In this document: piece after piece, positions 1 through 64,000 of the stretch | Numbering within the stretch: the stretch's first letter is position 1 | How the letters are laid out: each line of letters starts with the position of its first letter | From: Entomortierella parvispora E1425 | Lineage: Eukaryota > Fungi > Mortierellomycota | Reading direction: 5' to 3' | Assembly: GCA_020891255.1 (NCBI GenBank) | Contig: BQFW01000002.1 | Coordinates: 2,976,001 to 3,040,000, forward strand | DNA: 64,000 nucleotides | Translations under genes and position numbers: made by a program | Notes under the pieces: model-generated | Seen by the model: the letters and a program-made list of their open reading frames with translations, nothing else | Databases searched by the model: none | What the model was told of the DNA's origin: nothing

Positions 1-345
1 CCCGTCGACGTACTTTGGAAGTTGCACAATCGTCTTGAAGTTGCCCTTGACGATCGAGTTGTTGCAATAAGGCTGACAGAGGAATAGAGGGCGGACCGCT
101 GATGGGGAGCGCTTTGGCTTGGTCTTGCTTCCAAACTTGCTACTGTTTAATGGTCACAGTAAAGGCCAAGATGAAGAAATGGAGACATCGTCAGTAAAGA
201 GAAAATGCATGCGCTGCTCGACTTGTCGACATCTCTCAGGCTGGGATGCATCAGTGATACCAACAAGACGCGTCTCTTTTCCAGCGAGAAGAGCGAGAAG
301 AGTGATGGTAGGTGGAGTGTACCTGATGTTGAAGAAACCGCTCAT
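1..345 (-). CDS. MOB2: MOB kinase activator Mob2 (NDR/Cbk1 co-activator), 5' part; runs off the window start
   Basis: Exon 345-323 (MSGFFNIS), GT-AG intron 322-143, exon from 142. The join reads SKFGSKTKPKRSPSAVRPLFLCQPYCNNSIVKGNFKTIVQLPKYVD, matching the Mob2 signature LCQP...VKGxFKTIVQLPKYVD. Not in the ORF track. Confidence 0.93.
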
Positions 346-1300
346 GGCTAGAAAAGTGGCTTGATGTTTCTGGGAGACAGAGGTTGAGAGGCAAAAGGTG
401 GTGGGGAAGGGGTGCAGGTAAAAAGGAAGGATGAAGAGATGGAAAGCAAGGGATGGGATGGGATGGGATGGAGGCAGAAAAGAAAAGAGAGGAGAGTGTG
501 GAGAGCGAGTGGGGACAGAGGGCAGACAGCAGAAGACACACACAGAGCGGGGCAGAGTGGGACAAAAAGGACACTGACAGACGAACCCTCTGTTACTGCA
601 CACGCCTTGATTTCTATAATTGACGGCGTCCTTTCCTGTCTTGACTGCCTCGCCCTTCCTCTTCCTTCCAAGACGCAAAGAGAGAAAAAACAAGTCTCTC
701 TCCCTCCCCCTCTCTCCTTGGCCAGTCTGCTCTCTGGCCAGTCATGACCCGCGCTCTTCCCTCGATGCGAGATTTCATTCCCCTCTGAACCCCTCTCCTT
801 GGACTGGGATTCCGTCGGTCGACGGAGGGCTGGCGGGCGGGAAATGTAAACACTTCACCGGATTCATCATTCCTTCCTTCCTTCTTTTTTTTTTTTTCCT
901 TTCCCTTCCCTTCCCTTCCCTTTCTCTTTTTCCTTGAACCCTGCCCAGCTCACCACTCCCTTTCCTCCCTTCTGTCTGCGACCTTGCTCACTTCTGCCAA
1001 TCTGCACCAAGAGCAAACTTCTGCATCTTCCCCTTCATCCCCTATTACGTTTTCACCTACGTCTCATCTGAAAACTCGTTTCTACAGAGTGACCTGCCAG
1101 CCCTCCAACGTACGTCGGTTCAGAGTAATGAATGCAAATGACCTTTCGACCTACAAGATCGACCTTTTACTTGTGTTCTTTGGACCAGTCTAGATTGGCA
1201 CATTAGTCAGTTATGCCTACACCCACCTTCTCTTTCTTTGGCATTGACCTCTACTCCTTTCTCTTTTGAATGAACTCGCCTTTTCTCCTTAGAATTCAAC

Positions 1301-3535
1301 ATGGTGCCTTCTAACGTGGATACGAACTTGCAAGCAACAGCGCCTTCACCTACCGCAATAGACGTGAGCGCACTGAAGGACAAGGACACACTCAGTCGAG
1401 TGGAGGATGCCGCTGTTGTGGACAGTGCCCTTCCCGCTCCGCAGACCATCACAGTGGAAGAGTCGAAGCAACTCCAGCCAATATTGGATAATAGGGATGG
1501 CGAGGCGAGCCCAGAGCTGCTTCCAAAAGCTGCGCCATTGCAGAGCGGCCTATCCTCGGATGTCGATGATGATCCTCAACCACAGATAGCAGAAGGCGAT
1601 GTCAAGGTCAGGCCAGGTATGGCCTCCGAACCGGACCACGAGCAGAGACGCCAGAGGTCCAAGAGAGGACCAAGACCCTCGGATCAGGACGTTGACATGA
1701 ATGATTCTCTACCAACTCCCGCTCCAACTGATCAGGACTCGCGTATCCCTACGGATGAAAAGTACAGACGCCTCAAACGGAAACTCAAGGAAGTCCTGGA
1801 GGTACGACCTTTTCTTGTAGTCATAGGTGCCAAGGAATGGAATCACTTATAGCTTACTCATCCTTCTAACTTGTCATGCTATAGGAAAACGAACGCTTGG
1901 GTGTAGAGTTGGATAGATCAAATCGCCGCGCACGTCATTTGCGAAGGGAAAAAAAGTAAGAAAAAGTGTTTTGCTTGTGGATGTTGGAAAGGCGAAGAAG
2001 GTAAACTACTTACTCACTGCTGATGGCACAATTTTGATTTACAGTTTACTTCTGGATCGTCTTTGCGCCTTTGAGCGAGACTCTGATTCTAGTCCGGATA
2101 CGCTGTCATCCATTGACAGCGATAGCGACCTCTCGGACTCATCTATTCTCAGTGGATACAGAGCAAGGGCTTCCCAACTCAGTCGCCCTGTACCTATGGT
2201 GCCCAATAAGAACCTTCAGGTCCCTGGATCTTACAAGGATACAACTACACCAAACACTCAGAATGGACAGCATCCCAAGAAGACAGCCGTCAAACCCCCT
2301 CAGAAGAGGAGATCACCGGCAGTTCCCAGAGAAGTGCCCCCACCACCGGTAGCCTCCGCCATTACTAATGTAGGCTCCGCGACCCAGAAGCCGAAACGAA
2401 TTCACCAGTCTACAAAGCTTCGTCCCAACCTGAACAAGGTTCGAAAGGTCATGGTGCTGGACAAGGACGAGAACGGAAACATTAAGCTACCCGTCACCGT
2501 CGGTATCATCACAGTCATGTCTATCGGACACGTGGTCTATGATCGCGAGGCTTTCCACAACGATCGATATATCTGGCCTGTGGGATACAAGATGTCTCGA
2601 TCCTACAACAGTATGATTGATCCTCACCAGCAAACAGTGTACACTTGCAGTGTTATTGACGATGGAGACGCACCAAAGGTAATTATGAAAAATATCATCT
2701 TGCTATCATGTAATGGGGTGAGCGGCAGTCTGTACTAACTACGATGCGTTGCCTTTGTCCACTAAATCAGTTTCAAATCGACGCCGAGGACCAGCCAGGA
2801 AAGCCCATCATTGCCGGCACTGCCACTGGAGCATGGACACATATTGTCAAGGCTGCTAACCATATCAGAAGACGAGATCACTCCAACTCGGCTTCAGGAC
2901 CCGACTACTTTGGTTTTTCGAACCCGACAATTGCAAAGATGATCCAGGACCTTCCAAATGTTGACAAGTGTACCGGATATATCATGCAAAAGTTTGAGGA
3001 GCCGTCAATCGCGAGACCGGAGAAGCGAAAGGTGTCTGTCCTGGATTCGTCCAAGTCTGAGCACGACGATGGAGAGGGTGAGCATGACGGCGACGAAGAT
3101 CAAAATGATGAGGATGAAGAGGAATATGCTTCTCTCGGAACACCAGGGATGAAGAAGGTAAAGCGATCACCTTCACCTAAAATTCGACAGGCGGGATTTG
3201 ATGCTCCAAGGCCGACACAGGAAGACTACGACGAAGACATTGAAGTGGAGGAGGAGGATGTGGATGAGCTCGAGGAGCTGGAGGGCGACGCTATGGTTGT
3301 CTCGGACATGGATGGAGTCGTCTCTGAAGTTTCATCAAGGGCTGTGGAGTCTGTTCATGACATCCCAGTGGTCATTGTTCAAGCGCCAGAGCCTGCTGCT
3401 CACTCTGTCGCTCCTTCCACTTCGACTTCCACTTCCGAGGCGGAGAGCCAGATCAAGCCTGCTGCTGCGCCTTCTGATGGAGAGGGCAGGGGACAAACTG
3501 CAATCTCTGAACCCGAGATCATTAATGTCGACTAG
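1301..3535 (+). CDS. TBRG1-like chromatin protein: INO80E-type coiled coil + FYRN + FYRC domains + acidic tail
   Basis: Four exons (about 1301-1801, 1885-1955, 2046-2678, 2771-3535). Coiled coil KYRRLKRKLKEVLEENERL...EKNLLLDRL; FYRN GIITVMSIGHV...FHNDRYIWPVGYKMSRSYNSM...YTCSVIDDGDAPKF; FYRC SGPDYFGFSNPTIAKMIQDLPNVDKCTGY. Confidence 0.88.
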
Positions 3536-4451
3536 GTTCACTCAAATGTAAAATACAAAATTGTACTGCACACCATCTGACATTTGCACATTGCACTCCT
3601 TCTGACATTGTACATTGCACACTCACACACACACACTCTCTCTCTGTCTACTCCCTCCTTCACACACACAAGGAGAGGACCTTTTTTTTTTTTTTTTTGA
3701 AATAACGAAAATAAGGGCCACTCTTCGCGAACGAAGAGTGACCCAGATGTAAAAATAAAGCTGTTGAGATGTCCCGAAGAACATTCACTGGACCTGACAC
3801 CCGCGTTGTGCAATGCAGGCATCCTGCCCAGAGCCCCCCTCCTTATTGATCAAGGAAGGCTCCAACCAGGTAAGTATGAGTTTGTAAAAGGTTGCAGGGA
3901 ATGCCTCCTTTTATACTTCGAATCTGGCGGAGTTTGGGTCTGGTTTGGTTTTGTTGTGTCTTCAACGTTCATTGGGAGGAGAATTATGTGACGCCCGACT
4001 TCAATTGGAATTTTTTTGAACACCCGTAGTGTGATCTGATTTCAATTGAGCCTGCGAGTGAGAAAAAATCACTTGGTATATGATTTTGTGGCTTGCGTGG
4101 TGCACATCTTGGGAGAATAGGTCGAGGCTCTGGTTCGCTGAACATCTGCACGCAGGGTCGACAACAAGACTGGGCCCAGTTCATTTTACCTTCCGGTCTA
4201 AATATCCGTGATCCCATGTCTGCTAGTGCAAACAAAACGTGGTGTCTAGTATCGGAGATAGAAAGAGAAGCTTGAAAGTCTCGCTTAAAGTGCCAGAGCA
4301 CAGCTCCACACTGTACTTCACCCAAAAGATGCAGATGGGCCCTGCTCGTTGCCAGAGCTGTTTTTATCTGTGCTCTTCTCCGCTCCGGCCTCGGCATCCA
4401 ACGGGGAGACTTGCGGCTGTTTATTCTCTCGACTGTCGCAAGCATGCCCCT

Positions 4452-4477
4452 TTGTTGTTGTTGTTGTTGTTGTTGTT
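4452..4477. repeat. (GTT)n microsatellite, about 8 units
   Basis: Read directly: ttgttgttgttgttgttgttgttgtt in intergenic DNA. Confidence 0.9.
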
Positions 4478-5269
4478 CACTTTATTGCACCCCGGTGGGC
4501 TATGGCCATTCGACGAATTACTGGAGGGGCCAAGCGTGGACACAGGTCAAGTGGAGACCATGCCATTGGCTCTCAGTGCTCTCAACAAAGAGAAATAAAT
4601 TCAAGGTTGGGGCAGGGGATGTGGGTTGAGTAGAAAGCAAAAAGGGCGAGGGATACGTGCGTGGATGTGGCCAGGACGCGCTTTGTGCCTTTGCTCGGTT
4701 GAGTCGCTGAACGCTGTTCGTCCAGGCCAAAAAAATAGAAAAAAATGACCAAGCCAAAAACAACCAGGAGGCCTGAGGGGTATTGAGCCTGGCCTCGACC
4801 GGTGACAACGCTGCTAGCAAGCACGCTGGCTGGTAGCTTTTCGTCGCACTTCCTTGAAATGAATCAAAAGGGAAACGCTCCGACGGTCCGACCGTTGGCA
4901 AAGGAACAAGAGATGCGAGCGGGAAGGGGAAGAAGCTTGTGCCCATGGTCGTCTTCCTGCTTCTTTCTCCTGTGGTTTTCTTCTTTTCTGTCGTCCCCTC
5001 AGTTGAAGCCTCATCCCTCCTCATCCCCTTCCTCATTCCTCATTCTCTTTCCTTTACCCATTCCACCCACACCGAGGCAACGGTGAACATTCCCTCCTCC
5101 ATTCCCCTCCTCTCCCTCTCCTCCCTCTCCTCCCCACTCCCTCTCTCTTCCCCTGAAACGTCCTCTCCTGTTCCCGCCGATACTTCCCTCACACGCCCTC
5201 GCTTGGGATCGACCTTCACTCCTCTACCTGTCCTTCGCCCATTTCTCCTACTTATCTCGCAACTCCCTC

Positions 5270-7920
5270 ATGTCGCGGTACTTTTCCAAAATCGTTGTCG
5301 CGTCCCTAATGGCCCTCGGTCTCGCGGGCTCGATGACCGAAGCCGCAGGAGGAACAAGTATGTTCTTGGTGGTTTTTTGACACGCCATTCTTCTTCAAGG
5401 GCGTTTTTATCTTTCTGATTGTCATTCGCAGCCCTCTTACATGAATCCCACGGAAACAACCCATGAGTTTATTTTTGACCCGACTCGACAATATCAACGA
5501 AACAGTAACATCTGGAACTGATTTGTGGGCAAACATCTTTCAGCCAGAGAGAGAGAGCGAGAGAGACGCTGCGGCAGACATTTGCGCCTGATGTTCCCAG
5601 GCTGGAGTGTTGTGTTTTTATGAACCATTGTGTCCAGGCCTCCGTTTTTTTTTGCTGTTTTGTTGTCGTCGCACAGAAGAGGCCTCAAGGCATCGAAAGA
5701 CGAATGAAAAAGTTCCAAGTAGAAGAAGGCGACTTCTTTCCAAAAGCCCTGCGAGCTGTCAGAGACCTACAATCCTTTCTATGTCTTTCTATCTTCTATC
5801 TCTCAGGCTTTTCATCCCTGTCCTTTATGTATTTGTGCCTGTTCACATCTACCGAAAAATTGTGGGGTGTGTCGTTCTGCCCCATCCGCGCTACCCACCG
5901 CTCGTCTACCTTAATTTTTTTTTTTTTTCAATTTAACTTCTTTTTCAAGTCGCGACCGCCAATCAGTCAAAGTTGATCTTTCCGATGGGAAGAGCGAGAA
6001 AGACGCGGTCAATTGTTGTCGCGCGATCCAGACTCTTCACTTTCGCTAATACTTTATTTCTTTCTCTATTTCTCAATATCGACTAGTCGGCACTTATAAC
6101 CTTACGATCTGCGCGGACTATGTCAATTATCCTGTCTGGCTGCCACCAAACATGACCATCGCAATGACAGAGGCATACTTGACTGCACAAGGTATGAACG
6201 CTACAAACTTGGCGTTGCTCCAGACTTTCCCATCATGCATGAGTCCTTACCTGGAGTATGTCTGCTCATCGGCCTTCCCAAGAGTGGTTAACACCACAAC
6301 CCGTAGGTTTTTTTTTTTTTTTTTTTTTTTTGGCTCAAAACTGTCTCAATATCATCTTTCGCTGACCTTTCTTGTGGACAAAATATGATCAATAGCTGGA
6401 GTGTATGATGTTGACTTTGCTTGCAAGTCAAACTGTGAGACTGTGGTCCAGCAATGCTCTGCTGTTATGGCGGAGGCTGGAATGTCAAGCAAGGTCCCCA
6501 ACTGCACCGCTGCGATTCCCAGCAGTTTGATCACTGTTCCTCCAAATGGAGTCTTGTTCCAGCCCAACGGTTCATGCAACGCCGTTACATCGTTGAGTGG
6601 AGGATCAACACCTGGAGCCGGCACAAACACCGGCAATCAAACAGCATCCTGTGGCGGCGCCGCATCTATCTTCACCCCCGACACATTCCAAGGACCTGGA
6701 GGCACGACTACAAATGCCGAATACTGTACTGCTGGCTGTTGTCTGAAATGCCCGGTCCAGTACTCGCTCTATCGTGAGGGTGCTTTGGAGACTGGATTCA
6801 AGATCACCAACTACACCCGCGCTGTCTCGATGGTGCTTAGTTTTATTCTCATGATGTCGTACATCTGCCTGCCCGACAAGCGATCGCACCCAAGCGCCCT
6901 GATTCTGTTCTTTGCTATCTGCGTGTTCTTGTTCTCGGTTGTGGTCATCTTCCCCTTGGTCAACACCCGCGCGATGCAATGCGCAGATTTGATTAACCCC
7001 AGTACCCAACAGAACAACCTCAAGTGCGCCATTCAAGGTAAGAAGGACACTGCTGCATCTTGCTTTCTGTGTGTTTGCAGGAGCAGTTTCTCAACAATCT
7101 CCATTATTATATGACATCCGCTTTTATAGGTGCCATCCTTGTCTTTGCATCCGTTTCAACCTGCGCCTGGTGTTCGGCCCTGATTATCAACTTGCACTTG
7201 CACACTGTCTGGAACTCTGCTTGGTTTGCCAAGAAGTACTGGCTCCTTCACATGGTGTGCTGGGGCTTTGCCATTGCAGTGACTGCCGTGGCGCTGGGTC
7301 TTGGCGAGATCAAGTGGGAGTACGCAACGTTGTGTCTGATCTCTCAGGACAAGGCGCCAGCCATTTTCTTCTACCCCATGGCGGCCATGATCTTCCCCGC
7401 GTTCTTGATTCATATTGCAACCTTCTTCCATATCGCGCGCATCTCTGCCCAGGCTGGCAGCGAGTCTGAGACAATGTCGCGCTCAACCCTGTCGGCCGGT
7501 GCCGCAGCCATGATCTCGCATCGTCGTCATGTCATGATGGCTATTCGCATTCAGTGGCGAGCAGCTGTGATGGCGATCTGTGCAATCTTGTCCGTGACGT
7601 TCTACTGGCTGTTCTACTTTATTCAACTGGGCAAGATCTCACCCGAGAATATGAAGACGCCATTGATGGGTTTTGTGAAGTGCATCGTCTCTGGCACGCC
7701 TCATGATACGTGCGCGGATCAATTGGCGCCCCATTTGCCTCCCTATGGACTGATGATTGCGGCCGAAGAATTGGTGTCGTTGATCGGTACCATCATCTTT
7801 ATCGTCTTTTTCAAGCCTGCGCTCTTGAGTGAATGGGCCGACTGGTTTGGATCCGTTGGATACCTTTTGAGAGGCAAGAGGCAGATGAAGAAGGAGCAAG
7901 ATCAGTTCTTTGTCATTTAG
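5270..7920 (+). CDS. Frizzled/Smoothened-like (class F) GPCR: signal peptide + Fz-type CRD + 7TM
   Basis: Exons 5270-5357, 6087-6302, 6396-7037 and 7130-7920 join in frame at GT-AG sites. Signal peptide MSRYFSKIVVASLMALGLAGSMTEA; CRD C-ADYVNYPVW...C-MSPYLEYV-C-SSAFPRV...A-C-KSN-C-ETVVQQ-C; linker CCLKCP; about seven hydrophobic segments with CAIQGAILVF after ECL1. Confidence 0.85.
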
Positions 7921-9134
7921 GGACCTGTAATCGCTCTCTTTTTATTTCCTACTTTCTACTTTCTCCTTTCTTTACTTTCTTTTTATCATGCCAGTTGATG
8001 TAGACAGTCTTTGTTCTTTTATGAAGTATTTTTTGCAATAAGTTAATAAGAAAAAAAAATGTATATCAAACTTCACGTAGATAAGAATGAGGTGGTGGAC
8101 AAGGGCAGCCTAAAGCAGACAGAGGACCGGGCGGACTGGCAAAACAGGCAAGTTTGCAGGAATCGACAGCACATGCATCGGAGTTGCAAAAGTAGAGGGT
8201 CGTTCATCATCGTCTGATGCTGTGTGGTTCGAAGGACAAAGCAAGAAGGATGCGATTTCCACAAACCGTGAACGCCCAACGGTCTGTTCTCTCTCCCCTC
8301 GCCTTGCAATTGCAGACTGAGAGGGACAGAGAGACCGAGAAAGAGGGAGAAAGAGAACGATGGCGAGGGAAGATCGAACGATCAAGAACAAAACATAGGG
8401 GTCGAAAATTGACGCCAGCCGCCCGTTCAAAATAAGGTCTTTCGGTATGCGGTGGAGCGAGCGGGCTATACAGGTGACTCGATGTGGACAATGACGGTCT
8501 TGATGACGATCGAGGAAGTACAGTAGACAGGGGGGGAAGGGAAAGAAGGAAGGAAGAAAGAAGAAAGGAAGGAAGGAAGGAAGGGCGAAGTCAAGCTGAT
8601 TGCAACGAAACGATACAGGCCAGACTAATTCATCAGACCCTGGGGTCCTTTTTGGCGTGACTCCGATGACTTCATTTCTACTTTGTACTGTAGAGGGTCC
8701 TCCTTCCTGCAGCCTTTTTTCTTCCCTTCATCCTTGCTTGCTTCTCCTTCCCATCTCTCTCCATCGTGCATTCGTACCCATTGCTGTCTGCTCTTCCTTC
8801 TCTTTGCTCTTCCTTCCTTCCTTGTCTTTGCTCTCTTTGCTCTCTTCGCTCTCTATTCCGCGCGTCTGCCTGTCGGTCTTGACTGGTCGTGTGTCTTGTC
8901 TGACTTGACTGTCTGGAAACATTTTTTTCTCTTCTTCTCTTGCCTTTGCTCTTTCTTTCTCTTTCTTTCTCTCTCTCTCTCTCTCTCTCCCTCCCCTCCC
9001 TCCTTTCTTTTCTTCCTTCCTCCCTTTCCCTTCTGTCCCGTCCTCTCTGCACTTTCTTCCCTCACCCCTACCCGTGTCCTCGTTTTTGTAAAGCTATTCC
9101 CAACTCGCCTCTTTCCCCCCTCCTCCTTTCTGCC

Positions 9135-11588
9135 ATGGGCAACCAGCTCACAAAGCAGCGGCCCAGCCACAAAGGACAGCGTAACTCGGCCACACTCGAG
9201 TCTTCATCTGTCGCGCAGTCGTCCTCTCAAAGCCATGCCACGCCATCGCCGCCTCGCAATGGAACCGCTACCAACAATGTCCTCAGTAATCAGCACAGCA
9301 CCGGTGCGACCTCCAAAGGCAGTAAACCCCCCCTCACCAACGGAGCGAACGGCCACAGCAGTTACAACACGTACAGCAACAATAATAGCAACAACAACAG
9401 CAACGTCAGCAACGTCAGCAACGGGCATGGAAACTCGACAAGGAGTTCTCAAGAGCAAAGCAGACGGGGGTATACGCAGGCGCCTGGCCTCCCTCCGGGC
9501 ACGCTGCCCGGTGCGTCGTCAGCGAGTGAAACAAAGCCCGGCGCTGCCAGGAGCAGTACCACAGGTCAGCGTGACCGCACGGGAGCAGAGGTGGCTGCAG
9601 GATCAGGATCTGCCAAGAAAGGGTCGTCTTTGGCATCTTCGGTGCCAGCAGGTTTAGGCCCAGGCTCTCTTGCTGCAAACGAGGCGCGCCACTCTCTCGA
9701 CAAGATCGCACACGGAACCAATGGCGGCCAGTCCGGCCTGAAGAGCAACCTTCCGACTCAACCTCCCCTGCAACAGCAGCAACAACAATTCTCCTCCTCA
9801 CAACCGAATGGCCAGCACTTGTACAATAACCAAGGCAACGGCAAAGATACCCAGCCACAATACCTGGCAACCTCACAACCATCCCAGCACCAGCAACGTA
9901 AGCAACCGTCGCCACCCCCTCTGGCGTCCTCCGTGCCAAGCATTCCTTTTGCAGTATCGACCCCAGGGAACCCCATCCTGGTTCGCAAGCACGGTCTCGC
10001 CCCTCTCACCATTCCACCCTCAAACTCGTCTTCGCACCCCAACAACCGGTCACCGCCACCGCCACTCTCGCCAAGATCGGCAGCTCAGACCAAAGCGGAT
10101 CTGTCTCCGACGTCTCGCTTACCTTTTATGGGACCCACTTCTGCAACTGACAAGGGCGGGAAGCACATGGACGTGGACGATATGATCTCGCGACTACTGG
10201 ATGCCGGATATTCTGGAAAAGTCTCCAAGAGCATCTGTCTCAAAAACAGCGAGATTCTCTTTATTTGCCAGATGGCCCGAGAGGTGTTTTTGTCGCAACC
10301 AACCTTGATAGAATTAAATGCGCCGGTCAAGATTGTGGGCGACATCCATGGACAGTACACGGATCTTCTTCGTCTGTTCGAGATGTGTGGATTTCCGCCC
10401 TCCGCCAATTTCTTGTTCTTGGGTGACTACGTGGATCGGGGTCGGATGAGTCTCGAGACCATCTTGCTGTTGCTCTGCTACAAGATCAAGTACCCAGAAA
10501 ACTTTTTCTTGCTGCGAGGTAACCATGAGTGCGCTAACGTAACCAAAGGTAAAAGCTCGAAATGATCATTTTTCCTTTACATAATTGTTGCGAAGGATAC
10601 AGGACAACAATGGCAATGAACACAGCTGGACAGAAGGGCGATAGAGGCTGAATATGCAAAGCTCAACGGTAGTGCCATCGATCGACTGCTTTCTTTGCAA
10701 TATCGCCTGATCTGATCCGCTATATTCAGTTCTGAGCAATTTCTGGACAGAGAGCAAGTAATGAACTGACAACAACAAGAGTCGCACGAAAGGTGTGGCA
10801 GAACCACTCAGCGTCTCAGGAATCGAAAATGGGTGACCGGGACCTTTGCCAGGGACAGGCATTAGCTGAGCAGAGAACAGACGATCCAGGAATGATGGCC
10901 GACTCTTTTTTTTTCTTCGTTTCAAACAGCTGTCGTCGTCCAGTTTTCGGGACTTTTTTTTTCTCCTTCCTGATTTTAACATTTTTTTTGTGCTCTCTCC
11001 TTAGTCTACGGATTCTATGACGAATGCAAACGGAGAGCGAGTATCAAGATGTGGAAATCTTTTGTGGACGTGTTCAATTGCCTGCCGCTCGCTGCAGTCG
11101 TCGCCAACAAGATCTTTTGCGTCCATGGAGGATTGTCACCGAGTCTAGGAACAATGGATGACATTCGCGCGATACGTCGACCAACTGATGTCCCAGACTA
11201 CGGCCTCCTGAATGACTTGCTCTGGTCGGACCCATCGGATACAGCACTGGATTGGGAAGACAACGAACGTGGCGTATCTTATTGTTTTGGCAGGAGCATC
11301 ATTCAGACTTTTTTGAACAAACACGACTTTGACCTTGTCTGTCGAGCACACATGGTCGTTGAGGATGGATACGAGTTCTTCAATGACCGAACCTTGGTCA
11401 CTGTCTTTTCTGCTCCAAACTACTGTGGCGAGTTTGACAACTTTGGGGCGGTCATGAGTGTAAACGAGGACTTGCTCTGCAGTTTTGAACTGTTGAAACC
11501 GATTGATCAAGCGACTGCGAGGGCGCAGATGCAGAGTCTGGCTGCGTCATCTGGGGGGTGGAGAGTCAACAAGCAGCGATTAAGGTAA
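9135..11588 (+). CDS. PPZ1: Ser/Thr protein phosphatase, PPZ-type (PP1 family) with long disordered N-terminus
   Basis: ATG 9135 gives MGNQLTK (myristoylation-type start), then a Q/S/N-rich region. PPP motifs [38 protein letters not shown]. Intron 10549-11004 restores [16 protein letters not shown] short extra 3' exon (~11687-11780) is possible. Confidence 0.93.
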
Positions 11589-12659
11589 ATGAAAGGCCTG
11601 GCTATCTCCCAGAGTCTGAACCAAGATACCAGTATACCATCAAGAGCCGTGTTACTGACCGCCCTTTTCTTTTGATAATTCCTTAGCATACCGGACAGCA
11701 ACTCTTTGTATGCATCGTCGCTCAGCACTACTGTTCAAGGATAGAGCCGATCGAGGTCCCTCACCTACGCCAGCCTATTAATCTTTTTCGTATAATAATA
11801 ATAATTGTGTTGCTGGTGGCGACTCGCGACCTGATGCCAGGCAACCTTGTACAATAGAACGAGATTGCTGAGGTGTGGTGTTGCCTTGCCATGTATTTGT
11901 TTTTCTATCCGCTTGCACTTGCTCCAATGGCATGATCTACGGGTGAGCTGGTTGACCGGTTACGACTGGGCATACGTATTTGTTCCTTTGTGATTGTATG
12001 TCGTCCCTTAACATACTCGTGGACAAAGTTGCGTCAGGTTTTGAATAAAGACATGTTCTTTTGCACTTCTTGTTTGACTCCTTTTTCAAAGAACTAATTG
12101 GAGGTAGTCCAAAAGGGTGGCGCCTCTCTGCAGCACGAGTAAAGGGGGCACATCTAGAACAAAGAAACCACACAGGGCGCACCAACAGGGCAAAGGAGGA
12201 CTTCCACCAACGGATTGCGGCTTCGCCAAGGAAACACAAACAAAACATAGACATTATCTCCTCTGTCTAGCTCGGTTTTTTTTCCCGATGAGGATCAGGC
12301 CCTCACGAGGACGACACAACGCGACAATGGGACGAGCGGGCAAACAGACACGCAAATTCCACACTCAGTCAGCACAACACCATGATGCGCGTGTTGGGCC
12401 CAAGCGCCTGTAACACGACCGCTTCCCGATCTTGAGGTGCGTTGGCTTTGACAAGAAACTCATGTGGCTGTATTTCAGACACAACCCGCCCTGTCTGATC
12501 TGCAAACAACAAAGTCGTGGACAATCGAGTACGTATATAACCGGGGACTCGATCCTTCCCCCCTCCTCTATTCGCTTCACTCATCTTTCTCACAGTTCCA
12601 GCAGCCCCACCCTGTTTCAATTGCCTTCACCTCCACGTCGCCCACGTTCTCTTTTTTCC

Positions 12660-14491
12660 ATGAACTCCAAGCAGCTTAACGTTTCGCAGCCTGTCCCTCA
12701 AAATCCAGATGTTACTATCTGCTTGCCAATGCTCGAGATGGCATGTAATAGTGCACCGCAGTATGGGTATGATCCAGATGTCACTATGGCCGAACAAAAC
12801 CCTTTTTCAAGCCCGTTTCTGGAAAACACTGCGGCCCCAGAGAGTTTTCGCTTTGAGGAGACACTCTTCACGGAACTGTGCTTCTTGCCGTCGAGCTTCA
12901 TGCGGTCTGGCTACCGGGATTCCCCAAGACAGCTCCAATCATCTGGGCCTGCACTCTTTTTTTGCGATGCTCTGATGCCCACGGCCGACCGGGTTGGTCA
13001 ACTCTTTCAACTTCCCAACGGTGGGAGCAGTTATTTTTCCTCATCCCTTGGAGCCAACAAAGAGCAAACTGTGCCATTTCCAAGATACACGTCTCCACCA
13101 TTAGCTTCGATGACAGGGCTTGCCTCTTCCTTGACGCAGCCGACACCCCAGATCGCACGTGCAGCGCAGAAGTCGCTCCGGATCTTTGCTCCTAGCTCTT
13201 CCTCCATATTGTCGTCGCACCTTGCTTCACCTTTGCCATCCCCCCAGCAATTTTCACCACAGCCACCTCACCAAGACCGCCAAGATCCAAGTTTCTATAA
13301 CGTTCTTGCAGCCCATGGTTATACTGAGCCCAACTATGTCTCTCCATGCGATACTTCCATGATGCATCATCAAACCGTCCCCGAGATGCTTTCACCAGCC
13401 CCTGACCAAGGGGTTTTTGAAATGACTTTGGAGGAGCACAGTGGTCATCCTGAGAGCCGCTACACAAACTCCACCCTTGGCCATCAGTCGAGCACCCTCC
13501 CCAGTCTCTGTGGCTACCAAGGACCGCTCCTTTCCTTTGAAAGAATCCAAACAGCTCCTTTGGCCACAAGTCTCTCTCCCGTGTCTCCCTCTTCGTCGTC
13601 TAGAATTTCTACTATCACAGCGACAGGACACAATATGGGAGGGCTCTTTCCACCTATTGCCATGTCTATCGGCAATCATCGAAGGGCCATTGAGCCCACG
13701 GACCAAGTCCTGTCTTCATCCTGGACTTCGGCCTCTTCCATTTCATCTCCTTCAGTCTCACCCATCATCACCTCCAACTGCACCATCCCAGCACAGCCTT
13801 CGCCTCTTAAACGACATTTCAAATCTTTGGAATCAGATTCAGAGTGTGATGAGCTAAAGGGTATCGACGATGACGATGCAGAAGGTGAAGCCATGAGGAT
13901 TGCTGCTGATAGCTCGAAGCGGAAGCGAAATCGCAAGCCTGTGGTGAAAACCAAGCCCAAGAACAAGGCCCCCGTTGTCAAGCTCAAGGTAACTTTTAGT
14001 TTTGTTCTTTTGTTGAAGAGAGGAATGAGAGCAGGAGGAGTGAAATAGAGAAGTGAGATGGAGGTTTGGAATGTCCTTGTCTTCTTGTCTAACTTTGTGC
14101 TTTGCGTTTGCTCTCCCATTGTATCCGCTTGATTTAGTGCTCTTATCCGGGTTGCATCATTACCTGTGCAAGTCAACCGTCGTTGGCCAGGCATGCAGAG
14201 GCCCACAAGTGGCGTGGGTTGTACGCTCCGGTGCGCTGTGAGGCTTGTCAGAGCGCACTCTCGAATGAGTTCTCGGTCCAGCGTCATATCCTGCGATCCC
14301 GACCGTCCTCGCTCTGTCGCCAGTTGAGAGTGTACAGCATCATGCGATCCGACATTGAGATCGAGTCCACGGTACGGTTCTTTCCAAAACGACCCCATGG
14401 AAAAAAGACGGTTGAGATCGACATTGCTCATGCCATAGAACGGCATCGGGGTCTGTTGAAGGAGCAATACAAAGCGACAGGTCAATGCTAG
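12660..14491 (+). CDS. Zinc-finger transcription factor A (C2H2 + C2HC fingers, long S/P/Q-rich N-terminus)
   Basis: Exon 12660-13988, phase-0 intron 13989-14137, exon 14138-14491. Fingers CSYPGCIITCASQPSLARHAEAH and CEACQSALSNEFSVQRHILRSRPSSLC; basic NLS-like KRKRNRK before the fingers. Confidence 0.82.
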
Positions 14492-14955
14492 GGACGAGTT
14501 GGGGAGTTGGTTGATATTCTTTGGTAGTTTTCTTTTTTTTTTTTTCTTTCATAGAAGTTTTGGTACCATCCATATAGAAAGTTTCTTTGTTGCCTTTTCA
14601 AAATAAAGCATTGCGCATACCCTCCACGGTCATGACAAAGTGCTGTCCAAGAAAGATAGTTTTCGCGGAAGAACACAATCGACCAAAGGGTGAGCACCCA
14701 AATGCATAGGAGAAATAAAGTTGGTGGCGCATCTCATTTCTCTTACGGGGCAACGCTGATTCCCATGCCATCCTGACTGGACAATAGCGTCGTGAAGATG
14801 ACCGCATCCAGTTCCACTCTACAGCGTCGAGAGAAGAACCCTGTAGAACCAGCTATTGTTTGGTGCCGGAAGCAATGGTACTCCTTGGACCCCGTTTGAA
14901 ACGACCGCCCTGACCTGGGTCACTCGACTTTTATCTGCTCTGCATTGCATTGCTT

Positions 14956-14962
14956 TATAAAG
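14956..14962 (+). promoter_or_regulatory. TATA box of the LPMO-like gene
   Basis: TATAAAG 89 nt upstream of ATG 15045. Confidence 0.55.
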
Positions 14963-15044
14963 TCTTCCTTTCGGTGTTGCTTGATCGCATTTACGAACCG
15001 CCTTCTCTACCGCCTAGCCTCTATCCTATATTCTTCTAAACATC

Positions 15045-15701
15045 ATGCGCACAAAAATGTCTTCAAGGGCCCTGAGCTCTGCCCTATTAGCCCTGTGTTT
15101 GACCTCTAGCATTCAACTGGTCTCTGCGCACAGCTGGCTGGACTGCACAAACATGGGTCCCGATGGTTGTGCAGGCTACCCCCTTGGCTACCCTGGCCGA
15201 CAGGATGTAGATATCAATACCAAATACACCTATCTAGTACAAGAACGCCGACCCGATGCGCCTGTGTGTCAGCCAGGTCGGCAAGATATTCCAGGTAGCA
15301 ACCCCTTTCAAGTTGCCTCTGTCACCCCTGGTCAAAATTTACATCTGACGTGGCAGCCGGACGGACATTTGGACGACGCGAACCCCTCAACAATTGAGGT
15401 TCATTGGACCGGAGTGCCGGGCCAGCAGCTTCATGTCCGATCTGAACTTACCCCTGCTACGCTGCTGGGCACGATGGTCTTTGGAACATCGGCCAATTGC
15501 GATCAGCCCTCGGAACCCAATACGTGGTGTCACGGTCACATCACCATCCCGGCCATGACAGCTCCGGGTATTTATCAAGCAGTGTGGTGGTGGAAGTATG
15601 ACCGGAACCCGCACGGGGAGGAATATTCAACTTGTTTCGAGTTGAATGTGCAACCTGCCCCTCCTTTGAAGAAGAGGAGGATCTCAGGACCACAGTTTTA
15701 A
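15045..15701 (+). CDS. Secreted His1 LPMO-like (putative histidine-brace copper) protein, intronless
   Basis: Hydrophobic signal ending VSA followed by H-S-W-L-D-C, so mature residue 1 would be His. Second His in TWQPDGH; C-terminal GIYQAVWWW...EEYSTCFELNV resembles the LPMO W...Y-x-x-C-x-D/E-V strand; six Cys in the mature part. Confidence 0.65.
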   Translation: MRTKMSSRALSSALLALCLTSSIQLVSAHSWLDCTNMGPDGCAGYPLGYPGRQDVDINTKYTYLVQERRPDAPVCQPGRQDIPGSNPFQVASVTPGQNLHLTWQPDGHLDDANPSTIEVHWTGVPGQQLHVRSELTPATLLGTMVFGTSANCDQPSEPNTWCHGHITIPAMTAPGIYQAVWWWKYDRNPHGEEYSTCFELNVQPAPPLKKRRISGPQF

Positions 15702-17078
15702 AAAAAAAATCATAGGAACTCGACGCACTGAATTAAACACTCCATGGCTTTCTGGCCATGTTTGTCAAGTGTAGGTAGTAGTTTACTGTGACGAGTGTTA
15801 TTGGCATGCACGATGTGGCCGTTCAACTTCGTTTTAGTATTACAAGACAGCACCCGATGTATAATCCAACCAAAATTGGAGATTTTTTTCTTCTTTACAT
15901 CACGTCCAAGGAGCCAGGCAATCAGGGGTGTCATGCTTGGTGGAGACAGAGAATAAGAGTCCTCCACTAGCCATATTCAGGCATCGACGGATCTGTTTAG
16001 GACGATCGGAATTGCAGCAACCTCCTTGCCTTAAAATAGTCTCCCAGCCTCTTTCGCAAAGGCCAAAAACAGCACGACCTTTTGTTTCGATTGCCGCGCA
16101 AATGTCATTCCAGAGCAACGGTGAGAGAGCAGGAAACCTTTTTCAAAGAGGAATAAGAGAGAGATCACCGACTCTATGTCTACAGCCCACCTGTGGTGGT
16201 AGCAAGAGTAAACGAATGCTCAGAGTGCCCTACGGCATTAAAAAAAAAAAAAAAGCGAGGATCCAGAGCCCACGATTCACTGCAGTCTCTCGTGGTAAAG
16301 TGAGAGCAATGGCCTGTTGGGGTTCCCCGACCTCCAGTCTCCAAGACCACATAGACACGAAACAATCGAAGAGGGGGGGATTAAACGTAAAGTGCAGTAC
16401 GGGACGCGACTACAATCGTCAGGACAGGGTCTTCCCGGGGCCACTCCTGTCAACAGACCATCAGCGTGATGCCCGATTTCCCGTAGCTTCTTTCGGCGGT
16501 TTTGGGTAATGTCGGCTGCAATACCCCGAAACGGAGAATCGAAACAGAAGGCGCTATATTCGGCGGAATGGACACAACTCTTGCCCATGTCTCGTACCTA
16601 GCCACTTCCGCACAAGATAAGGAACTTGGACCAAAAACAGCTATGGCGAAGGAAAACAAGAGGCCCGGAGGCCAAGTACCTTATTTTCTACCTGTCTGTG
16701 AGCGAGAATAGCTGAGAGAACAGCAATTCACAACCATGTATGGGCCAACTCAGCCAGCAAGTGCACTCGATGGTCATTGTGTTGAAAACACTGGCATCCA
16801 TTTGTTCGACACTTAAATACAGTGACCTGCACTTATCCGTCTATAATCTGTTCGTCGCTCTTTCATTCTTCGTCTTCGATTGTGTCTTTTCAGAATACGA
16901 CTCTTTGTCATCCTACACAACGACACAAAAACACACCGATCCCAACATAACACAAATACAACCCTCGGCCGTCCTGTACGTCAACCATCTGGATCTCTTT
17001 CAACTTCCTTGGTGCTACCTTTGCTGACCAATATTCACTCAACATCCTGTCACCAACTAAAAAAAGATCTCATAACAA

Positions 17079-18860
17079 ATGGACCCCTCCTACTCCATCA
17101 ACACGAATGGGTTCATCTATACGCCGCTGTCAGATGAAGGACATATCACCAGTTCTGGCTCTCCCATCACTTCTTGGCCATCATACGACGGCACCCAGGG
17201 ATATCTTGTTTCCCAGGCAGACTATTCAAACTACAATCGACATTTGCAGTTGCAACAGCACGAATTTAACTTGCAGCACAACGTTGGCTTTACAGTTGTC
17301 CATCCGGACCAAATCGAGCAGGAGCCGCTGTCCTCTTTTGCTTCATCTTCCCTTTGGTCACATATTTCACCTTTGATCCCTCCCACTTCTTCGCCCTTGT
17401 CAATTTCTTCGTCACGACACCCTCTGGACCTCACACCTATTGACACCAAGAATCTCTCTATTTCATCCATGGACCTGTTGCATCCTTCTCCCGAACATCT
17501 TCATGGCGCCAGTACAGACGACTTTGGTTTCAACTCAAACAACCTCACATCTTTTCTCAACATCCAATCCGCTGCAACTTTGAGTCGATCGTCCAGTCCG
17601 ACTTCAAATGGCTGCATCGATCCTGCTGCCCTATTGTTAAAACAAGACCCTTCTCTGATGACTCATGGCACCTCCACAATATCTGCATCCTCCTGCTTTT
17701 CTACTCCCGAGAGCCGTCGTTTATCCTCCTTTTCGATCTCGGGGGGTCTAGAAGAGGATACGACCTTCTCCGACGCGATCTCTGCCTACGAATCGGCACG
17801 GAAAAACTGGACCTCCTCCTCTTCCTCAAATCGAAGCGTTCCATCAACACCTGACCCATCTGAGGGCTGGAATGGTTGCTCTGTTTACGCCCCCGATCTC
17901 ATGCTGGCGGATGGGACATTGCTTCGATTCGATGGTCGATCTCTTGTACCGGCTCTATCAACTTGCTCTCCCATTGATTTTACAGTCACCGATGATTCTT
18001 TTGTTCCCTCTTCAGAGAGGGAAATTGCTTGCCCTCAAGCGATCACCCTGAACCCTGCCAACCTAATGCACTCGAACGCGGATATCTCTCTGATGATGCC
18101 CTCGTACATTCCCTACGCCGAGTTTTCGCAACTGGGCATTGACGTGGCGGGTCAGGGTTCATCCTCATCAATGATGAATCCAACTGATCCTACTCTCCTC
18201 AGTGATTCTCCTCCCCACAATGGACAGCAGATGCCAGTGTATTCTCTTACCTCGACATCGTCCCCTCTCCGTCCAAGTGTATCCTCGACAGACCACCGCC
18301 TAAAGCACAAGAAAACGGCCTCACTACGTAAATCAGCCTTTGAGGATAGAAGGCGCCGTGGCTCGACGGACTCTGCCTACCACTCGTCGTCGTCGTCGTC
18401 CTCCACCACCATGAAGCCTCGTGCCTCCTCGTCCTCCATGTCCAACAGTTTCGACAGCAATAGCAATAGCAATAGCAACAACAGCAGCAGTAGCAACAGA
18501 TACCGCAAGGACGGTGTAGGCGAATTCAAATGTCCTTTTGAAGGATGCGACTACCATTACAACCTTCGCCGCGAATTGAACCGTCATCGAAACGTCCATG
18601 TCTTTGCAGGTCGAGACAAGTACCGGTGTATGAATTGCAACTCTGGACTCTGCCGGTTGGATTCTGTCAAGAGGCACATGGAAGCCAAGGGCAAGAGCGA
18701 GTGTTTGAAACGTGGACTTTATCAAGAGTTCCGAGAGGATGGCGAGTTGGCCCGGGTCCGGCACTGCAAACCGAGTTGGTACGAGGGCGCGGCAGCTGTG
18801 GCGGCGGCAGCAGCAGCAGCCTCAGCTGCCGCTTTGGAAGCGCGTCGTCGTCGAAAATGA
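17079..18860 (+). CDS. Zinc-finger transcription factor B (C2H2 + C2HC fingers), intronless
   Basis: 593-aa ORF with Ser-rich N-terminus; FKCPFEGCDYHYNLRRELNRHRNVH and YRCMNCNSGLCRLDSVKRHMEAKGKSEC; C-terminal poly-Ala and RRRRK. Confidence 0.88.
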   Translation: MDPSYSINTNGFIYTPLSDEGHITSSGSPITSWPSYDGTQGYLVSQADYSNYNRHLQLQQHEFNLQHNVGFTVVHPDQIEQEPLSSFASSSLWSHISPLIPPTSSPLSISSSRHPLDLTPIDTKNLSISSMDLLHPSPEHLHGASTDDFGFNSNNLTSFLNIQSAATLSRSSSPTSNGCIDPAALLLKQDPSLMTHGTSTISASSCFSTPESRRLSSFSISGGLEEDTTFSDAISAYESARKNWTSSSSSNRSVPSTPDPSEGWNGCSVYAPDLMLADGTLLRFDGRSLVPALSTCSPIDFTVTDDSFVPSSEREIACPQAITLNPANLMHSNADISLMMPSYIPYAEFSQLGIDVAGQGSSSSMMNPTDPTLLSDSPPHNGQQMPVYSLTSTSSPLRPSVSSTDHRLKHKKTASLRKSAFEDRRRRGSTDSAYHSSSSSSSTTMKPRASSSSMSNSFDSNSNSNSNNSSSSNRYRKDGVGEFKCPFEGCDYHYNLRRELNRHRNVHVFAGRDKYRCMNCNSGLCRLDSVKRHMEAKGKSECLKRGLYQEFREDGELARVRHCKPSWYEGAAAVAAAAAAASAAALEARRRRK

Positions 18861-20026
18861 TTAGCTACTTTTTTTTTTTTTTACTATCTATCTCCATCCC
18901 TCTTTCTATCCATCGACTCTCATCTCTTTCTCGTCATCTCTTTAGCGAGTTGCACGCGCGCGAACTTGCCACTTGTATATACAAATAGAAGGTTTCCTGT
19001 CTGTCTGCGTTATAAAAAAAACCTCCGAGGTTGCATGAGAAAAGAGTCCGCTGAACAGAAAAGAGATTGAGTTGAAAAAAAAAGAGTAGCTCGCCGTGGC
19101 ACTCGAGGACAAGGATGGCTGGCTCTCTACATGTATTCAGTACTTTGTTTTTTTTCTCTCTTTCTTCTTTCTCTCTCTCTCTCGCGTGCGCTCTCTTCCT
19201 CTTTTCCTCTCCGCCCGCATCTAGTAGTGCATGTACTCTTCAAGTGTCAAGTGAAACGGTTAAACCAAAGAGTTGCGCCATTATTTATCGTTCGTGTATC
19301 CCTTGAATCCTCTTCTTTGTCCTCTCCCTCTCACTCTCTTTTTTCTTGACCACCTTCGTTTTTTGTACTCTCTTTCTTCAGTGGGATCGTCTTTGAGGTA
19401 CGCGTTACAATACAAAAGGGCTGACATATCTCAATTGCCCTCCAAAAGTTCGCGTGAACACAAAGTACCTGTTTGTCCCCGACACTTAAAACAAAAACGC
19501 GCACAAACATTGTTTTTTCCCCTGGATTGTTAGTGCCGTTAGCAAAAACACAGCAAATCTGTTGTACTCCTCCTCGTCTCTTTTCCCTCTGTTCTCTCTC
19601 TCTCGCTCTCTCGCTCTCTCTGTTCTCTCTTACCCTCAGCCCGCGCTCTCTTTGTGCAAACGTGTGTCCGCTCTCCACTCTTTTTTTTCTTTCTCCGAAA
19701 CAAATTCTTCGGGTCTTCTTTTTGAGGTCCAAAGTTCACGGACCTTGCGAGCCTCCTGGATTTTTTTTTTTTTTTGAGGTGAATAACATTCTTCTCAGAA
19801 ACAACAATTGGTCAGAAAAGAGGCACACAAAGTGCGCTGGTTATGCAGGGGTAGGTAGGAGTCTGAGGGGGTGGTGGTGGTGGAAGGTCGGAGTGGTTGC
19901 GGATGGATGCACAATGTGGGCGGCAAGCCTCGTTTTCGGCTGAGACTTTTCAAGCCTTCCAAAGTTTACCCTCGATTCTCATTCCTGCTGCAGAGAGCGT
20001 GGGTGCTCTTGAAGCTCTCTACTTTA

Positions 20027-20103
20027 CTTGCTTTTGCATGCACGTTTCCACACTTGCTCGCCTGCATTGCTCGCTTGCATGGCTTGCTTGCTTGCATGCA
20101 TGT
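20027..20103. repeat. Degenerate (TGCA/TGCT) short-period repeat
   Basis: cttgcttttgcatgcacg...gcttgcatggcttgcttgcttgcatgcatg: dense TGC(A/T) units in intergenic DNA. Confidence 0.6.
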
Positions 20104-23100
20104 TTGCTCTCTCCTTTTCTCCCTCTCTTTTTTTTGTCTCTTTTTTTTCCCTCCATCTTTTTGAGAGATTGGCACCAGACCACGTCTGTATGTCTGTACC
20201 TGTGTTCGCTTGGGGTGTGGTGGTCACAGAAACACATGGTCAACGGGCGTCGACCTTTGGGTTCCACTAATGTTTTCTGACACAACTGACTATTTTGTTT
20301 CCCTCCCTGAACAGCCCGTCCAATATTCTTTAGGTTGCTCAGGGGCAAAGAAAGTAAGAGTACGTTGGGGCAGAGCAGGGTACCAGGGTACTGTAGGAGA
20401 AGGAAATAGAGGAATGGAGGGGAGGCGGAGAGGCCAAGCGCGAAAAAGCTCAATACGAGTGGTGGCCTCTTGGAGGCGCCACATGATGACACAGCACAAA
20501 TATACCCCCCACAACCCCACGCTTTAGTTCAGATGCCTTCAAAGTCATGGCGCCCAAAAAAACGCCATATCGCCGCCAATTGCAGGTGGGGACCAATGGG
20601 TCGCAATCGGGGATCAAGAAGAGCTTTAGAAGGGTCCATGCTCACTCCTCCCCCTTGTTCCTTTTTTTTTCTCTCCGAGCCCGAGAGCCGTTCCACCAAC
20701 ATCAAAAAAAAGAGAGGGAAGAGCAATTGACTTTGTCTTCAAGGCATCTTTTGAAAAAAACATGGCGCGCTCGCTTGCGCGCATCCGAGAGTTTCAACGG
20801 CCAAAATGCGGAGGAGTACAAAGGACAGAAAATGCAGCGGCTTTGATTCGTGTTCACGAGGAATGTTTAAAGGCCGATGTTTCCCTCAAACATCGAGACT
20901 TATAGAGTTTAGGTACGTATCTCTCTTACCCCCGTCGCTCTCCTCTCAAATCCTGGTCCTCCGCGGGCGAACGGGCGAACGGACGGACGTGATGGACGCT
21001 TGGACAGAGCGGTCAACACCACCCCTCTAGCTCAAATTTGCCAAGCAGCGAATCAAAACAGCAGAAACTTAACTATGTTCGGGCCATGTTTTTTTTTGGA
21101 AGACAAGACGGCCCCCAATACAAACAAGAACAAACGACAATCTATCAGGTCCGTTCTCATCTTCAATTGCTAAGAAAACAATAGCACTGTGCTCTATTGA
21201 AAGAGGACAATCGCTTCTATCTAGCTCAGTTAGCTGTCTTTATGTTGCTGCTTGCCGCACATATCTACCCTTTGTTTGTCGGTTGTTTATGTTCTGAGCA
21301 AATACACACAACTAAATCTCGTACGACTGGACCTGATAGCGCGGGCGGGCATGATTTTTTTTTTTGGGTGACAAGGATCTGTTTTCTCGTCAGTATATTC
21401 AAGAAAGAGTTTCAAGATGGAATTGGCTCAAGGTGTGCCGGCGCATGGTTCAATGGAAGAACAAAAAAAAGAGTTCTTCGGAAGACAGAAAAATGGCGCG
21501 TACCTGAAGGGAACCCATCACACAAAGATTTTTTTTTTTGTTTTTGCCGCGTGTGTCAGGTTCAGGTACGAGCAACCACAGCGAGAGCTCTTGCATGCAT
21601 CCTGTTGTCCAAGGGCAATTAAGCCAATTGCGCATCTGACAACGTTCCAATGGGGTGTAAGAAGGAAGAAGACGCTTGAAGATAGGCAACGATAACAAAA
21701 AACCAGTTTCCAAAGGGTGAACAAGCTCCCAAAAACAAAACATTGGCCCATGGGTCCCAGTTTGACTCTCACTGCAAAACGGCAAGCTGTTCAAAGAGAA
21801 CATGCCTTTCGGCTGTGCTCACACTCCACTCGCGACCAAGATTTCTCATCTTTCCCCCCCGCCCTCAACCCTCGGTCCCTCGAGGTCGGCGTCTAGCGAA
21901 ATGACGAATGTCGATTCATGCAATCATCACCCCCTCCGACTTTTCTCCTCCCCCTACCCTCAAGTTACCATCCGCCTTTGGTGGAAATCGCATAAAGGGT
22001 CAATATTTCCCTTCTGGGTTGATGGCGGAAAAAAAAGGTTGCTGTTTAAACGGGAATGAGCTAGGGGGGTGAAGCGAAGAGAGAGAAAAAACATAAACGT
22101 TGAACAACAAAAGAATTTTGTTTTTGTTCGCACAGAGTGCGCAATAGGTTTGCCGTTTCTGCATGAGCAACAAAACCAACTTGCAAACATTCGATAGACA
22201 ACAACAACACAAAATTGCTCTTGCGCTTTGTTGTGAGGTGGTGTCTGTTTTGACTCTTAAGCTGTGCACCGACCAAAAAAATTGAGCAGAATTTTTGAGA
22301 GGAGGGGAAGAGGAAGACTCAAACACTAAATAACACCACAGTTGAGGTACACAGTGCTATGCCGAGGCACGTTCTGTAAATCCATTCAGTCATCGATAGC
22401 TTTGCATGGGCTGCATGGGAGCACAACGGAATGTCATGCTCCCTCTTTTTTTTTTTTCTTTTTTTTTTGCTGCACCAACTTGTATCCTTCCTTAGTGTGC
22501 TCTCAATAAGGACCATTGACCCCTCCTCCTTCTGCCTTTCCCCCCGAGGTCAGTGAGCTTGCTCAGAGCGGAGGTAAAGAAACCCCTACCTTTCTTATTC
22601 CACCAATTGGCCCTGTGCACTCTTTTTTATTTTGCGCGCCAAAAAATTCAGAAATGTGAGAGAGCGTACCAAAATTCACCTAGGTTCGGGGACATTGTTG
22701 CCCTGCCGCCAATGAGTGACGCAGCTGGGCCTTTTTGAAATGTGAACCAAGGAGATTTATTTCCATCTCAACGTATTACCTTCCTTCATGCTGTGTTTGC
22801 GTTTTGCCGTTTTCTCGGTTCACCCCATGGGTCAGGTACAGCAAGGAACGAAAAAGAAGAGGTGACTGAAAAGAATGCGACTGTGCAGACGATTTTTACT
22901 GGCTGGCGCTCGGACATCCGATGAGCAAAGATCAAAGCGCACGAGAAGACCCTGATTGCAGGGGTAGATGGACACACAACGTGAAGAAGGGAAAGGAAGT
23001 CGGAGGGAACAGACAGCAATTGGTTTGTTTGTTTGTATGGGTTTGTGTAACTACACCGGATTTTATATTGGTAGGGTTATTGAATAACCCACTGTAGGGC

Positions 23101-24836
23101 CTGCTGGCCCAAATGGAATGAACCCCCTCGCTGTCTGTCTCCGTCCCCTTTTCGTTACCCTTTCGTCCCTGCCTCCTTAGAAAAGAGCGAGTTAATTTTG
23201 TCGACTGACGCGACGCAGACGCGTTCCTTTCGCGTGGTGAGAGTGGGAGCAGACGATGGTGGGGTGGGAGCAGTGGTAGTTGCGTGGCAAGGAGGACAAT
23301 GGCAGCGTTGAGTGGTGAAGAAAAGGATGAGAAAACAGATAAAAGATGAAGGAAATCAAGTGAAAATTCAAACGAATAGAAATTTGAGCACTCCCATCAA
23401 TAGAGGACCAAGAGTGACACTTTTTGGTGAGGGCGATGGAAGACAAAGGCTTCACCACTGCCACGCATCCACAGTGCCGCAGTTGCAATTGCATTCCACG
23501 AATGGGAAAAAGTGGTTGTTCTTTTCGTAGACATGACGGGACCTTCCATCTTTGTCCGACAATTCTCATCTGTTGATGATCGTTGCAAACAGGGTGGTCC
23601 GCGACCCATGGCCCAACCGAGGAGGACACGGTGGGAGAAAGAAAGGAGAGTTATTTTGAATGCCTCGCCCACCCTTATTGTGCAGTTGAAGAGCAATTGA
23701 ATAAGAGAATGCGTTGTAAAAATCCTAGTTCACATGCCGTCAATCCTGTCTGTACTTTTCCACGGCAATGGTGGACGAGCGAGACGGACACAAGATGCTC
23801 GTGAAATCTCTGCGCCTTGCCCACCATGGTACGAAAAGAGTCATCGTGGTTGCCATCTTGAAACGAAACTGATCGCCCTGCTTTTCCCTCTTTTAGTCTT
23901 GGTCAGTCCTCAAAGATTCAGTGCGAGCCATTGAATGGGGTCACTCGAAGGCTCTCTAGACTTTAAACGTGCGACGTTTACCGTGACTAGAAGAATCGGG
24001 CACAGAATGGACTGAGTAGAACAGGGGCAGTTGAATAGGACTTTTTCGTACTCACTATACTATTTGAAGCCATCTGAGTAAAAGACGGTTTGTTCTGTGC
24101 AAGAGAGCACACGAGGAAAAAACAGTACCTGAGTACCTATGTTGTCCCATAATCTGCATGGACAGCGCACAAAAGCGCTCGAACAACTCTTCCTGGGCAT
24201 CTGTCAACAAAAGGGCAGCACAGTAAACGAAAACGGGCACACAAACATTTTTTCAGTTGTTTTAAGTAGTAGAACAATGGGAGCAAAGCAAAGACCAGGG
24301 CCATGGTCTGATACGGGTCAAAAAAAAAAAAAAAAAAATGCGGCCGAAGGCGAGGACACAGGGGAGCTTTGGCCAACCCTGTGTTTTCCATGCCGCCCTC
24401 TGCACATTGTATAAAGATGCCGACCATCTCTCGTTTTCCTCCAGATTTTTTTCTTCTTTCTTTTCTCTCACTCCCGTTTCTCTTCATCCCTCACTGCACT
24501 CTTCATCCCTCGCAATCGCCCCTCCCTTCACTTTGCTCGCTCACGCCGATAATAATCCTCCGTGTGCTCACCGCAATTGCTTATCACTCATCCTTACATC
24601 TTCCCCTCAACTATCCGTTGTTCCTGACTCTCAACCCAGCACTCGGCTAAGGGGTCACTCACCACACGTTCCAACTATCCTGTCCACTCACCGCTGACAA
24701 CACGGCAATTGAGATTTTTTTTTCTCTTCCCTCGTCACACTTTTGCTTCTTTGATACACACTTTCTGCCCAACTCTTTTTCTCGAGAACTCTGTTTTTCA
24801 CACGAACTGTCGGCCCCGTCTCTCCTTCCCTCGACC

Positions 24837-27041
24837 ATGAACTACCAGATTATCGGCGACGGCTCAATGGCAATGATGATGATGCCAGAAGCCAACTTCC
24901 ACTACAACAACAGCCACAGCGACAGCAACAACAGTGCAAACAACTTTGGTTCAGTTGATACAACTCTGGGCCATGAATTCTTGTCTGGTCTTCCGATGCA
25001 TTACGCTGCGACTTCTGGCAACGACTTCCTGAACGTCCCTAACCTCCGGAAAGTGTCATCCACGAATGCCCTCCGCTCCTCTGCTGCCAATGATGCCGTT
25101 GTCGAATCCATCGCACTAGAGGAGTGGCGGCATAGACCTTCAGTGCACTTTGACGTGAACAGCACCTACAACGTCAGCAACAACAGCAGCAGCAACAACA
25201 ACAACACTGACAGCTCTAGCGGCAGCAGTAACAGTTCCTTGCTCCTTGCACCTTCATTGACGCCAACGCAGTCTACCCCTTCCAACTCGTCATTACCTAT
25301 CTTTGGACAGGGCGAGGCGCCTGCTGTTGAAGGTGCAGTATTGCCAGTAACAGGATCATCACTCCCTACGTCGACGTTGCCCTCTTCTGCCACCAATTCC
25401 TCCCCATCAGAGATGGGCTATGTGATGACAAACCAAAATTATTTGCTCGCACAACAACAACAACAGCAACAATTCTACCATCCTTCTCCACAGCATCTCC
25501 CTCCCCGTCATCATCAGCAGCAGCAAGAAGAGTTGGCCGTCACTTCAAGCCCCTACAGCAGCAACGGTGCGCCCTCCTATGTTCCCCTTTCAGACTTCCA
25601 AGGGGTGGGATCCTGGGTTGGCAGTGCCGCGGACTCGGCGGCATCAATTGCTGCAGCGTTACCAACCTCAGCCTCGCCCTCTGCGCACGTACCAGCAGCA
25701 CCCGTGGTGGCCTCCACGCCCATTGTCGGCTCTCACCTCCATCGCAGCAATAGCGTTATTCAGCTTAGCAGTCAACACCATACCCAGCACAACTATGTGT
25801 ACCCTGCAAGACCTTCCCAGCGCAAGAGCCGTTCCTACCAACCCCACCCCCAGTATCAATACCAGCCTCATCCACACCATCAGCCCTTCCCCCAGCCCCA
25901 TCCTCATCTTCAGATCATGACTTCGTTCGATTCCAGCCTTATGTATCCCTCGCCTCAAGTCAGTGAGCAAGGCCAGTTCTGCCACCCAGCCCAACACTAC
26001 CCTTGGGGTCTGAACGCCGCTGGTCTGTCCAACACCTCGCCGGTTGACAGCTGTTTCTCCTCGGGTTCTTCCACGCCCTCGTCTGCGGGTTCGTCCATGT
26101 CGCCTTCCCTGTCGTACTCTCCTACCGAGCTGAGTGGGACCGTGTCCCGCGAGTCGTCCCGAGCAACCTCGCCCTCGAATCTCTACGAGGCTTACTTGGT
26201 CGAGCGCCGACTCCGTCGCGTTGGGGATGGGAGCGAGCCTGTGGGACCTTCTAGCTTGATCATTCGTTCTAGAAAGTCCTCGACTTCCTCGACCTCCTCG
26301 AGCCTGTCCCAGAGGCGGATGTCTACCTTGCGCGAGACAACCAACGCGACGCCCAAGGTGATTACCGCGGCCACGGCGGCAGCAGTGACTGGCACGACCT
26401 CTGTTACCACGTCGGCGGCGTCCCCCACCGCGTCCTCGCCAAAGTCCACGACCACCGCTGCCACCACGACCACGTCGCCTACGCACCAATGCCCCACCTG
26501 TGGCTTGTGCTTTGCAGGTCCCGCGGTGCTGGTCCGCCATATCGAGTCCATTCATGACAAGTTGCTTTGGAACTGTGTGGGTTGCAAGTCCAACTTGTCT
26601 CGACGCGATGCGGTGACGCGCCACATCAATCTGTCGCCCATGGACTCTATCTGCCGTCAGGTCGGAACGATTGGTCAACTCAAGATGATCCATGGGACTG
26701 AGATCCAGTACGAGATCTCGCCTTACCGGGCCAAGCCTCTGGATGAGGTCATGAGCCGAATGGGCAAGAAGGCTCCTTCCTCGAACGGAGCATCGACGGC
26801 CTCCGCTGCCTCGGCTACCTTCCGCAGGAGGGAGTCGAGCGCGAGCACAGGGCACGGAGGTAGCTCCCAGTTGGGCTCGATCTCCCTTCAAGACCAATTG
26901 GACGGCGAGCAATCTTCAACGTTTGAAGAGGCCCTTAGGATGGCGGCGACCGGGTCCCCGGCCATCAAGAGGGAGGATCTGCAGGGACAGCGTCGCCGTC
27001 GGGCGTCATTCCCTTCCCTGGCAGTTCGTCGTAGAAAGTGA
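24837..27041 (+). CDS. Zinc-finger transcription factor C (C2H2 + C2HC fingers), intronless
   Basis: 734-aa ORF with N/S/Q/H-rich N-terminus; HQCPTCGLCFAGPAVLVRHIESIH and WNCVGCKSNLSRRDAVTRHINLSPMDSIC; basic C-terminus RRRK. Confidence 0.88.
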   Translation: MNYQIIGDGSMAMMMMPEANFHYNNSHSDSNNSANNFGSVDTTLGHEFLSGLPMHYAATSGNDFLNVPNLRKVSSTNALRSSAANDAVVESIALEEWRHRPSVHFDVNSTYNVSNNSSSNNNNTDSSSGSSNSSLLLAPSLTPTQSTPSNSSLPIFGQGEAPAVEGAVLPVTGSSLPTSTLPSSATNSSPSEMGYVMTNQNYLLAQQQQQQQFYHPSPQHLPPRHHQQQQEELAVTSSPYSSNGAPSYVPLSDFQGVGSWVGSAADSAASIAAALPTSASPSAHVPAAPVVASTPIVGSHLHRSNSVIQLSSQHHTQHNYVYPARPSQRKSRSYQPHPQYQYQPHPHHQPFPQPHPHLQIMTSFDSSLMYPSPQVSEQGQFCHPAQHYPWGLNAAGLSNTSPVDSCFSSGSSTPSSAGSSMSPSLSYSPTELSGTVSRESSRATSPSNLYEAYLVERRLRRVGDGSEPVGPSSLIIRSRKSSTSSTSSSLSQRRMSTLRETTNATPKVITAATAAAVTGTTSVTTSAASPTASSPKSTTTAATTTTSPTHQCPTCGLCFAGPAVLVRHIESIHDKLLWNCVGCKSNLSRRDAVTRHINLSPMDSICRQVGTIGQLKMIHGTEIQYEISPYRAKPLDEVMSRMGKKAPSSNGASTASAASATFRRRESSASTGHGGSSQLGSISLQDQLDGEQSSTFEEALRMAATGSPAIKREDLQGQRRRRASFPSLAVRRRK

Positions 27042-28169
27042 TTTTTATTACATATCGTTTTTTCTTTTCTGTTTAGTTTTTCTCTTTCATCAAAAAGCAT
27101 CTATACCCTCTTGTGTATCCTTTTCTGTCTCTTTTTCCATTTTTTTTTCTTTCTTGCTTGTCTTTTTTTTCTCCCTCTCCCATCTATACGCTCTATCCTA
27201 TCGTCCTCCATTTTTGCATCAATACCTTCATCCGAAAAAGAAAAAAGAAAAAAAAAAGAAAAAAGTTTCTCAAAAAAGCTTCAAAAGAATGTATTACAAT
27301 AGCCCCCAATGTCTGCAATAAAAATTATGTCTCCCAAAACGAACTCCCCCATTGAAGTCAACTCTGTTTTCTTTTCTGTGCCTGCAGGTCCGCCGGATGA
27401 ATGTTTATTCGATTCTATGCGAGGACGATCACAGTCGCCTTCTTCAAAGAGCTGAGAGAGCACTCACAACAAAAAAGTTCGATATGGTTTGAGTTTTCGC
27501 TTGTTTTTTTGTCAGCTCTTTTGAGCCCTCTCTGTCCTTTGGAGCATTCCATGCTTCAGGCCCAATGATGATCGCTGCATTTTAAACGTAAATTTCCTTA
27601 GAGAGAAAAAAAAAAGGGGATGGCCATGGCCCCAACCCCCCCTATTTTGCGAGCCCACTTTTCGATTCACCCCCAATTGCCCAAACGCCGAAAAAAAATC
27701 GCCGACTGATATCTTCAACGCGGCCTGAAAGTGAGCGGAGGGAATTTTCAAAGTTTTCCCTCACGTCGATTGTCGTGACCCATGAAATCCGGCTAGGATA
27801 CTCTATATTCAAAAGGCAAAAGGAGATGTCGGAGGGTTCGGGGGGCCGGGCTGAACTGCGCGAACGCGAACGTACCCGCCTTCTCGAAGTCAAGCGCAGA
27901 AGTCGCTCAATAGGTCTGAGACTCGAATGGACAATGCTGTCGAGTGGTCCTTCAACTCGACTTGCCAATCCTGTCAGTGAATGTTCCACATTCAGTTTGC
28001 CTGTGGTCATGCCCTCCAGAAAGTCCAATGTCATGATGCCGATTCGTGGGTTGCAAATGTAGAGAGGAAGGACTTGACCAGTGCCTGGTGGTCGACTCAA
28101 GCATTGCGCCACCAATGCCTCAGGTCACGTGAAAAAAAGATACAAACCGAAAAAAACCGTTAAATGGGT

Positions 28170-28431
28170 GGAGGACTGTGTGTAGTGTAGTGGGAATTCA
28201 ATCGCCTGCGAAGCTACACGCCCGGGTTCAAATCCGAGCTCGGGCAGAGACTTCACTCAACTGCAGTGGTACACACTAGTCTCTCCTCGTATCAGTGTGG
28301 CCTTGAGGGAGAGCTGTGTCGTGCTACGCGTCCATCTCTGTGAAAGCAGAGCAAACGTGGTACGCGCTGAAGGGCGAATACTAGTCACCGTTGAGGGGTG
28401 GCTAGGTTTCTTGCTCCAGGACCCAATTTTT
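28170..28431 (+). ncRNA. Structured Pol III-type RNA, best guess SRP RNA (7SL)
   Basis: A-box TAGTGTAGTGG 28183-28193, B-box GGTTCAAATCC 28225-28235 and T5 run 28427-28431. Nested long-range pairings form a rod (28224-29/28419-24, 28242-51/28406-16, 28256-61/28390-95, 28275-80/28380-85, 28292-99/28363-70) capped by a UGAG-loop and a GAAA-tetraloop hairpin. Folded by eye only. Confidence 0.55.
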
Positions 28432-29037
28432 CTCCGTCTTTTGTTGTTGTTGTTCACAATCCTGGATCCCAGATTCTCGGCAGAAAAACTCTCAGATCAA
28501 CGTGAGCCAAATTTTTGGTGGCGCTTTTTTTTTTTGTCCGGGCTCAATGTGCAATTCTGCTCTGTTCAATGTAAAGTGCATTCCGATGAGAACGCAGTGT
28601 TGGTTGCTCGCGCGTCCGGTTTTTTATGTTTCCTGAGGAAGGGGGAACAAGGATGGGGAATGTGTGGAGATTACATGTCGAAAATGTCGAGGAATGGCGA
28701 AAGAAGCAATGAATAGCGCGACAGCAAGAAGGCAGATAAGTGGATGGGTGTCAGTCTGCTTCCTGGTCGGGCCCCTAAGTTGGCTCACCACCGGGCACCT
28801 TTGTACCTGGGCACCTTGGACACAACTGGATATGAATTACACATGTCGCGAAGAGTTGAACCACGGGGACAAGGTCGACAGTGCTTGGGAGGTGCTTGTG
28901 AATGAACCTGAGGATGAAAACGTTCAGCACCGCCACACGCGCCGCTCCCTCGTTTTTTTATCAGCTTCATTTTTTCCTTCCTTGTCTTTTATCTCCCTTC
29001 GCCATCTTTCACCTCTCTATCCACGCCCTTGCCAAAG

Positions 29038-30284
29038 ATGACAGTATTTTCTCTTGCTCCCGATGCATCTATGACCACCCATGCATCCATTAGGTCAGAT
29101 GCCGCTTGCTTTCATGTTCTCCAAGCACTTCAGAGTCATGTCCTTTTTTTGTCGGACCGAGGTTACATTCAAAGGGATTCGCTCAATACGTGAGTATCGT
29201 GTGTCTTTTTCTCGCATCCCTCTTTGTGTCCTTCATTTCGTCCCCTCTAACACATGGCTTCTGTGTAGAATCTTGACCGAGCTCCACAAGCTAGATCCGC
29301 AATCCCCGTCTCCTTCTCGACCCAGGGATCCTCAAGGGATAGACTTGTCCACAGAAAACAGAGGTTCGAATTCGACGCAACCTGAACACGATTCAACATT
29401 AAGTTTTCACGGAAGAAGTAATAGCAGAGATGAGGTCTTGATAGAAGAAGGCTCATGGCTTCAGAGAGAGGATGACCATCATGAAAGCTCGAATTCAACC
29501 AGCTCTCAATCCGTCGCTCTTGAGATCCTGGACGTCGGCTCTGATCGGGGATCGTCCACACCAGCTCCTTCCTCAGGTACAAATATGACATGGGATCAAA
29601 GTCAGCATCAAGACCAAGTCCCAATACCTCGTCCGTCCTATGTTGAGCCTCTGACACATCAATCCCCCACCATAATTCATATCGAATCCGACGAGCCAGT
29701 TCCAGCCGTTGCACCCCCTTCATACGATGATGTTCATTCCCTTCCAGAACAACAGCAAATGTTCGAACAGCCGCACAGGCAAGTTCAAGAAGTTCAGATG
29801 CAGCTACAACAACAGCAGGAGGTAGTCCTTCGACGACAACAACAACTACAAGTCCAGCAAGAGCAACTGCAAAAGCAGCTACAGCGACAACTTCGGCAAA
29901 ATTATGTAGTTTCGTCGAATCCTTGTCAGCAGCAATCAATTGCCTCAAGTTCATCCAACCCCAATCTCAAAGAGGTCGAGGTTATGTGGCAGGCTCAAGC
30001 TATGTATGATTTTCTTGGGGATGACTTGGGCGATTTGCAATTCAAAAAAGGAGACATAATCGATGTCATCAAAGTGGGTGAGTTACCTCCTCTTCATCAA
30101 ATATTGTCTGCTTTGAACTTTTTAAGGTGGGGGAGTGAGGATCCTGGGGAAGTGGAGTTGGCGATCTTTTTGATTTATTATTTTCTTCCACTCAAAACTT
30201 CCTGTAGTGAACGACGATTGGTGGCAAGGCGTCTTGAAAGAAGAGGCTGGCATTTTCCCCACAGCTTATGTCAGGAAGTTGTAA
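29038..30284 (+). CDS. LSB1/PIN3-like SH3-domain protein with Gln-rich middle
   Basis: Three exons. N-terminal helix HVLQALQSHVLFLSDRGYIQRDSLNTILTEL resembles the Lsb1/Pin3 N-terminus; poly-Q stretch; SH3 AQAMYDFLGDDLGDLQFKKGDIIDVIKV-VNDDWWQGVLKEEAGIFPTAYVRKL* (last exon from ~30208). Confidence 0.82.
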
Positions 30285-30478
30285 GTACATACGCCATCAG
30301 CCACTCTGGGATGATACGAGATCAACCGTGTTGACCCAATTTAAAATCATGTAGGAGCCAACCTAAGAATCGAAAAGCCCGTACTGTCAAAGTTCTCAAA
30401 CAACAATTACAAGAATAGCCCCATCCTTGTCAAGGAGTCTTCTCGTGCGATGCAGGTTTTTTTAATGCACATTCTATG

Positions 30479-32211
30479 TTATGAAGTTGACGACCAATCC
30501 AGTAGTCGGATAAAGTCAAGATACCGTTCTCCATACAACATCTGGAGCTTCATTGCGTTCTGATCCGTGTTGTCGGATTGATTTGCATGTCCAACAAATT
30601 CTATTTCGGTAGAGAGACAGGCGAGCGAGTTTGTATCTCCCAGAATCCAATCAACAGACGACTCTGTTGTGTCCATCTCGGTCTCGGACCCTACCCATTG
30701 CATACCATAATAAACAAACCGGAGATGGTACCAAAGCGACTCATGTCCAGGATAGGACAGAATTAGGTCCTTTGTCCGTTGCAATTCCGTTTCCCAAAGT
30801 CGCAAGACCCACGGATAGCTGGCTCGAATTGGAGGTGTTGTTGCTTCAATTTTCACGCCGCGATTGGCGTCACGCTTCTGACCTGCATCTTGACTCTGAC
30901 TAAACCTCTCGTGTCGTCGTCGTCGTCTCTGAGAGAGTTCTTCCCGTGTCCACTGAAGCGCCTTACAAGAACTTCGAGAAGGTGGGGACGGCCCTGTTTC
31001 ACTGTCATCGGTACAAATCTGTACAGACCATCGTCCGCTGAGCTGCAACATGCACTGTTGCAGGTGCTGTTGTGTTGAGTGATCTGAAATATTCCTTCCC
31101 ATGTGATCCTTCATGCGCTCGTATTCCTTTTCCAATGGGATGAGATCGACAGGATCCGGTTCTGAAGAAGATACCCTAAAGCTTGCAATCCACCAATGTC
31201 GTCCAAGCTCTTCAACCAGCCAGTGCCGCATCGTCCAAGCGTAGTAGCATTTTGGGTATCTCTCGGCCGCTTGATGGCAGACCGTCAGTTGTTCCTCCAC
31301 GATAGCAGGCTGCAATGGGGTCTCGCGAAGACCAGGATACATATAGCACAGTAACCATTTTCTAATGTTTACAATTGAATGCCCCTCCCTTAGTCAGTAC
31401 ATTTGTCAAAGGGCGATGATTCTCCAGGGAGACAATACCTGTGATGCCACGCGCCTGAGCTTTTGCAGTTCCGCGGTATCGTCAAAATGGCGTCCAAAAA
31501 CTTCAGCTCAGTCTCGGCATTCAGAACGCCCTTTTCTATCAGTCGTTTTCTGGATGTTGATGATTAATATTCGGTTGCAACAGAACAGGCGACAATTTTG
31601 CGACCTGTTTCCTTTCCTACCTTGCATTGACGGCCGTAAACGAATCTGGGCATACAATCATGAGGCAGGATGTTGCCTCAATGACCCTGTTATATTTTTC
31701 TACAAAGAGCAAGAGGAGAGGACATTAGAAACAGGCGACAAAAAAAAGAGAGATCCTTTGATTCAACTCCATACCAGAGATATCCCACCAGTCCTGACCA
31801 TTGCTCGATGTGTCGACCTTGATAGCCGCTTTGAGGATCGCATAGGCCTCGGACAAAAGTGGAACCCAGCAAAAGATTGGAATGCCAAGCTTGGTCCTTT
31901 GTTCCTGAAGTACAAAAGGATAAAGAGGAAGATCCTTTAGAGTTTCCTTGTCGTCTGGTTCCGCAAGAAACGGGAGAATGCCAATCTCGTCTCTAATGTC
32001 GAGGCGTTGAGACAGAATCAATAAAAAGATGCGACTAGATAGGTGCCACCAATTCTTAAGAACTCATGTATTGCAATGCCAACCATGCATCTGTCGCTTA
32101 CATATTGCTTTGACTGAGGATGCGGATTAGACGCCGGTAAATAACATCCTGAGTGAGTGAAGGATCAAGCGTAGCAATGGGCGTGTTCGCGAGTCGCGCT
32201 TCGGATGCCAT
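30479..32211 (-). CDS. Protein prenyltransferase alpha-subunit repeat protein (PTAR1/Ecm9-like)
   Basis: Multi-exon. PFTA repeats ELKFLDAILTIPRNCKSSGAWHHR-KWLL, CHQAAERYPKCYYAWTMRHWL, MGRNISDHSTQQHLQ, DLILSYPGHESLWYHLRFV; N-terminal KLGIP motif. The start codon is a best guess. Confidence 0.82.
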
Positions 32212-32450
32212 CAGGAACGAGATTAATGCAAAGGGTAAGATGGGAAGATGCGTGACTTGAACTTCTTTTTTACTTTTGAACGCGCGTTCATGTAACTTCA
32301 CTGCTGATGCATGTCATGCCAATTCACTCTGCACTGTTCACGCCAGCCTGCACACCTCCGCCCACGTTGCCAGTCTTTGTAGACCATCCAGACTAAGACT
32401 GCATAAAAAATATATTTGAATCCACTCGAAACCTCCTAAACTACGTTCAC

Positions 32451-33647
32451 TTAGATGTATTGGGACATCCAAAGGAAACCATCGCCGTATCCTTGCTTCA
32501 TGACAACAGAGCACATGAAGACCTCGATGGGGCGCATATCCTTCAATGGGACCTTGCCCTTTCCAGTGGTCTGGATCAAGCCGAGGGCAGAGCGAAGCTC
32601 CTCCTCAGAGACGGCGCCGGGAGCATCAATCTTGTTTCCGAGAATCAAGAAAGGAACACGCTCCAACTGCTGGATGGCAAGAAGAGCCTGGGAGAACGCA
32701 ATTATATAGATATAAAAAAGTCAGTTCAAGCGCATAGACATGAGGTACTTTCGAGTTTGAAGACTGTACTCCAAAACTTACATCCAACTCAGCCTTGGAC
32801 TCGAAGAAACGCTCGCGGTCCTGAGTATCAACCAAGAAGACGATACCGTTGACCTCGGCGAAGTAGTCCTTCCAAATGCGGCGGGCTATTAGCAAAATAC
32901 AAAAACAAAAAAAATCCATGGGCCATCAGACTTTTTTGTCAACACTGACGCGTATTCATGCCTCCTTGATTCTTGTTCCTCCTTATGGAGGATATGGATC
33001 CCGTATATGTCTGCCACGTTTACCTTGCTGATGTCCACCCAGATCGAAGGTCGTGAACTTGACATTGGAAATAGACAACTCCTCGGAAGCTAAAAAAAAT
33101 CACAGGGGAGGAGGGGGAAGGGGTGGGGAAAGAAGTTTAGAAAACATGTTTGATCTGTTTCCTTCAATACAGATCCACCGTTTGTCTCTGTTGCTCTTCT
33201 TACTGGGGTGAAGAGTGGGCTGAAGAGTAGCGAGACGGTCGTTCTTCAACATGTGGAGAAGGGTGGTCTTTCCAGCGTTATCGAGACCGAGGAAGAGAAT
33301 CTTGGCGTTCTTGTTGAACAAGCCTACAGTTAGACGAATGGACAATAATGATTTAGTACTCCAGTTCACTCGTTCCGGGAAGAGATGGATGTAATTTCAC
33401 GTCCTGTCTGCCCGTTTTTTTTTCCTGCCTGACTATTTTTCCGATTTTCTATCTGTGAAGAAGAGCTCCTGACCAGATGCAGGCGAGTTATGTTCTGCGT
33501 GATGTCTTCTTGCGAGTCGCCTAGTCCTGTCCTGGTCCCTGTCCTGATGGCTTTTGATGCGCGCCGACAGACGCAAGAAGGGCAAGGCGGGGATTGCTAC
33601 GCACCAAGGCTCGACAAAACGTCGCGGAACCAGTCAATGATGAACAT
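32451..33647 (-). CDS. SAR1: COPII small GTPase Sar1
   Basis: First exon [15 protein letters not shown] (ATG 33647), then [65 protein letters not shown]...[24 protein letters not shown]. Confidence 0.98.
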
Positions 33648-34957
33648 GATGGGCTTTGTGTGTGTGTGTGGTGTGTGAGGGGAGGATGGAGAGAGAAGGA
33701 AGAGAAAAAGGAAGCGAGATGAAGGATGAAAGGGGAGAAAGGATCACTTGAATCGAGCCACGTCGGTGCCACCCTCTGTCAATTAGACGGCGATCGAATA
33801 TGTATTTGATCTCTATTTGACTGCGCGCACAAACCTCATGTAATTTTTTCATTCTGCCTGTTCTGCCTGTTCTGCCTGAGTCTCATCTCATCGGTTCACT
33901 TCCTCTCTCCATCTTCCTCCCTTTCCTTGGACCTACCTTTCTTGCTCCGCACGCGGCCGCGCTTGCGCACACATGGAGGCAAAGAGGCGATAGGCCAATT
34001 TCTACCTTCCTATCTTCAACGCGAGGTTTGATGGCTCTTGGGCAACAGTGGCCTGACCGGGTGCAACAAACAAGGATAGCCAACTGAGGATATCCTAGGC
34101 TGTAGGGAGGGCGCAAGCGCGTTTCAGGCAATGGGCACACCACTGACGTCCATCACAGCTGCCTGTGTGGGTTCAGGAAGACACATTGATTGGACTTTTG
34201 GCAGAATAATTCATAGGCCGGTCACTGTTCTTTTGTGAGCAAATCGATGTGGGAAATACAACAGCAAACAGCAGCAGGGGTATCACCGCAAAGGACGAAG
34301 CAAATGTGGTGAACAGTGGCGCAAGTCAAACATGTCTTTGACACACAATTGCGTTATAGCTCTGGCGTTCTTCTTCCAAATACAGGTAGAACGATGGGGA
34401 CCCTTGCACTTTTTAGCTTGAAGCATCTGCGGTTGTGCCCTGATTCGCCACTAGTGGCCACGAGGAGAAAAAAAACTGCCATCGTATGGTGTGTACAAAC
34501 GTCAAACCAAAAATGGTAAAAATAATGGTTTTTAATTTCTTTGAGATACAGGGGTTTTTTTGGGATACGGTGTACAGTAGTTTATCTCGCGGATCGAAGA
34601 TGGTGCCGATCCTGCATGGTATAAATAACTTTGTTGGCAGCTAGAGGAAGAGGAGGAGGAGAAGAGGCGGGTCCCAGTCCCCTGCTTGCTAATTTCTGCC
34701 ATCCGTTCAGCAGTCGGCAGTAGGGGTCTAATCTGCCTGCTCTGCGGCACCAATTTTCGCGCCGCGCCTATTGCGGTGGTCGAAGGGCCGTCCTGTCCCC
34801 AGAATTCATCGGAATGCTCACAACAATTGAGAGCTCAACAGTTCTCTTTGCGCAATCCTATTCTGGGTCAATCATGCCGTTTTTATCGTCCTCTCCACGG
34901 CCTTTTGTCCATATGCTTGACCGAACCTTCTTTGAGAGAGCCGCTCGGGGCGTAGGG

Positions 34958-34965
34958 TATAAAAG
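34958..34965 (+). promoter_or_regulatory. TATA box of the LysM gene
   Basis: TATAAAAG 96 nt upstream of ATG 35054. Confidence 0.65.
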
Positions 34966-35053
34966 CAATCATGTCCCCAGTACCAGGGTTTTTTTCTTCA
35001 AGTCATACTTCCCCTTCCAACAAACCCTCAATCCTAACCTCCCTTCCCCTACC

Positions 35054-35653
35054 ATGAAGTTCTCCGCCACTCTGCTCGTTCTCGCCGCTGTTGCTTCCCA
35101 GGCTATGGCTGTCATTCCTATCCCCGTCAAGGGGTGCCAGAAGACCGTCGTGGTCAAGTCGACTGACACTGGCTGCGTCCAGTTCGCTACTGACAACCAC
35201 ATCACCTTCAAGCAGTTGCTTGCCTGGAACGAGAAGCTGCGCACTGATTGCGCCAACTTGGATGTTGGAGGTAAATTCTCGGCACTTTATAGAACATCGC
35301 CCCGAGCAATTCCGTCCTCGTCTTCCCAACCACTACTCTTTTCGTGAACTGTACGTGAATCCTAAAATCGCAACAATCTTCCTACTCTACTTGTAGCTCC
35401 TTTGTGTGTCGCTGGTCCCAGCACCAAGCCCCAGCCCAAGCCCACCCAGAAGCCCGAGCCTAAGCCTACCCAGAAGCCCAAACCCAAGCCTACCCAGAAG
35501 CCCAAGCCCAAGCCTACCCAGAAGCCCAAGCCCAAGCCTACCCAGAAGCCCAAGCCCAAGCCTACCCAGAAGCCCAAGCCCAAGCCTACCAGCAAGCCCC
35601 ACGCCAAGACCACGAGCAAGCCCAAGCCTAAGGCTACCCCCAACCGCCTTTAA
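35054..35653 (+). CDS. Secreted LysM-domain protein with Pro/Lys/Thr-rich repeat tail
   Basis: Signal peptide [19 protein letters not shown]; fungal Lys[52 protein letters not shown] across intron 35271-35396; tail of PKPKPTQK repeats. Confidence 0.9.
35429..35620 (+). repeat. 24-bp coding tandem repeat (PKPKPTQK), about 7 units plus degenerate copies
   Basis: Unit cccaagcccaagcctacccagaag repeated directly. Confidence 0.92.
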
Positions 35654-37042
35654 AGAACACGTACCCTCTCCCTTTTTGACATCATCATGAGAGAGTAATG
35701 GGACCGGACTTCGGCGACCATCTCCAAGATAAAATAAAACAAAATAAAAACACCGAATACCCTTCATATCATTACATGAGCGAACCGTATACTATGAAAA
35801 TTGTGGACCAATGTTCCCTGCAATCGAACAACGCACTGAGCAGTCCTTTGTTCTAATACACAACTGTTGAAATTTCGAATGTAATTAATTTCCTGCACTT
35901 TACCAATGCACGCCGAGGACTTCCACAAAATAGAGGATAACGAATGATGACAGTTGTTGTGCATTGCGAGTGGTCAAAATCAGTGGAGTAATGCAGGGCG
36001 GGAAAAATAGGATCGGACATGCCCGTAATTCGGTATTACCCCGGTATCGCTTCACATATGAAGAGATAATTTGAAGAAGTTTACCTCAGTTCTTGATCAT
36101 AGACCATACAACTACGAAACATCTATGCGTTTCTGGTGTGATCTAGAACATCGTAAATGAGTTGATAATGCTGAAGACCGATTCTAGGGGTAACCCTAAT
36201 AGATGAACAATAAACGCCAGGCTGCATTCTGCTGAGTGAGACGAGGGGCAAGGTGCGTGGAGTAATAAAATAGAGTGGATGACCGACTGTGATGCAGGCG
36301 TCCATGATTAACCAATATAGGGTTCCAAATGCGAAGGAGATTGCCCAATGACAAAATATTCATTGTGTGAGTACGCTATTCTCTGACAGACAGGACCCAT
36401 GATGATGAAATCTTGACGGCCTCTCCAGTTCCCAATCGCCCAACGCCCATAAAAATAAAAAAAAATAATTAAAAAGTAATTCTGTACCGAGAGTCGTGCG
36501 AGATGTCGTGCGGAACAAAACATGCAAGTGAGGCGCGGGAAGGGTGTAGCAAGTGTACCGCCGGGTGACGTCTCATGGGCGTAAATCAGAAGGAGACTGC
36601 CGTCCTTGATGCTTGAGAAGGACTATGAAATCATCGGCAAATAAAACCCCCCCAAAAATCAGGGCGCCGTGTGTAACAATAATACTTCCTCGAAAATAGA
36701 TTGACATGCACCCTAACGACCAGATAGTCAACAGTGATCAATGCAAGGGTCTTCACATCGGCGCGAAATAGTCTGGTAGGAGCCTCGACCGAAGGAAAGG
36801 TGTGTTCTGAGAACCTCGCCCTGGCCCACAAAAAAAGGGAGTGCTCCAAACATATATTCCGGGAAGATACCTAACCATAGGTTGTAGAATAGCAAAAGCC
36901 CATTCACCTTTTGGATCAACGCCTAACAATCACTCTCCTACTTGTTTAGACATTCAACCTCCCATGAGTTCTCAGGGCGAACCTCAATTGAAATCTATGC
37001 CCTGACTTACTTTTTTTTTAAAGAAAAAAAAATGGCATTAGA

Positions 37043-37050
37043 TATAAAAG
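37043..37050 (+). promoter_or_regulatory. TATA box of the secreted repeat-protein gene
   Basis: TATAAAAG 103 nt upstream of ATG 37146. Confidence 0.65.
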
Positions 37051-37145
37051 GACTTGAAACAAGCACCATTTGTCTATCCGCCATCGCCTTCTTCTAGAGA
37101 AACTCTTCCACCTCCCAAAAAAATCCTCACCTGCCAATTTCTACA

Positions 37146-37685
37146 ATGAAGTTTACCCTTGCATTTGTTGCCTGTGCTTTTGTAGCCATCTCAACTACCG
37201 AGGCCAAGCCTATCGGTATCTCTCACGAATCCGACCTCGCCATCGATGCCCCAAGACCCATAGCTGTTAGTAGTGCCATCCAGAGTGGCATTCCGGAGCC
37301 CACGTACGTAGGAACTGCCGAGCCCAGTGTCCAACCCAGTGGCAGGCCAAGACCTACCTATGGAACTGCCGAGCCCAGTGTCCAACCCAGTGGCAAGCCC
37401 AGACCTACCTACGGAACTGCCGAGCCCAGTGTCCAACCCAGTGGCAAGCCCAGACCTACCTATGGAACTGCCGAGCCCAGTGTTCAACCCAGTGGCAAGC
37501 CCAGACCTACCTACGGAACTGCCGAGCCCAGTGTCCAGCCCAGTGGCAAGCCCAGACCTACCTATGGAACTGCTGAACCCAGTGTCCAACCCAGTGGCAA
37601 GCCCAGACCTACCTATGGAACTGCCGAACCGAGTGGCAGCCCCAGCCCCTCTGGCATTCCCCGACCTACGCGATCGCTCTATTAG
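37146..37685 (+). CDS. Small secreted protein made of 17-aa tandem repeats, function unknown
   Basis: Signal peptide MKFTLAFVACAFVAISTTEA; six full GTAEPSVQPSG(K/R)PRPTY repeats plus one partial; single exon. Confidence 0.85.
   Translation: MKFTLAFVACAFVAISTTEAKPIGISHESDLAIDAPRPIAVSSAIQSGIPEPTYVGTAEPSVQPSGRPRPTYGTAEPSVQPSGKPRPTYGTAEPSVQPSGKPRPTYGTAEPSVQPSGKPRPTYGTAEPSVQPSGKPRPTYGTAEPSVQPSGKPRPTYGTAEPSGSPSPSGIPRPTRSLY
37311..37632 (+). repeat. 51-bp coding tandem repeat, 6 full units plus a partial
   Basis: Unit ggaactgccgagcccagtgtccaacccagtggcaagcccagacctaccta(c/t), with mostly synonymous differences between copies. Confidence 0.93.
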
Positions 37686-38243
37686 GGTGGCTTCAATACT
37701 CTGACACATTTCTGAGGGGATGTTACTTGAGAAGCTCCCGTTCCGATTGAAGCTGTCTCCCCATATCCCCCGTTTTGGTCACTCTTATCTCATGGTTTTC
37801 CTCGTTGTTCAAGGGCACTTTGTTATATTCGTACGAGAAGTATTTTTTTTAAAAAAAAAATAGTTTTTGTACTTTAGCATCTCAAAATATCAATAAAAGT
37901 CAAAAGAGGTCGCCTTTGGATTACCAGCCAAACTGTTGTTTTACATCTTGTTTGCCTTCTTGGTAAGCTCGATCCCTGTCATGTCCTTTCAACTGAAGCG
38001 TGCGAGAAGACTGTAAAGGTAAATTTTCACAGTCGATAAAGATCAGCTTCAGAGCAAGAAGGCGAGGAACTTTCAGAGAATAATGTTTATTAGAGCTTTC
38101 TAAACACTTGTTCCAACACAGTCAAATCCACAAGCATTTCATCCCAATGGGAGAGCAGGCTGTGCACGAGTTCATCTCTTTCCTTAGTTCCCGCCAGAGA
38201 AAATGTACGTATAGCCCATCATGAGGCTCTATAACTTGACCTA

Positions 38244-39775
38244 TCAAGACGTCGCAGTCGCTGAAGTTGAGGCGGTCGGTGTTGCATTCGAAGAATTCTC
38301 AAGGAGAAACTGAACAGCTCCGTCAAGATTGTTTGCTGACGTGTTCAAGGCCGCCACTGCTTGATCTTGGGTCACCGCTGGGAAAATGGCCTGTAACGTT
38401 GCAATCTGCTCTTCTGTTGGAGGGCGTGGTGTTCCTCCTTGTGGTGCTCCTCCAGTTGAAAGAACATCCAGGTATTCCTTTAAAAGAAGCAACAAATAGT
38501 GTACTATAGGTTAGAGCCTGACGATGCTTTCGGCCTTGCATATCCTTGACAAAAAGTCTTACCCGCATTGCCTGTGCTGGCCTATCGGTTGCCCTTGTTT
38601 GGGTGCGGTACTCCAACGTGGTGGATGTCGACCGAATTGCGGGAGAAGAGGAGAAAATAGGGAGCAAGAAACGCGAAGCAAGTCGCATGATGGAGGGAGG
38701 AAATCTCCAGCGTCTTGTTCCTGCAAGATCAGCCCTGTAGATTGCGCCAGCAAGGAGTCCACTTGCAGCCGACGCTAATGAACCTGGAGGGTACGACATA
38801 AGAAGCTACACAAGCCATTGCCTGTTAGATACGCGACTCGAGTGTAATGCCATGGCAAATAAATTCTCTCCGATGCAGTTAATAGCATCCTTACCTGAGC
38901 AGCAAGGACGTACATGAACACTTTGTCTGTGAATGCGACGCCAAAGACTTTAAACTCGTAGGTGATTGGGATGAGGGTATAATATTGGTAGAGAGCTGCA
39001 AAGATGATTCCATATGGTCCTGCTGGCAAGATATTCAGCCCCACAGCAGCCCCGGTAACAAGGATGGCGATGTTGAGAAGGGTGCAGGTGATGGCAGACA
39101 CGAAGAGAAAAGCCTATGAATCGTCCGGTGTTAGTCAGTTAATGCACACAGCACGCAGCACACAGATGCACAGACAAAGTAGAGCAGCAAAAAGGGTGGC
39201 AGTGAGGTTGACCAAACAATACCACGTATTTGGACGGACCAAAGAGCCGTTCGATGACCCGCAAATGATAGATGATCAGTGCGCCAAAGAGCAGCTCGGT
39301 GGAGGTCGAGAAGGCGAAGTGCGACGAGATCAGCCGCCAGAACTATATTCGAGAGAAGACGAAGAGTGAGTTTTCAGCTGGAAGAGAGCAACAGAGATTG
39401 AACGTCATGCGAGTGCCTTCCTACCTGATGGTGGACGGTGAGGTGCGGCACGAGCTGAAGGTGGAAAAGGGTCTTTATTTGGTAGATGGACGCGAACAGC
39501 GACAGACCACCAACGATCAAAAGCAGGGCCTTTGTGGTCGGGGCATTGTAGAATCCTAGGGAGCAGGTAGGAGGAGCAGCAACAGAAAGATGGACTCGGT
39601 CAGTCAACAAGCACACAGGTAGGTAGACAGGCAACAGACAGGTGGAGCAGCAAAGGAAGAGGAGCAGCGGGGCGAGGGAGAGAGTCAAGCGGACTCAGGA
39701 TCGAGTCACATTCGACATGGGCAAAGGGGGAGAGGAAAGAAGGTTCGGGGTACCAGAAGGGCCTGCGGCAAGCAT
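38244..39775 (-). CDS. DSC2: DSC E3 ligase subunit Dsc2 / UBAC2 (rhomboid-like TM + C-terminal UBA)
   Basis: Spliced MLAAGPSG-FYNAPTTKALLLIVGGLSLFAS...FHLQLVPHLTVHHQ...GPYGIIFAALYQYYTLIPITYEFKVFGVAFTDKVFMYVLAAQ; UBA PPTEEQIATLQAIFPAVTQDQAVAALNTSANNLDGAVQFLL. Confidence 0.88.
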
Positions 39776-40056
39776 CGCACGGGTGAATGACGGATGACTA
39801 GGAGAAAAGGCGCAGAGATGAAGATGAGAAGAAGGAGAAGAAGGGGAGGACGGAGAAGAAGCCAGAAGATGCTGCTCCGCCCATGGGCTTGGATGGTGGC
39901 GACAGGTGCCGCCCCCTCGTATAAGAAGGCCTGTTTGCCCGCCATCATCACTCTCATCCAGCGCACGTGACTGCCGCAAGTCATAAACTTTTTATTTATC
40001 TCCCTTGATCGGTTCCTTCCATCTCCCCTTTCCCCCCATTCATTCACTTTCCCACC

Positions 40057-42251
40057 ATGGCCGACGCAGAGCAGATCGAACAAGTCACCAAGCAGGTCCA
40101 GGACGTTGTCCTCGAGTAAGAATCCCCTCCACCGTCAAGCGGCTGCTGGACCTCCTCGCCGTTATTGCAGTTTTATTGGACCTTTTACACTTGGTCCTGA
40201 TTCACTGATTCCATTCCCCTTTCTAGTGAGCATGGCAAGCCCCTTTCCAAGAGTGCCCTCAAGAAGCTCGAGAAGGAGAAGCTCAAGAAGGAGAGAGCCG
40301 AGAAGGATGCTCTTGCCCGCAAGGCTCAGGAGGAGGCAAAGGCCGCCAACACCCCTGTAACGTCTGATTTTTAACCTTTTTAAGCAAGGAGCCATACCAA
40401 CTTGTGGCGCATGCTCACCCACGAGTTTATATTCCATAATGTCTCTAGGATTGCTCCAAGGGTCTCTACGGAAAGAAACCCATGAACCGCTCTGAGGATC
40501 GTCCTGGTAAGCTACAGCGGAAAAAGGCGCGCTTTTCCTTGCAGGAATGTATGCTAGTCAAGTTCTCTGCTAGTCAAGTTCTAAAGTGCCCATTGATCCA
40601 CAATAATAGGTTTGAAGCACGAGAAGCTCCCCGATATCACTGCTAGCCGTGCTGGCGATAAGGTCTGGATCCGCGCCCGTGTCCAGACTTGCCGTCCCAC
40701 TGGTAAGGCAGTCGAACTTGGATGCATGATCAGGATGCATTATGTATTGTACTCGTTTTGACCTTTGCACCCTTCTTTCATCTCAATAGGTGGAAACATG
40801 TGCTTCTTTGTTCTCCGTCAGAACAGCAGCACTATCCAGGGACTCGTTGTCTGCGACAAGGAGACCATCAGCAAGCAAATGGTCAAGTTTGCCCAGGGAA
40901 TCTCCACAGAGTCTATCGTTTTGTTGGAGGGAACCGTTGCTGTGCCCAAGGAGCCCGTCACTGGATGCACTGTTCAGGATGCTGAGATTGCCATCAGCCA
41001 GTTGTTCGTTACCGGCGAGGCTCAGGGCCGTCTTCCCTTCAACTTGGCCGATGCTTCTCGCCCCGAGACCGACTTCGAGAAGGAGGACGCACAGTTCAGC
41101 AAGGTCAGCTTGCACACTCGTCTGGAGAACCGTGTCTTCGATCTCCGCGTAAGTCTTTTATTTTGGGATGCATTGTTGCTTTCTTAAACAATCGATATCT
41201 AACTGGTCCATCCACTTTCGTCGCCACAGACCATCACCAACCAGTCCATCTTCCGCATTCAGGCTGGTGTCTGCAAACTCTTCCGTGAGTTCTTGGAGAA
41301 GAAGGGCTTCATGGAGATTCACACTCCCAAGATTATTGGCGCTGCCACTGAGGGAGGTGCCAACGTCTTCAAAGTCAAGTACTTCGATAGTAAGTTAAAA
41401 CTTGCGTTGTTATCGTGATCTATCAAGACCGTTGTAAGCGCCGATCACTAATGTTCAATTGATTCGTAGCTGATGCCTTCTTGGCCCAGTCTCCTCAGTT
41501 CTACAAGCAGATGGTTGTCTGCGGTGACTTTGAGCGTGTCTTCGAGATCGGCAGTGTTTTCCGTGCCGAGAACTCCTTCACTCATCGCCACATGACCGAG
41601 TTCATTGGACTGGATTTGGAGATGGCTTTCGAGGAGCATTACCATGAGATTTTGGATGTCTTTGATGAGCTGTTTGTGCACATCTTCACTGGATTGGAGA
41701 CTGAGTATGCTGCCGATCTCGAAGTCGTCCACCGTCAGTATCCTTTCGAAAAGTTCCAGTTCTTGCCAAAGACTCTTCGCTTGGAGTACAAGGATGCTGT
41801 TGCTTTGTTGCGCGAGAACGGAGTTGAGATGGGTGACTACGATGACTTGTCGACCGAGATTGAGAAGAAGCTCGGACAGTTGGTCAAGGCCAAGTACCAC
41901 ACTGACTTCTTCATGTTGGACAAGTTCCCTCTGGAGGTTCGTCCCTTCTACACCATGCCCGACCCTAAGAACCCCAAGTACTCCAACTCGTATGATTTCT
42001 TCATGCGCGGTGAGGAGATCTTATCTGGAGCTCAGCGTATCCACGACCCCGACTTTTTGATTGAGCGCGCCAAGGCTCATGATGTTGATCCCGAGTCGAT
42101 CAAGAACTACGTCGATGCCTTCCGCATGGGTGCCCCACCACACGGAGGTGGAGGAATCGGTTTGGAGCGTGTCATCTTCTTTTACTTGAACCTGGGTAAC
42201 ATTCGTCGCGTGTCGCTCTTCCCTCGCGACCCCAACCGCCTCACGCCTTAG
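40057..42251 (+). CDS. DPS1: Cytosolic aspartate--tRNA ligase
   Basis: Multi-exon. N-terminal LSKSALKK helix, OB-fold CFFVLRQ, class II motifs [53 protein letters not shown]. Confidence 0.97.
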
Positions 42252-44009
42252 ATGGATAAGAGCATATCTTTGGGAGTCATATCCTGCGCACAACTACATC
42301 TACAACATCAGTAAAGATTTTTTTCAATGTAATTTTGACGATTATTTTTGTCACTGAAGAGCACAAGAAAGGAGACTCGACCGTTGGATTGAACGTCAAA
42401 TAGGAGAACAGAACCACGAAAAAGTCAATGGAAGAGGGAGAGAGCATGAGATCGGCTCCGCTCACACGATCTTGGCCCTCTTTGGAGGATGCAGAGATCG
42501 CTAGATGTGTCGCCGATCAACCAGGATGAGACGTGCGGAAGTGGAACGTCCGAGCTGTTGCCCTTTTTTGCTGACTTTGCCGACTCCTTGCATGCTGCCT
42601 TGGAGCGCTTTGCTACTTCCAAGCTCTGCATCGCTTTCAAATTCTTTGCGTTTCTTGGATTACTACAAAGTGATTGCTAGGTGCATTGCATTCCTTTTTC
42701 GATATCAATGTCTTTCCTATCAAACGAATTGTCGTCCATAACTCTAGCCCTGGTAGGTAGAGTCTTCTTTTTGAAACTGTCGAGCCGTGAGCTTGACCAA
42801 GACGTTGGAACACGCACATGCCGAGAATGTGCTTCTTTCTACGAGGCAAAGTCAGCCATGCATTCAAACTGCGGAGGCGACCAGGCGACCAAAACCCAAA
42901 ACGGATGTAGGCTCAATAATGGGTGGAAAAAAACAACAAAAAGAACCGTTTCGGGTTTTTTTTCGACTCCCTCCTTCTAACTCTCCTTGATTTCCATAAA
43001 AAAAAAAAAAAAAAAAAAAAAGAAAGAAAGATGAGAGTAAGGACCGTGTCAATGTATGGCATGTTTGTCGTTGGGCCTCGAATGAGAGCTTGATAACGTG
43101 CTGAAGAGTACCATGGAGCTCTGTTTTGTAGTTTTGTATACTCCTGGTGGTACAAAACAGAAGAAACACACGGACCAGGTATGCAGGTCAAAGCTGAAAG
43201 GCAGGCAGGGTTGAACGTTTTGACCAAGCCAACCTAATTGCGCCTCGCTTCTTTGTTTGTGGGGGACTTTCTTTCGGTGAACATGAATGTAGAACTGGCG
43301 CAGGGAGAGAGAGGGACGCAGCTCAGGGGCTGGATAGAGAAGGGGGCCATTAATTTCATCAAGAAAAAAAGAAAAAAAAATAAAGAGCAAGAACGGGGAG
43401 AGAGAGAGAAAGAGAGACAGAAAGTGAGGGAGTGAGGGAGGGAAGGAGAAGAGACGATCGCCTCGATGTAAACGTTGGGCCATGCTTCTGCTGACACTAT
43501 TAATATGGGGCGGCCACAAAACTGGATTCCAAAAAAAAAAAAACTGCGAGAAAAAAGGAAACAAGTGCATGCCCGATCCTCTTGACGGTCAATCTTCCTT
43601 TCAACCTTCCCTTTTTCTTTTACACTCCAACTCTCTCTTACTCACTCATTCACTCGCACAGATTCTTCTGCCCCCCCACACTCTCTCGTTTCTCTTTTTT
43701 TCGGTTCCCTTTATTTACCTCGCTGCATATCCTCATTCTTCTCTTGCCCCTTCGCTACAAAAAGTTTTCAGCAAAAAGAAAAAAAAGGCAATGTCATACC
43801 CACACTCACACCATGGCGCTGGCCAAGTGCCGTCGCGACTCGCCCTTCTTTTCATGCTCGCCATCTCAACACCCATCTCAGTCTTGCAAGATACTTTCCT
43901 CTTCGGGACTGGAACACTTGCTCGCGATGGTGGTGGTGGCTCCTCTCCCTACAATTCAATAGTTAGAAACACCAGCCCCCAAGGGCACCCCCCCGCCATT
44001 TCAACCTTC

Positions 44010-44927
44010 ATGATTTCAGCAGCCTGCTCAAAAACCACTGCAAAATGGATTTACTCTTCCAGCTGGATCCTCCTTTCTTCGCTTCCCGGTCTCTTGGTTG
44101 TCGACAGCGCGCCGGTAACGATACCCGGCAGTGGGGTAACTGTTACACCCGATCCACTGAATGGCGTCCTCGGCAACAATGGCAGTAGTGGCAAGAGGTC
44201 AACTCAAGCAGGTCCAAGCCCAAGTCCCTCCAATTCTCTGACATCAGCATCCCCATCCCCATCTCCATCATCAACACCACTACCACAACCTCCTTCAGTT
44301 TCTTCCACTCCTTCCACACCACCATCCTCGGGCACGAACCCCTCTAATATTCCTCCTCCTGCTGCTCAGGGTCCCGCCAGTCCTAGTCCAAACCTTACCA
44401 ACGGCAATGGTGGTGGATCCGAAAGTGGCTCTGACGACAATTGCTCCAGCGCTGGAGCCGTTCTAGTCTCTTGCAGCTTTGGACCCAGTACTTCCCCTTC
44501 TGGCTCATCATCGCCACCTCTCGGTGGAGGTTGGCCACCGATGCCCAGCTCCCCCATGACCTCCTCCAACTCGGTCAATAGTAATGACAATAATAGTAAT
44601 AGCAACGGTAATAACGGCCCACAAGGCGGCGCCAATTCAGGCACCCAAACCTCGGTAGCATCCATCAAAGCCGCCATCATCTCGATCGCCAGTGTGGCTG
44701 CCTTCGGTCTCGTGGCCTTGACCATCTTGGTCGTCCGACGAAGAAAGCAGCTCAAGCAGCAACGAGAGGAAGAACAGGCCTCGTTCAACGCCTATGGTGC
44801 CTATCACAGCGGCAAGACGAGAAGGCTGAAAAAGACTGACCAACATGTTGGTCTGAGCTCTTTCTGTTCCACCGATACAAGGTCCTCTGTGCCATTGAAA
44901 CCCTTGGAGCAATTCTGGAACCCATAA
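44010..44927 (+). CDS. Type I membrane protein with S/P/G/N-rich (mucin-like) ectodomain
   Basis: Probable signal (...SSSWILLSSLPGLLVVDSA-P), low-complexity stalk, one TM segment AAIISIASVAAFGLVALTILVV followed by RRRK and a short tail. The start could instead be ATG 43791. Confidence 0.7.
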   Translation: MISAACSKTTAKWIYSSSWILLSSLPGLLVVDSAPVTIPGSGVTVTPDPLNGVLGNNGSSGKRSTQAGPSPSPSNSLTSASPSPSPSSTPLPQPPSVSSTPSTPPSSGTNPSNIPPPAAQGPASPSPNLTNGNGGGSESGSDDNCSSAGAVLVSCSFGPSTSPSGSSSPPLGGGWPPMPSSPMTSSNSVNSNDNNSNSNGNNGPQGGANSGTQTSVASIKAAIISIASVAAFGLVALTILVVRRRKQLKQQREEEQASFNAYGAYHSGKTRRLKKTDQHVGLSSFCSTDTRSSVPLKPLEQFWNP

Positions 44928-45068
44928 ATGATTAATTAAAAGACACTGATTCTTGATGCAATTTTTGTTGTATTTGGGATGCAAAGAGTGTGGGTTCTCT
45001 TCTGGGAAGAGAGTGGTGGGGAGGATATATATGAGAAATGAGAAATGACCAAGAAATCACCTTCTCAA

Positions 45069-47818
45069 TTATGAAGACTTTTCCTTCTTTTCCTTCTTTT
45101 CTTTCTTGTCCTTCTTTTCCTTCTTGCTCTTGGACTTGGTTTCGCTATCCTCCTCCTCATCATTTCCCTTCTTCTTTTTCCGTGATGAAGATTCTTGCTC
45201 CTCCTCCTCCAGCTCCTCGCTCTCAGCCTTGCGCTTCTTCTTGTCCTTCTTTGACTTTTTGCTACTCGTCGTCTCCTCAACCTCGCCTGCGGCCGCCCTG
45301 GCCTTCAAGGCCGCCTTCTCCTCCCGCTCACGCTTCTCGTTCTCGCGTTGACGTCTCTTGATAGGGTCCCAGTCCTTGTCCAGTTCCTGATCCTTGACTT
45401 GAGACTTGAGCTTGTGACGGAACATCTGTACACGGTTCTTCTTTGAGTACTTCTTGATGTCGTTTTCCTGCTCATCCGGTCGTCTGTAGGGAGCAAACTT
45501 CTTGAGCGACACAAACTCGTTCAAGTCCTTGTCGTCGGCCAACAAAATCTCCACGGGTGTCAAACCGAAAGCAGAGGGCTTGACCTTGTGGTACTTGAAA
45601 CGCGTAGGCAAATCGCCGACCTAGAGATTTAGAAAAGAAAGAAATGGAATGAGTAAAACTGTCTGATAAACAACTATACACAGAATCAAAAGAGAGACGA
45701 GCAGGACGTACCATATCTTCGTAATCCAATTGGTAGTAATCGTCCAGGTAGGTGTTAAAGTCCTTCTTCTTGTCAGCATCAAGCGTCGTCCGTGCAGCCT
45801 GCAGGGCCGCAGCGGCAGTCTTGATTCCGTCTGCGCGTGCCTTCTTGGCAAGCTTCTTTTCCTCCTTCTCACGCTGTGCACGCTCCTTCTTGGTCTCCTT
45901 CTTATTGGGTGGTGGCTTTCCATAGTTCTCGCCTCCTGGCAGGTAGTCGGCGTCCATAAGGATATCTTCCTCCTCACCGCCCTCACCATAGCCGTACTCG
46001 TCATAGTAGCCTTCTTGGTCATACCCTTCATAGCCCTCCTCGTCTTCTGGAATAGGGGCATAGACCTCCTCTTCTTCAGCGACCTCCTCTTCTTCCTCCT
46101 GATCCTCGGCCTCGTCATTGTCCTCAGCTCCTGAAGCAGCGTCGTCGCTCAAGTCCTCAATGTCGCCCAGATCAATATCGTCATCAAAGACAGGCTTCTC
46201 GTTCTCGTCGCCCTCATAGTACTTGTCACTGAACATGGACTCCATCTTCTGGTCATAGTCCTCAGGGTTGAACTCGGTCTCGAGATCAATCTCATCGAAA
46301 CCAACCGTCTTGTTGCCGGTAATCTCCTGAATCTGCTTGAGCTTGTCGAAAATCTCTTGCTTCTTGAGATTCTTGGCGCGCTTCAGCTCTTCCAATTTCC
46401 GGACCTTCTCCTCTGCCTTGCGCTCCTTGGCAGCCTGACGTTGACGCTTTCGCTTATCGTCCTTGTTACGGACAGAGTCGTCGATCGTACGAGAGTATCC
46501 TGTCAGCTTGTTGCCCTCACTTAATAAAGACAAAAATAAAAGATAAAAAAAAAAAGCAAAAATTAGAAAATGCATAGAAAATTAATGAGATTCGACATGG
46601 GCTTGAAGGATGAAAATAAAAGACTGAAACTTACGCCTCCTCGAATCGGAAGTTGTACTTGGACTCGAATTCCTCTGCGGCATCGAGCTCGTCCTCTGAC
46701 TTTTCAAGTTCGTCCAAATCGTCCTCACGGACAATCTCCTGGTATGCGGCCGACTTTTTCTGAGACTTGTCAATCCATCCTCGGTTCAAGATATAACTAG
46801 TATCAAGGAAAACCAAAAAAAAGAGGGATGATGGATCAGCAAACAAGAACAAGCAAAAAAGTCATAGACGGCCATGACCATATCATGAAAAACTTACTCC
46901 ATGAGGAAAGCCTCGTCCTTGTCCATGGTAGGAGCGTTCTTGTACTCTCTCCAGTCCTGGAAGGCGGTGGCGCCACCGCTCTTGGAACCCATGCTCTCCA
47001 TCAAGAACCGCTTATAGTCTTCCTCCTCAGCCTCCTCATCTTCCTTGGTCTTTGCCTTTTGAGTAAAGAAGGAGTCGTCGCCGTCCTGCTCATCATCATC
47101 ATCACCGCCCATGAAGGCGTCCTTCATCTCCCGCTTCAAGTACTCCTGCTGCTCCACATGCGTCATCTCGGAGATATCCTTCTTCAACTGTCTGTCCTCA
47201 GCCTCCTCATTCACCATGCCTCCGTCCTCCAAAAGGACCTTGCGGTGGTAATCCTTCAAGTTCATGGGCTTGTTCTTCTTTTCCTCGGCCTGCTTCTCCT
47301 TCCACTGTTTCCTGGCCTTTTCCATCTCGGAGGGGATAAAGAAATGCGAGGTGGCCTCGTAAATCTTTGGGTCCTGAGCTCGAATCAAACCAATGGTCTT
47401 CATGATCTGTCCATCCACGGCAGGAGTGACCAACTCTCCAATCTCGTCCTCTTCCTCATCTTCCTCAGAATCGTACGAGTCGTAGTCGTAATCGGCGTTT
47501 TTGGTATAACCGTACTTGTGTTGACGCTCTGCAATCATCGCCAGGCGGCCTTCATCCATATCTCCATACTTGTCGCGAACTGAAAGACGAAAAAGAAAAA
47601 GAAAACAAAAGAATCATTAGTACTTGGAGAGAGGATGGTCTTTTGAATAGAAGTGAAATACAAGACTCTACTCCATCTTCAGTGCTCGCAGATTCTAAAT
47701 TTCAAGAGGGAAAGAAAGGGGACCACATACTTGCAGACAACTCTTGGTTGCGCTTGTTGGACTCATACTTGTCGGCAAACTCCTTGTTAATCTTGAAGGT
47801 AATCTCTTCCTCCTCCAT
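45069..47818 (-). CDS. KRI1: Kri1, 40S ribosome biogenesis factor
   Basis: Start MEEEEITFKINKEFADKYE; IGLIRAQDPKIYEATSHFF, DAAEEFESKYNFRFEE, TGYSRTIDDSVRNKDDKRK, KLEELKRAKNLKKQEI; C-domain TRFKYHKVKPSAFGLTPVEILLADDKDLNEFVSLKKFAPYR. Confidence 0.95.
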
Positions 47819-47907
47819 GGTGGATTGAGTTGGGTGGGTGAAGTAGGGGGGCGGGGGGTGTGGGGGGTGAATGAGTATGAAAAGGGTCGGTAAAGAAATG
47901 AACTACA

Positions 47908-47915
47908 GCGATGAG
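47908..47915. promoter_or_regulatory. PAC-like element GCGATGAG upstream of KRI1
   Basis: Exact match to the ascomycete PAC core, 90 nt upstream of the ATG of a ribosome-biogenesis gene. Confidence 0.4.
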
Positions 47916-48064
47916 TTCGGCGTTTTGTCGAAGCTGATGGAATGCAAATGACGCTTTTGCTTTGCATGCGTTTGAGGAGGCAACAAAAAAAAAAAAAGAA
48001 AAAAGCAAAAACGTAAATAAATCTCACGTGATAATGTGACCGTTCTTTTTTTAATATATTTTTT

Positions 48065-51000
48065 TTAGCTTTCTGTGTGGTCCAACGATGGACCTGCCCC
48101 TCGAGGACTCCTCAGCCCAACGGGCTTCTTGGGGACCGCTGGAGGCACACTTGGTGACCGACTCAAGACACTCAGTCTCTTCACATCTAACGGGCGAGGC
48201 GTGGTGCTCTCGGTGGTTGTTTGAGGAGGCGTATTCTTTCCATCTGAAGATCTTGAATTGAACGAGCCATGATCACTTTGACGATCCTGCTCTGTTGTCT
48301 GCTCTGGGAGAGACTCATGAGAAGCCTTAGACATTCCTCCAATCGCCCTTGGTGCTGGTCTCGGGGAAGGGCGCGGGGGTGTTCTTTGATTAGGGAACGG
48401 ATTAAAGACCTGACTGGTTCTGTTATTGAGTCTCAAAGGAGCCACAGGCGTTGCCGATAAATGCATCGAATCTGTGCTGTTGTTAAATGTCGATGCAGGC
48501 GGTGATGTGGGTTCGATCATAGAAATTGGTCGAGGAGAGGGTCGTGGAGAGGGCCTTGGAGCAGCGCGCACCACCCTGCTGGATCTCTGCAGGACCTCTT
48601 CCTCTTCTTCCTCCTCCTCTTCATGAAGCTCTTCATCGTCCATAACGCGTCTCTGCTGTCGGCCAGTCGATGATTCCTCAGATGAGTGGCTGGATGGGCG
48701 CTGGGAGAGTTCTGGCTCGGAGGGCTTTTGCTGAGTACAGTCTTCCGAATCAGCCGGTACACTCTCAACAGACACAAGATCGTTGTTTTGACTCTGTACC
48801 TGATTTTCAGAATCTTTCAAATCCATGGCTTTCAAATCGTTGGTAACTTCCTCCTGTGATGATTCTTCTACCAGGATTGCCTGTGGTGCACGTCTGAATG
48901 GTGGTGGTTTAGGAGGGTTGGCTCTAATTTGAGGGAGGACTTGAGCTGAGGATGCTTCATTCTCAACCGGAGCCGTGCCTGCTGAGGGGCTACCCAAATC
49001 GTACTCTTCGCCGTAGGGTGAGTTGGAATAGACGACAGTGTTTTGTGCAGGAGGGACACGCGGGTCCACATAACCACCTTGCTGCTGTCCGGGCGCAAGT
49101 GCTAGAGCATGCTGGTGCTCGTGCCCTGGAGAGGAGGTTTGGTGCTGCTGTTGGTGGTAGTGTGTTTGCTGATGCATAGGTTGTTGTTGCTGCTGTCCTG
49201 GCGGAGGCGGGTATACTGATTGTTGCTGGTTCGGGGGTTGTACATATCCTTGATTCTGAAGGGGTTGAGGACTCCAGGGCCCTGTTTGGTTATACTGGCC
49301 ATAAGGGGCGAAATTGTGCATGTCACCTTGCTGATAATTCGGGTCCTGTGCACCACTGTAAGGTGTCATGTTGTACGTCTGCGCCGATGTCTGATATTCT
49401 CCGTGGTATCCTTGATACCCTTGTTGCAGATGCTGTGGTGGTGGATAACCGGCAAATTGGACGTAAGGCGAAGGGGCTACATGCTGGTTGTGATAAGAGT
49501 GATATTCCTCCTGGTTGGGTTCTCCACCAAGTCCTGTAGGATGGGAGTATGGCGGATAGACACCTTGCAGCTCCATGTTTTGAACCGTGAGATCATGCAC
49601 TCTGCGACTTTCGTAGAGTCCCCTTTCCATTTCTTCGTTTTGCTTCTTGAGTAGCTCCAGTTTTTCTCGATTCTTTCTCTCCTCCAGATCGTGCTCAGTG
49701 ATAATTTGAGGAGGATAAAGACTTGGGACTTCGGGCATAGCCTGGGGTAGCTCCTGGGCTTGGTGATGGTTGGCATTAAAGCCATAGGGTACAGGCATAC
49801 GGGTCGGTATTTGAGCTGTTGTAGCGGATGTTGGTGGATACGGTGAAGCATGGCTGGGGTAAGGGAGCGGTCTTTCGGGAGGGTACGGCCCTTCTCCTGG
49901 AACAGGGATACGGAATCCGTATTGGGCTGGCATCCCCGTCACCATGCCCGCTCCCTGTTTCTGCTCTGGAGTAGTACCTGGCTTTGGTGCACTGGTGTCT
50001 GGTGCGTTGGAAAACGGCCTCTGGCGGCGAATGAGCGGTGTCGACGGTACCTCTTCCTCATCCCATTCGGGGTCGGCTCTCGAGTGATTCGAAGGTGGGT
50101 AGGCGCCTGGTATCGAGTTGCTGCTGTTACTGTGTTGATGTGCGAATGTCGGATTGAGGCGTCCAGGATGGTTATAGTCAGTCAAGACCGTTTCTTCTTC
50201 CGTGAAGGTCATACCCAGTGCAGCAGGAGCCTCAGCATGCTTGGGAAACTGCGGGACATATGTTGGAAGACTGTTGGGAACCGCCACTAGTAAAAGTAGA
50301 CAAGCGCCGGTTAATTCTGAGTATCGTCATGCATAACATTTATCCATGGCTCAAACGCGTCTTCGTCATCGCATTTACCAGATGAAGACTTTTGTCGACC
50401 AGCCACTGTGTGGCCTGCAGAGGCAGAGGGACGAGCGCGCTTTGCAGCTTCCTCCTCTATCTTCAAACGCATCTCCTCTTGCTTGCGCAGTATTTCCTCG
50501 AGCTCCTGTCGCTTTCGCTCTTCCTCCTCCTCGTGCTCGCGCTCGCGTTTCTCCCTCTCCTCCCTTTGCCTGTTCAGAATTTCCCGTTGCTTTTGGGCCT
50601 CAAGGTCCTTTTGGCGTTGTTCCTTGGCTCGTCTGGCCTCCAGCTCCTGCCTTTGCTCTTCCTCTATCTGGCGCTGCATCGCTAGCACCGAGGCCGGGAC
50701 GACACCTCGCTGCTGGAGTGTGATCTGACATTCCTGGAAGGCGTTCCTGTTATCATCGAGTCGCTTCCGGGCATTCTGCAGCTCTGCGCGGGCCACCTGC
50801 TTGATGTTCTCGATCAGTTGCTCTGGTGGAAGAGTGGAGCCCACAATGAGGTTGGCGTGTGAGATCACATCCTGGATAATACTCTCAAACAGCTCCACGT
50901 CGATTTCCGTCAGACTCTGGCCCGACCCTGTGCTGGGATTGGCTTCCTTGAAGCTTGACAGGACCGGCTGCCAGGCTTTGAGTGCATCCCGTTTCAGGTC

Positions 51001-51609
51001 CTCGAGTCGGTTCATCGTATAGTCGCCTGGGTTGAAGGAATAGAACCACGCTAGCATCATGGTAGAAAAGTCGGTATGACTCTCGAACGTGTCAAGCTCC
51101 TCCCGAAGTTCTCGGACCCGATGCTCAGCGGTGGCAATTTCGATGGACATGGACTCCATCTGCTCCTTCAGGACCACTGTCGGGATTTCATCCTCAGTCA
51201 CCGATGTCTGAGTCTGAGAAGATGGGCCGGTCATTCTTTGAAGACTAGGGTTGGGCTGTTGCTGTCTTTGGGGAAGAGGCACTGGGGCGGTATTGTTGGC
51301 AGGTGGATGTGGCCTTGGCTGGATATGAGGGAAAGGCTGAAGTTGCTGCTGCTGTTGCTGCTGCTGCTGTGTGGGAGGTCTTGGTTGCGCTGGGCCAGGA
51401 GGAAGGGGCGGACGATGCTGTGTTACTGGCACATAGGTCGTGGTCTGCGGTCGAGGAGGCGGTTGGATGGGAATGTTGGAATGCTTTCCTCGAACAGGGT
51501 CCTGTTTGTTGACTGATGTGCTCGAGTTGTTGTTACTGTTCCTGTCAGCAGAGGAGGTGGAAGAAGAGCCATCCGCTTGACCAGATGGGGACGAGGGCGA
51601 GTTTCCCAT
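48065..51609 (-). CDS. Large two-exon low-complexity protein: MG-start, helical/coiled-coil core, P/Q-rich tail; function unknown
   Basis: ATG 51609 gives MGNSPSS. Exon ends at 50379 (G|GTAAAT), 92-nt intron 50378-50287 ends in ...ACTAG, and the join is in frame to VAVPNSLPTY. This fuses two ORFs of the track. Confidence 0.75.
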
Positions 51610-53280
51610 GCAGGGAGTGAATTTAAGGCGTCTGGCTGTTAGTAGCAAACAGCAGACAGAACAAGGAGAGGAGGTAAAATAGAGAAAGAGAGGGGATGTC
51701 GTGAGTGGGGAAGAAAGACGAGAGAGTAGGGAACAAGTGGACGGATGCGGGCAAAGAATGAAGCTATGAAGTGATGAAGGCAATGAATGGACTGTGAGCA
51801 AAGAACGAACAAATGAACGAGGCAGTGAGAAACAGACTCAGCAGGCGAAAACTCAGGGCAAAAAAGCCCTCTGTATTCTTCTTTCGCTTCTTTTCGCTGT
51901 CTCTGCCCTGTGCCTTCTTTCTACTCTCTTTCTCTCTGGATGCCTCAAGCTTGACTCAGACAGTGCGCTTGGACAGCAATCGCAATGATGCCTGCCTAGT
52001 GTCGTTCTCGCTAAAAAACAATGGCCGATCCGCCTTCCATTTTCAAGATGTCCGACGCGTCCCTCGTCCCTCAGCCTCAGCCTCAGCCTTGGCCGTAGCC
52101 ATAGCCACTCGTCCCCTTCTATTTCCACTCTCGCTCTTCCCCATTCTCCATCCTTTGGTATCACTGTGCCAAGAATCCACCACCATCTTTTGTCCGTCCT
52201 TATCTTCTAGAACTTTTGATCTAGCCTTCTCTGCTGGAAGATCCTAGCCATGCGGGCTGTTGCACACTCGCTTTTTCTTCTTTGTCGACATGGTGGCCTT
52301 TTGCCAGGTCGGGTCCGATTGGGCTGTTGTCTCCCGAATCGATGGTAGTTCCTTTTTTTTTTTTTTTTTTTTTGGCCCTGGTTGCGCGTTTTAAAAATAT
52401 TGGCGAATAGTCGCAGATGAAAGCAAAACCGACCACCCGACCTGGTGCCTGGGCCACACCTTTACAGGTCTCACTCTTGCAGTACTGCCCCTGAGTACAA
52501 AACTTCAACGTCCAGCTTTATTTCTTCATTTCAACATGAGGGCAACTGTCATGAGAAACTAGAACTAAAATAACAGAAAAAGGTCGCGCAACAAGGAAGA
52601 ACAAGAAAGAAAAGGAAAAAAACGAAAGAAAAGAACAGAAGAAAAAGGGAAAAGAAAAAAGCAACGCAATAATGTACACACAACAATACAAAGGTAGAGG
52701 CGGCAAAAGCAGAAGTAAAAGCAAAAGTCGATATGGCAGTTTTGGGCGAAGGTTCTGGTTATTGTGGATAAAAGCCCTCTAAGCGACCGATCAGGTGGGG
52801 AAACGTGTTCCATGGTGAGCGTGGAACTGGCTGTACGATCTACTTTGGTCGGTATGTTTCGTGGTGTGAGGGCCATGGTATGGTAGTTTGGGTTGGGTGC
52901 CAGAGACATGCCTTGACTGAATCTATGTACAAGCGTGCGTGCGAAGAATGAAATGAAAAAAAAAATGATAGAGCAAGAATATAGAACAAGTGGAGATTTG
53001 AACATTTGAACGTTTCTAAGGGTACAACAGCTTTGAAGGCATTGCAAAGCGAAAAGAAAGTACAAAAGGTCAACTGAAGAACAGTGAAGAATTGAAAAAG
53101 AAAAAAAGGGTATTCATTGATCGAGCGAACGAAGGAAGGACAAAATGAAAGAAGAAAAGACAAAGGGTCATTGCATGACACATGAAGTTTGAAGAAAGAA
53201 GCTGCTCATGAATGACCAAGAAGAAACGTCAAGGGGAGGATGTGCCATTATTGTATGAATGACGTCCAATCTCTTTTCTT

Positions 53281-56200
53281 TCAGAATTGGTCAAAGTCTC
53301 TTCGAGGTCGGTTGACAGGACGCATGACCTCTCCTGCAGATCGCGGGCGCTCGATTGCCCTTCGCTTCCCGCGATTGTGCTCTGTCTCAATGTCATCTCC
53401 ATCGTCTTCGTCATCGTCATAAACAGGTTCAGAATACTCGCGCCAGCTTGTGGAACTGTGGCGTCGAGGATCTTGACCAGCTCCAGAGGAAGAGCCTCCT
53501 CCTCCACCACCAATTCCAGGAGGGTACGAACTGGCACTGGAAGATTGTCCAAAGGGCGTCGACTGCCGAACTGGCCTCGTGCGAGGCGAGAATGCCCTCA
53601 CACTTGATTGCTGTTGCTGTTGTTGATGTTGATGATTCTGCTGCGCCAGAAGGTACTGCTGCTGATTGTGCTGCTGACGCTCAAACTGGTCATTAAACTG
53701 CCGCTGGAGCGAATCCGACATCCTGTCTATAACGCCTGTCATAGCATCCGCCATGTTAAGGCCCAGGTCTCGAACAGACTCCTTCTGCGTACTTTCTGCT
53801 TGGTTCACAGACTGGCCCACTTCTTGGACCTGCTCAGACAACTTTGTAAATGCAAGCTGGAGCGACGAGTACATTTCTTGCCGAAAATGTGCCATGTCGT
53901 TTTGCGACTTTTGCTGGAGATTCATGAGCTCGGACAAAATGTTGGTCTGCGCAGTGTTGATGGCTGAGAGCACGACTGGGGTCCGTGTGAAGTCCTCTTC
54001 CTCCAACTCTGCAGCAGCAGCGATTGCGCGAGCTTTGCCTTTTCGATCACGAAAGTTGTTTTCGGCCACCTGTCGAACAGGATTGCGTCCTGGATGCACT
54101 CGCTGTATAAGACCATCCGGTCGAGCCCGAGGATGATACGGGTGGTGTCGTCCCTGGACTCTTGCATTCTCGTTATTAGGGAAGGTATGATCATCCTGTA
54201 GCGTAGCTTGGTATTCGTCGTCTCCATTAAAGGAGAGTGACTTTTGAAGGGTCCTTCCTAAATCGTCCAAGCCCTTTGTATGTCCAAAGCCCGGTCGAAC
54301 GAACGGCCGAACAGGTTCTCGCTGACGCATATCATTGTCCTCGGCCTCAAGTCCGTCCATACTTCTACGAGATGGATTGCGATGGCGGCCATTTTCAAGA
54401 TGATTTGGCGAAAACCTAGACTGTCCAGAAACACTTGGAGTGCGTCGCCTTGTGTCCATGGGCTCTCCTCCGCGCACGGATCCCGTCTGAGATGTCTGCT
54501 GCTGTGGAAAGATGTTGGTCGGTGCCTGTCCTCTCGGTGAAGGCGCAGTCGTGAGTGGCGAAGGAAATCCAGAGACATTGGCAGAGCTTGCAATAAAACT
54601 ATGGTCTTGGTTGTCCAAAGCGGTGACCATGCCTCCTAAGAACCGCTTGTCTGTGGAATAGGAACCTCGTGCCAAGATTTCAGCCGCCCTGGTTTGATAC
54701 GTAGGTGGTCGTGGATTCGAGTTGGGTACAAACTGATCTCCGGCGTTGTCATCTTGTCCAGGACGGCTCCTGCTAAAGTTGGGGCGCTGAAGCTGAGAGG
54801 ATCCGGAATAGCGACGATGAGAAGATGACGATGATGGCGGTGGCATGACCTCGTTCCGAGATGCAGACTGGTACAGCGCGTTAAGTTCTTCATGGTGATC
54901 CAGAGGATGTTGCGGGAATTGCAACTGATGCAAAGTTGGCTGGATCTCAATTTCGTTTAAAAGCGACTCTCCGCTTTCATATGGATCCCCTCTTGACTCT
55001 TGTGAAGGAAAGGAGCCTCTATTTCTAGGGTTGGAGTAAATCTCCAAACTGGCCTCATCGTCGTCGTCTGTGTCCTCTCCAGTGCGCCATGTGCTGACTT
55101 GTTCCATGATCCCAGAGGTAAGGGAGCTTCCAGGCTGAGAAGAGATAAAGCTCAATGACGAGTTACTTGGCGTAGGTGTCATTGCACTGCTAGTCATGGT
55201 TGTGGCCGTCGTGTTCCTGGAGAGATGAAAGGGCTGTAGTCGTCTAGGATGTTGGGGCGATGGCGACGACACGCCGGTAATCTCGGGAAGAAAAGCCGAG
55301 AAGTCTTGAGGCTGGGACATGTTTAGAGTCCAGATACCTGAATCGACATTGTAGAGGAAGCAACTGCCTCTGCTCTCTCGACTCTCCGAGTTGTACGCAC
55401 AGAGGAGTCCTTGGACACGCTGGAAGGCGAGGACATGCAGGGAGAAAAGAAATTTTTGAAAAAAAAAAAAGTGAGTGATGTGCTGCGTAACAAGAACGTG
55501 CCAACCAGTACGAGAAGAGCGATTGTGGACCAGAGCGAACCATCGGCGGCCATGGTCGGTTCCCCCATCCACGTTGTGCAATAAATAAAACAAATAAACC
55601 CATGCGGAAGTCTATTAATCACGACAGGTTGGTCATCTGATGCTTGGGGGGAAGGGATGGCCCAAGGACGGAAATATCACAAGGTGATGGCCATAGGTCA
55701 GCATGTCTCCTCCCTCTACTCCCTCTCTTCTCATTGATGAGAACACTTCCTGTGTGTCCCCTCCCTCCCTTCATTCCCCCTCCGCGTTGTCGAGAATATA
55801 TCCCCAAAGACGTCATGCTCCACCATGCTTTCGAATGTGCGAACCCAACCCAAAAAAAAAAAAAAAAAAAAAAAAAAAGTGGTGGAGACTGGCGCGGCCG
55901 ATTTGAGATGATCTTTGCGAGAGAGGAAAGGCAGTAACAGGGAAACAGGGAAACGAACCCCGAAGCCGCAATCAGGCCCAGCCTGAAAGCACCGGTGGAA
56001 TGAAACAAGAGGAATATTTGTCAAAAAGAACGTGGGTCTCCTGATGATGTCTACGTTGCTCGTCCCAAGGGTAATATCGTTTGAAAAAAGGAGACTTCTT
56101 TTTTTTTTTTTTTTTTTTGGATTCTCGCAACCAACAAGACCCAACGCGGAGGTGTGACAAGGGCGGCGGCTGATAAAGACTGTGGCAATAACATTTACCT

Positions 56201-56348
56201 TGATAAACGAGCTTGTGCCAGAGTAGGGTGCCTGGAGTTCCACCAGTCTGAGCGCAATCTCTCGCGACGACATGCCACTGGGCTCATTCCTCAGGATGCC
56301 CTGAATGACCGACACTATTTCAGCCCACACCAGAGGAAGAGCACGGTT
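53281..56348 (-). CDS. Putative winged-helix (HARE-HTH-like) protein with disordered middle and coiled coil; true start uncertain
   Basis: Exon 56348-56199 (NRALPLVWAEIVSVIQGILRNEPSGMSSREIALRLVELQAPYSGTSSFIK) joins in phase 0 over intron 56198-55420 to RVQGLLCAYNSESRESRGSCFLYNVDSGIWTLN, then the long ORF ending at 53281. Confidence 0.6.
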
Positions 56349-58681
56349 CTGCCTTTTAGCACACCTCTCTTTGGTCTCTCATCTCAATCAAAATCTAGGT
56401 CATCAATGTTCTGCACTTGAAGCGCTCTAAGCACAACTTACAAAGACATGCCGTATTCTCGGCCGAAGCTGTATTGGACATGCGATGATAATATATGATA
56501 TTGGCTTCTTTCGACTGTTGATGGCGAGCGCAAGTAGGCGTGTGTGCCAAGTCGACTGTGCATATACTAAATAAGTATAAAAGTGGGAATGAAGCCTAAC
56601 GAGCTCTGACAGATAAAGTGGGAAAGGTCCTAAGTGCTGCGTGGGATTGATCGCGGAGGACTGTTGGATTTGAAGCTAGTAGGAGGTATGAGGATAAGGT
56701 GCGAGATGGGTTGTGAGCGAAGGCAAGGGTTGAACAAGATGAGAGAGAGACGAAAGAGGATCGACTTTCAGCACGCACTGTCCTAAAGAGTTGTTGGGAC
56801 GATGGCAAGAGTGAAGAGCCGCGTGCGTTGGCTCGGAGGATAGCCAGAGAGAGAAAGAGAGAGAGGGGGAGGGTTGAGAGCTGTGTGTGCAGTGCCTTCC
56901 ACCGGGGTTGTTTGTTGTTCCTTGCAGTCCAAGAGAGGGGATTGATGAGGGTATTTGAAATGGGTCCAGCGGGGGTGGTTGAAGGCGCACAGTCTGTTCA
57001 GTTGGGTTTTGTCCAGGAGAGCCAACGACGAAAGGCAAGGTCGGACAAGGGTGACGATGATCCTGGCAAAAAGAAAAGATAGAAAAAAGGGAGAGTGGTG
57101 TATGGGATGGTGGACAGGATGAGAAAAAAAAGGGTAAGGAGGGAAGGTGCGAAAGAGCAGTCCGCTGGTCTGACAGGACTTATGTTGATGGTGTGGGCAG
57201 ACCGACTTGTTGGATGCAGCTCTGTGCGTAGTGGAAGCGGAGACTGTGCGCAGACCGCAAGCAAACGGAAAGGGCAAGAGAAAAGAAAAAAACAAAGGCT
57301 TGAGTCCACGCCAAGAATGTTGGACAGGCAGGAGGTGGGAACGGGGCAAGGAGACGAACAGGTAGGGACCACAGACAGGTAGGAGGCCCACCGCACAGGG
57401 TGATATGATGAGCACCCAATATCAACCACGAGAAAGAAAAAGCGGAGGCAGCGGGCGGAATTGTGGCAGGTCACGAGTGGAATTGAATAAGGGGGCAAAG
57501 AGGAATCCACTCTGGTGAAGAGGAAGGACACAGGGTAAATTTGCGTTGCTTTTGCGCGGTGCCAATGGAGAGGACAAGGAAAGACTCACTGTCTTTAACG
57601 TGGCAGATGACTTGATGACAGAGACAGGTTGACAGGGACAATACTCCGCGGCCGAGAGGAAGGACGGGAAATATTGAAGCTGGCAGCGGTGGAAGCGACA
57701 AGAAGAGGAAGAGCTTTCAGGTGGCGGTGGCGGTGGCGGCGGCGATGTGGGTGGCAGAAACAAAAGAGAAAAAGAAAGAAAAGAAGCGGAAGTGATGACA
57801 GATTGGCGACGTTTTTATCGGTGAATTCAAAAATGGTGGCGATTTTGGCCTTGACCATGGTTCGAGGTTTGTAAAAGACCCCTGGGGCGGGCGCGAGGAA
57901 ATACACTTTATTATCCGTTCGCTCGATGCAGCACAACAGACTGGCGTTGTTTGTGCGCAGATGGCTGGAGGACAGACAGTCGCCCCGTCCTTTTGCTTTT
58001 TCTACTCGCTCATCCTTAGGAGAAGGGCAATGCGAAGCAGAAAAGAGAAGGGAAAGGGGGAGTGGGTCAGTGCAGACAAAGTGGCACAGCGAATAACGCA
58101 ACATAGATTCCTTCTGGGTCACGGAAGAAGCAGCAGTCGCGGCAATGAAGGGCAAACGCGCCAGCCTGCCTGGCCACACAGGAGCGTGACAGGCAGGACC
58201 AGCGTCGAGGATGTGCCTGGCCCTGTTGTGTCCCGTTGTGTCCCTGCAGGACAACACAATAAAGCAAATGAGGTGCTACAGTTGTCTGCCCCTTTCCCCT
58301 GGGTCTAAAATAGGTTGAGCGGTTGGCTCCGTGTCACCGGGGGGTTGATGCCAAATGGCAATTGACAAAGAAACTTTAGCACCGAATGAACGATAAATGC
58401 ACTTCCCACACACCAGAGATATCACACAGAACAGACGCTGGCCAACCAGACTGGACCTTCTCTTCTCTTGTCATCACCTTTCTTTCTCCATCCCGCCATC
58501 TCCATCCCCATCCCCATCTTTCTCTCTGTCCATCTCCACCTCAGCCTCATCCTCTGATCGACGCTTGTCTTGGTTCGCGTGCCTGTCTGTCCCTCTGCCT
58601 GTCTGTTTGGCTGTCCTTCCGTCCGTCTATTTGCCTGCAAGCCCAGCCTTGCTTTAACTTGAGCACGACCGCTCTGCAAGG

Positions 58682-61207
58682 ATGCTTCCTGGCCATCATC
58701 ACACGACCTCCATTCCAGACAGACTGGGACCGCGCTCGGGCTCGGGCTCAGGCTCAGGCTCAGGTCCTGGCTCGGTCGCTGGCGGACAATATCCATTCAG
58801 GCATAGCAATGGCAGCAATGCCAGTCTACCATCTGATCATCACTCTGCAAGACCACAGCGGTCCAGCAGGCGGGCCATTCCTACCCCTGGCTCGTCATTC
58901 TCTCAGATGACTTTACATGACAATGCCTCGAACCCCAACATCTCCATCGAGAACATGGAATCTCAGCGACCGGCGAACAGAAGATCGAATCGCGATTTTC
59001 GAATCATCCCCTCGACAGAAGATGATAGCAATGACCAATTTAACCTCAAGGATAGTATTCGTCACAGCCAGACTGTGCACAAGAACTCGACCGGCCCTGA
59101 GGTTCGACAGCGCAACAGCAACAGGACAAGTCTCATCACCAGCAGCAATAACAGCGCGAGTCAATCGCAGCTCAAGTTGCCTGCTCTGCTTCCCGAGCCC
59201 TTGGAGGACGAAGAGGACTACTTTGGCGACATCCTAGACAAGTACTGCAACTCGGACGAAGACCCAATCTCGCCCATGACAGCGTCTCCAACATCTCCCT
59301 TTTCGTCAGCCCCCAGTTGGAAGTCCTTGAGGACAGCACAACCACCGACGCCGCCAGTTTCGCGCTCTTACAAAACACATCTGAACCAAAACGAAACCGT
59401 CCCCCCAAGACGGTCAGCAGCAACAAACAACGAGACCGATGCTCTCAGGACTCGCCTGACTGAAGTGGAAACACAGGATTTAGGGAGAAACAACAATGGA
59501 TATGCTCGTAGCCGTAATATGAACGGCTCTGATTCTGCAATCTCGTCGTCACCAATGAATGCTGCTACGGCAAAGTTCAACATGTATCTTCAGCCAAGTA
59601 GCAACAGGGAGAGTCGCGACTCACTCTCCAGATCATCGCCCAATTCCTCGCCATTGCTGCCTTCAGTACAGTTGTCGTCTTCAAGTTCTGCTGGCTCTAC
59701 ATCTTCGCTTGTTACTCGGTCGTATGCAAAGAGGCCGCCGCCATTGCCCAAGGATAGTCCATCGAATTCCCCTGGATCAACGACGGCTACTTCTCCTGCC
59801 CAGGGAAGGGAATCCGCTGTAAGCCGTGAGTCCAGGAGCTCTTCATTAGGACTATCGTCGTCAATGCACGACAACTCGCGAGAGTCGCGACCAGAACCTC
59901 CACCAAAGGATACCTCTAGGAGACACCACAGTAGCAACGGCAACACCACTGGCAGCAATATCAACAGTCAGCCACCCTTCCTTTCCATTGACACTCACCA
60001 TGGGCCTTCAAACAATTTTGCATCTGTGGTTGAAGCCACAATGAACCGACACAAGGTCAACACCTCTATCTCCAGCACCTCCTCTGGAACCTTTAGTTAT
60101 TCAGACCCAACATATCAGCCCCAGCTTCAGCCTCAGCCTCAACCGTCGTCTAGAACAAAGACAATTTCGGGTCATTCTGTGCAATCAGACCAAGGGTTAC
60201 ATAGTGGAAACGGGTATATGTCCGAGAAATATTCTCATCGCAGCACACCGGACTCTCATCATCACCGTTCCTCAGAAGGATATGCGCAGGGGTATAAGAA
60301 TCATCAGTCATCGACTCCGCATGGGCATCATGATCGAACCTCCCAGTCAAAGTCCCACCGTCCATCTCTGAACAGTCACCAGAGCGGTCCCACTCCGAAT
60401 CCCTACCAAGACAACTCGCACTATCGTAAACACGGAGGGTCTATGTCACAGCTGGACCTGCTTGGATCGATGCAGAGGCCTCACAGCGGCAGTAGCTCTA
60501 ATCCCACTGTCCCGACTGTCAGTGAGCGGTCAAGATCACATAGCCATGGATCTGTCTCGACTACCAATTCATCCCGTATGGGGCTAGGGTATGGCAAAGG
60601 ATTGAAACCAGCTATCCTAAAGACACCAATTGCGCGCGCTCGTGCCAAGGAGATGCATGGTCCTCGTAAAGTCATTTTTGGAGATATGATTACGATTGTA
60701 ACCATCGAGCGAGCCGAGACACCACCACCCCTCCCACCAGTGGATAAGAAGCAAAAGAAGAAACAAATGCAACAGTCCAAGAAATTGGCGGCCGCAAAGG
60801 ATGGAAAAGGAGGTCAACAACAGAACTTTGATCCCGAATACAACGCCGAGTATTACAACGCGCCCTATACCCCAGTCCCAGCCGAGGTCGTCGTTACTCT
60901 AGCGCCATGGATTGGAAACCCCAACTACGACGAAGAGAAACAAAACTCAAAGTTCTATTACGAGGACGACTACGAGTATGACGACGACGAGTACGAGACA
61001 CCTTACGAGTCGGACATCCGATTGGGACCCGAGGATGACGACGAGGATGACGACGAGGATGACGACGAGGATGAAGATGAGGACGATGAGGAAGGTGGAT
61101 CCCACGTCTGGGGCCACGGCATCGGTGGCGGTGGTGGAACCTTTCCCAAGAAGAAGGGCGGCATGTTCAAGTTTAAGAGGGCCGTCAACCGCCTGCTGCG
61201 AAACTAG
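58682..61207 (+). CDS. Ser-rich disordered protein with RVxF-type PP1-docking motif and acidic C-terminus
   Basis: 841-aa single ORF; EDYFGDILDKY helix; KPAILK...RKVIFGDMITIVTIER (60665-60679); D/E tract; C-terminal amphipathic GMFKFKRAVNRLLRN. Confidence 0.72.
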   Translation: MLPGHHHTTSIPDRLGPRSGSGSGSGSGPGSVAGGQYPFRHSNGSNASLPSDHHSARPQRSSRRAIPTPGSSFSQMTLHDNASNPNISIENMESQRPANRRSNRDFRIIPSTEDDSNDQFNLKDSIRHSQTVHKNSTGPEVRQRNSNRTSLITSSNNSASQSQLKLPALLPEPLEDEEDYFGDILDKYCNSDEDPISPMTASPTSPFSSAPSWKSLRTAQPPTPPVSRSYKTHLNQNETVPPRRSAATNNETDALRTRLTEVETQDLGRNNNGYARSRNMNGSDSAISSSPMNAATAKFNMYLQPSSNRESRDSLSRSSPNSSPLLPSVQLSSSSSAGSTSSLVTRSYAKRPPPLPKDSPSNSPGSTTATSPAQGRESAVSRESRSSSLGLSSSMHDNSRESRPEPPPKDTSRRHHSSNGNTTGSNINSQPPFLSIDTHHGPSNNFASVVEATMNRHKVNTSISSTSSGTFSYSDPTYQPQLQPQPQPSSRTKTISGHSVQSDQGLHSGNGYMSEKYSHRSTPDSHHHRSSEGYAQGYKNHQSSTPHGHHDRTSQSKSHRPSLNSHQSGPTPNPYQDNSHYRKHGGSMSQLDLLGSMQRPHSGSSSNPTVPTVSERSRSHSHGSVSTTNSSRMGLGYGKGLKPAILKTPIARARAKEMHGPRKVIFGDMITIVTIERAETPPPLPPVDKKQKKKQMQQSKKLAAAKDGKGGQQQNFDPEYNAEYYNAPYTPVPAEVVVTLAPWIGNPNYDEEKQNSKFYYEDDYEYDDDEYETPYESDIRLGPEDDDEDDDEDDDEDEDEDDEEGGSHVWGHGIGGGGGTFPKKKGGMFKFKRAVNRLLRN

Positions 61208-61335
61208 ATCTTTTGTCACTCTGTTCATGAAAAGCATTTTTTGTAACATATTTATTGCCAAATACAGGCGTGCTTTGACAGGCGCAACGACTTCGCAAAA
61301 TGATTAAGAAAAGGCATTGGATGACTACATGACTC

Positions 61336-62105
61336 TTATGCATCTTCCTGTTTATCTGAAGCATCCGTGAGACCTTGAAGGAGTTTTTGGAGAGCGTTTT
61401 CGTTGGCCTCCTTGAGCTCTTGTTCTTTTCGTTGTTTGATCCGGCGTAGCTCCTCCAAAGCTGCCGCCTGTTGTGCCATGCGCACTGCCGCCACAGTGGC
61501 GGACGTGGACGAGATTTTCGATAAACGGTATTCGACTGGAGAAGGATCTGGACAGTGGGCCTCCCCAACGTGCGCGCCCTCTTGGTCTGGAGACATTGGA
61601 TTGGCATGCGTTACTAGGTCTGGCACGGGCTGGGCAGCAGCAGAGGAAATAGGCCCTGCGTCCGGTGTTGATGATGATGATGAGGGGTTGAATGCTAAAG
61701 GGTATCGAGGAGCAGGTCGTGATAATCCTGCGGGAGCCGGATTCAAAGAGGCAATGGCCGCTGCGTCTCCCACCAAAGGGGCGACGTCTCGGGGGATCTG
61801 CCATTTTTTCTCACTATCGAAATCGTCATCGCATTTGCAGATCTGCTCCAGAGGTAAGCCTTCGAGGACCTCTGTAATGTGTAATCCGCATCCTACGCCA
61901 TGATAGTACGATACAAAAAATGCTCACAGTTAGAACAGTCATGGTACAAAAGTTACAGATGAAGAACAGAAACGACCTTCTGTCTCCATCACGTCGCGGT
62001 TTTTTGACCGAAGCATGTTTTCCCTCTTTGAAACAAGCTTTTCTTTGGAGCCATACCCGTCCACGTAAACTTTCCACAGTCCTGGCAAGTTATTCGTTTG
62101 CACAT
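61336..62105 (-). CDS. Small Cys-rich (putative Zn-binding) domain with C-terminal extension
   Basis: Exon 62105-62057 MCKRITCQDCGKFTWTG, intron 62056-61893, then CGLHITEVLEGLPLEQICKC. This fits the MCxxxxCxxCxKxTWxGCGxH...C microprotein pattern. Followed by a P/A-rich linker and coiled coil. Confidence 0.8.
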
Positions 62106-63404
62106 GATTACTTGTCGTTGTTGTTTGCAAGGCTGGTACAAGAGATGAGATGATGGTAATGGTGTCTTTGTTTCCAGGGGGCGACGGGAAGGGAATGAGC
62201 AAATGAATGTCAACAGAGAATGATGGGTGGATGGATGGGAAGTGAAAAAAGGGTCTGTCAGCCCTTCTCAGGACCAGGAGGGTAGGTTGGGTCACTATTT
62301 CCTGGCAATGTCCGAGAACGCTATTTCCGAGCAAATAAAAATCACGTGCTGGCTTTCTTTTTGGGCGATCTGATCGCCACCTCTTCATGATTTGAAAAAG
62401 ATATCTGACCATGCCGGTCTTAAGAGCAAGAACACAACAGCAACAGGGTAAAGAAGAGCCTCAGACTCAGTAGCGGTGGGGAAACGGGCCCTCAAGGGAC
62501 CTTGCATTGTGCGATTCTGCGGAGTCAAAAGTGTGCAGGGCAGCATGCACGACGAGTACTTTGAGAGCAACTCTTATCGTCAAGTTTCCATGGGAGACAT
62601 TGTTCTAGAGCGATGCTTATGTGAAGCATCTTGTTCTTTGAGAATTGGCTGGGTGTAGGCGAGGGGTTCATTGCGGAAGGCAACAGGGTAACAGAATTCA
62701 ACATCTTTGTTGCCCGGCTCTTACGACCCGTATTCCTTTTCACGCGTTCGTGGAGGTGCCCCTGATTGGGTGGGCCGTTGTTCTCAGGCAACAAACGATT
62801 CGCTCTTCTTCATGGGGACTCATCCATAACAGCAATTGACAACCAAAGGTTTTGCCGGGAGTGCCCAAGTTGACAAAAGGTCCAGCCAATGAACTGGCAG
62901 AATAGTGTCCTTCTTGTTGAGAAAAAGAAAAACGAGAGCCACGGGCAAAACGCGCGGACTTCACGGGAATGCATGGGGCCGTCATTTTTTTTTGTTTTTG
63001 ATCGATTTTGGCATTTTCTGTCCTCTCGCTCTACCCACTAAAAACGCAATTATTCCTAATATGGGCTCAAACGCAGATGGTGCAAACCTTTTGGTTCTTG
63101 CTGCTATCCAAGCGCTACTCAAAATGACCGTTGTCTGTCCACAGCGGACCCCGCCATGTGTATTTTATTGGCTGTCAGTGCACCCGACTCCTGTGAGGCT
63201 CTTCTTGCACACCGTTGCACACCGTACCTGGAGAGAAATACGCTCCGACTCGTATTCTCCAAGTTCTCTCCATGGGAATGGAAATCAACTGTGAGCACAA
63301 CCGTGGGCAAACAGGTGCATCAACGTGCAAAAGCAACAACGCTTTTCTTGGCTGCCTCACCCAGCATCCACTTGATTAGAGTCGGACTCCATGCTGGAAA
63401 GGGA

Positions 63405-63413
63405 TATAAAAAG
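63405..63413 (+). promoter_or_regulatory. TATA box of the secreted phosphoesterase gene
   Basis: TATAAAAAG 101 nt upstream of ATG 63506. Confidence 0.6.
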
Positions 63414-63505
63414 ACCATCACTTCCCACCAGCCTTCTTTCTTCTCTTTTTCTCTCCCTTGTCTTCCAACCCCCTTACTCTTTTCTCCCCAACTGACCTAA
63501 TCACC

Positions 63506-64000
63506 ATGCGTTATTTGACGCTTTTGCCCGTCCTGGCTATTGCCGTGGCCGCACATGGAACCTTTGAGAAGCGTGCCCAGCCGGGCGTCCCCCAGCCTGT
63601 CCCCGTCGACCTCCGTCCTTTGACTTGGGGAGACGTGAACATCATCCAAACAACTGGTAAGAATTAGCCCGAGAACAGCCGAACCAGATCCCCGGATAAT
63701 GTTGCTGAACTCTCCATCCTCTCTTTTTATTCTCGGTAGACACTCACGGATGGTTGGAAGGGTAAATTTTTGGCTGAAACCTTGGATGACCTGAGAGGAT
63801 CTCCTGCCATTAAAGGATCACAACTCATCCTCCCCTCTCTTTTTCTTTATTTCAGTCACATCCAGGAGGCCTCCTACTCGGCCGACTTTGGTGACTTTGC
63901 TTCGTTCCTGTACCACATGCGCCAGCAGGCCGACCACCGTCGCAAGGATCTTATGGTTGTCGATTCTGGAGGTAGGGTAGAAATCGGTCTTTTCTTGGCC
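63506..64000 (+). CDS. Secreted calcineurin-like metallophosphoesterase / 5'-nucleotidase family (YHR202W-like), 5' part; runs off the window end
   Basis: Signal peptide MRYLTLLPVLAIAVAA; spliced LTWGDVNIIQTT-DTHGWLEG-HIQEASYSADFGDFASFLYHMRQQADHRRKDLMVVDSG, containing DxH and the start of the second metal motif. Confidence 0.88.

Follow-up and report, generated by a model that had tools for sequence, protein, structure and literature searches.

An anciently duplicated array of three paralogous zinc-finger genes in Mortierellaceae

Animal development is characterised by conserved clusters of paralogous transcription factor genes, which, to our knowledge, are rarely reported in fungi. Three zinc-finger genes, here g1, g2 and g3, lie close together in the window, the whole 64,000-nucleotide stretch of DNA from the soil fungus Entomortierella parvispora that was analysed, and they raise the question of whether they form an old array retained by a lineage-specific family, as the preliminary description proposed, or belong to separate clades of a large dispersed family. 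The gene models place all three on the + strand at 12660, 17079 and 24837, the positions first described. Gene g1 (12660-14491) comprises two exons (12660-13988 and 14138-14491) and one intron, and its public model P0200 (560 aa) shows 100% identity over the domain. Exon 1, whose open reading frame and splice donor were read, encodes a disordered, low-complexity N-terminal region containing two short motifs conserved in 36 orthologues (LSP..DQG at aa 239-252 and PSPLK at aa 378-386) and, directly ahead of the fingers, the basic stretch RKRNRK. The intron (13989-14137; 149 nt, GTAACT...TAG) is in phase 0 and abuts the first Cys of finger 1; its position is common to the paralogue g1', and the open frame of the g1 orthologues begins at this Cys. 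Exon 2 carries the entire predicted DNA-binding domain, namely a C2H2 finger, a C2HC finger and a structured tail, followed by the stop codon. Gene g2 (17079-18860; public model P0249) is a single open reading frame of 593 aa with its predicted DNA-binding domain at 18525-18800 and a C-terminus that is alanine-rich and then basic. Similarly, g3 (24837-27041; public model P0001) is a single open reading frame of 734 aa, with the predicted domain at 26484-26801, a basic C-terminus, two conserved Ser-rich motifs (aa 401-416 and aa 439-449) and a conserved basic/Ser block at aa 474-501 (nt 26256-26339). The conserved motifs of g3 are of the phospho type, and a basophilic kinase may control g3 through its conserved RSRKSS / RRMSTL block.

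The intervals between the genes had been described as large non-coding spacers, which holds for g2-g3 but not for g1-g2, where an intronless + strand gene of another family encodes a secreted DUF7492 protein (15045-15701; Pfam PF24320, E 2.7e-11). The order of g1 followed by DUF7492 recurs in Gryganskiella cystojenkinii (locus L044). The g2-g3 spacer (18861-24836) is 5,976 bp of gene-free DNA upstream of g3, with CT-rich microrepeats, only small tandem repeats, no open reading frame above 157 aa and no match to an Rfam family. Its comparison with seven other loci revealed no conserved coding sequence and a single, borderline non-coding match of 51 nt (78% identity, E 4e-4). Gene-free DNA of 4.5-8.3 kb precedes the g3-type gene in eight of the nine loci examined, and the spacer presumably serves g3 as promoter and regulatory DNA, which would place this gene under the control of a long upstream region.

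The shared domain spans ~95 residues and consists of a classical C2H2 finger, a finger with a distal Cys as last ligand and a conserved tail. Alignment of the three finger pairs gives C-x2/4-C-x12-H-x3/4-H, a linker, and C-x2-C-x-S-x-L-[SC]-[RN]-x-[DF]-[SA]-V-x-R-H-x8/9-C, thereby reproducing the second-finger consensus that had been read from the genes initially. Finger 1 has the spacing C-x4-C-x12-H-x3-H in g1 and g2 and C-x2-C-x12-H-x4-H in g3 (classical C2H2 pattern), with x15 replacing x12 in the paralogue g2'. Finger 2 is devoid of the second His and carries instead an invariant Cys that all 149 sequences have 8 (g2) or 9 (g1 and g3) residues past the first His, and is therefore a C2HC variant; the invariance of this distal Cys suggests that it binds zinc. 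The fingers, two per domain and hence not a poly-finger array of the Krueppel/KRAB-like kind, are connected by linkers of 6 (DKLLWN), 9 (VFAGKDKYR) and 10 residues (KWRGLYAPVR), none of the TGEKP type. Recognition helices are fixed inside each orthogroup and differ among orthogroups: the finger 2 helix is RLDSVKR in 33/33 g2 sequences and RRDAVTR in 67/67 g3 sequences, and the g3 finger 1 helix is GPAVL.R in 66/67. In finger 2 of g2 and g3, Arg(-1), Asp(2) and Arg(6) are arranged as in classical fingers that read DNA, Arg(6) is found in every finger and basic stretches flank the domain. The proteins probably bind DNA in a sequence-specific manner, with a different short G-containing site for each subfamily. 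When the g3 domain alone is compared with Pfam zf-C2H2 (PF00096) it passes the gathering score (29.0 against 25.2 bits), whereas the whole-protein scores of g2 (11.7 bits) and g3 (21.8 bits) lie below it; at E <= 1, 10 of 12 aligned members match this model (best 5.3e-7). The best sequence matches of the family profile are DNA-bound tandem fingers, including Zif268, KLF4, WT1 and CTCF (E 1e-10 to 1e-13) and a designed six-finger protein, with an overall range of 1e-10 to 1e-21, all over positions 1-51.

AlphaFold2 models were obtained for the domains of g1 (mean pLDDT 83.2, with 91-94 for finger 2 and the tail) and g3 (pLDDT 73.6). Finger 2 is modelled as a strand pair followed by a helix in both, while finger 1 has the strand pair and helix in g3 and the helix alone in g1. 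In both models finger 2 is followed by a structured extension of ~35 residues, predicted to form a short helix, a beta-hairpin and a helix and to pack onto finger 2. The structures that match best are tandem C2H2 fingers, over ~50-60 residues; the extension itself has no structural match. These matches, the profile matches at E 1e-10 and better, and the Arg/Asp/Arg residues of finger 2 in g2 and g3 align the domain with the two tandem beta-beta-alpha fingers of the Adr1 (PDB 2ADR), Tramtrack (PDB 2DRP), Zif268, KLF and WT1 type. Adr1 and Tramtrack possess just two fingers plus flanking accessory residues, as do the cluster proteins. In contrast with classical two-finger domains, where the last ligand is a His 3-5 residues past the preceding one, finger 2 of the cluster ends in the Cys 8-9 residues away, the TGEKP linker is missing and the ~35-residue extension is conserved.

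A domain profile identifies exactly six members of the family in the 38.9 Mb genome (E <= 5.6e-26), 17 orders of magnitude from the next match (5.8e-9). The six genes fall into two trios, one contained in 14.4 kb and the other in 8.8 kb, a grouping that by our own estimate would arise with a probability of ~1e-12 under random placement. On contig 12, within a larger duplicated block, lie the other three members, a paralogous trio whose genes correspond 1:1 to g1, g2 and g3; paralogy extends to the flanks of both trios. Gene g1 shares 60% identity with g1' over exon 2 and weakly 34% over 86 aa of exon 1, g2 shares 33% with g2' over 97 aa, and g3 shares 36% with g3' over 632 aa, rising to 85% in the domain (82/96 aa). 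Among g1, g2 and g3 themselves BLASTP detects the finger region only, at 31-40% identity, in agreement with the absence of outside similarity noted at the outset. In the contig 12 copy g3' is inverted and an F-box gene is inserted among the members.

Word-index searches, which depend on shared 5-mers, recovered 153 relatives in three orthogroups, every one from Mortierellaceae; the g2 orthologues number 33, one per species. In the exhaustive profile search multi-finger proteins crowded the results to the point that members were visible only above 113 bits, and searches of this limited reach suggest, but do not prove, that the family is restricted to Mortierellaceae. No paper found in the literature mentions these genes, and the subfamily is an undescribed and apparently lineage-restricted one. 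In a tree of 91 columns, with the best 12 matches from the same genome as outgroups, these without the tail columns, g1, g2, g3 and their orthologues form one clade against the 12 other C2H2-C2HC domains with moderate support (SH-aLRT 90), inside which each orthogroup is monophyletic. The g3 tree splits into two clades with most genera in each, thus dating the duplication before the radiation.

Contigs and locus tags together show that the trio is linked, in both paralogous copies, in no fewer than 10 species from at least seven genera. Linkage of g1, g2 and g3 occurs in Linnemannia hyalina, L. exigua, Mortierella polycephala, Haplosporangium gracile, Benniella sp., Podila verticillata and others. 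Linkage within the one or the other copy was read directly from the contigs in L. hyalina (L041/L048), P. verticillata (L042), M. alpina (L043/L046), L. zychae (L045), P. epigama (L047), M. polycephala (L049) and Benniella (L050), and was inferred from neighbouring locus tags in further species. The type A order g1-g2-g3 is found in E. parvispora, L. hyalina, M. polycephala, Benniella and P. verticillata. The co-orientation described for the window is preserved in four of these five species, the exception being P. verticillata with an inverted g3, but does not extend to the paralogous copy. Type B, g1'-(g2')-g3', is found in E. parvispora, M. alpina and L. zychae; g3' is inverted in all B copies and the middle gene is fast-evolving or lost in some lineages, g2' being missing in L. 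zychae. Unrelated genes are inserted in both L. hyalina (GHMP kinase) and M. polycephala (thiamine pyrophosphokinase), as is DUF7492 in the window. Separate clades together with linkage not conserved in related species had been set beforehand as the result that would refute the preliminary description; since the six genes form one clade, rather than separate clades of a large dispersed family, and their linkage is conserved, the reading as a retained array holds, with two trios, linkage across genera and relatives, within the reach of the searches, from Mortierellaceae throughout.

That three unrelated C2H2 genes became neighbours by chance, sharing a second finger of a common fungal kind, is very improbable. 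Fungal C2H2 factors with a Cys-ending last finger include yeast Swi5/Ace2 (third finger) and Aspergillus NsdC, and more than 10 other C2H2 genes dispersed in the E. parvispora genome end in F-[SA]-R-x-D-[AG]-L-x-R-H-x3-9-C. Their terminal C-x2-C-x12-H-x(3-9)-C finger with the helix R-x-D-x-x-x-R-H resembles that of the cluster genes, yet these factors generally begin with two or three canonical fingers and retain Phe and Leu at the core positions, whereas the cluster genes have Leu and Val, the fixed 8/9 spacing with a Ser placed two residues ahead of the Cys, and the structured tail. The Val, which replaces Leu before x-R-H, is common to all six genes and the Leu, which replaces Phe at the aromatic position, to five of the six, and these derived residues and the tail are absent from the other Cys-ending genes of the genome. 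Together with the single clade, the profile gap, the 1:1 trios and the multi-species linkage, they contradict a chance origin. It is also improbable, if less so, that the proteins are not DNA-binding transcription factors and that finger 2 and the extension bind protein, such as ubiquitin tails, or RNA. Polar base-contact residues are missing from g3 finger 1, where positions -1, 2 and 3 are Gly, Ala and Val, unusual for a DNA-reading finger, the linkers are non-canonical, and eight ZnF-UBP domains within the 50 best-ranked matches show weak alignment (Z 3.0-5.0) with residues 28-103 of the g1 model. However, these Z values lie below the stated noise level of the tool and Foldseek found no match at E <= 0.001, and the contact residues of finger 2 in g2 and g3, the Arg(6) of every finger, the basic borders and the matches to DNA-bound tandem fingers all point to DNA.

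A further reading, doubtful although less so than these two, is that selection holds the trio together through shared long-range regulatory DNA, as a co-regulated developmental module comparable to Iroquois or Hox, with the gene-free region as a shared enhancer landscape. The order is kept in both paralogous copies across genera, in M. alpina the whole B trio seems to have been flipped together with respect to its conserved ATPase flank, all three duplicates were kept in E. parvispora after the block duplication, and the trio has stayed together while the type A flanks eroded (of ~11 flanking genes tested, only the DUF7492 gene and the neighbouring prenyltransferase gene of the trio were found in the window); the gene-free DNA upstream of g3-type genes is also in line with this reading. 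Against it stand the four unrelated insertions between members (DUF7492, GHMP kinase, thiamine pyrophosphokinase and the F-box gene), the inversions of g3 in P. verticillata and in all B copies, the loss of g2' in L. zychae and the lack of conserved non-coding sequence beyond the one borderline match; moreover, microsynteny of the B flank is conserved generally, so that passive linkage suffices for the pattern. The trio shares with the animal Irx and Hox/ParaHox clusters old tandem paralogues that are mutually closest (with the moderate support given above), 1:1 orthology, order and linkage conserved in distant species, and large gene-poor intervals. Vertebrate IrxA and IrxB are two paralogous copies of a three-gene cluster, and here too a whole three-gene cluster exists in two copies. 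In contrast, Irx and Hox genes encode homeodomains rather than zinc fingers and have demonstrated shared enhancers and co-expression, which are hypothetical for the trio; the trio also contains inserted unrelated genes and has one member inverted or lost in some lineages. Vertebrate KRAB-type clusters are likewise side-by-side tandem C2H2 duplicates, but they have many fingers and TGEKP linkers, their members are gained and lost rapidly in particular lineages and their recognition residues change, as opposed to the two fingers, the fixed copy number and the recognition helices of the trio, which stay the same from genus to genus. Still less likely than shared regulation as such is the fullest version of it, in which both trios are selectively maintained modules of three cross-regulating factors with distinct frozen DNA specificities and a shared long-range landscape, acting as a lineage-specific developmental switch (in sporangiospore, chlamydospore or zygospore formation, or in the response to endobacteria) as a fungal counterpart of the Iroquois/Hox clusters, and in which the C2HC finger with its beta-hairpin extension is a new DNA- or partner-binding module.

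Probably, then, the locus is an ancient tandem array of three paralogous transcription factor genes of a C2H2 subfamily found only in Mortierellaceae, later duplicated as a block. Each protein would combine a long disordered effector region with a C-terminal two-finger DNA-binding domain and its beta-hairpin/helix extension. A single gene would have been triplicated in tandem; the copies would then have diverged fully outside the DNA-binding domain, each fixing its own base-contacting residues, and, before the sampled genera of Mortierellaceae diverged, duplication of a large block (or of the whole genome) would have copied the entire trio, leaving the type A copy of the window and the type B copy of contig 12, both still linked. 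Judged from its sequences, the array is genuine and of modest interest, more a well-documented curiosity than a new mechanism. Members of an early-diverging fungal family have retained an array of three genes in two ancient copies, and in at least seven genera these genes show 1:1:1 orthology and invariant predicted DNA-contact residues. No Pfam model covers the structured C-terminal extension, for which a new family could be defined, and the trio could serve as a marker for a basal Mortierellaceae duplication, of a block or of the whole genome. It also offers a small, defined set of putative regulators for knockout in transformable species such as Mortierella alpina and Linnemannia elongata, and a natural test of whether shared regulation can hold gene order in fungi.

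The three zinc-finger genes of the window, hereafter g1, g2 and g3, all lie on the + strand, as the preliminary description had it and as the ORF list and the sequence confirm. g1 is split into two exons, the first running from 12660 to a GTAACT donor at 13989 (443 codons, defined from the ORF list and by reading the sequence) and the second from 14138, after a TAG acceptor, to a stop at 14491 (117 codons); g2 (17079–18860) and g3 (24837–27041) are single ORFs of 593 and 734 residues, respectively. The public protein models P0200 (560 aa, g1), P0249 (593 aa, g2) and P0001 (734 aa, g3) match these genes in length. The two g1 exons were queried separately and unjoined, and P0200, a hypothetical protein of Entomortierella parvispora that is 100% identical over the zinc-finger domain, was used as a stand-in for the whole g1 protein. 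Directly upstream of g1 lies a PP1/PPZ-type Ser/Thr phosphatase gene of at least two exons (8940–11588), which matches STPPase_N and Metallophos and carries an N-terminal extension of ~400 residues.

The C-termini of the three proteins align over a C2H2 finger followed by a second finger that opens with C-x2-C, continues into a helix ending in V-x-R-H and closes with a Cys 8–9 residues further on, reproducing the architecture proposed from the sequence alone. BLASTP among the g1, g2 and g3 proteins matches the finger region only, also as proposed. Over its first ~51 positions the domain profile matches solved tandem C2H2 fingers (E 1e-10 to 1e-21), including Zif268, KLF4, WT1, CTCF and a designed six-finger protein, and 10 of the 12 aligned members match Pfam zf-C2H2 at E ≤ 1, which places the three proteins in the classical C2H2 class. 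A second His is lacking in finger 2, and the Cys found at +8 (g2) or +9 (g1 and g3) is invariant among 149 family sequences. The alignment extends ~35 residues beyond this distal Cys, into a tail predicted by AlphaFold2 to be ordered in both subfamilies modelled. In the g3 model (pLDDT 73.6) the tail comprises a short helix at the Cys, a β-hairpin and a helix, and the g1 model (pLDDT 83.2; 91–94 over finger 2 and the hairpin) displays these same elements together with one more strand and a long helix. Searches of the PDB with both models (Foldseek and VIA-align) returned two-finger C2H2 matches only and none for the extension, and a look-alike search of the ESM Atlas gave only generic C2H2 clusters. 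Residues 28–103 of the g1 exon 2 model (14138–14488) align weakly with eight ZnF-UBP domains among the best 50 PDB rows (Z 3.0–5.0). A likeness to these ubiquitin-tail-binding domains was set aside, as the recurring rows fall under the noise level of the tool.

The second finger was at first regarded as a distinctive type, but it is less special than supposed, since more than ten dispersed C2H2 genes of the same genome, recovered as the next-best hits, also end in a distal-Cys finger. In these genes (L006, L009, L010, L012–L014, L017, L018, L021, L022, L026 and L027) the Cys follows the His by 3–9 residues, and the distal-Cys ligand seems to be a general trait of terminal fingers in E. parvispora. 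The cluster genes are marked instead by Val, not Leu, three residues before the His, by Leu, not Phe, at the aromatic core position (5 of 6 genes), by fixed spacings and by the predicted structured tail. In a domain tree the g1, g2 (with g2', its counterpart on contig 12) and g3 sequences share one side of a branch separating them from 12 distal-Cys outgroups (SH-aLRT 90) and each orthogroup is monophyletic (91–98), with moderate support from a short alignment in which the outgroups have no tail. A single-finger C2H2 gene of 714–888 aa immediately precedes g1 in G. cystojenkinii (L044:6625-8826) and P. epigama (L047:3848-6511), and the zf-C2H2 gene called at the corresponding position in L. 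hyalina (L048:1890-4525) is probably its orthologue. This gene was rejected as a fourth member, as it fails to match the family profile; in E. parvispora it lies 26 kb off and inverted, on the − strand ~14 kb before the window start (G000:C2:2960067-2962274, on contig 2).

Searched with the domain profile, the whole genome yielded exactly six family members (E ≤ 5.6e-26, the next match standing at 5.8e-9), the three of the window and a paralogous trio on contig 12. The latter comprises g1' (1606702–1608368, +), with its intron placed as in g1, g2' (1608937–1610604, +), with widened finger loops, and g3' (1613185–1615482, −), an unrelated F-box gene on the − strand lying between g2' and g3'. 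The members pair one to one between the two loci, with identities of 60% over exon 2 for g1/g1', 33% over 97 aa for g2/g2' and 36% over 632 aa for g3/g3', the last rising to 85% (82/96 aa) over the domain. The flanks are also paralogous, window 1917–7917 corresponding to contig 12 1564795–1572450 and window 32341–33675 to 1635757–1637225, and the trio was therefore copied within a larger block spanning at least 70 kb, which the comparison indicates to carry rearrangements. Other window genes with contig-12 paralogues, such as a 7TM receptor-like gene at ~5270–7920, reach 75–100% amino acid identity in places. The public models P0143 (contig 12 of this genome, 1006 aa) and P0208 (Haplosporangium sp. 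Z 11, 926 aa) look like fusions of g1' and g2', P0143 carrying the two sequences one after the other.

Three word-index searches, one per domain, recovered 66 relatives of g3, 54 of g1 and 33 of g2, and all named ones are Mortierellaceae, distributed over Linnemannia, Podila, Mortierella, Dissophora, Lobosporangium, Gamsiella, Modicella, Entomortierella, Haplosporangium, Gryganskiella, Benniella and Actinomortierella. An exhaustive search of 1.84 billion proteins with the profile is little informative on distant relatives outside the family Mortierellaceae because proteins of 10–49 fingers dominate it, leaving only members above 113 bits visible. No relevant literature was found on the gene family, its locus tags or genome duplication in Mortierellaceae. 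Most species hold two copies each of g3 and g1, whereas g2 is detected in a single copy. Two clades with most genera in each are resolved in the g3 tree, the window gene falling in one and g3' in the other, which places the block duplication before the sampled genera radiated and the tandem triplication earlier again. The seven-residue helix of finger 2 does not vary inside an orthogroup, reading RRDAVTR in g3 (67/67), NE[FY]SVQR in g1 (49/49) and RLDSVKR in g2 (33/33). Finger 1 is likewise near-invariant within each orthogroup and differs between them.

Dispersed clades and a linkage lost in relatives would have refuted the array reading; neither is seen, and the layouts on fetched contigs and the locus tags show the trio linked. 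Among the copies of the window's type (type A), g1, g2, a GHMP kinase gene, 8.3 kb and g3 follow one another in L. hyalina, all in the same orientation, and Benniella likewise displays co-oriented g1, g2, 6.7 kb and g3. M. polycephala holds g1, g2, an inverted thiamine pyrophosphokinase gene and g3, and P. verticillata g1 and g2 followed by a 316-aa gene and g3, both inverted. The fetched stretch of P. epigama ends after g1 and g2, and the contig of G. cystojenkinii after g1 and a DUF7492 gene, all co-oriented. For the contig-12 type (type B), L. zychae has g1' and an inverted g3' without g2', and M. alpina has g1', an uncalled degenerate g2'-like ORF in the same orientation and an inverted g3'. 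This M. alpina frame (GCA_015680655.1, L046:11997-13106; 370 codons) has lost ligands in finger 1 and retains finger 2 and a 'GLYAEF' motif; it represents a gene missed by annotation or else a copy in decay. Locus tags one to three apart extend the linkage to L. exigua, H. gracile, Haplosporangium sp. Z 767, M. hygrophila, L. gamsii, P. humilis and others. The type B flank (P5A-ATPase and an MRP-L20-like gene) is conserved in three genera, the M. alpina trio seemingly inverted as a unit relative to it, and the type A flanks are far less conserved. A convergent g3 as the ancestral state, with the window layout derived, was considered and dropped, given the co-oriented genes of L. hyalina, M. 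polycephala and Benniella, and either layout may be the older one.

The large non-coding spacers initially described hold for g2–g3 (18861–24836), which is large and empty, but not for g1–g2, which contains an intronless gene for a DUF7492 secreted protein (15045–15701). The order g1 then DUF7492 recurs in G. cystojenkinii (L044:12813-13565; 75% amino acid identity). Comparison of the g2–g3 spacer with seven other loci revealed no conserved coding sequence (tblastn, ORFs of at least 40 aa; blastn, words 11 and 7), and the sole non-coding blastn match was 51 nt of borderline significance. No Rfam family was found in window 11000–29500, and a tandem-repeat scan of the spacer gave CT-rich microrepeats only. 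Upstream of g3-type genes, the loci examined repeatedly show a long gene-free stretch, measuring ~6.0, at least 5.0, 8.3, 6.2, 4.5, at least 6.6, 5.9 and 6.7 kb, whereas M. polycephala has 2.8 kb. Among fungal regulators, long upstream regions typically go with heavy regulation, and g3-type genes may be heavily regulated through theirs.

The two fingers of each protein most likely bind a short stretch of DNA. In g3 and g2, finger 2 bears a classical Arg(−1), Asp(2), Arg(6) set, a pattern that would read G-N-G; in g1 the finger 2 residues are Asn(−1) and Arg(6), and Arg(6) is present in every finger. Basic stretches flank the domain. Finger 1 of g3 has its contact positions occupied by Gly, Ala and Val and is almost invariant nonetheless, and it may thus serve another role. 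The disordered N-terminal parts bear short conserved motifs, in g3 a Ser/Thr-Pro-rich block (aa 401–416) and LIIRSRKSSTSS...QRRMSTLRE (aa 474–501), the latter resembling a cluster of basophilic-kinase sites. The family members are C2H2-class factors that arose by tandem and block duplication, both known processes. The suggestion of a retained array of a lineage-specific family is supported and is extended by the second trio, by its dating against the family radiation, by three frozen orthogroups and by the structured extension. The array may represent a selectively maintained regulatory module.
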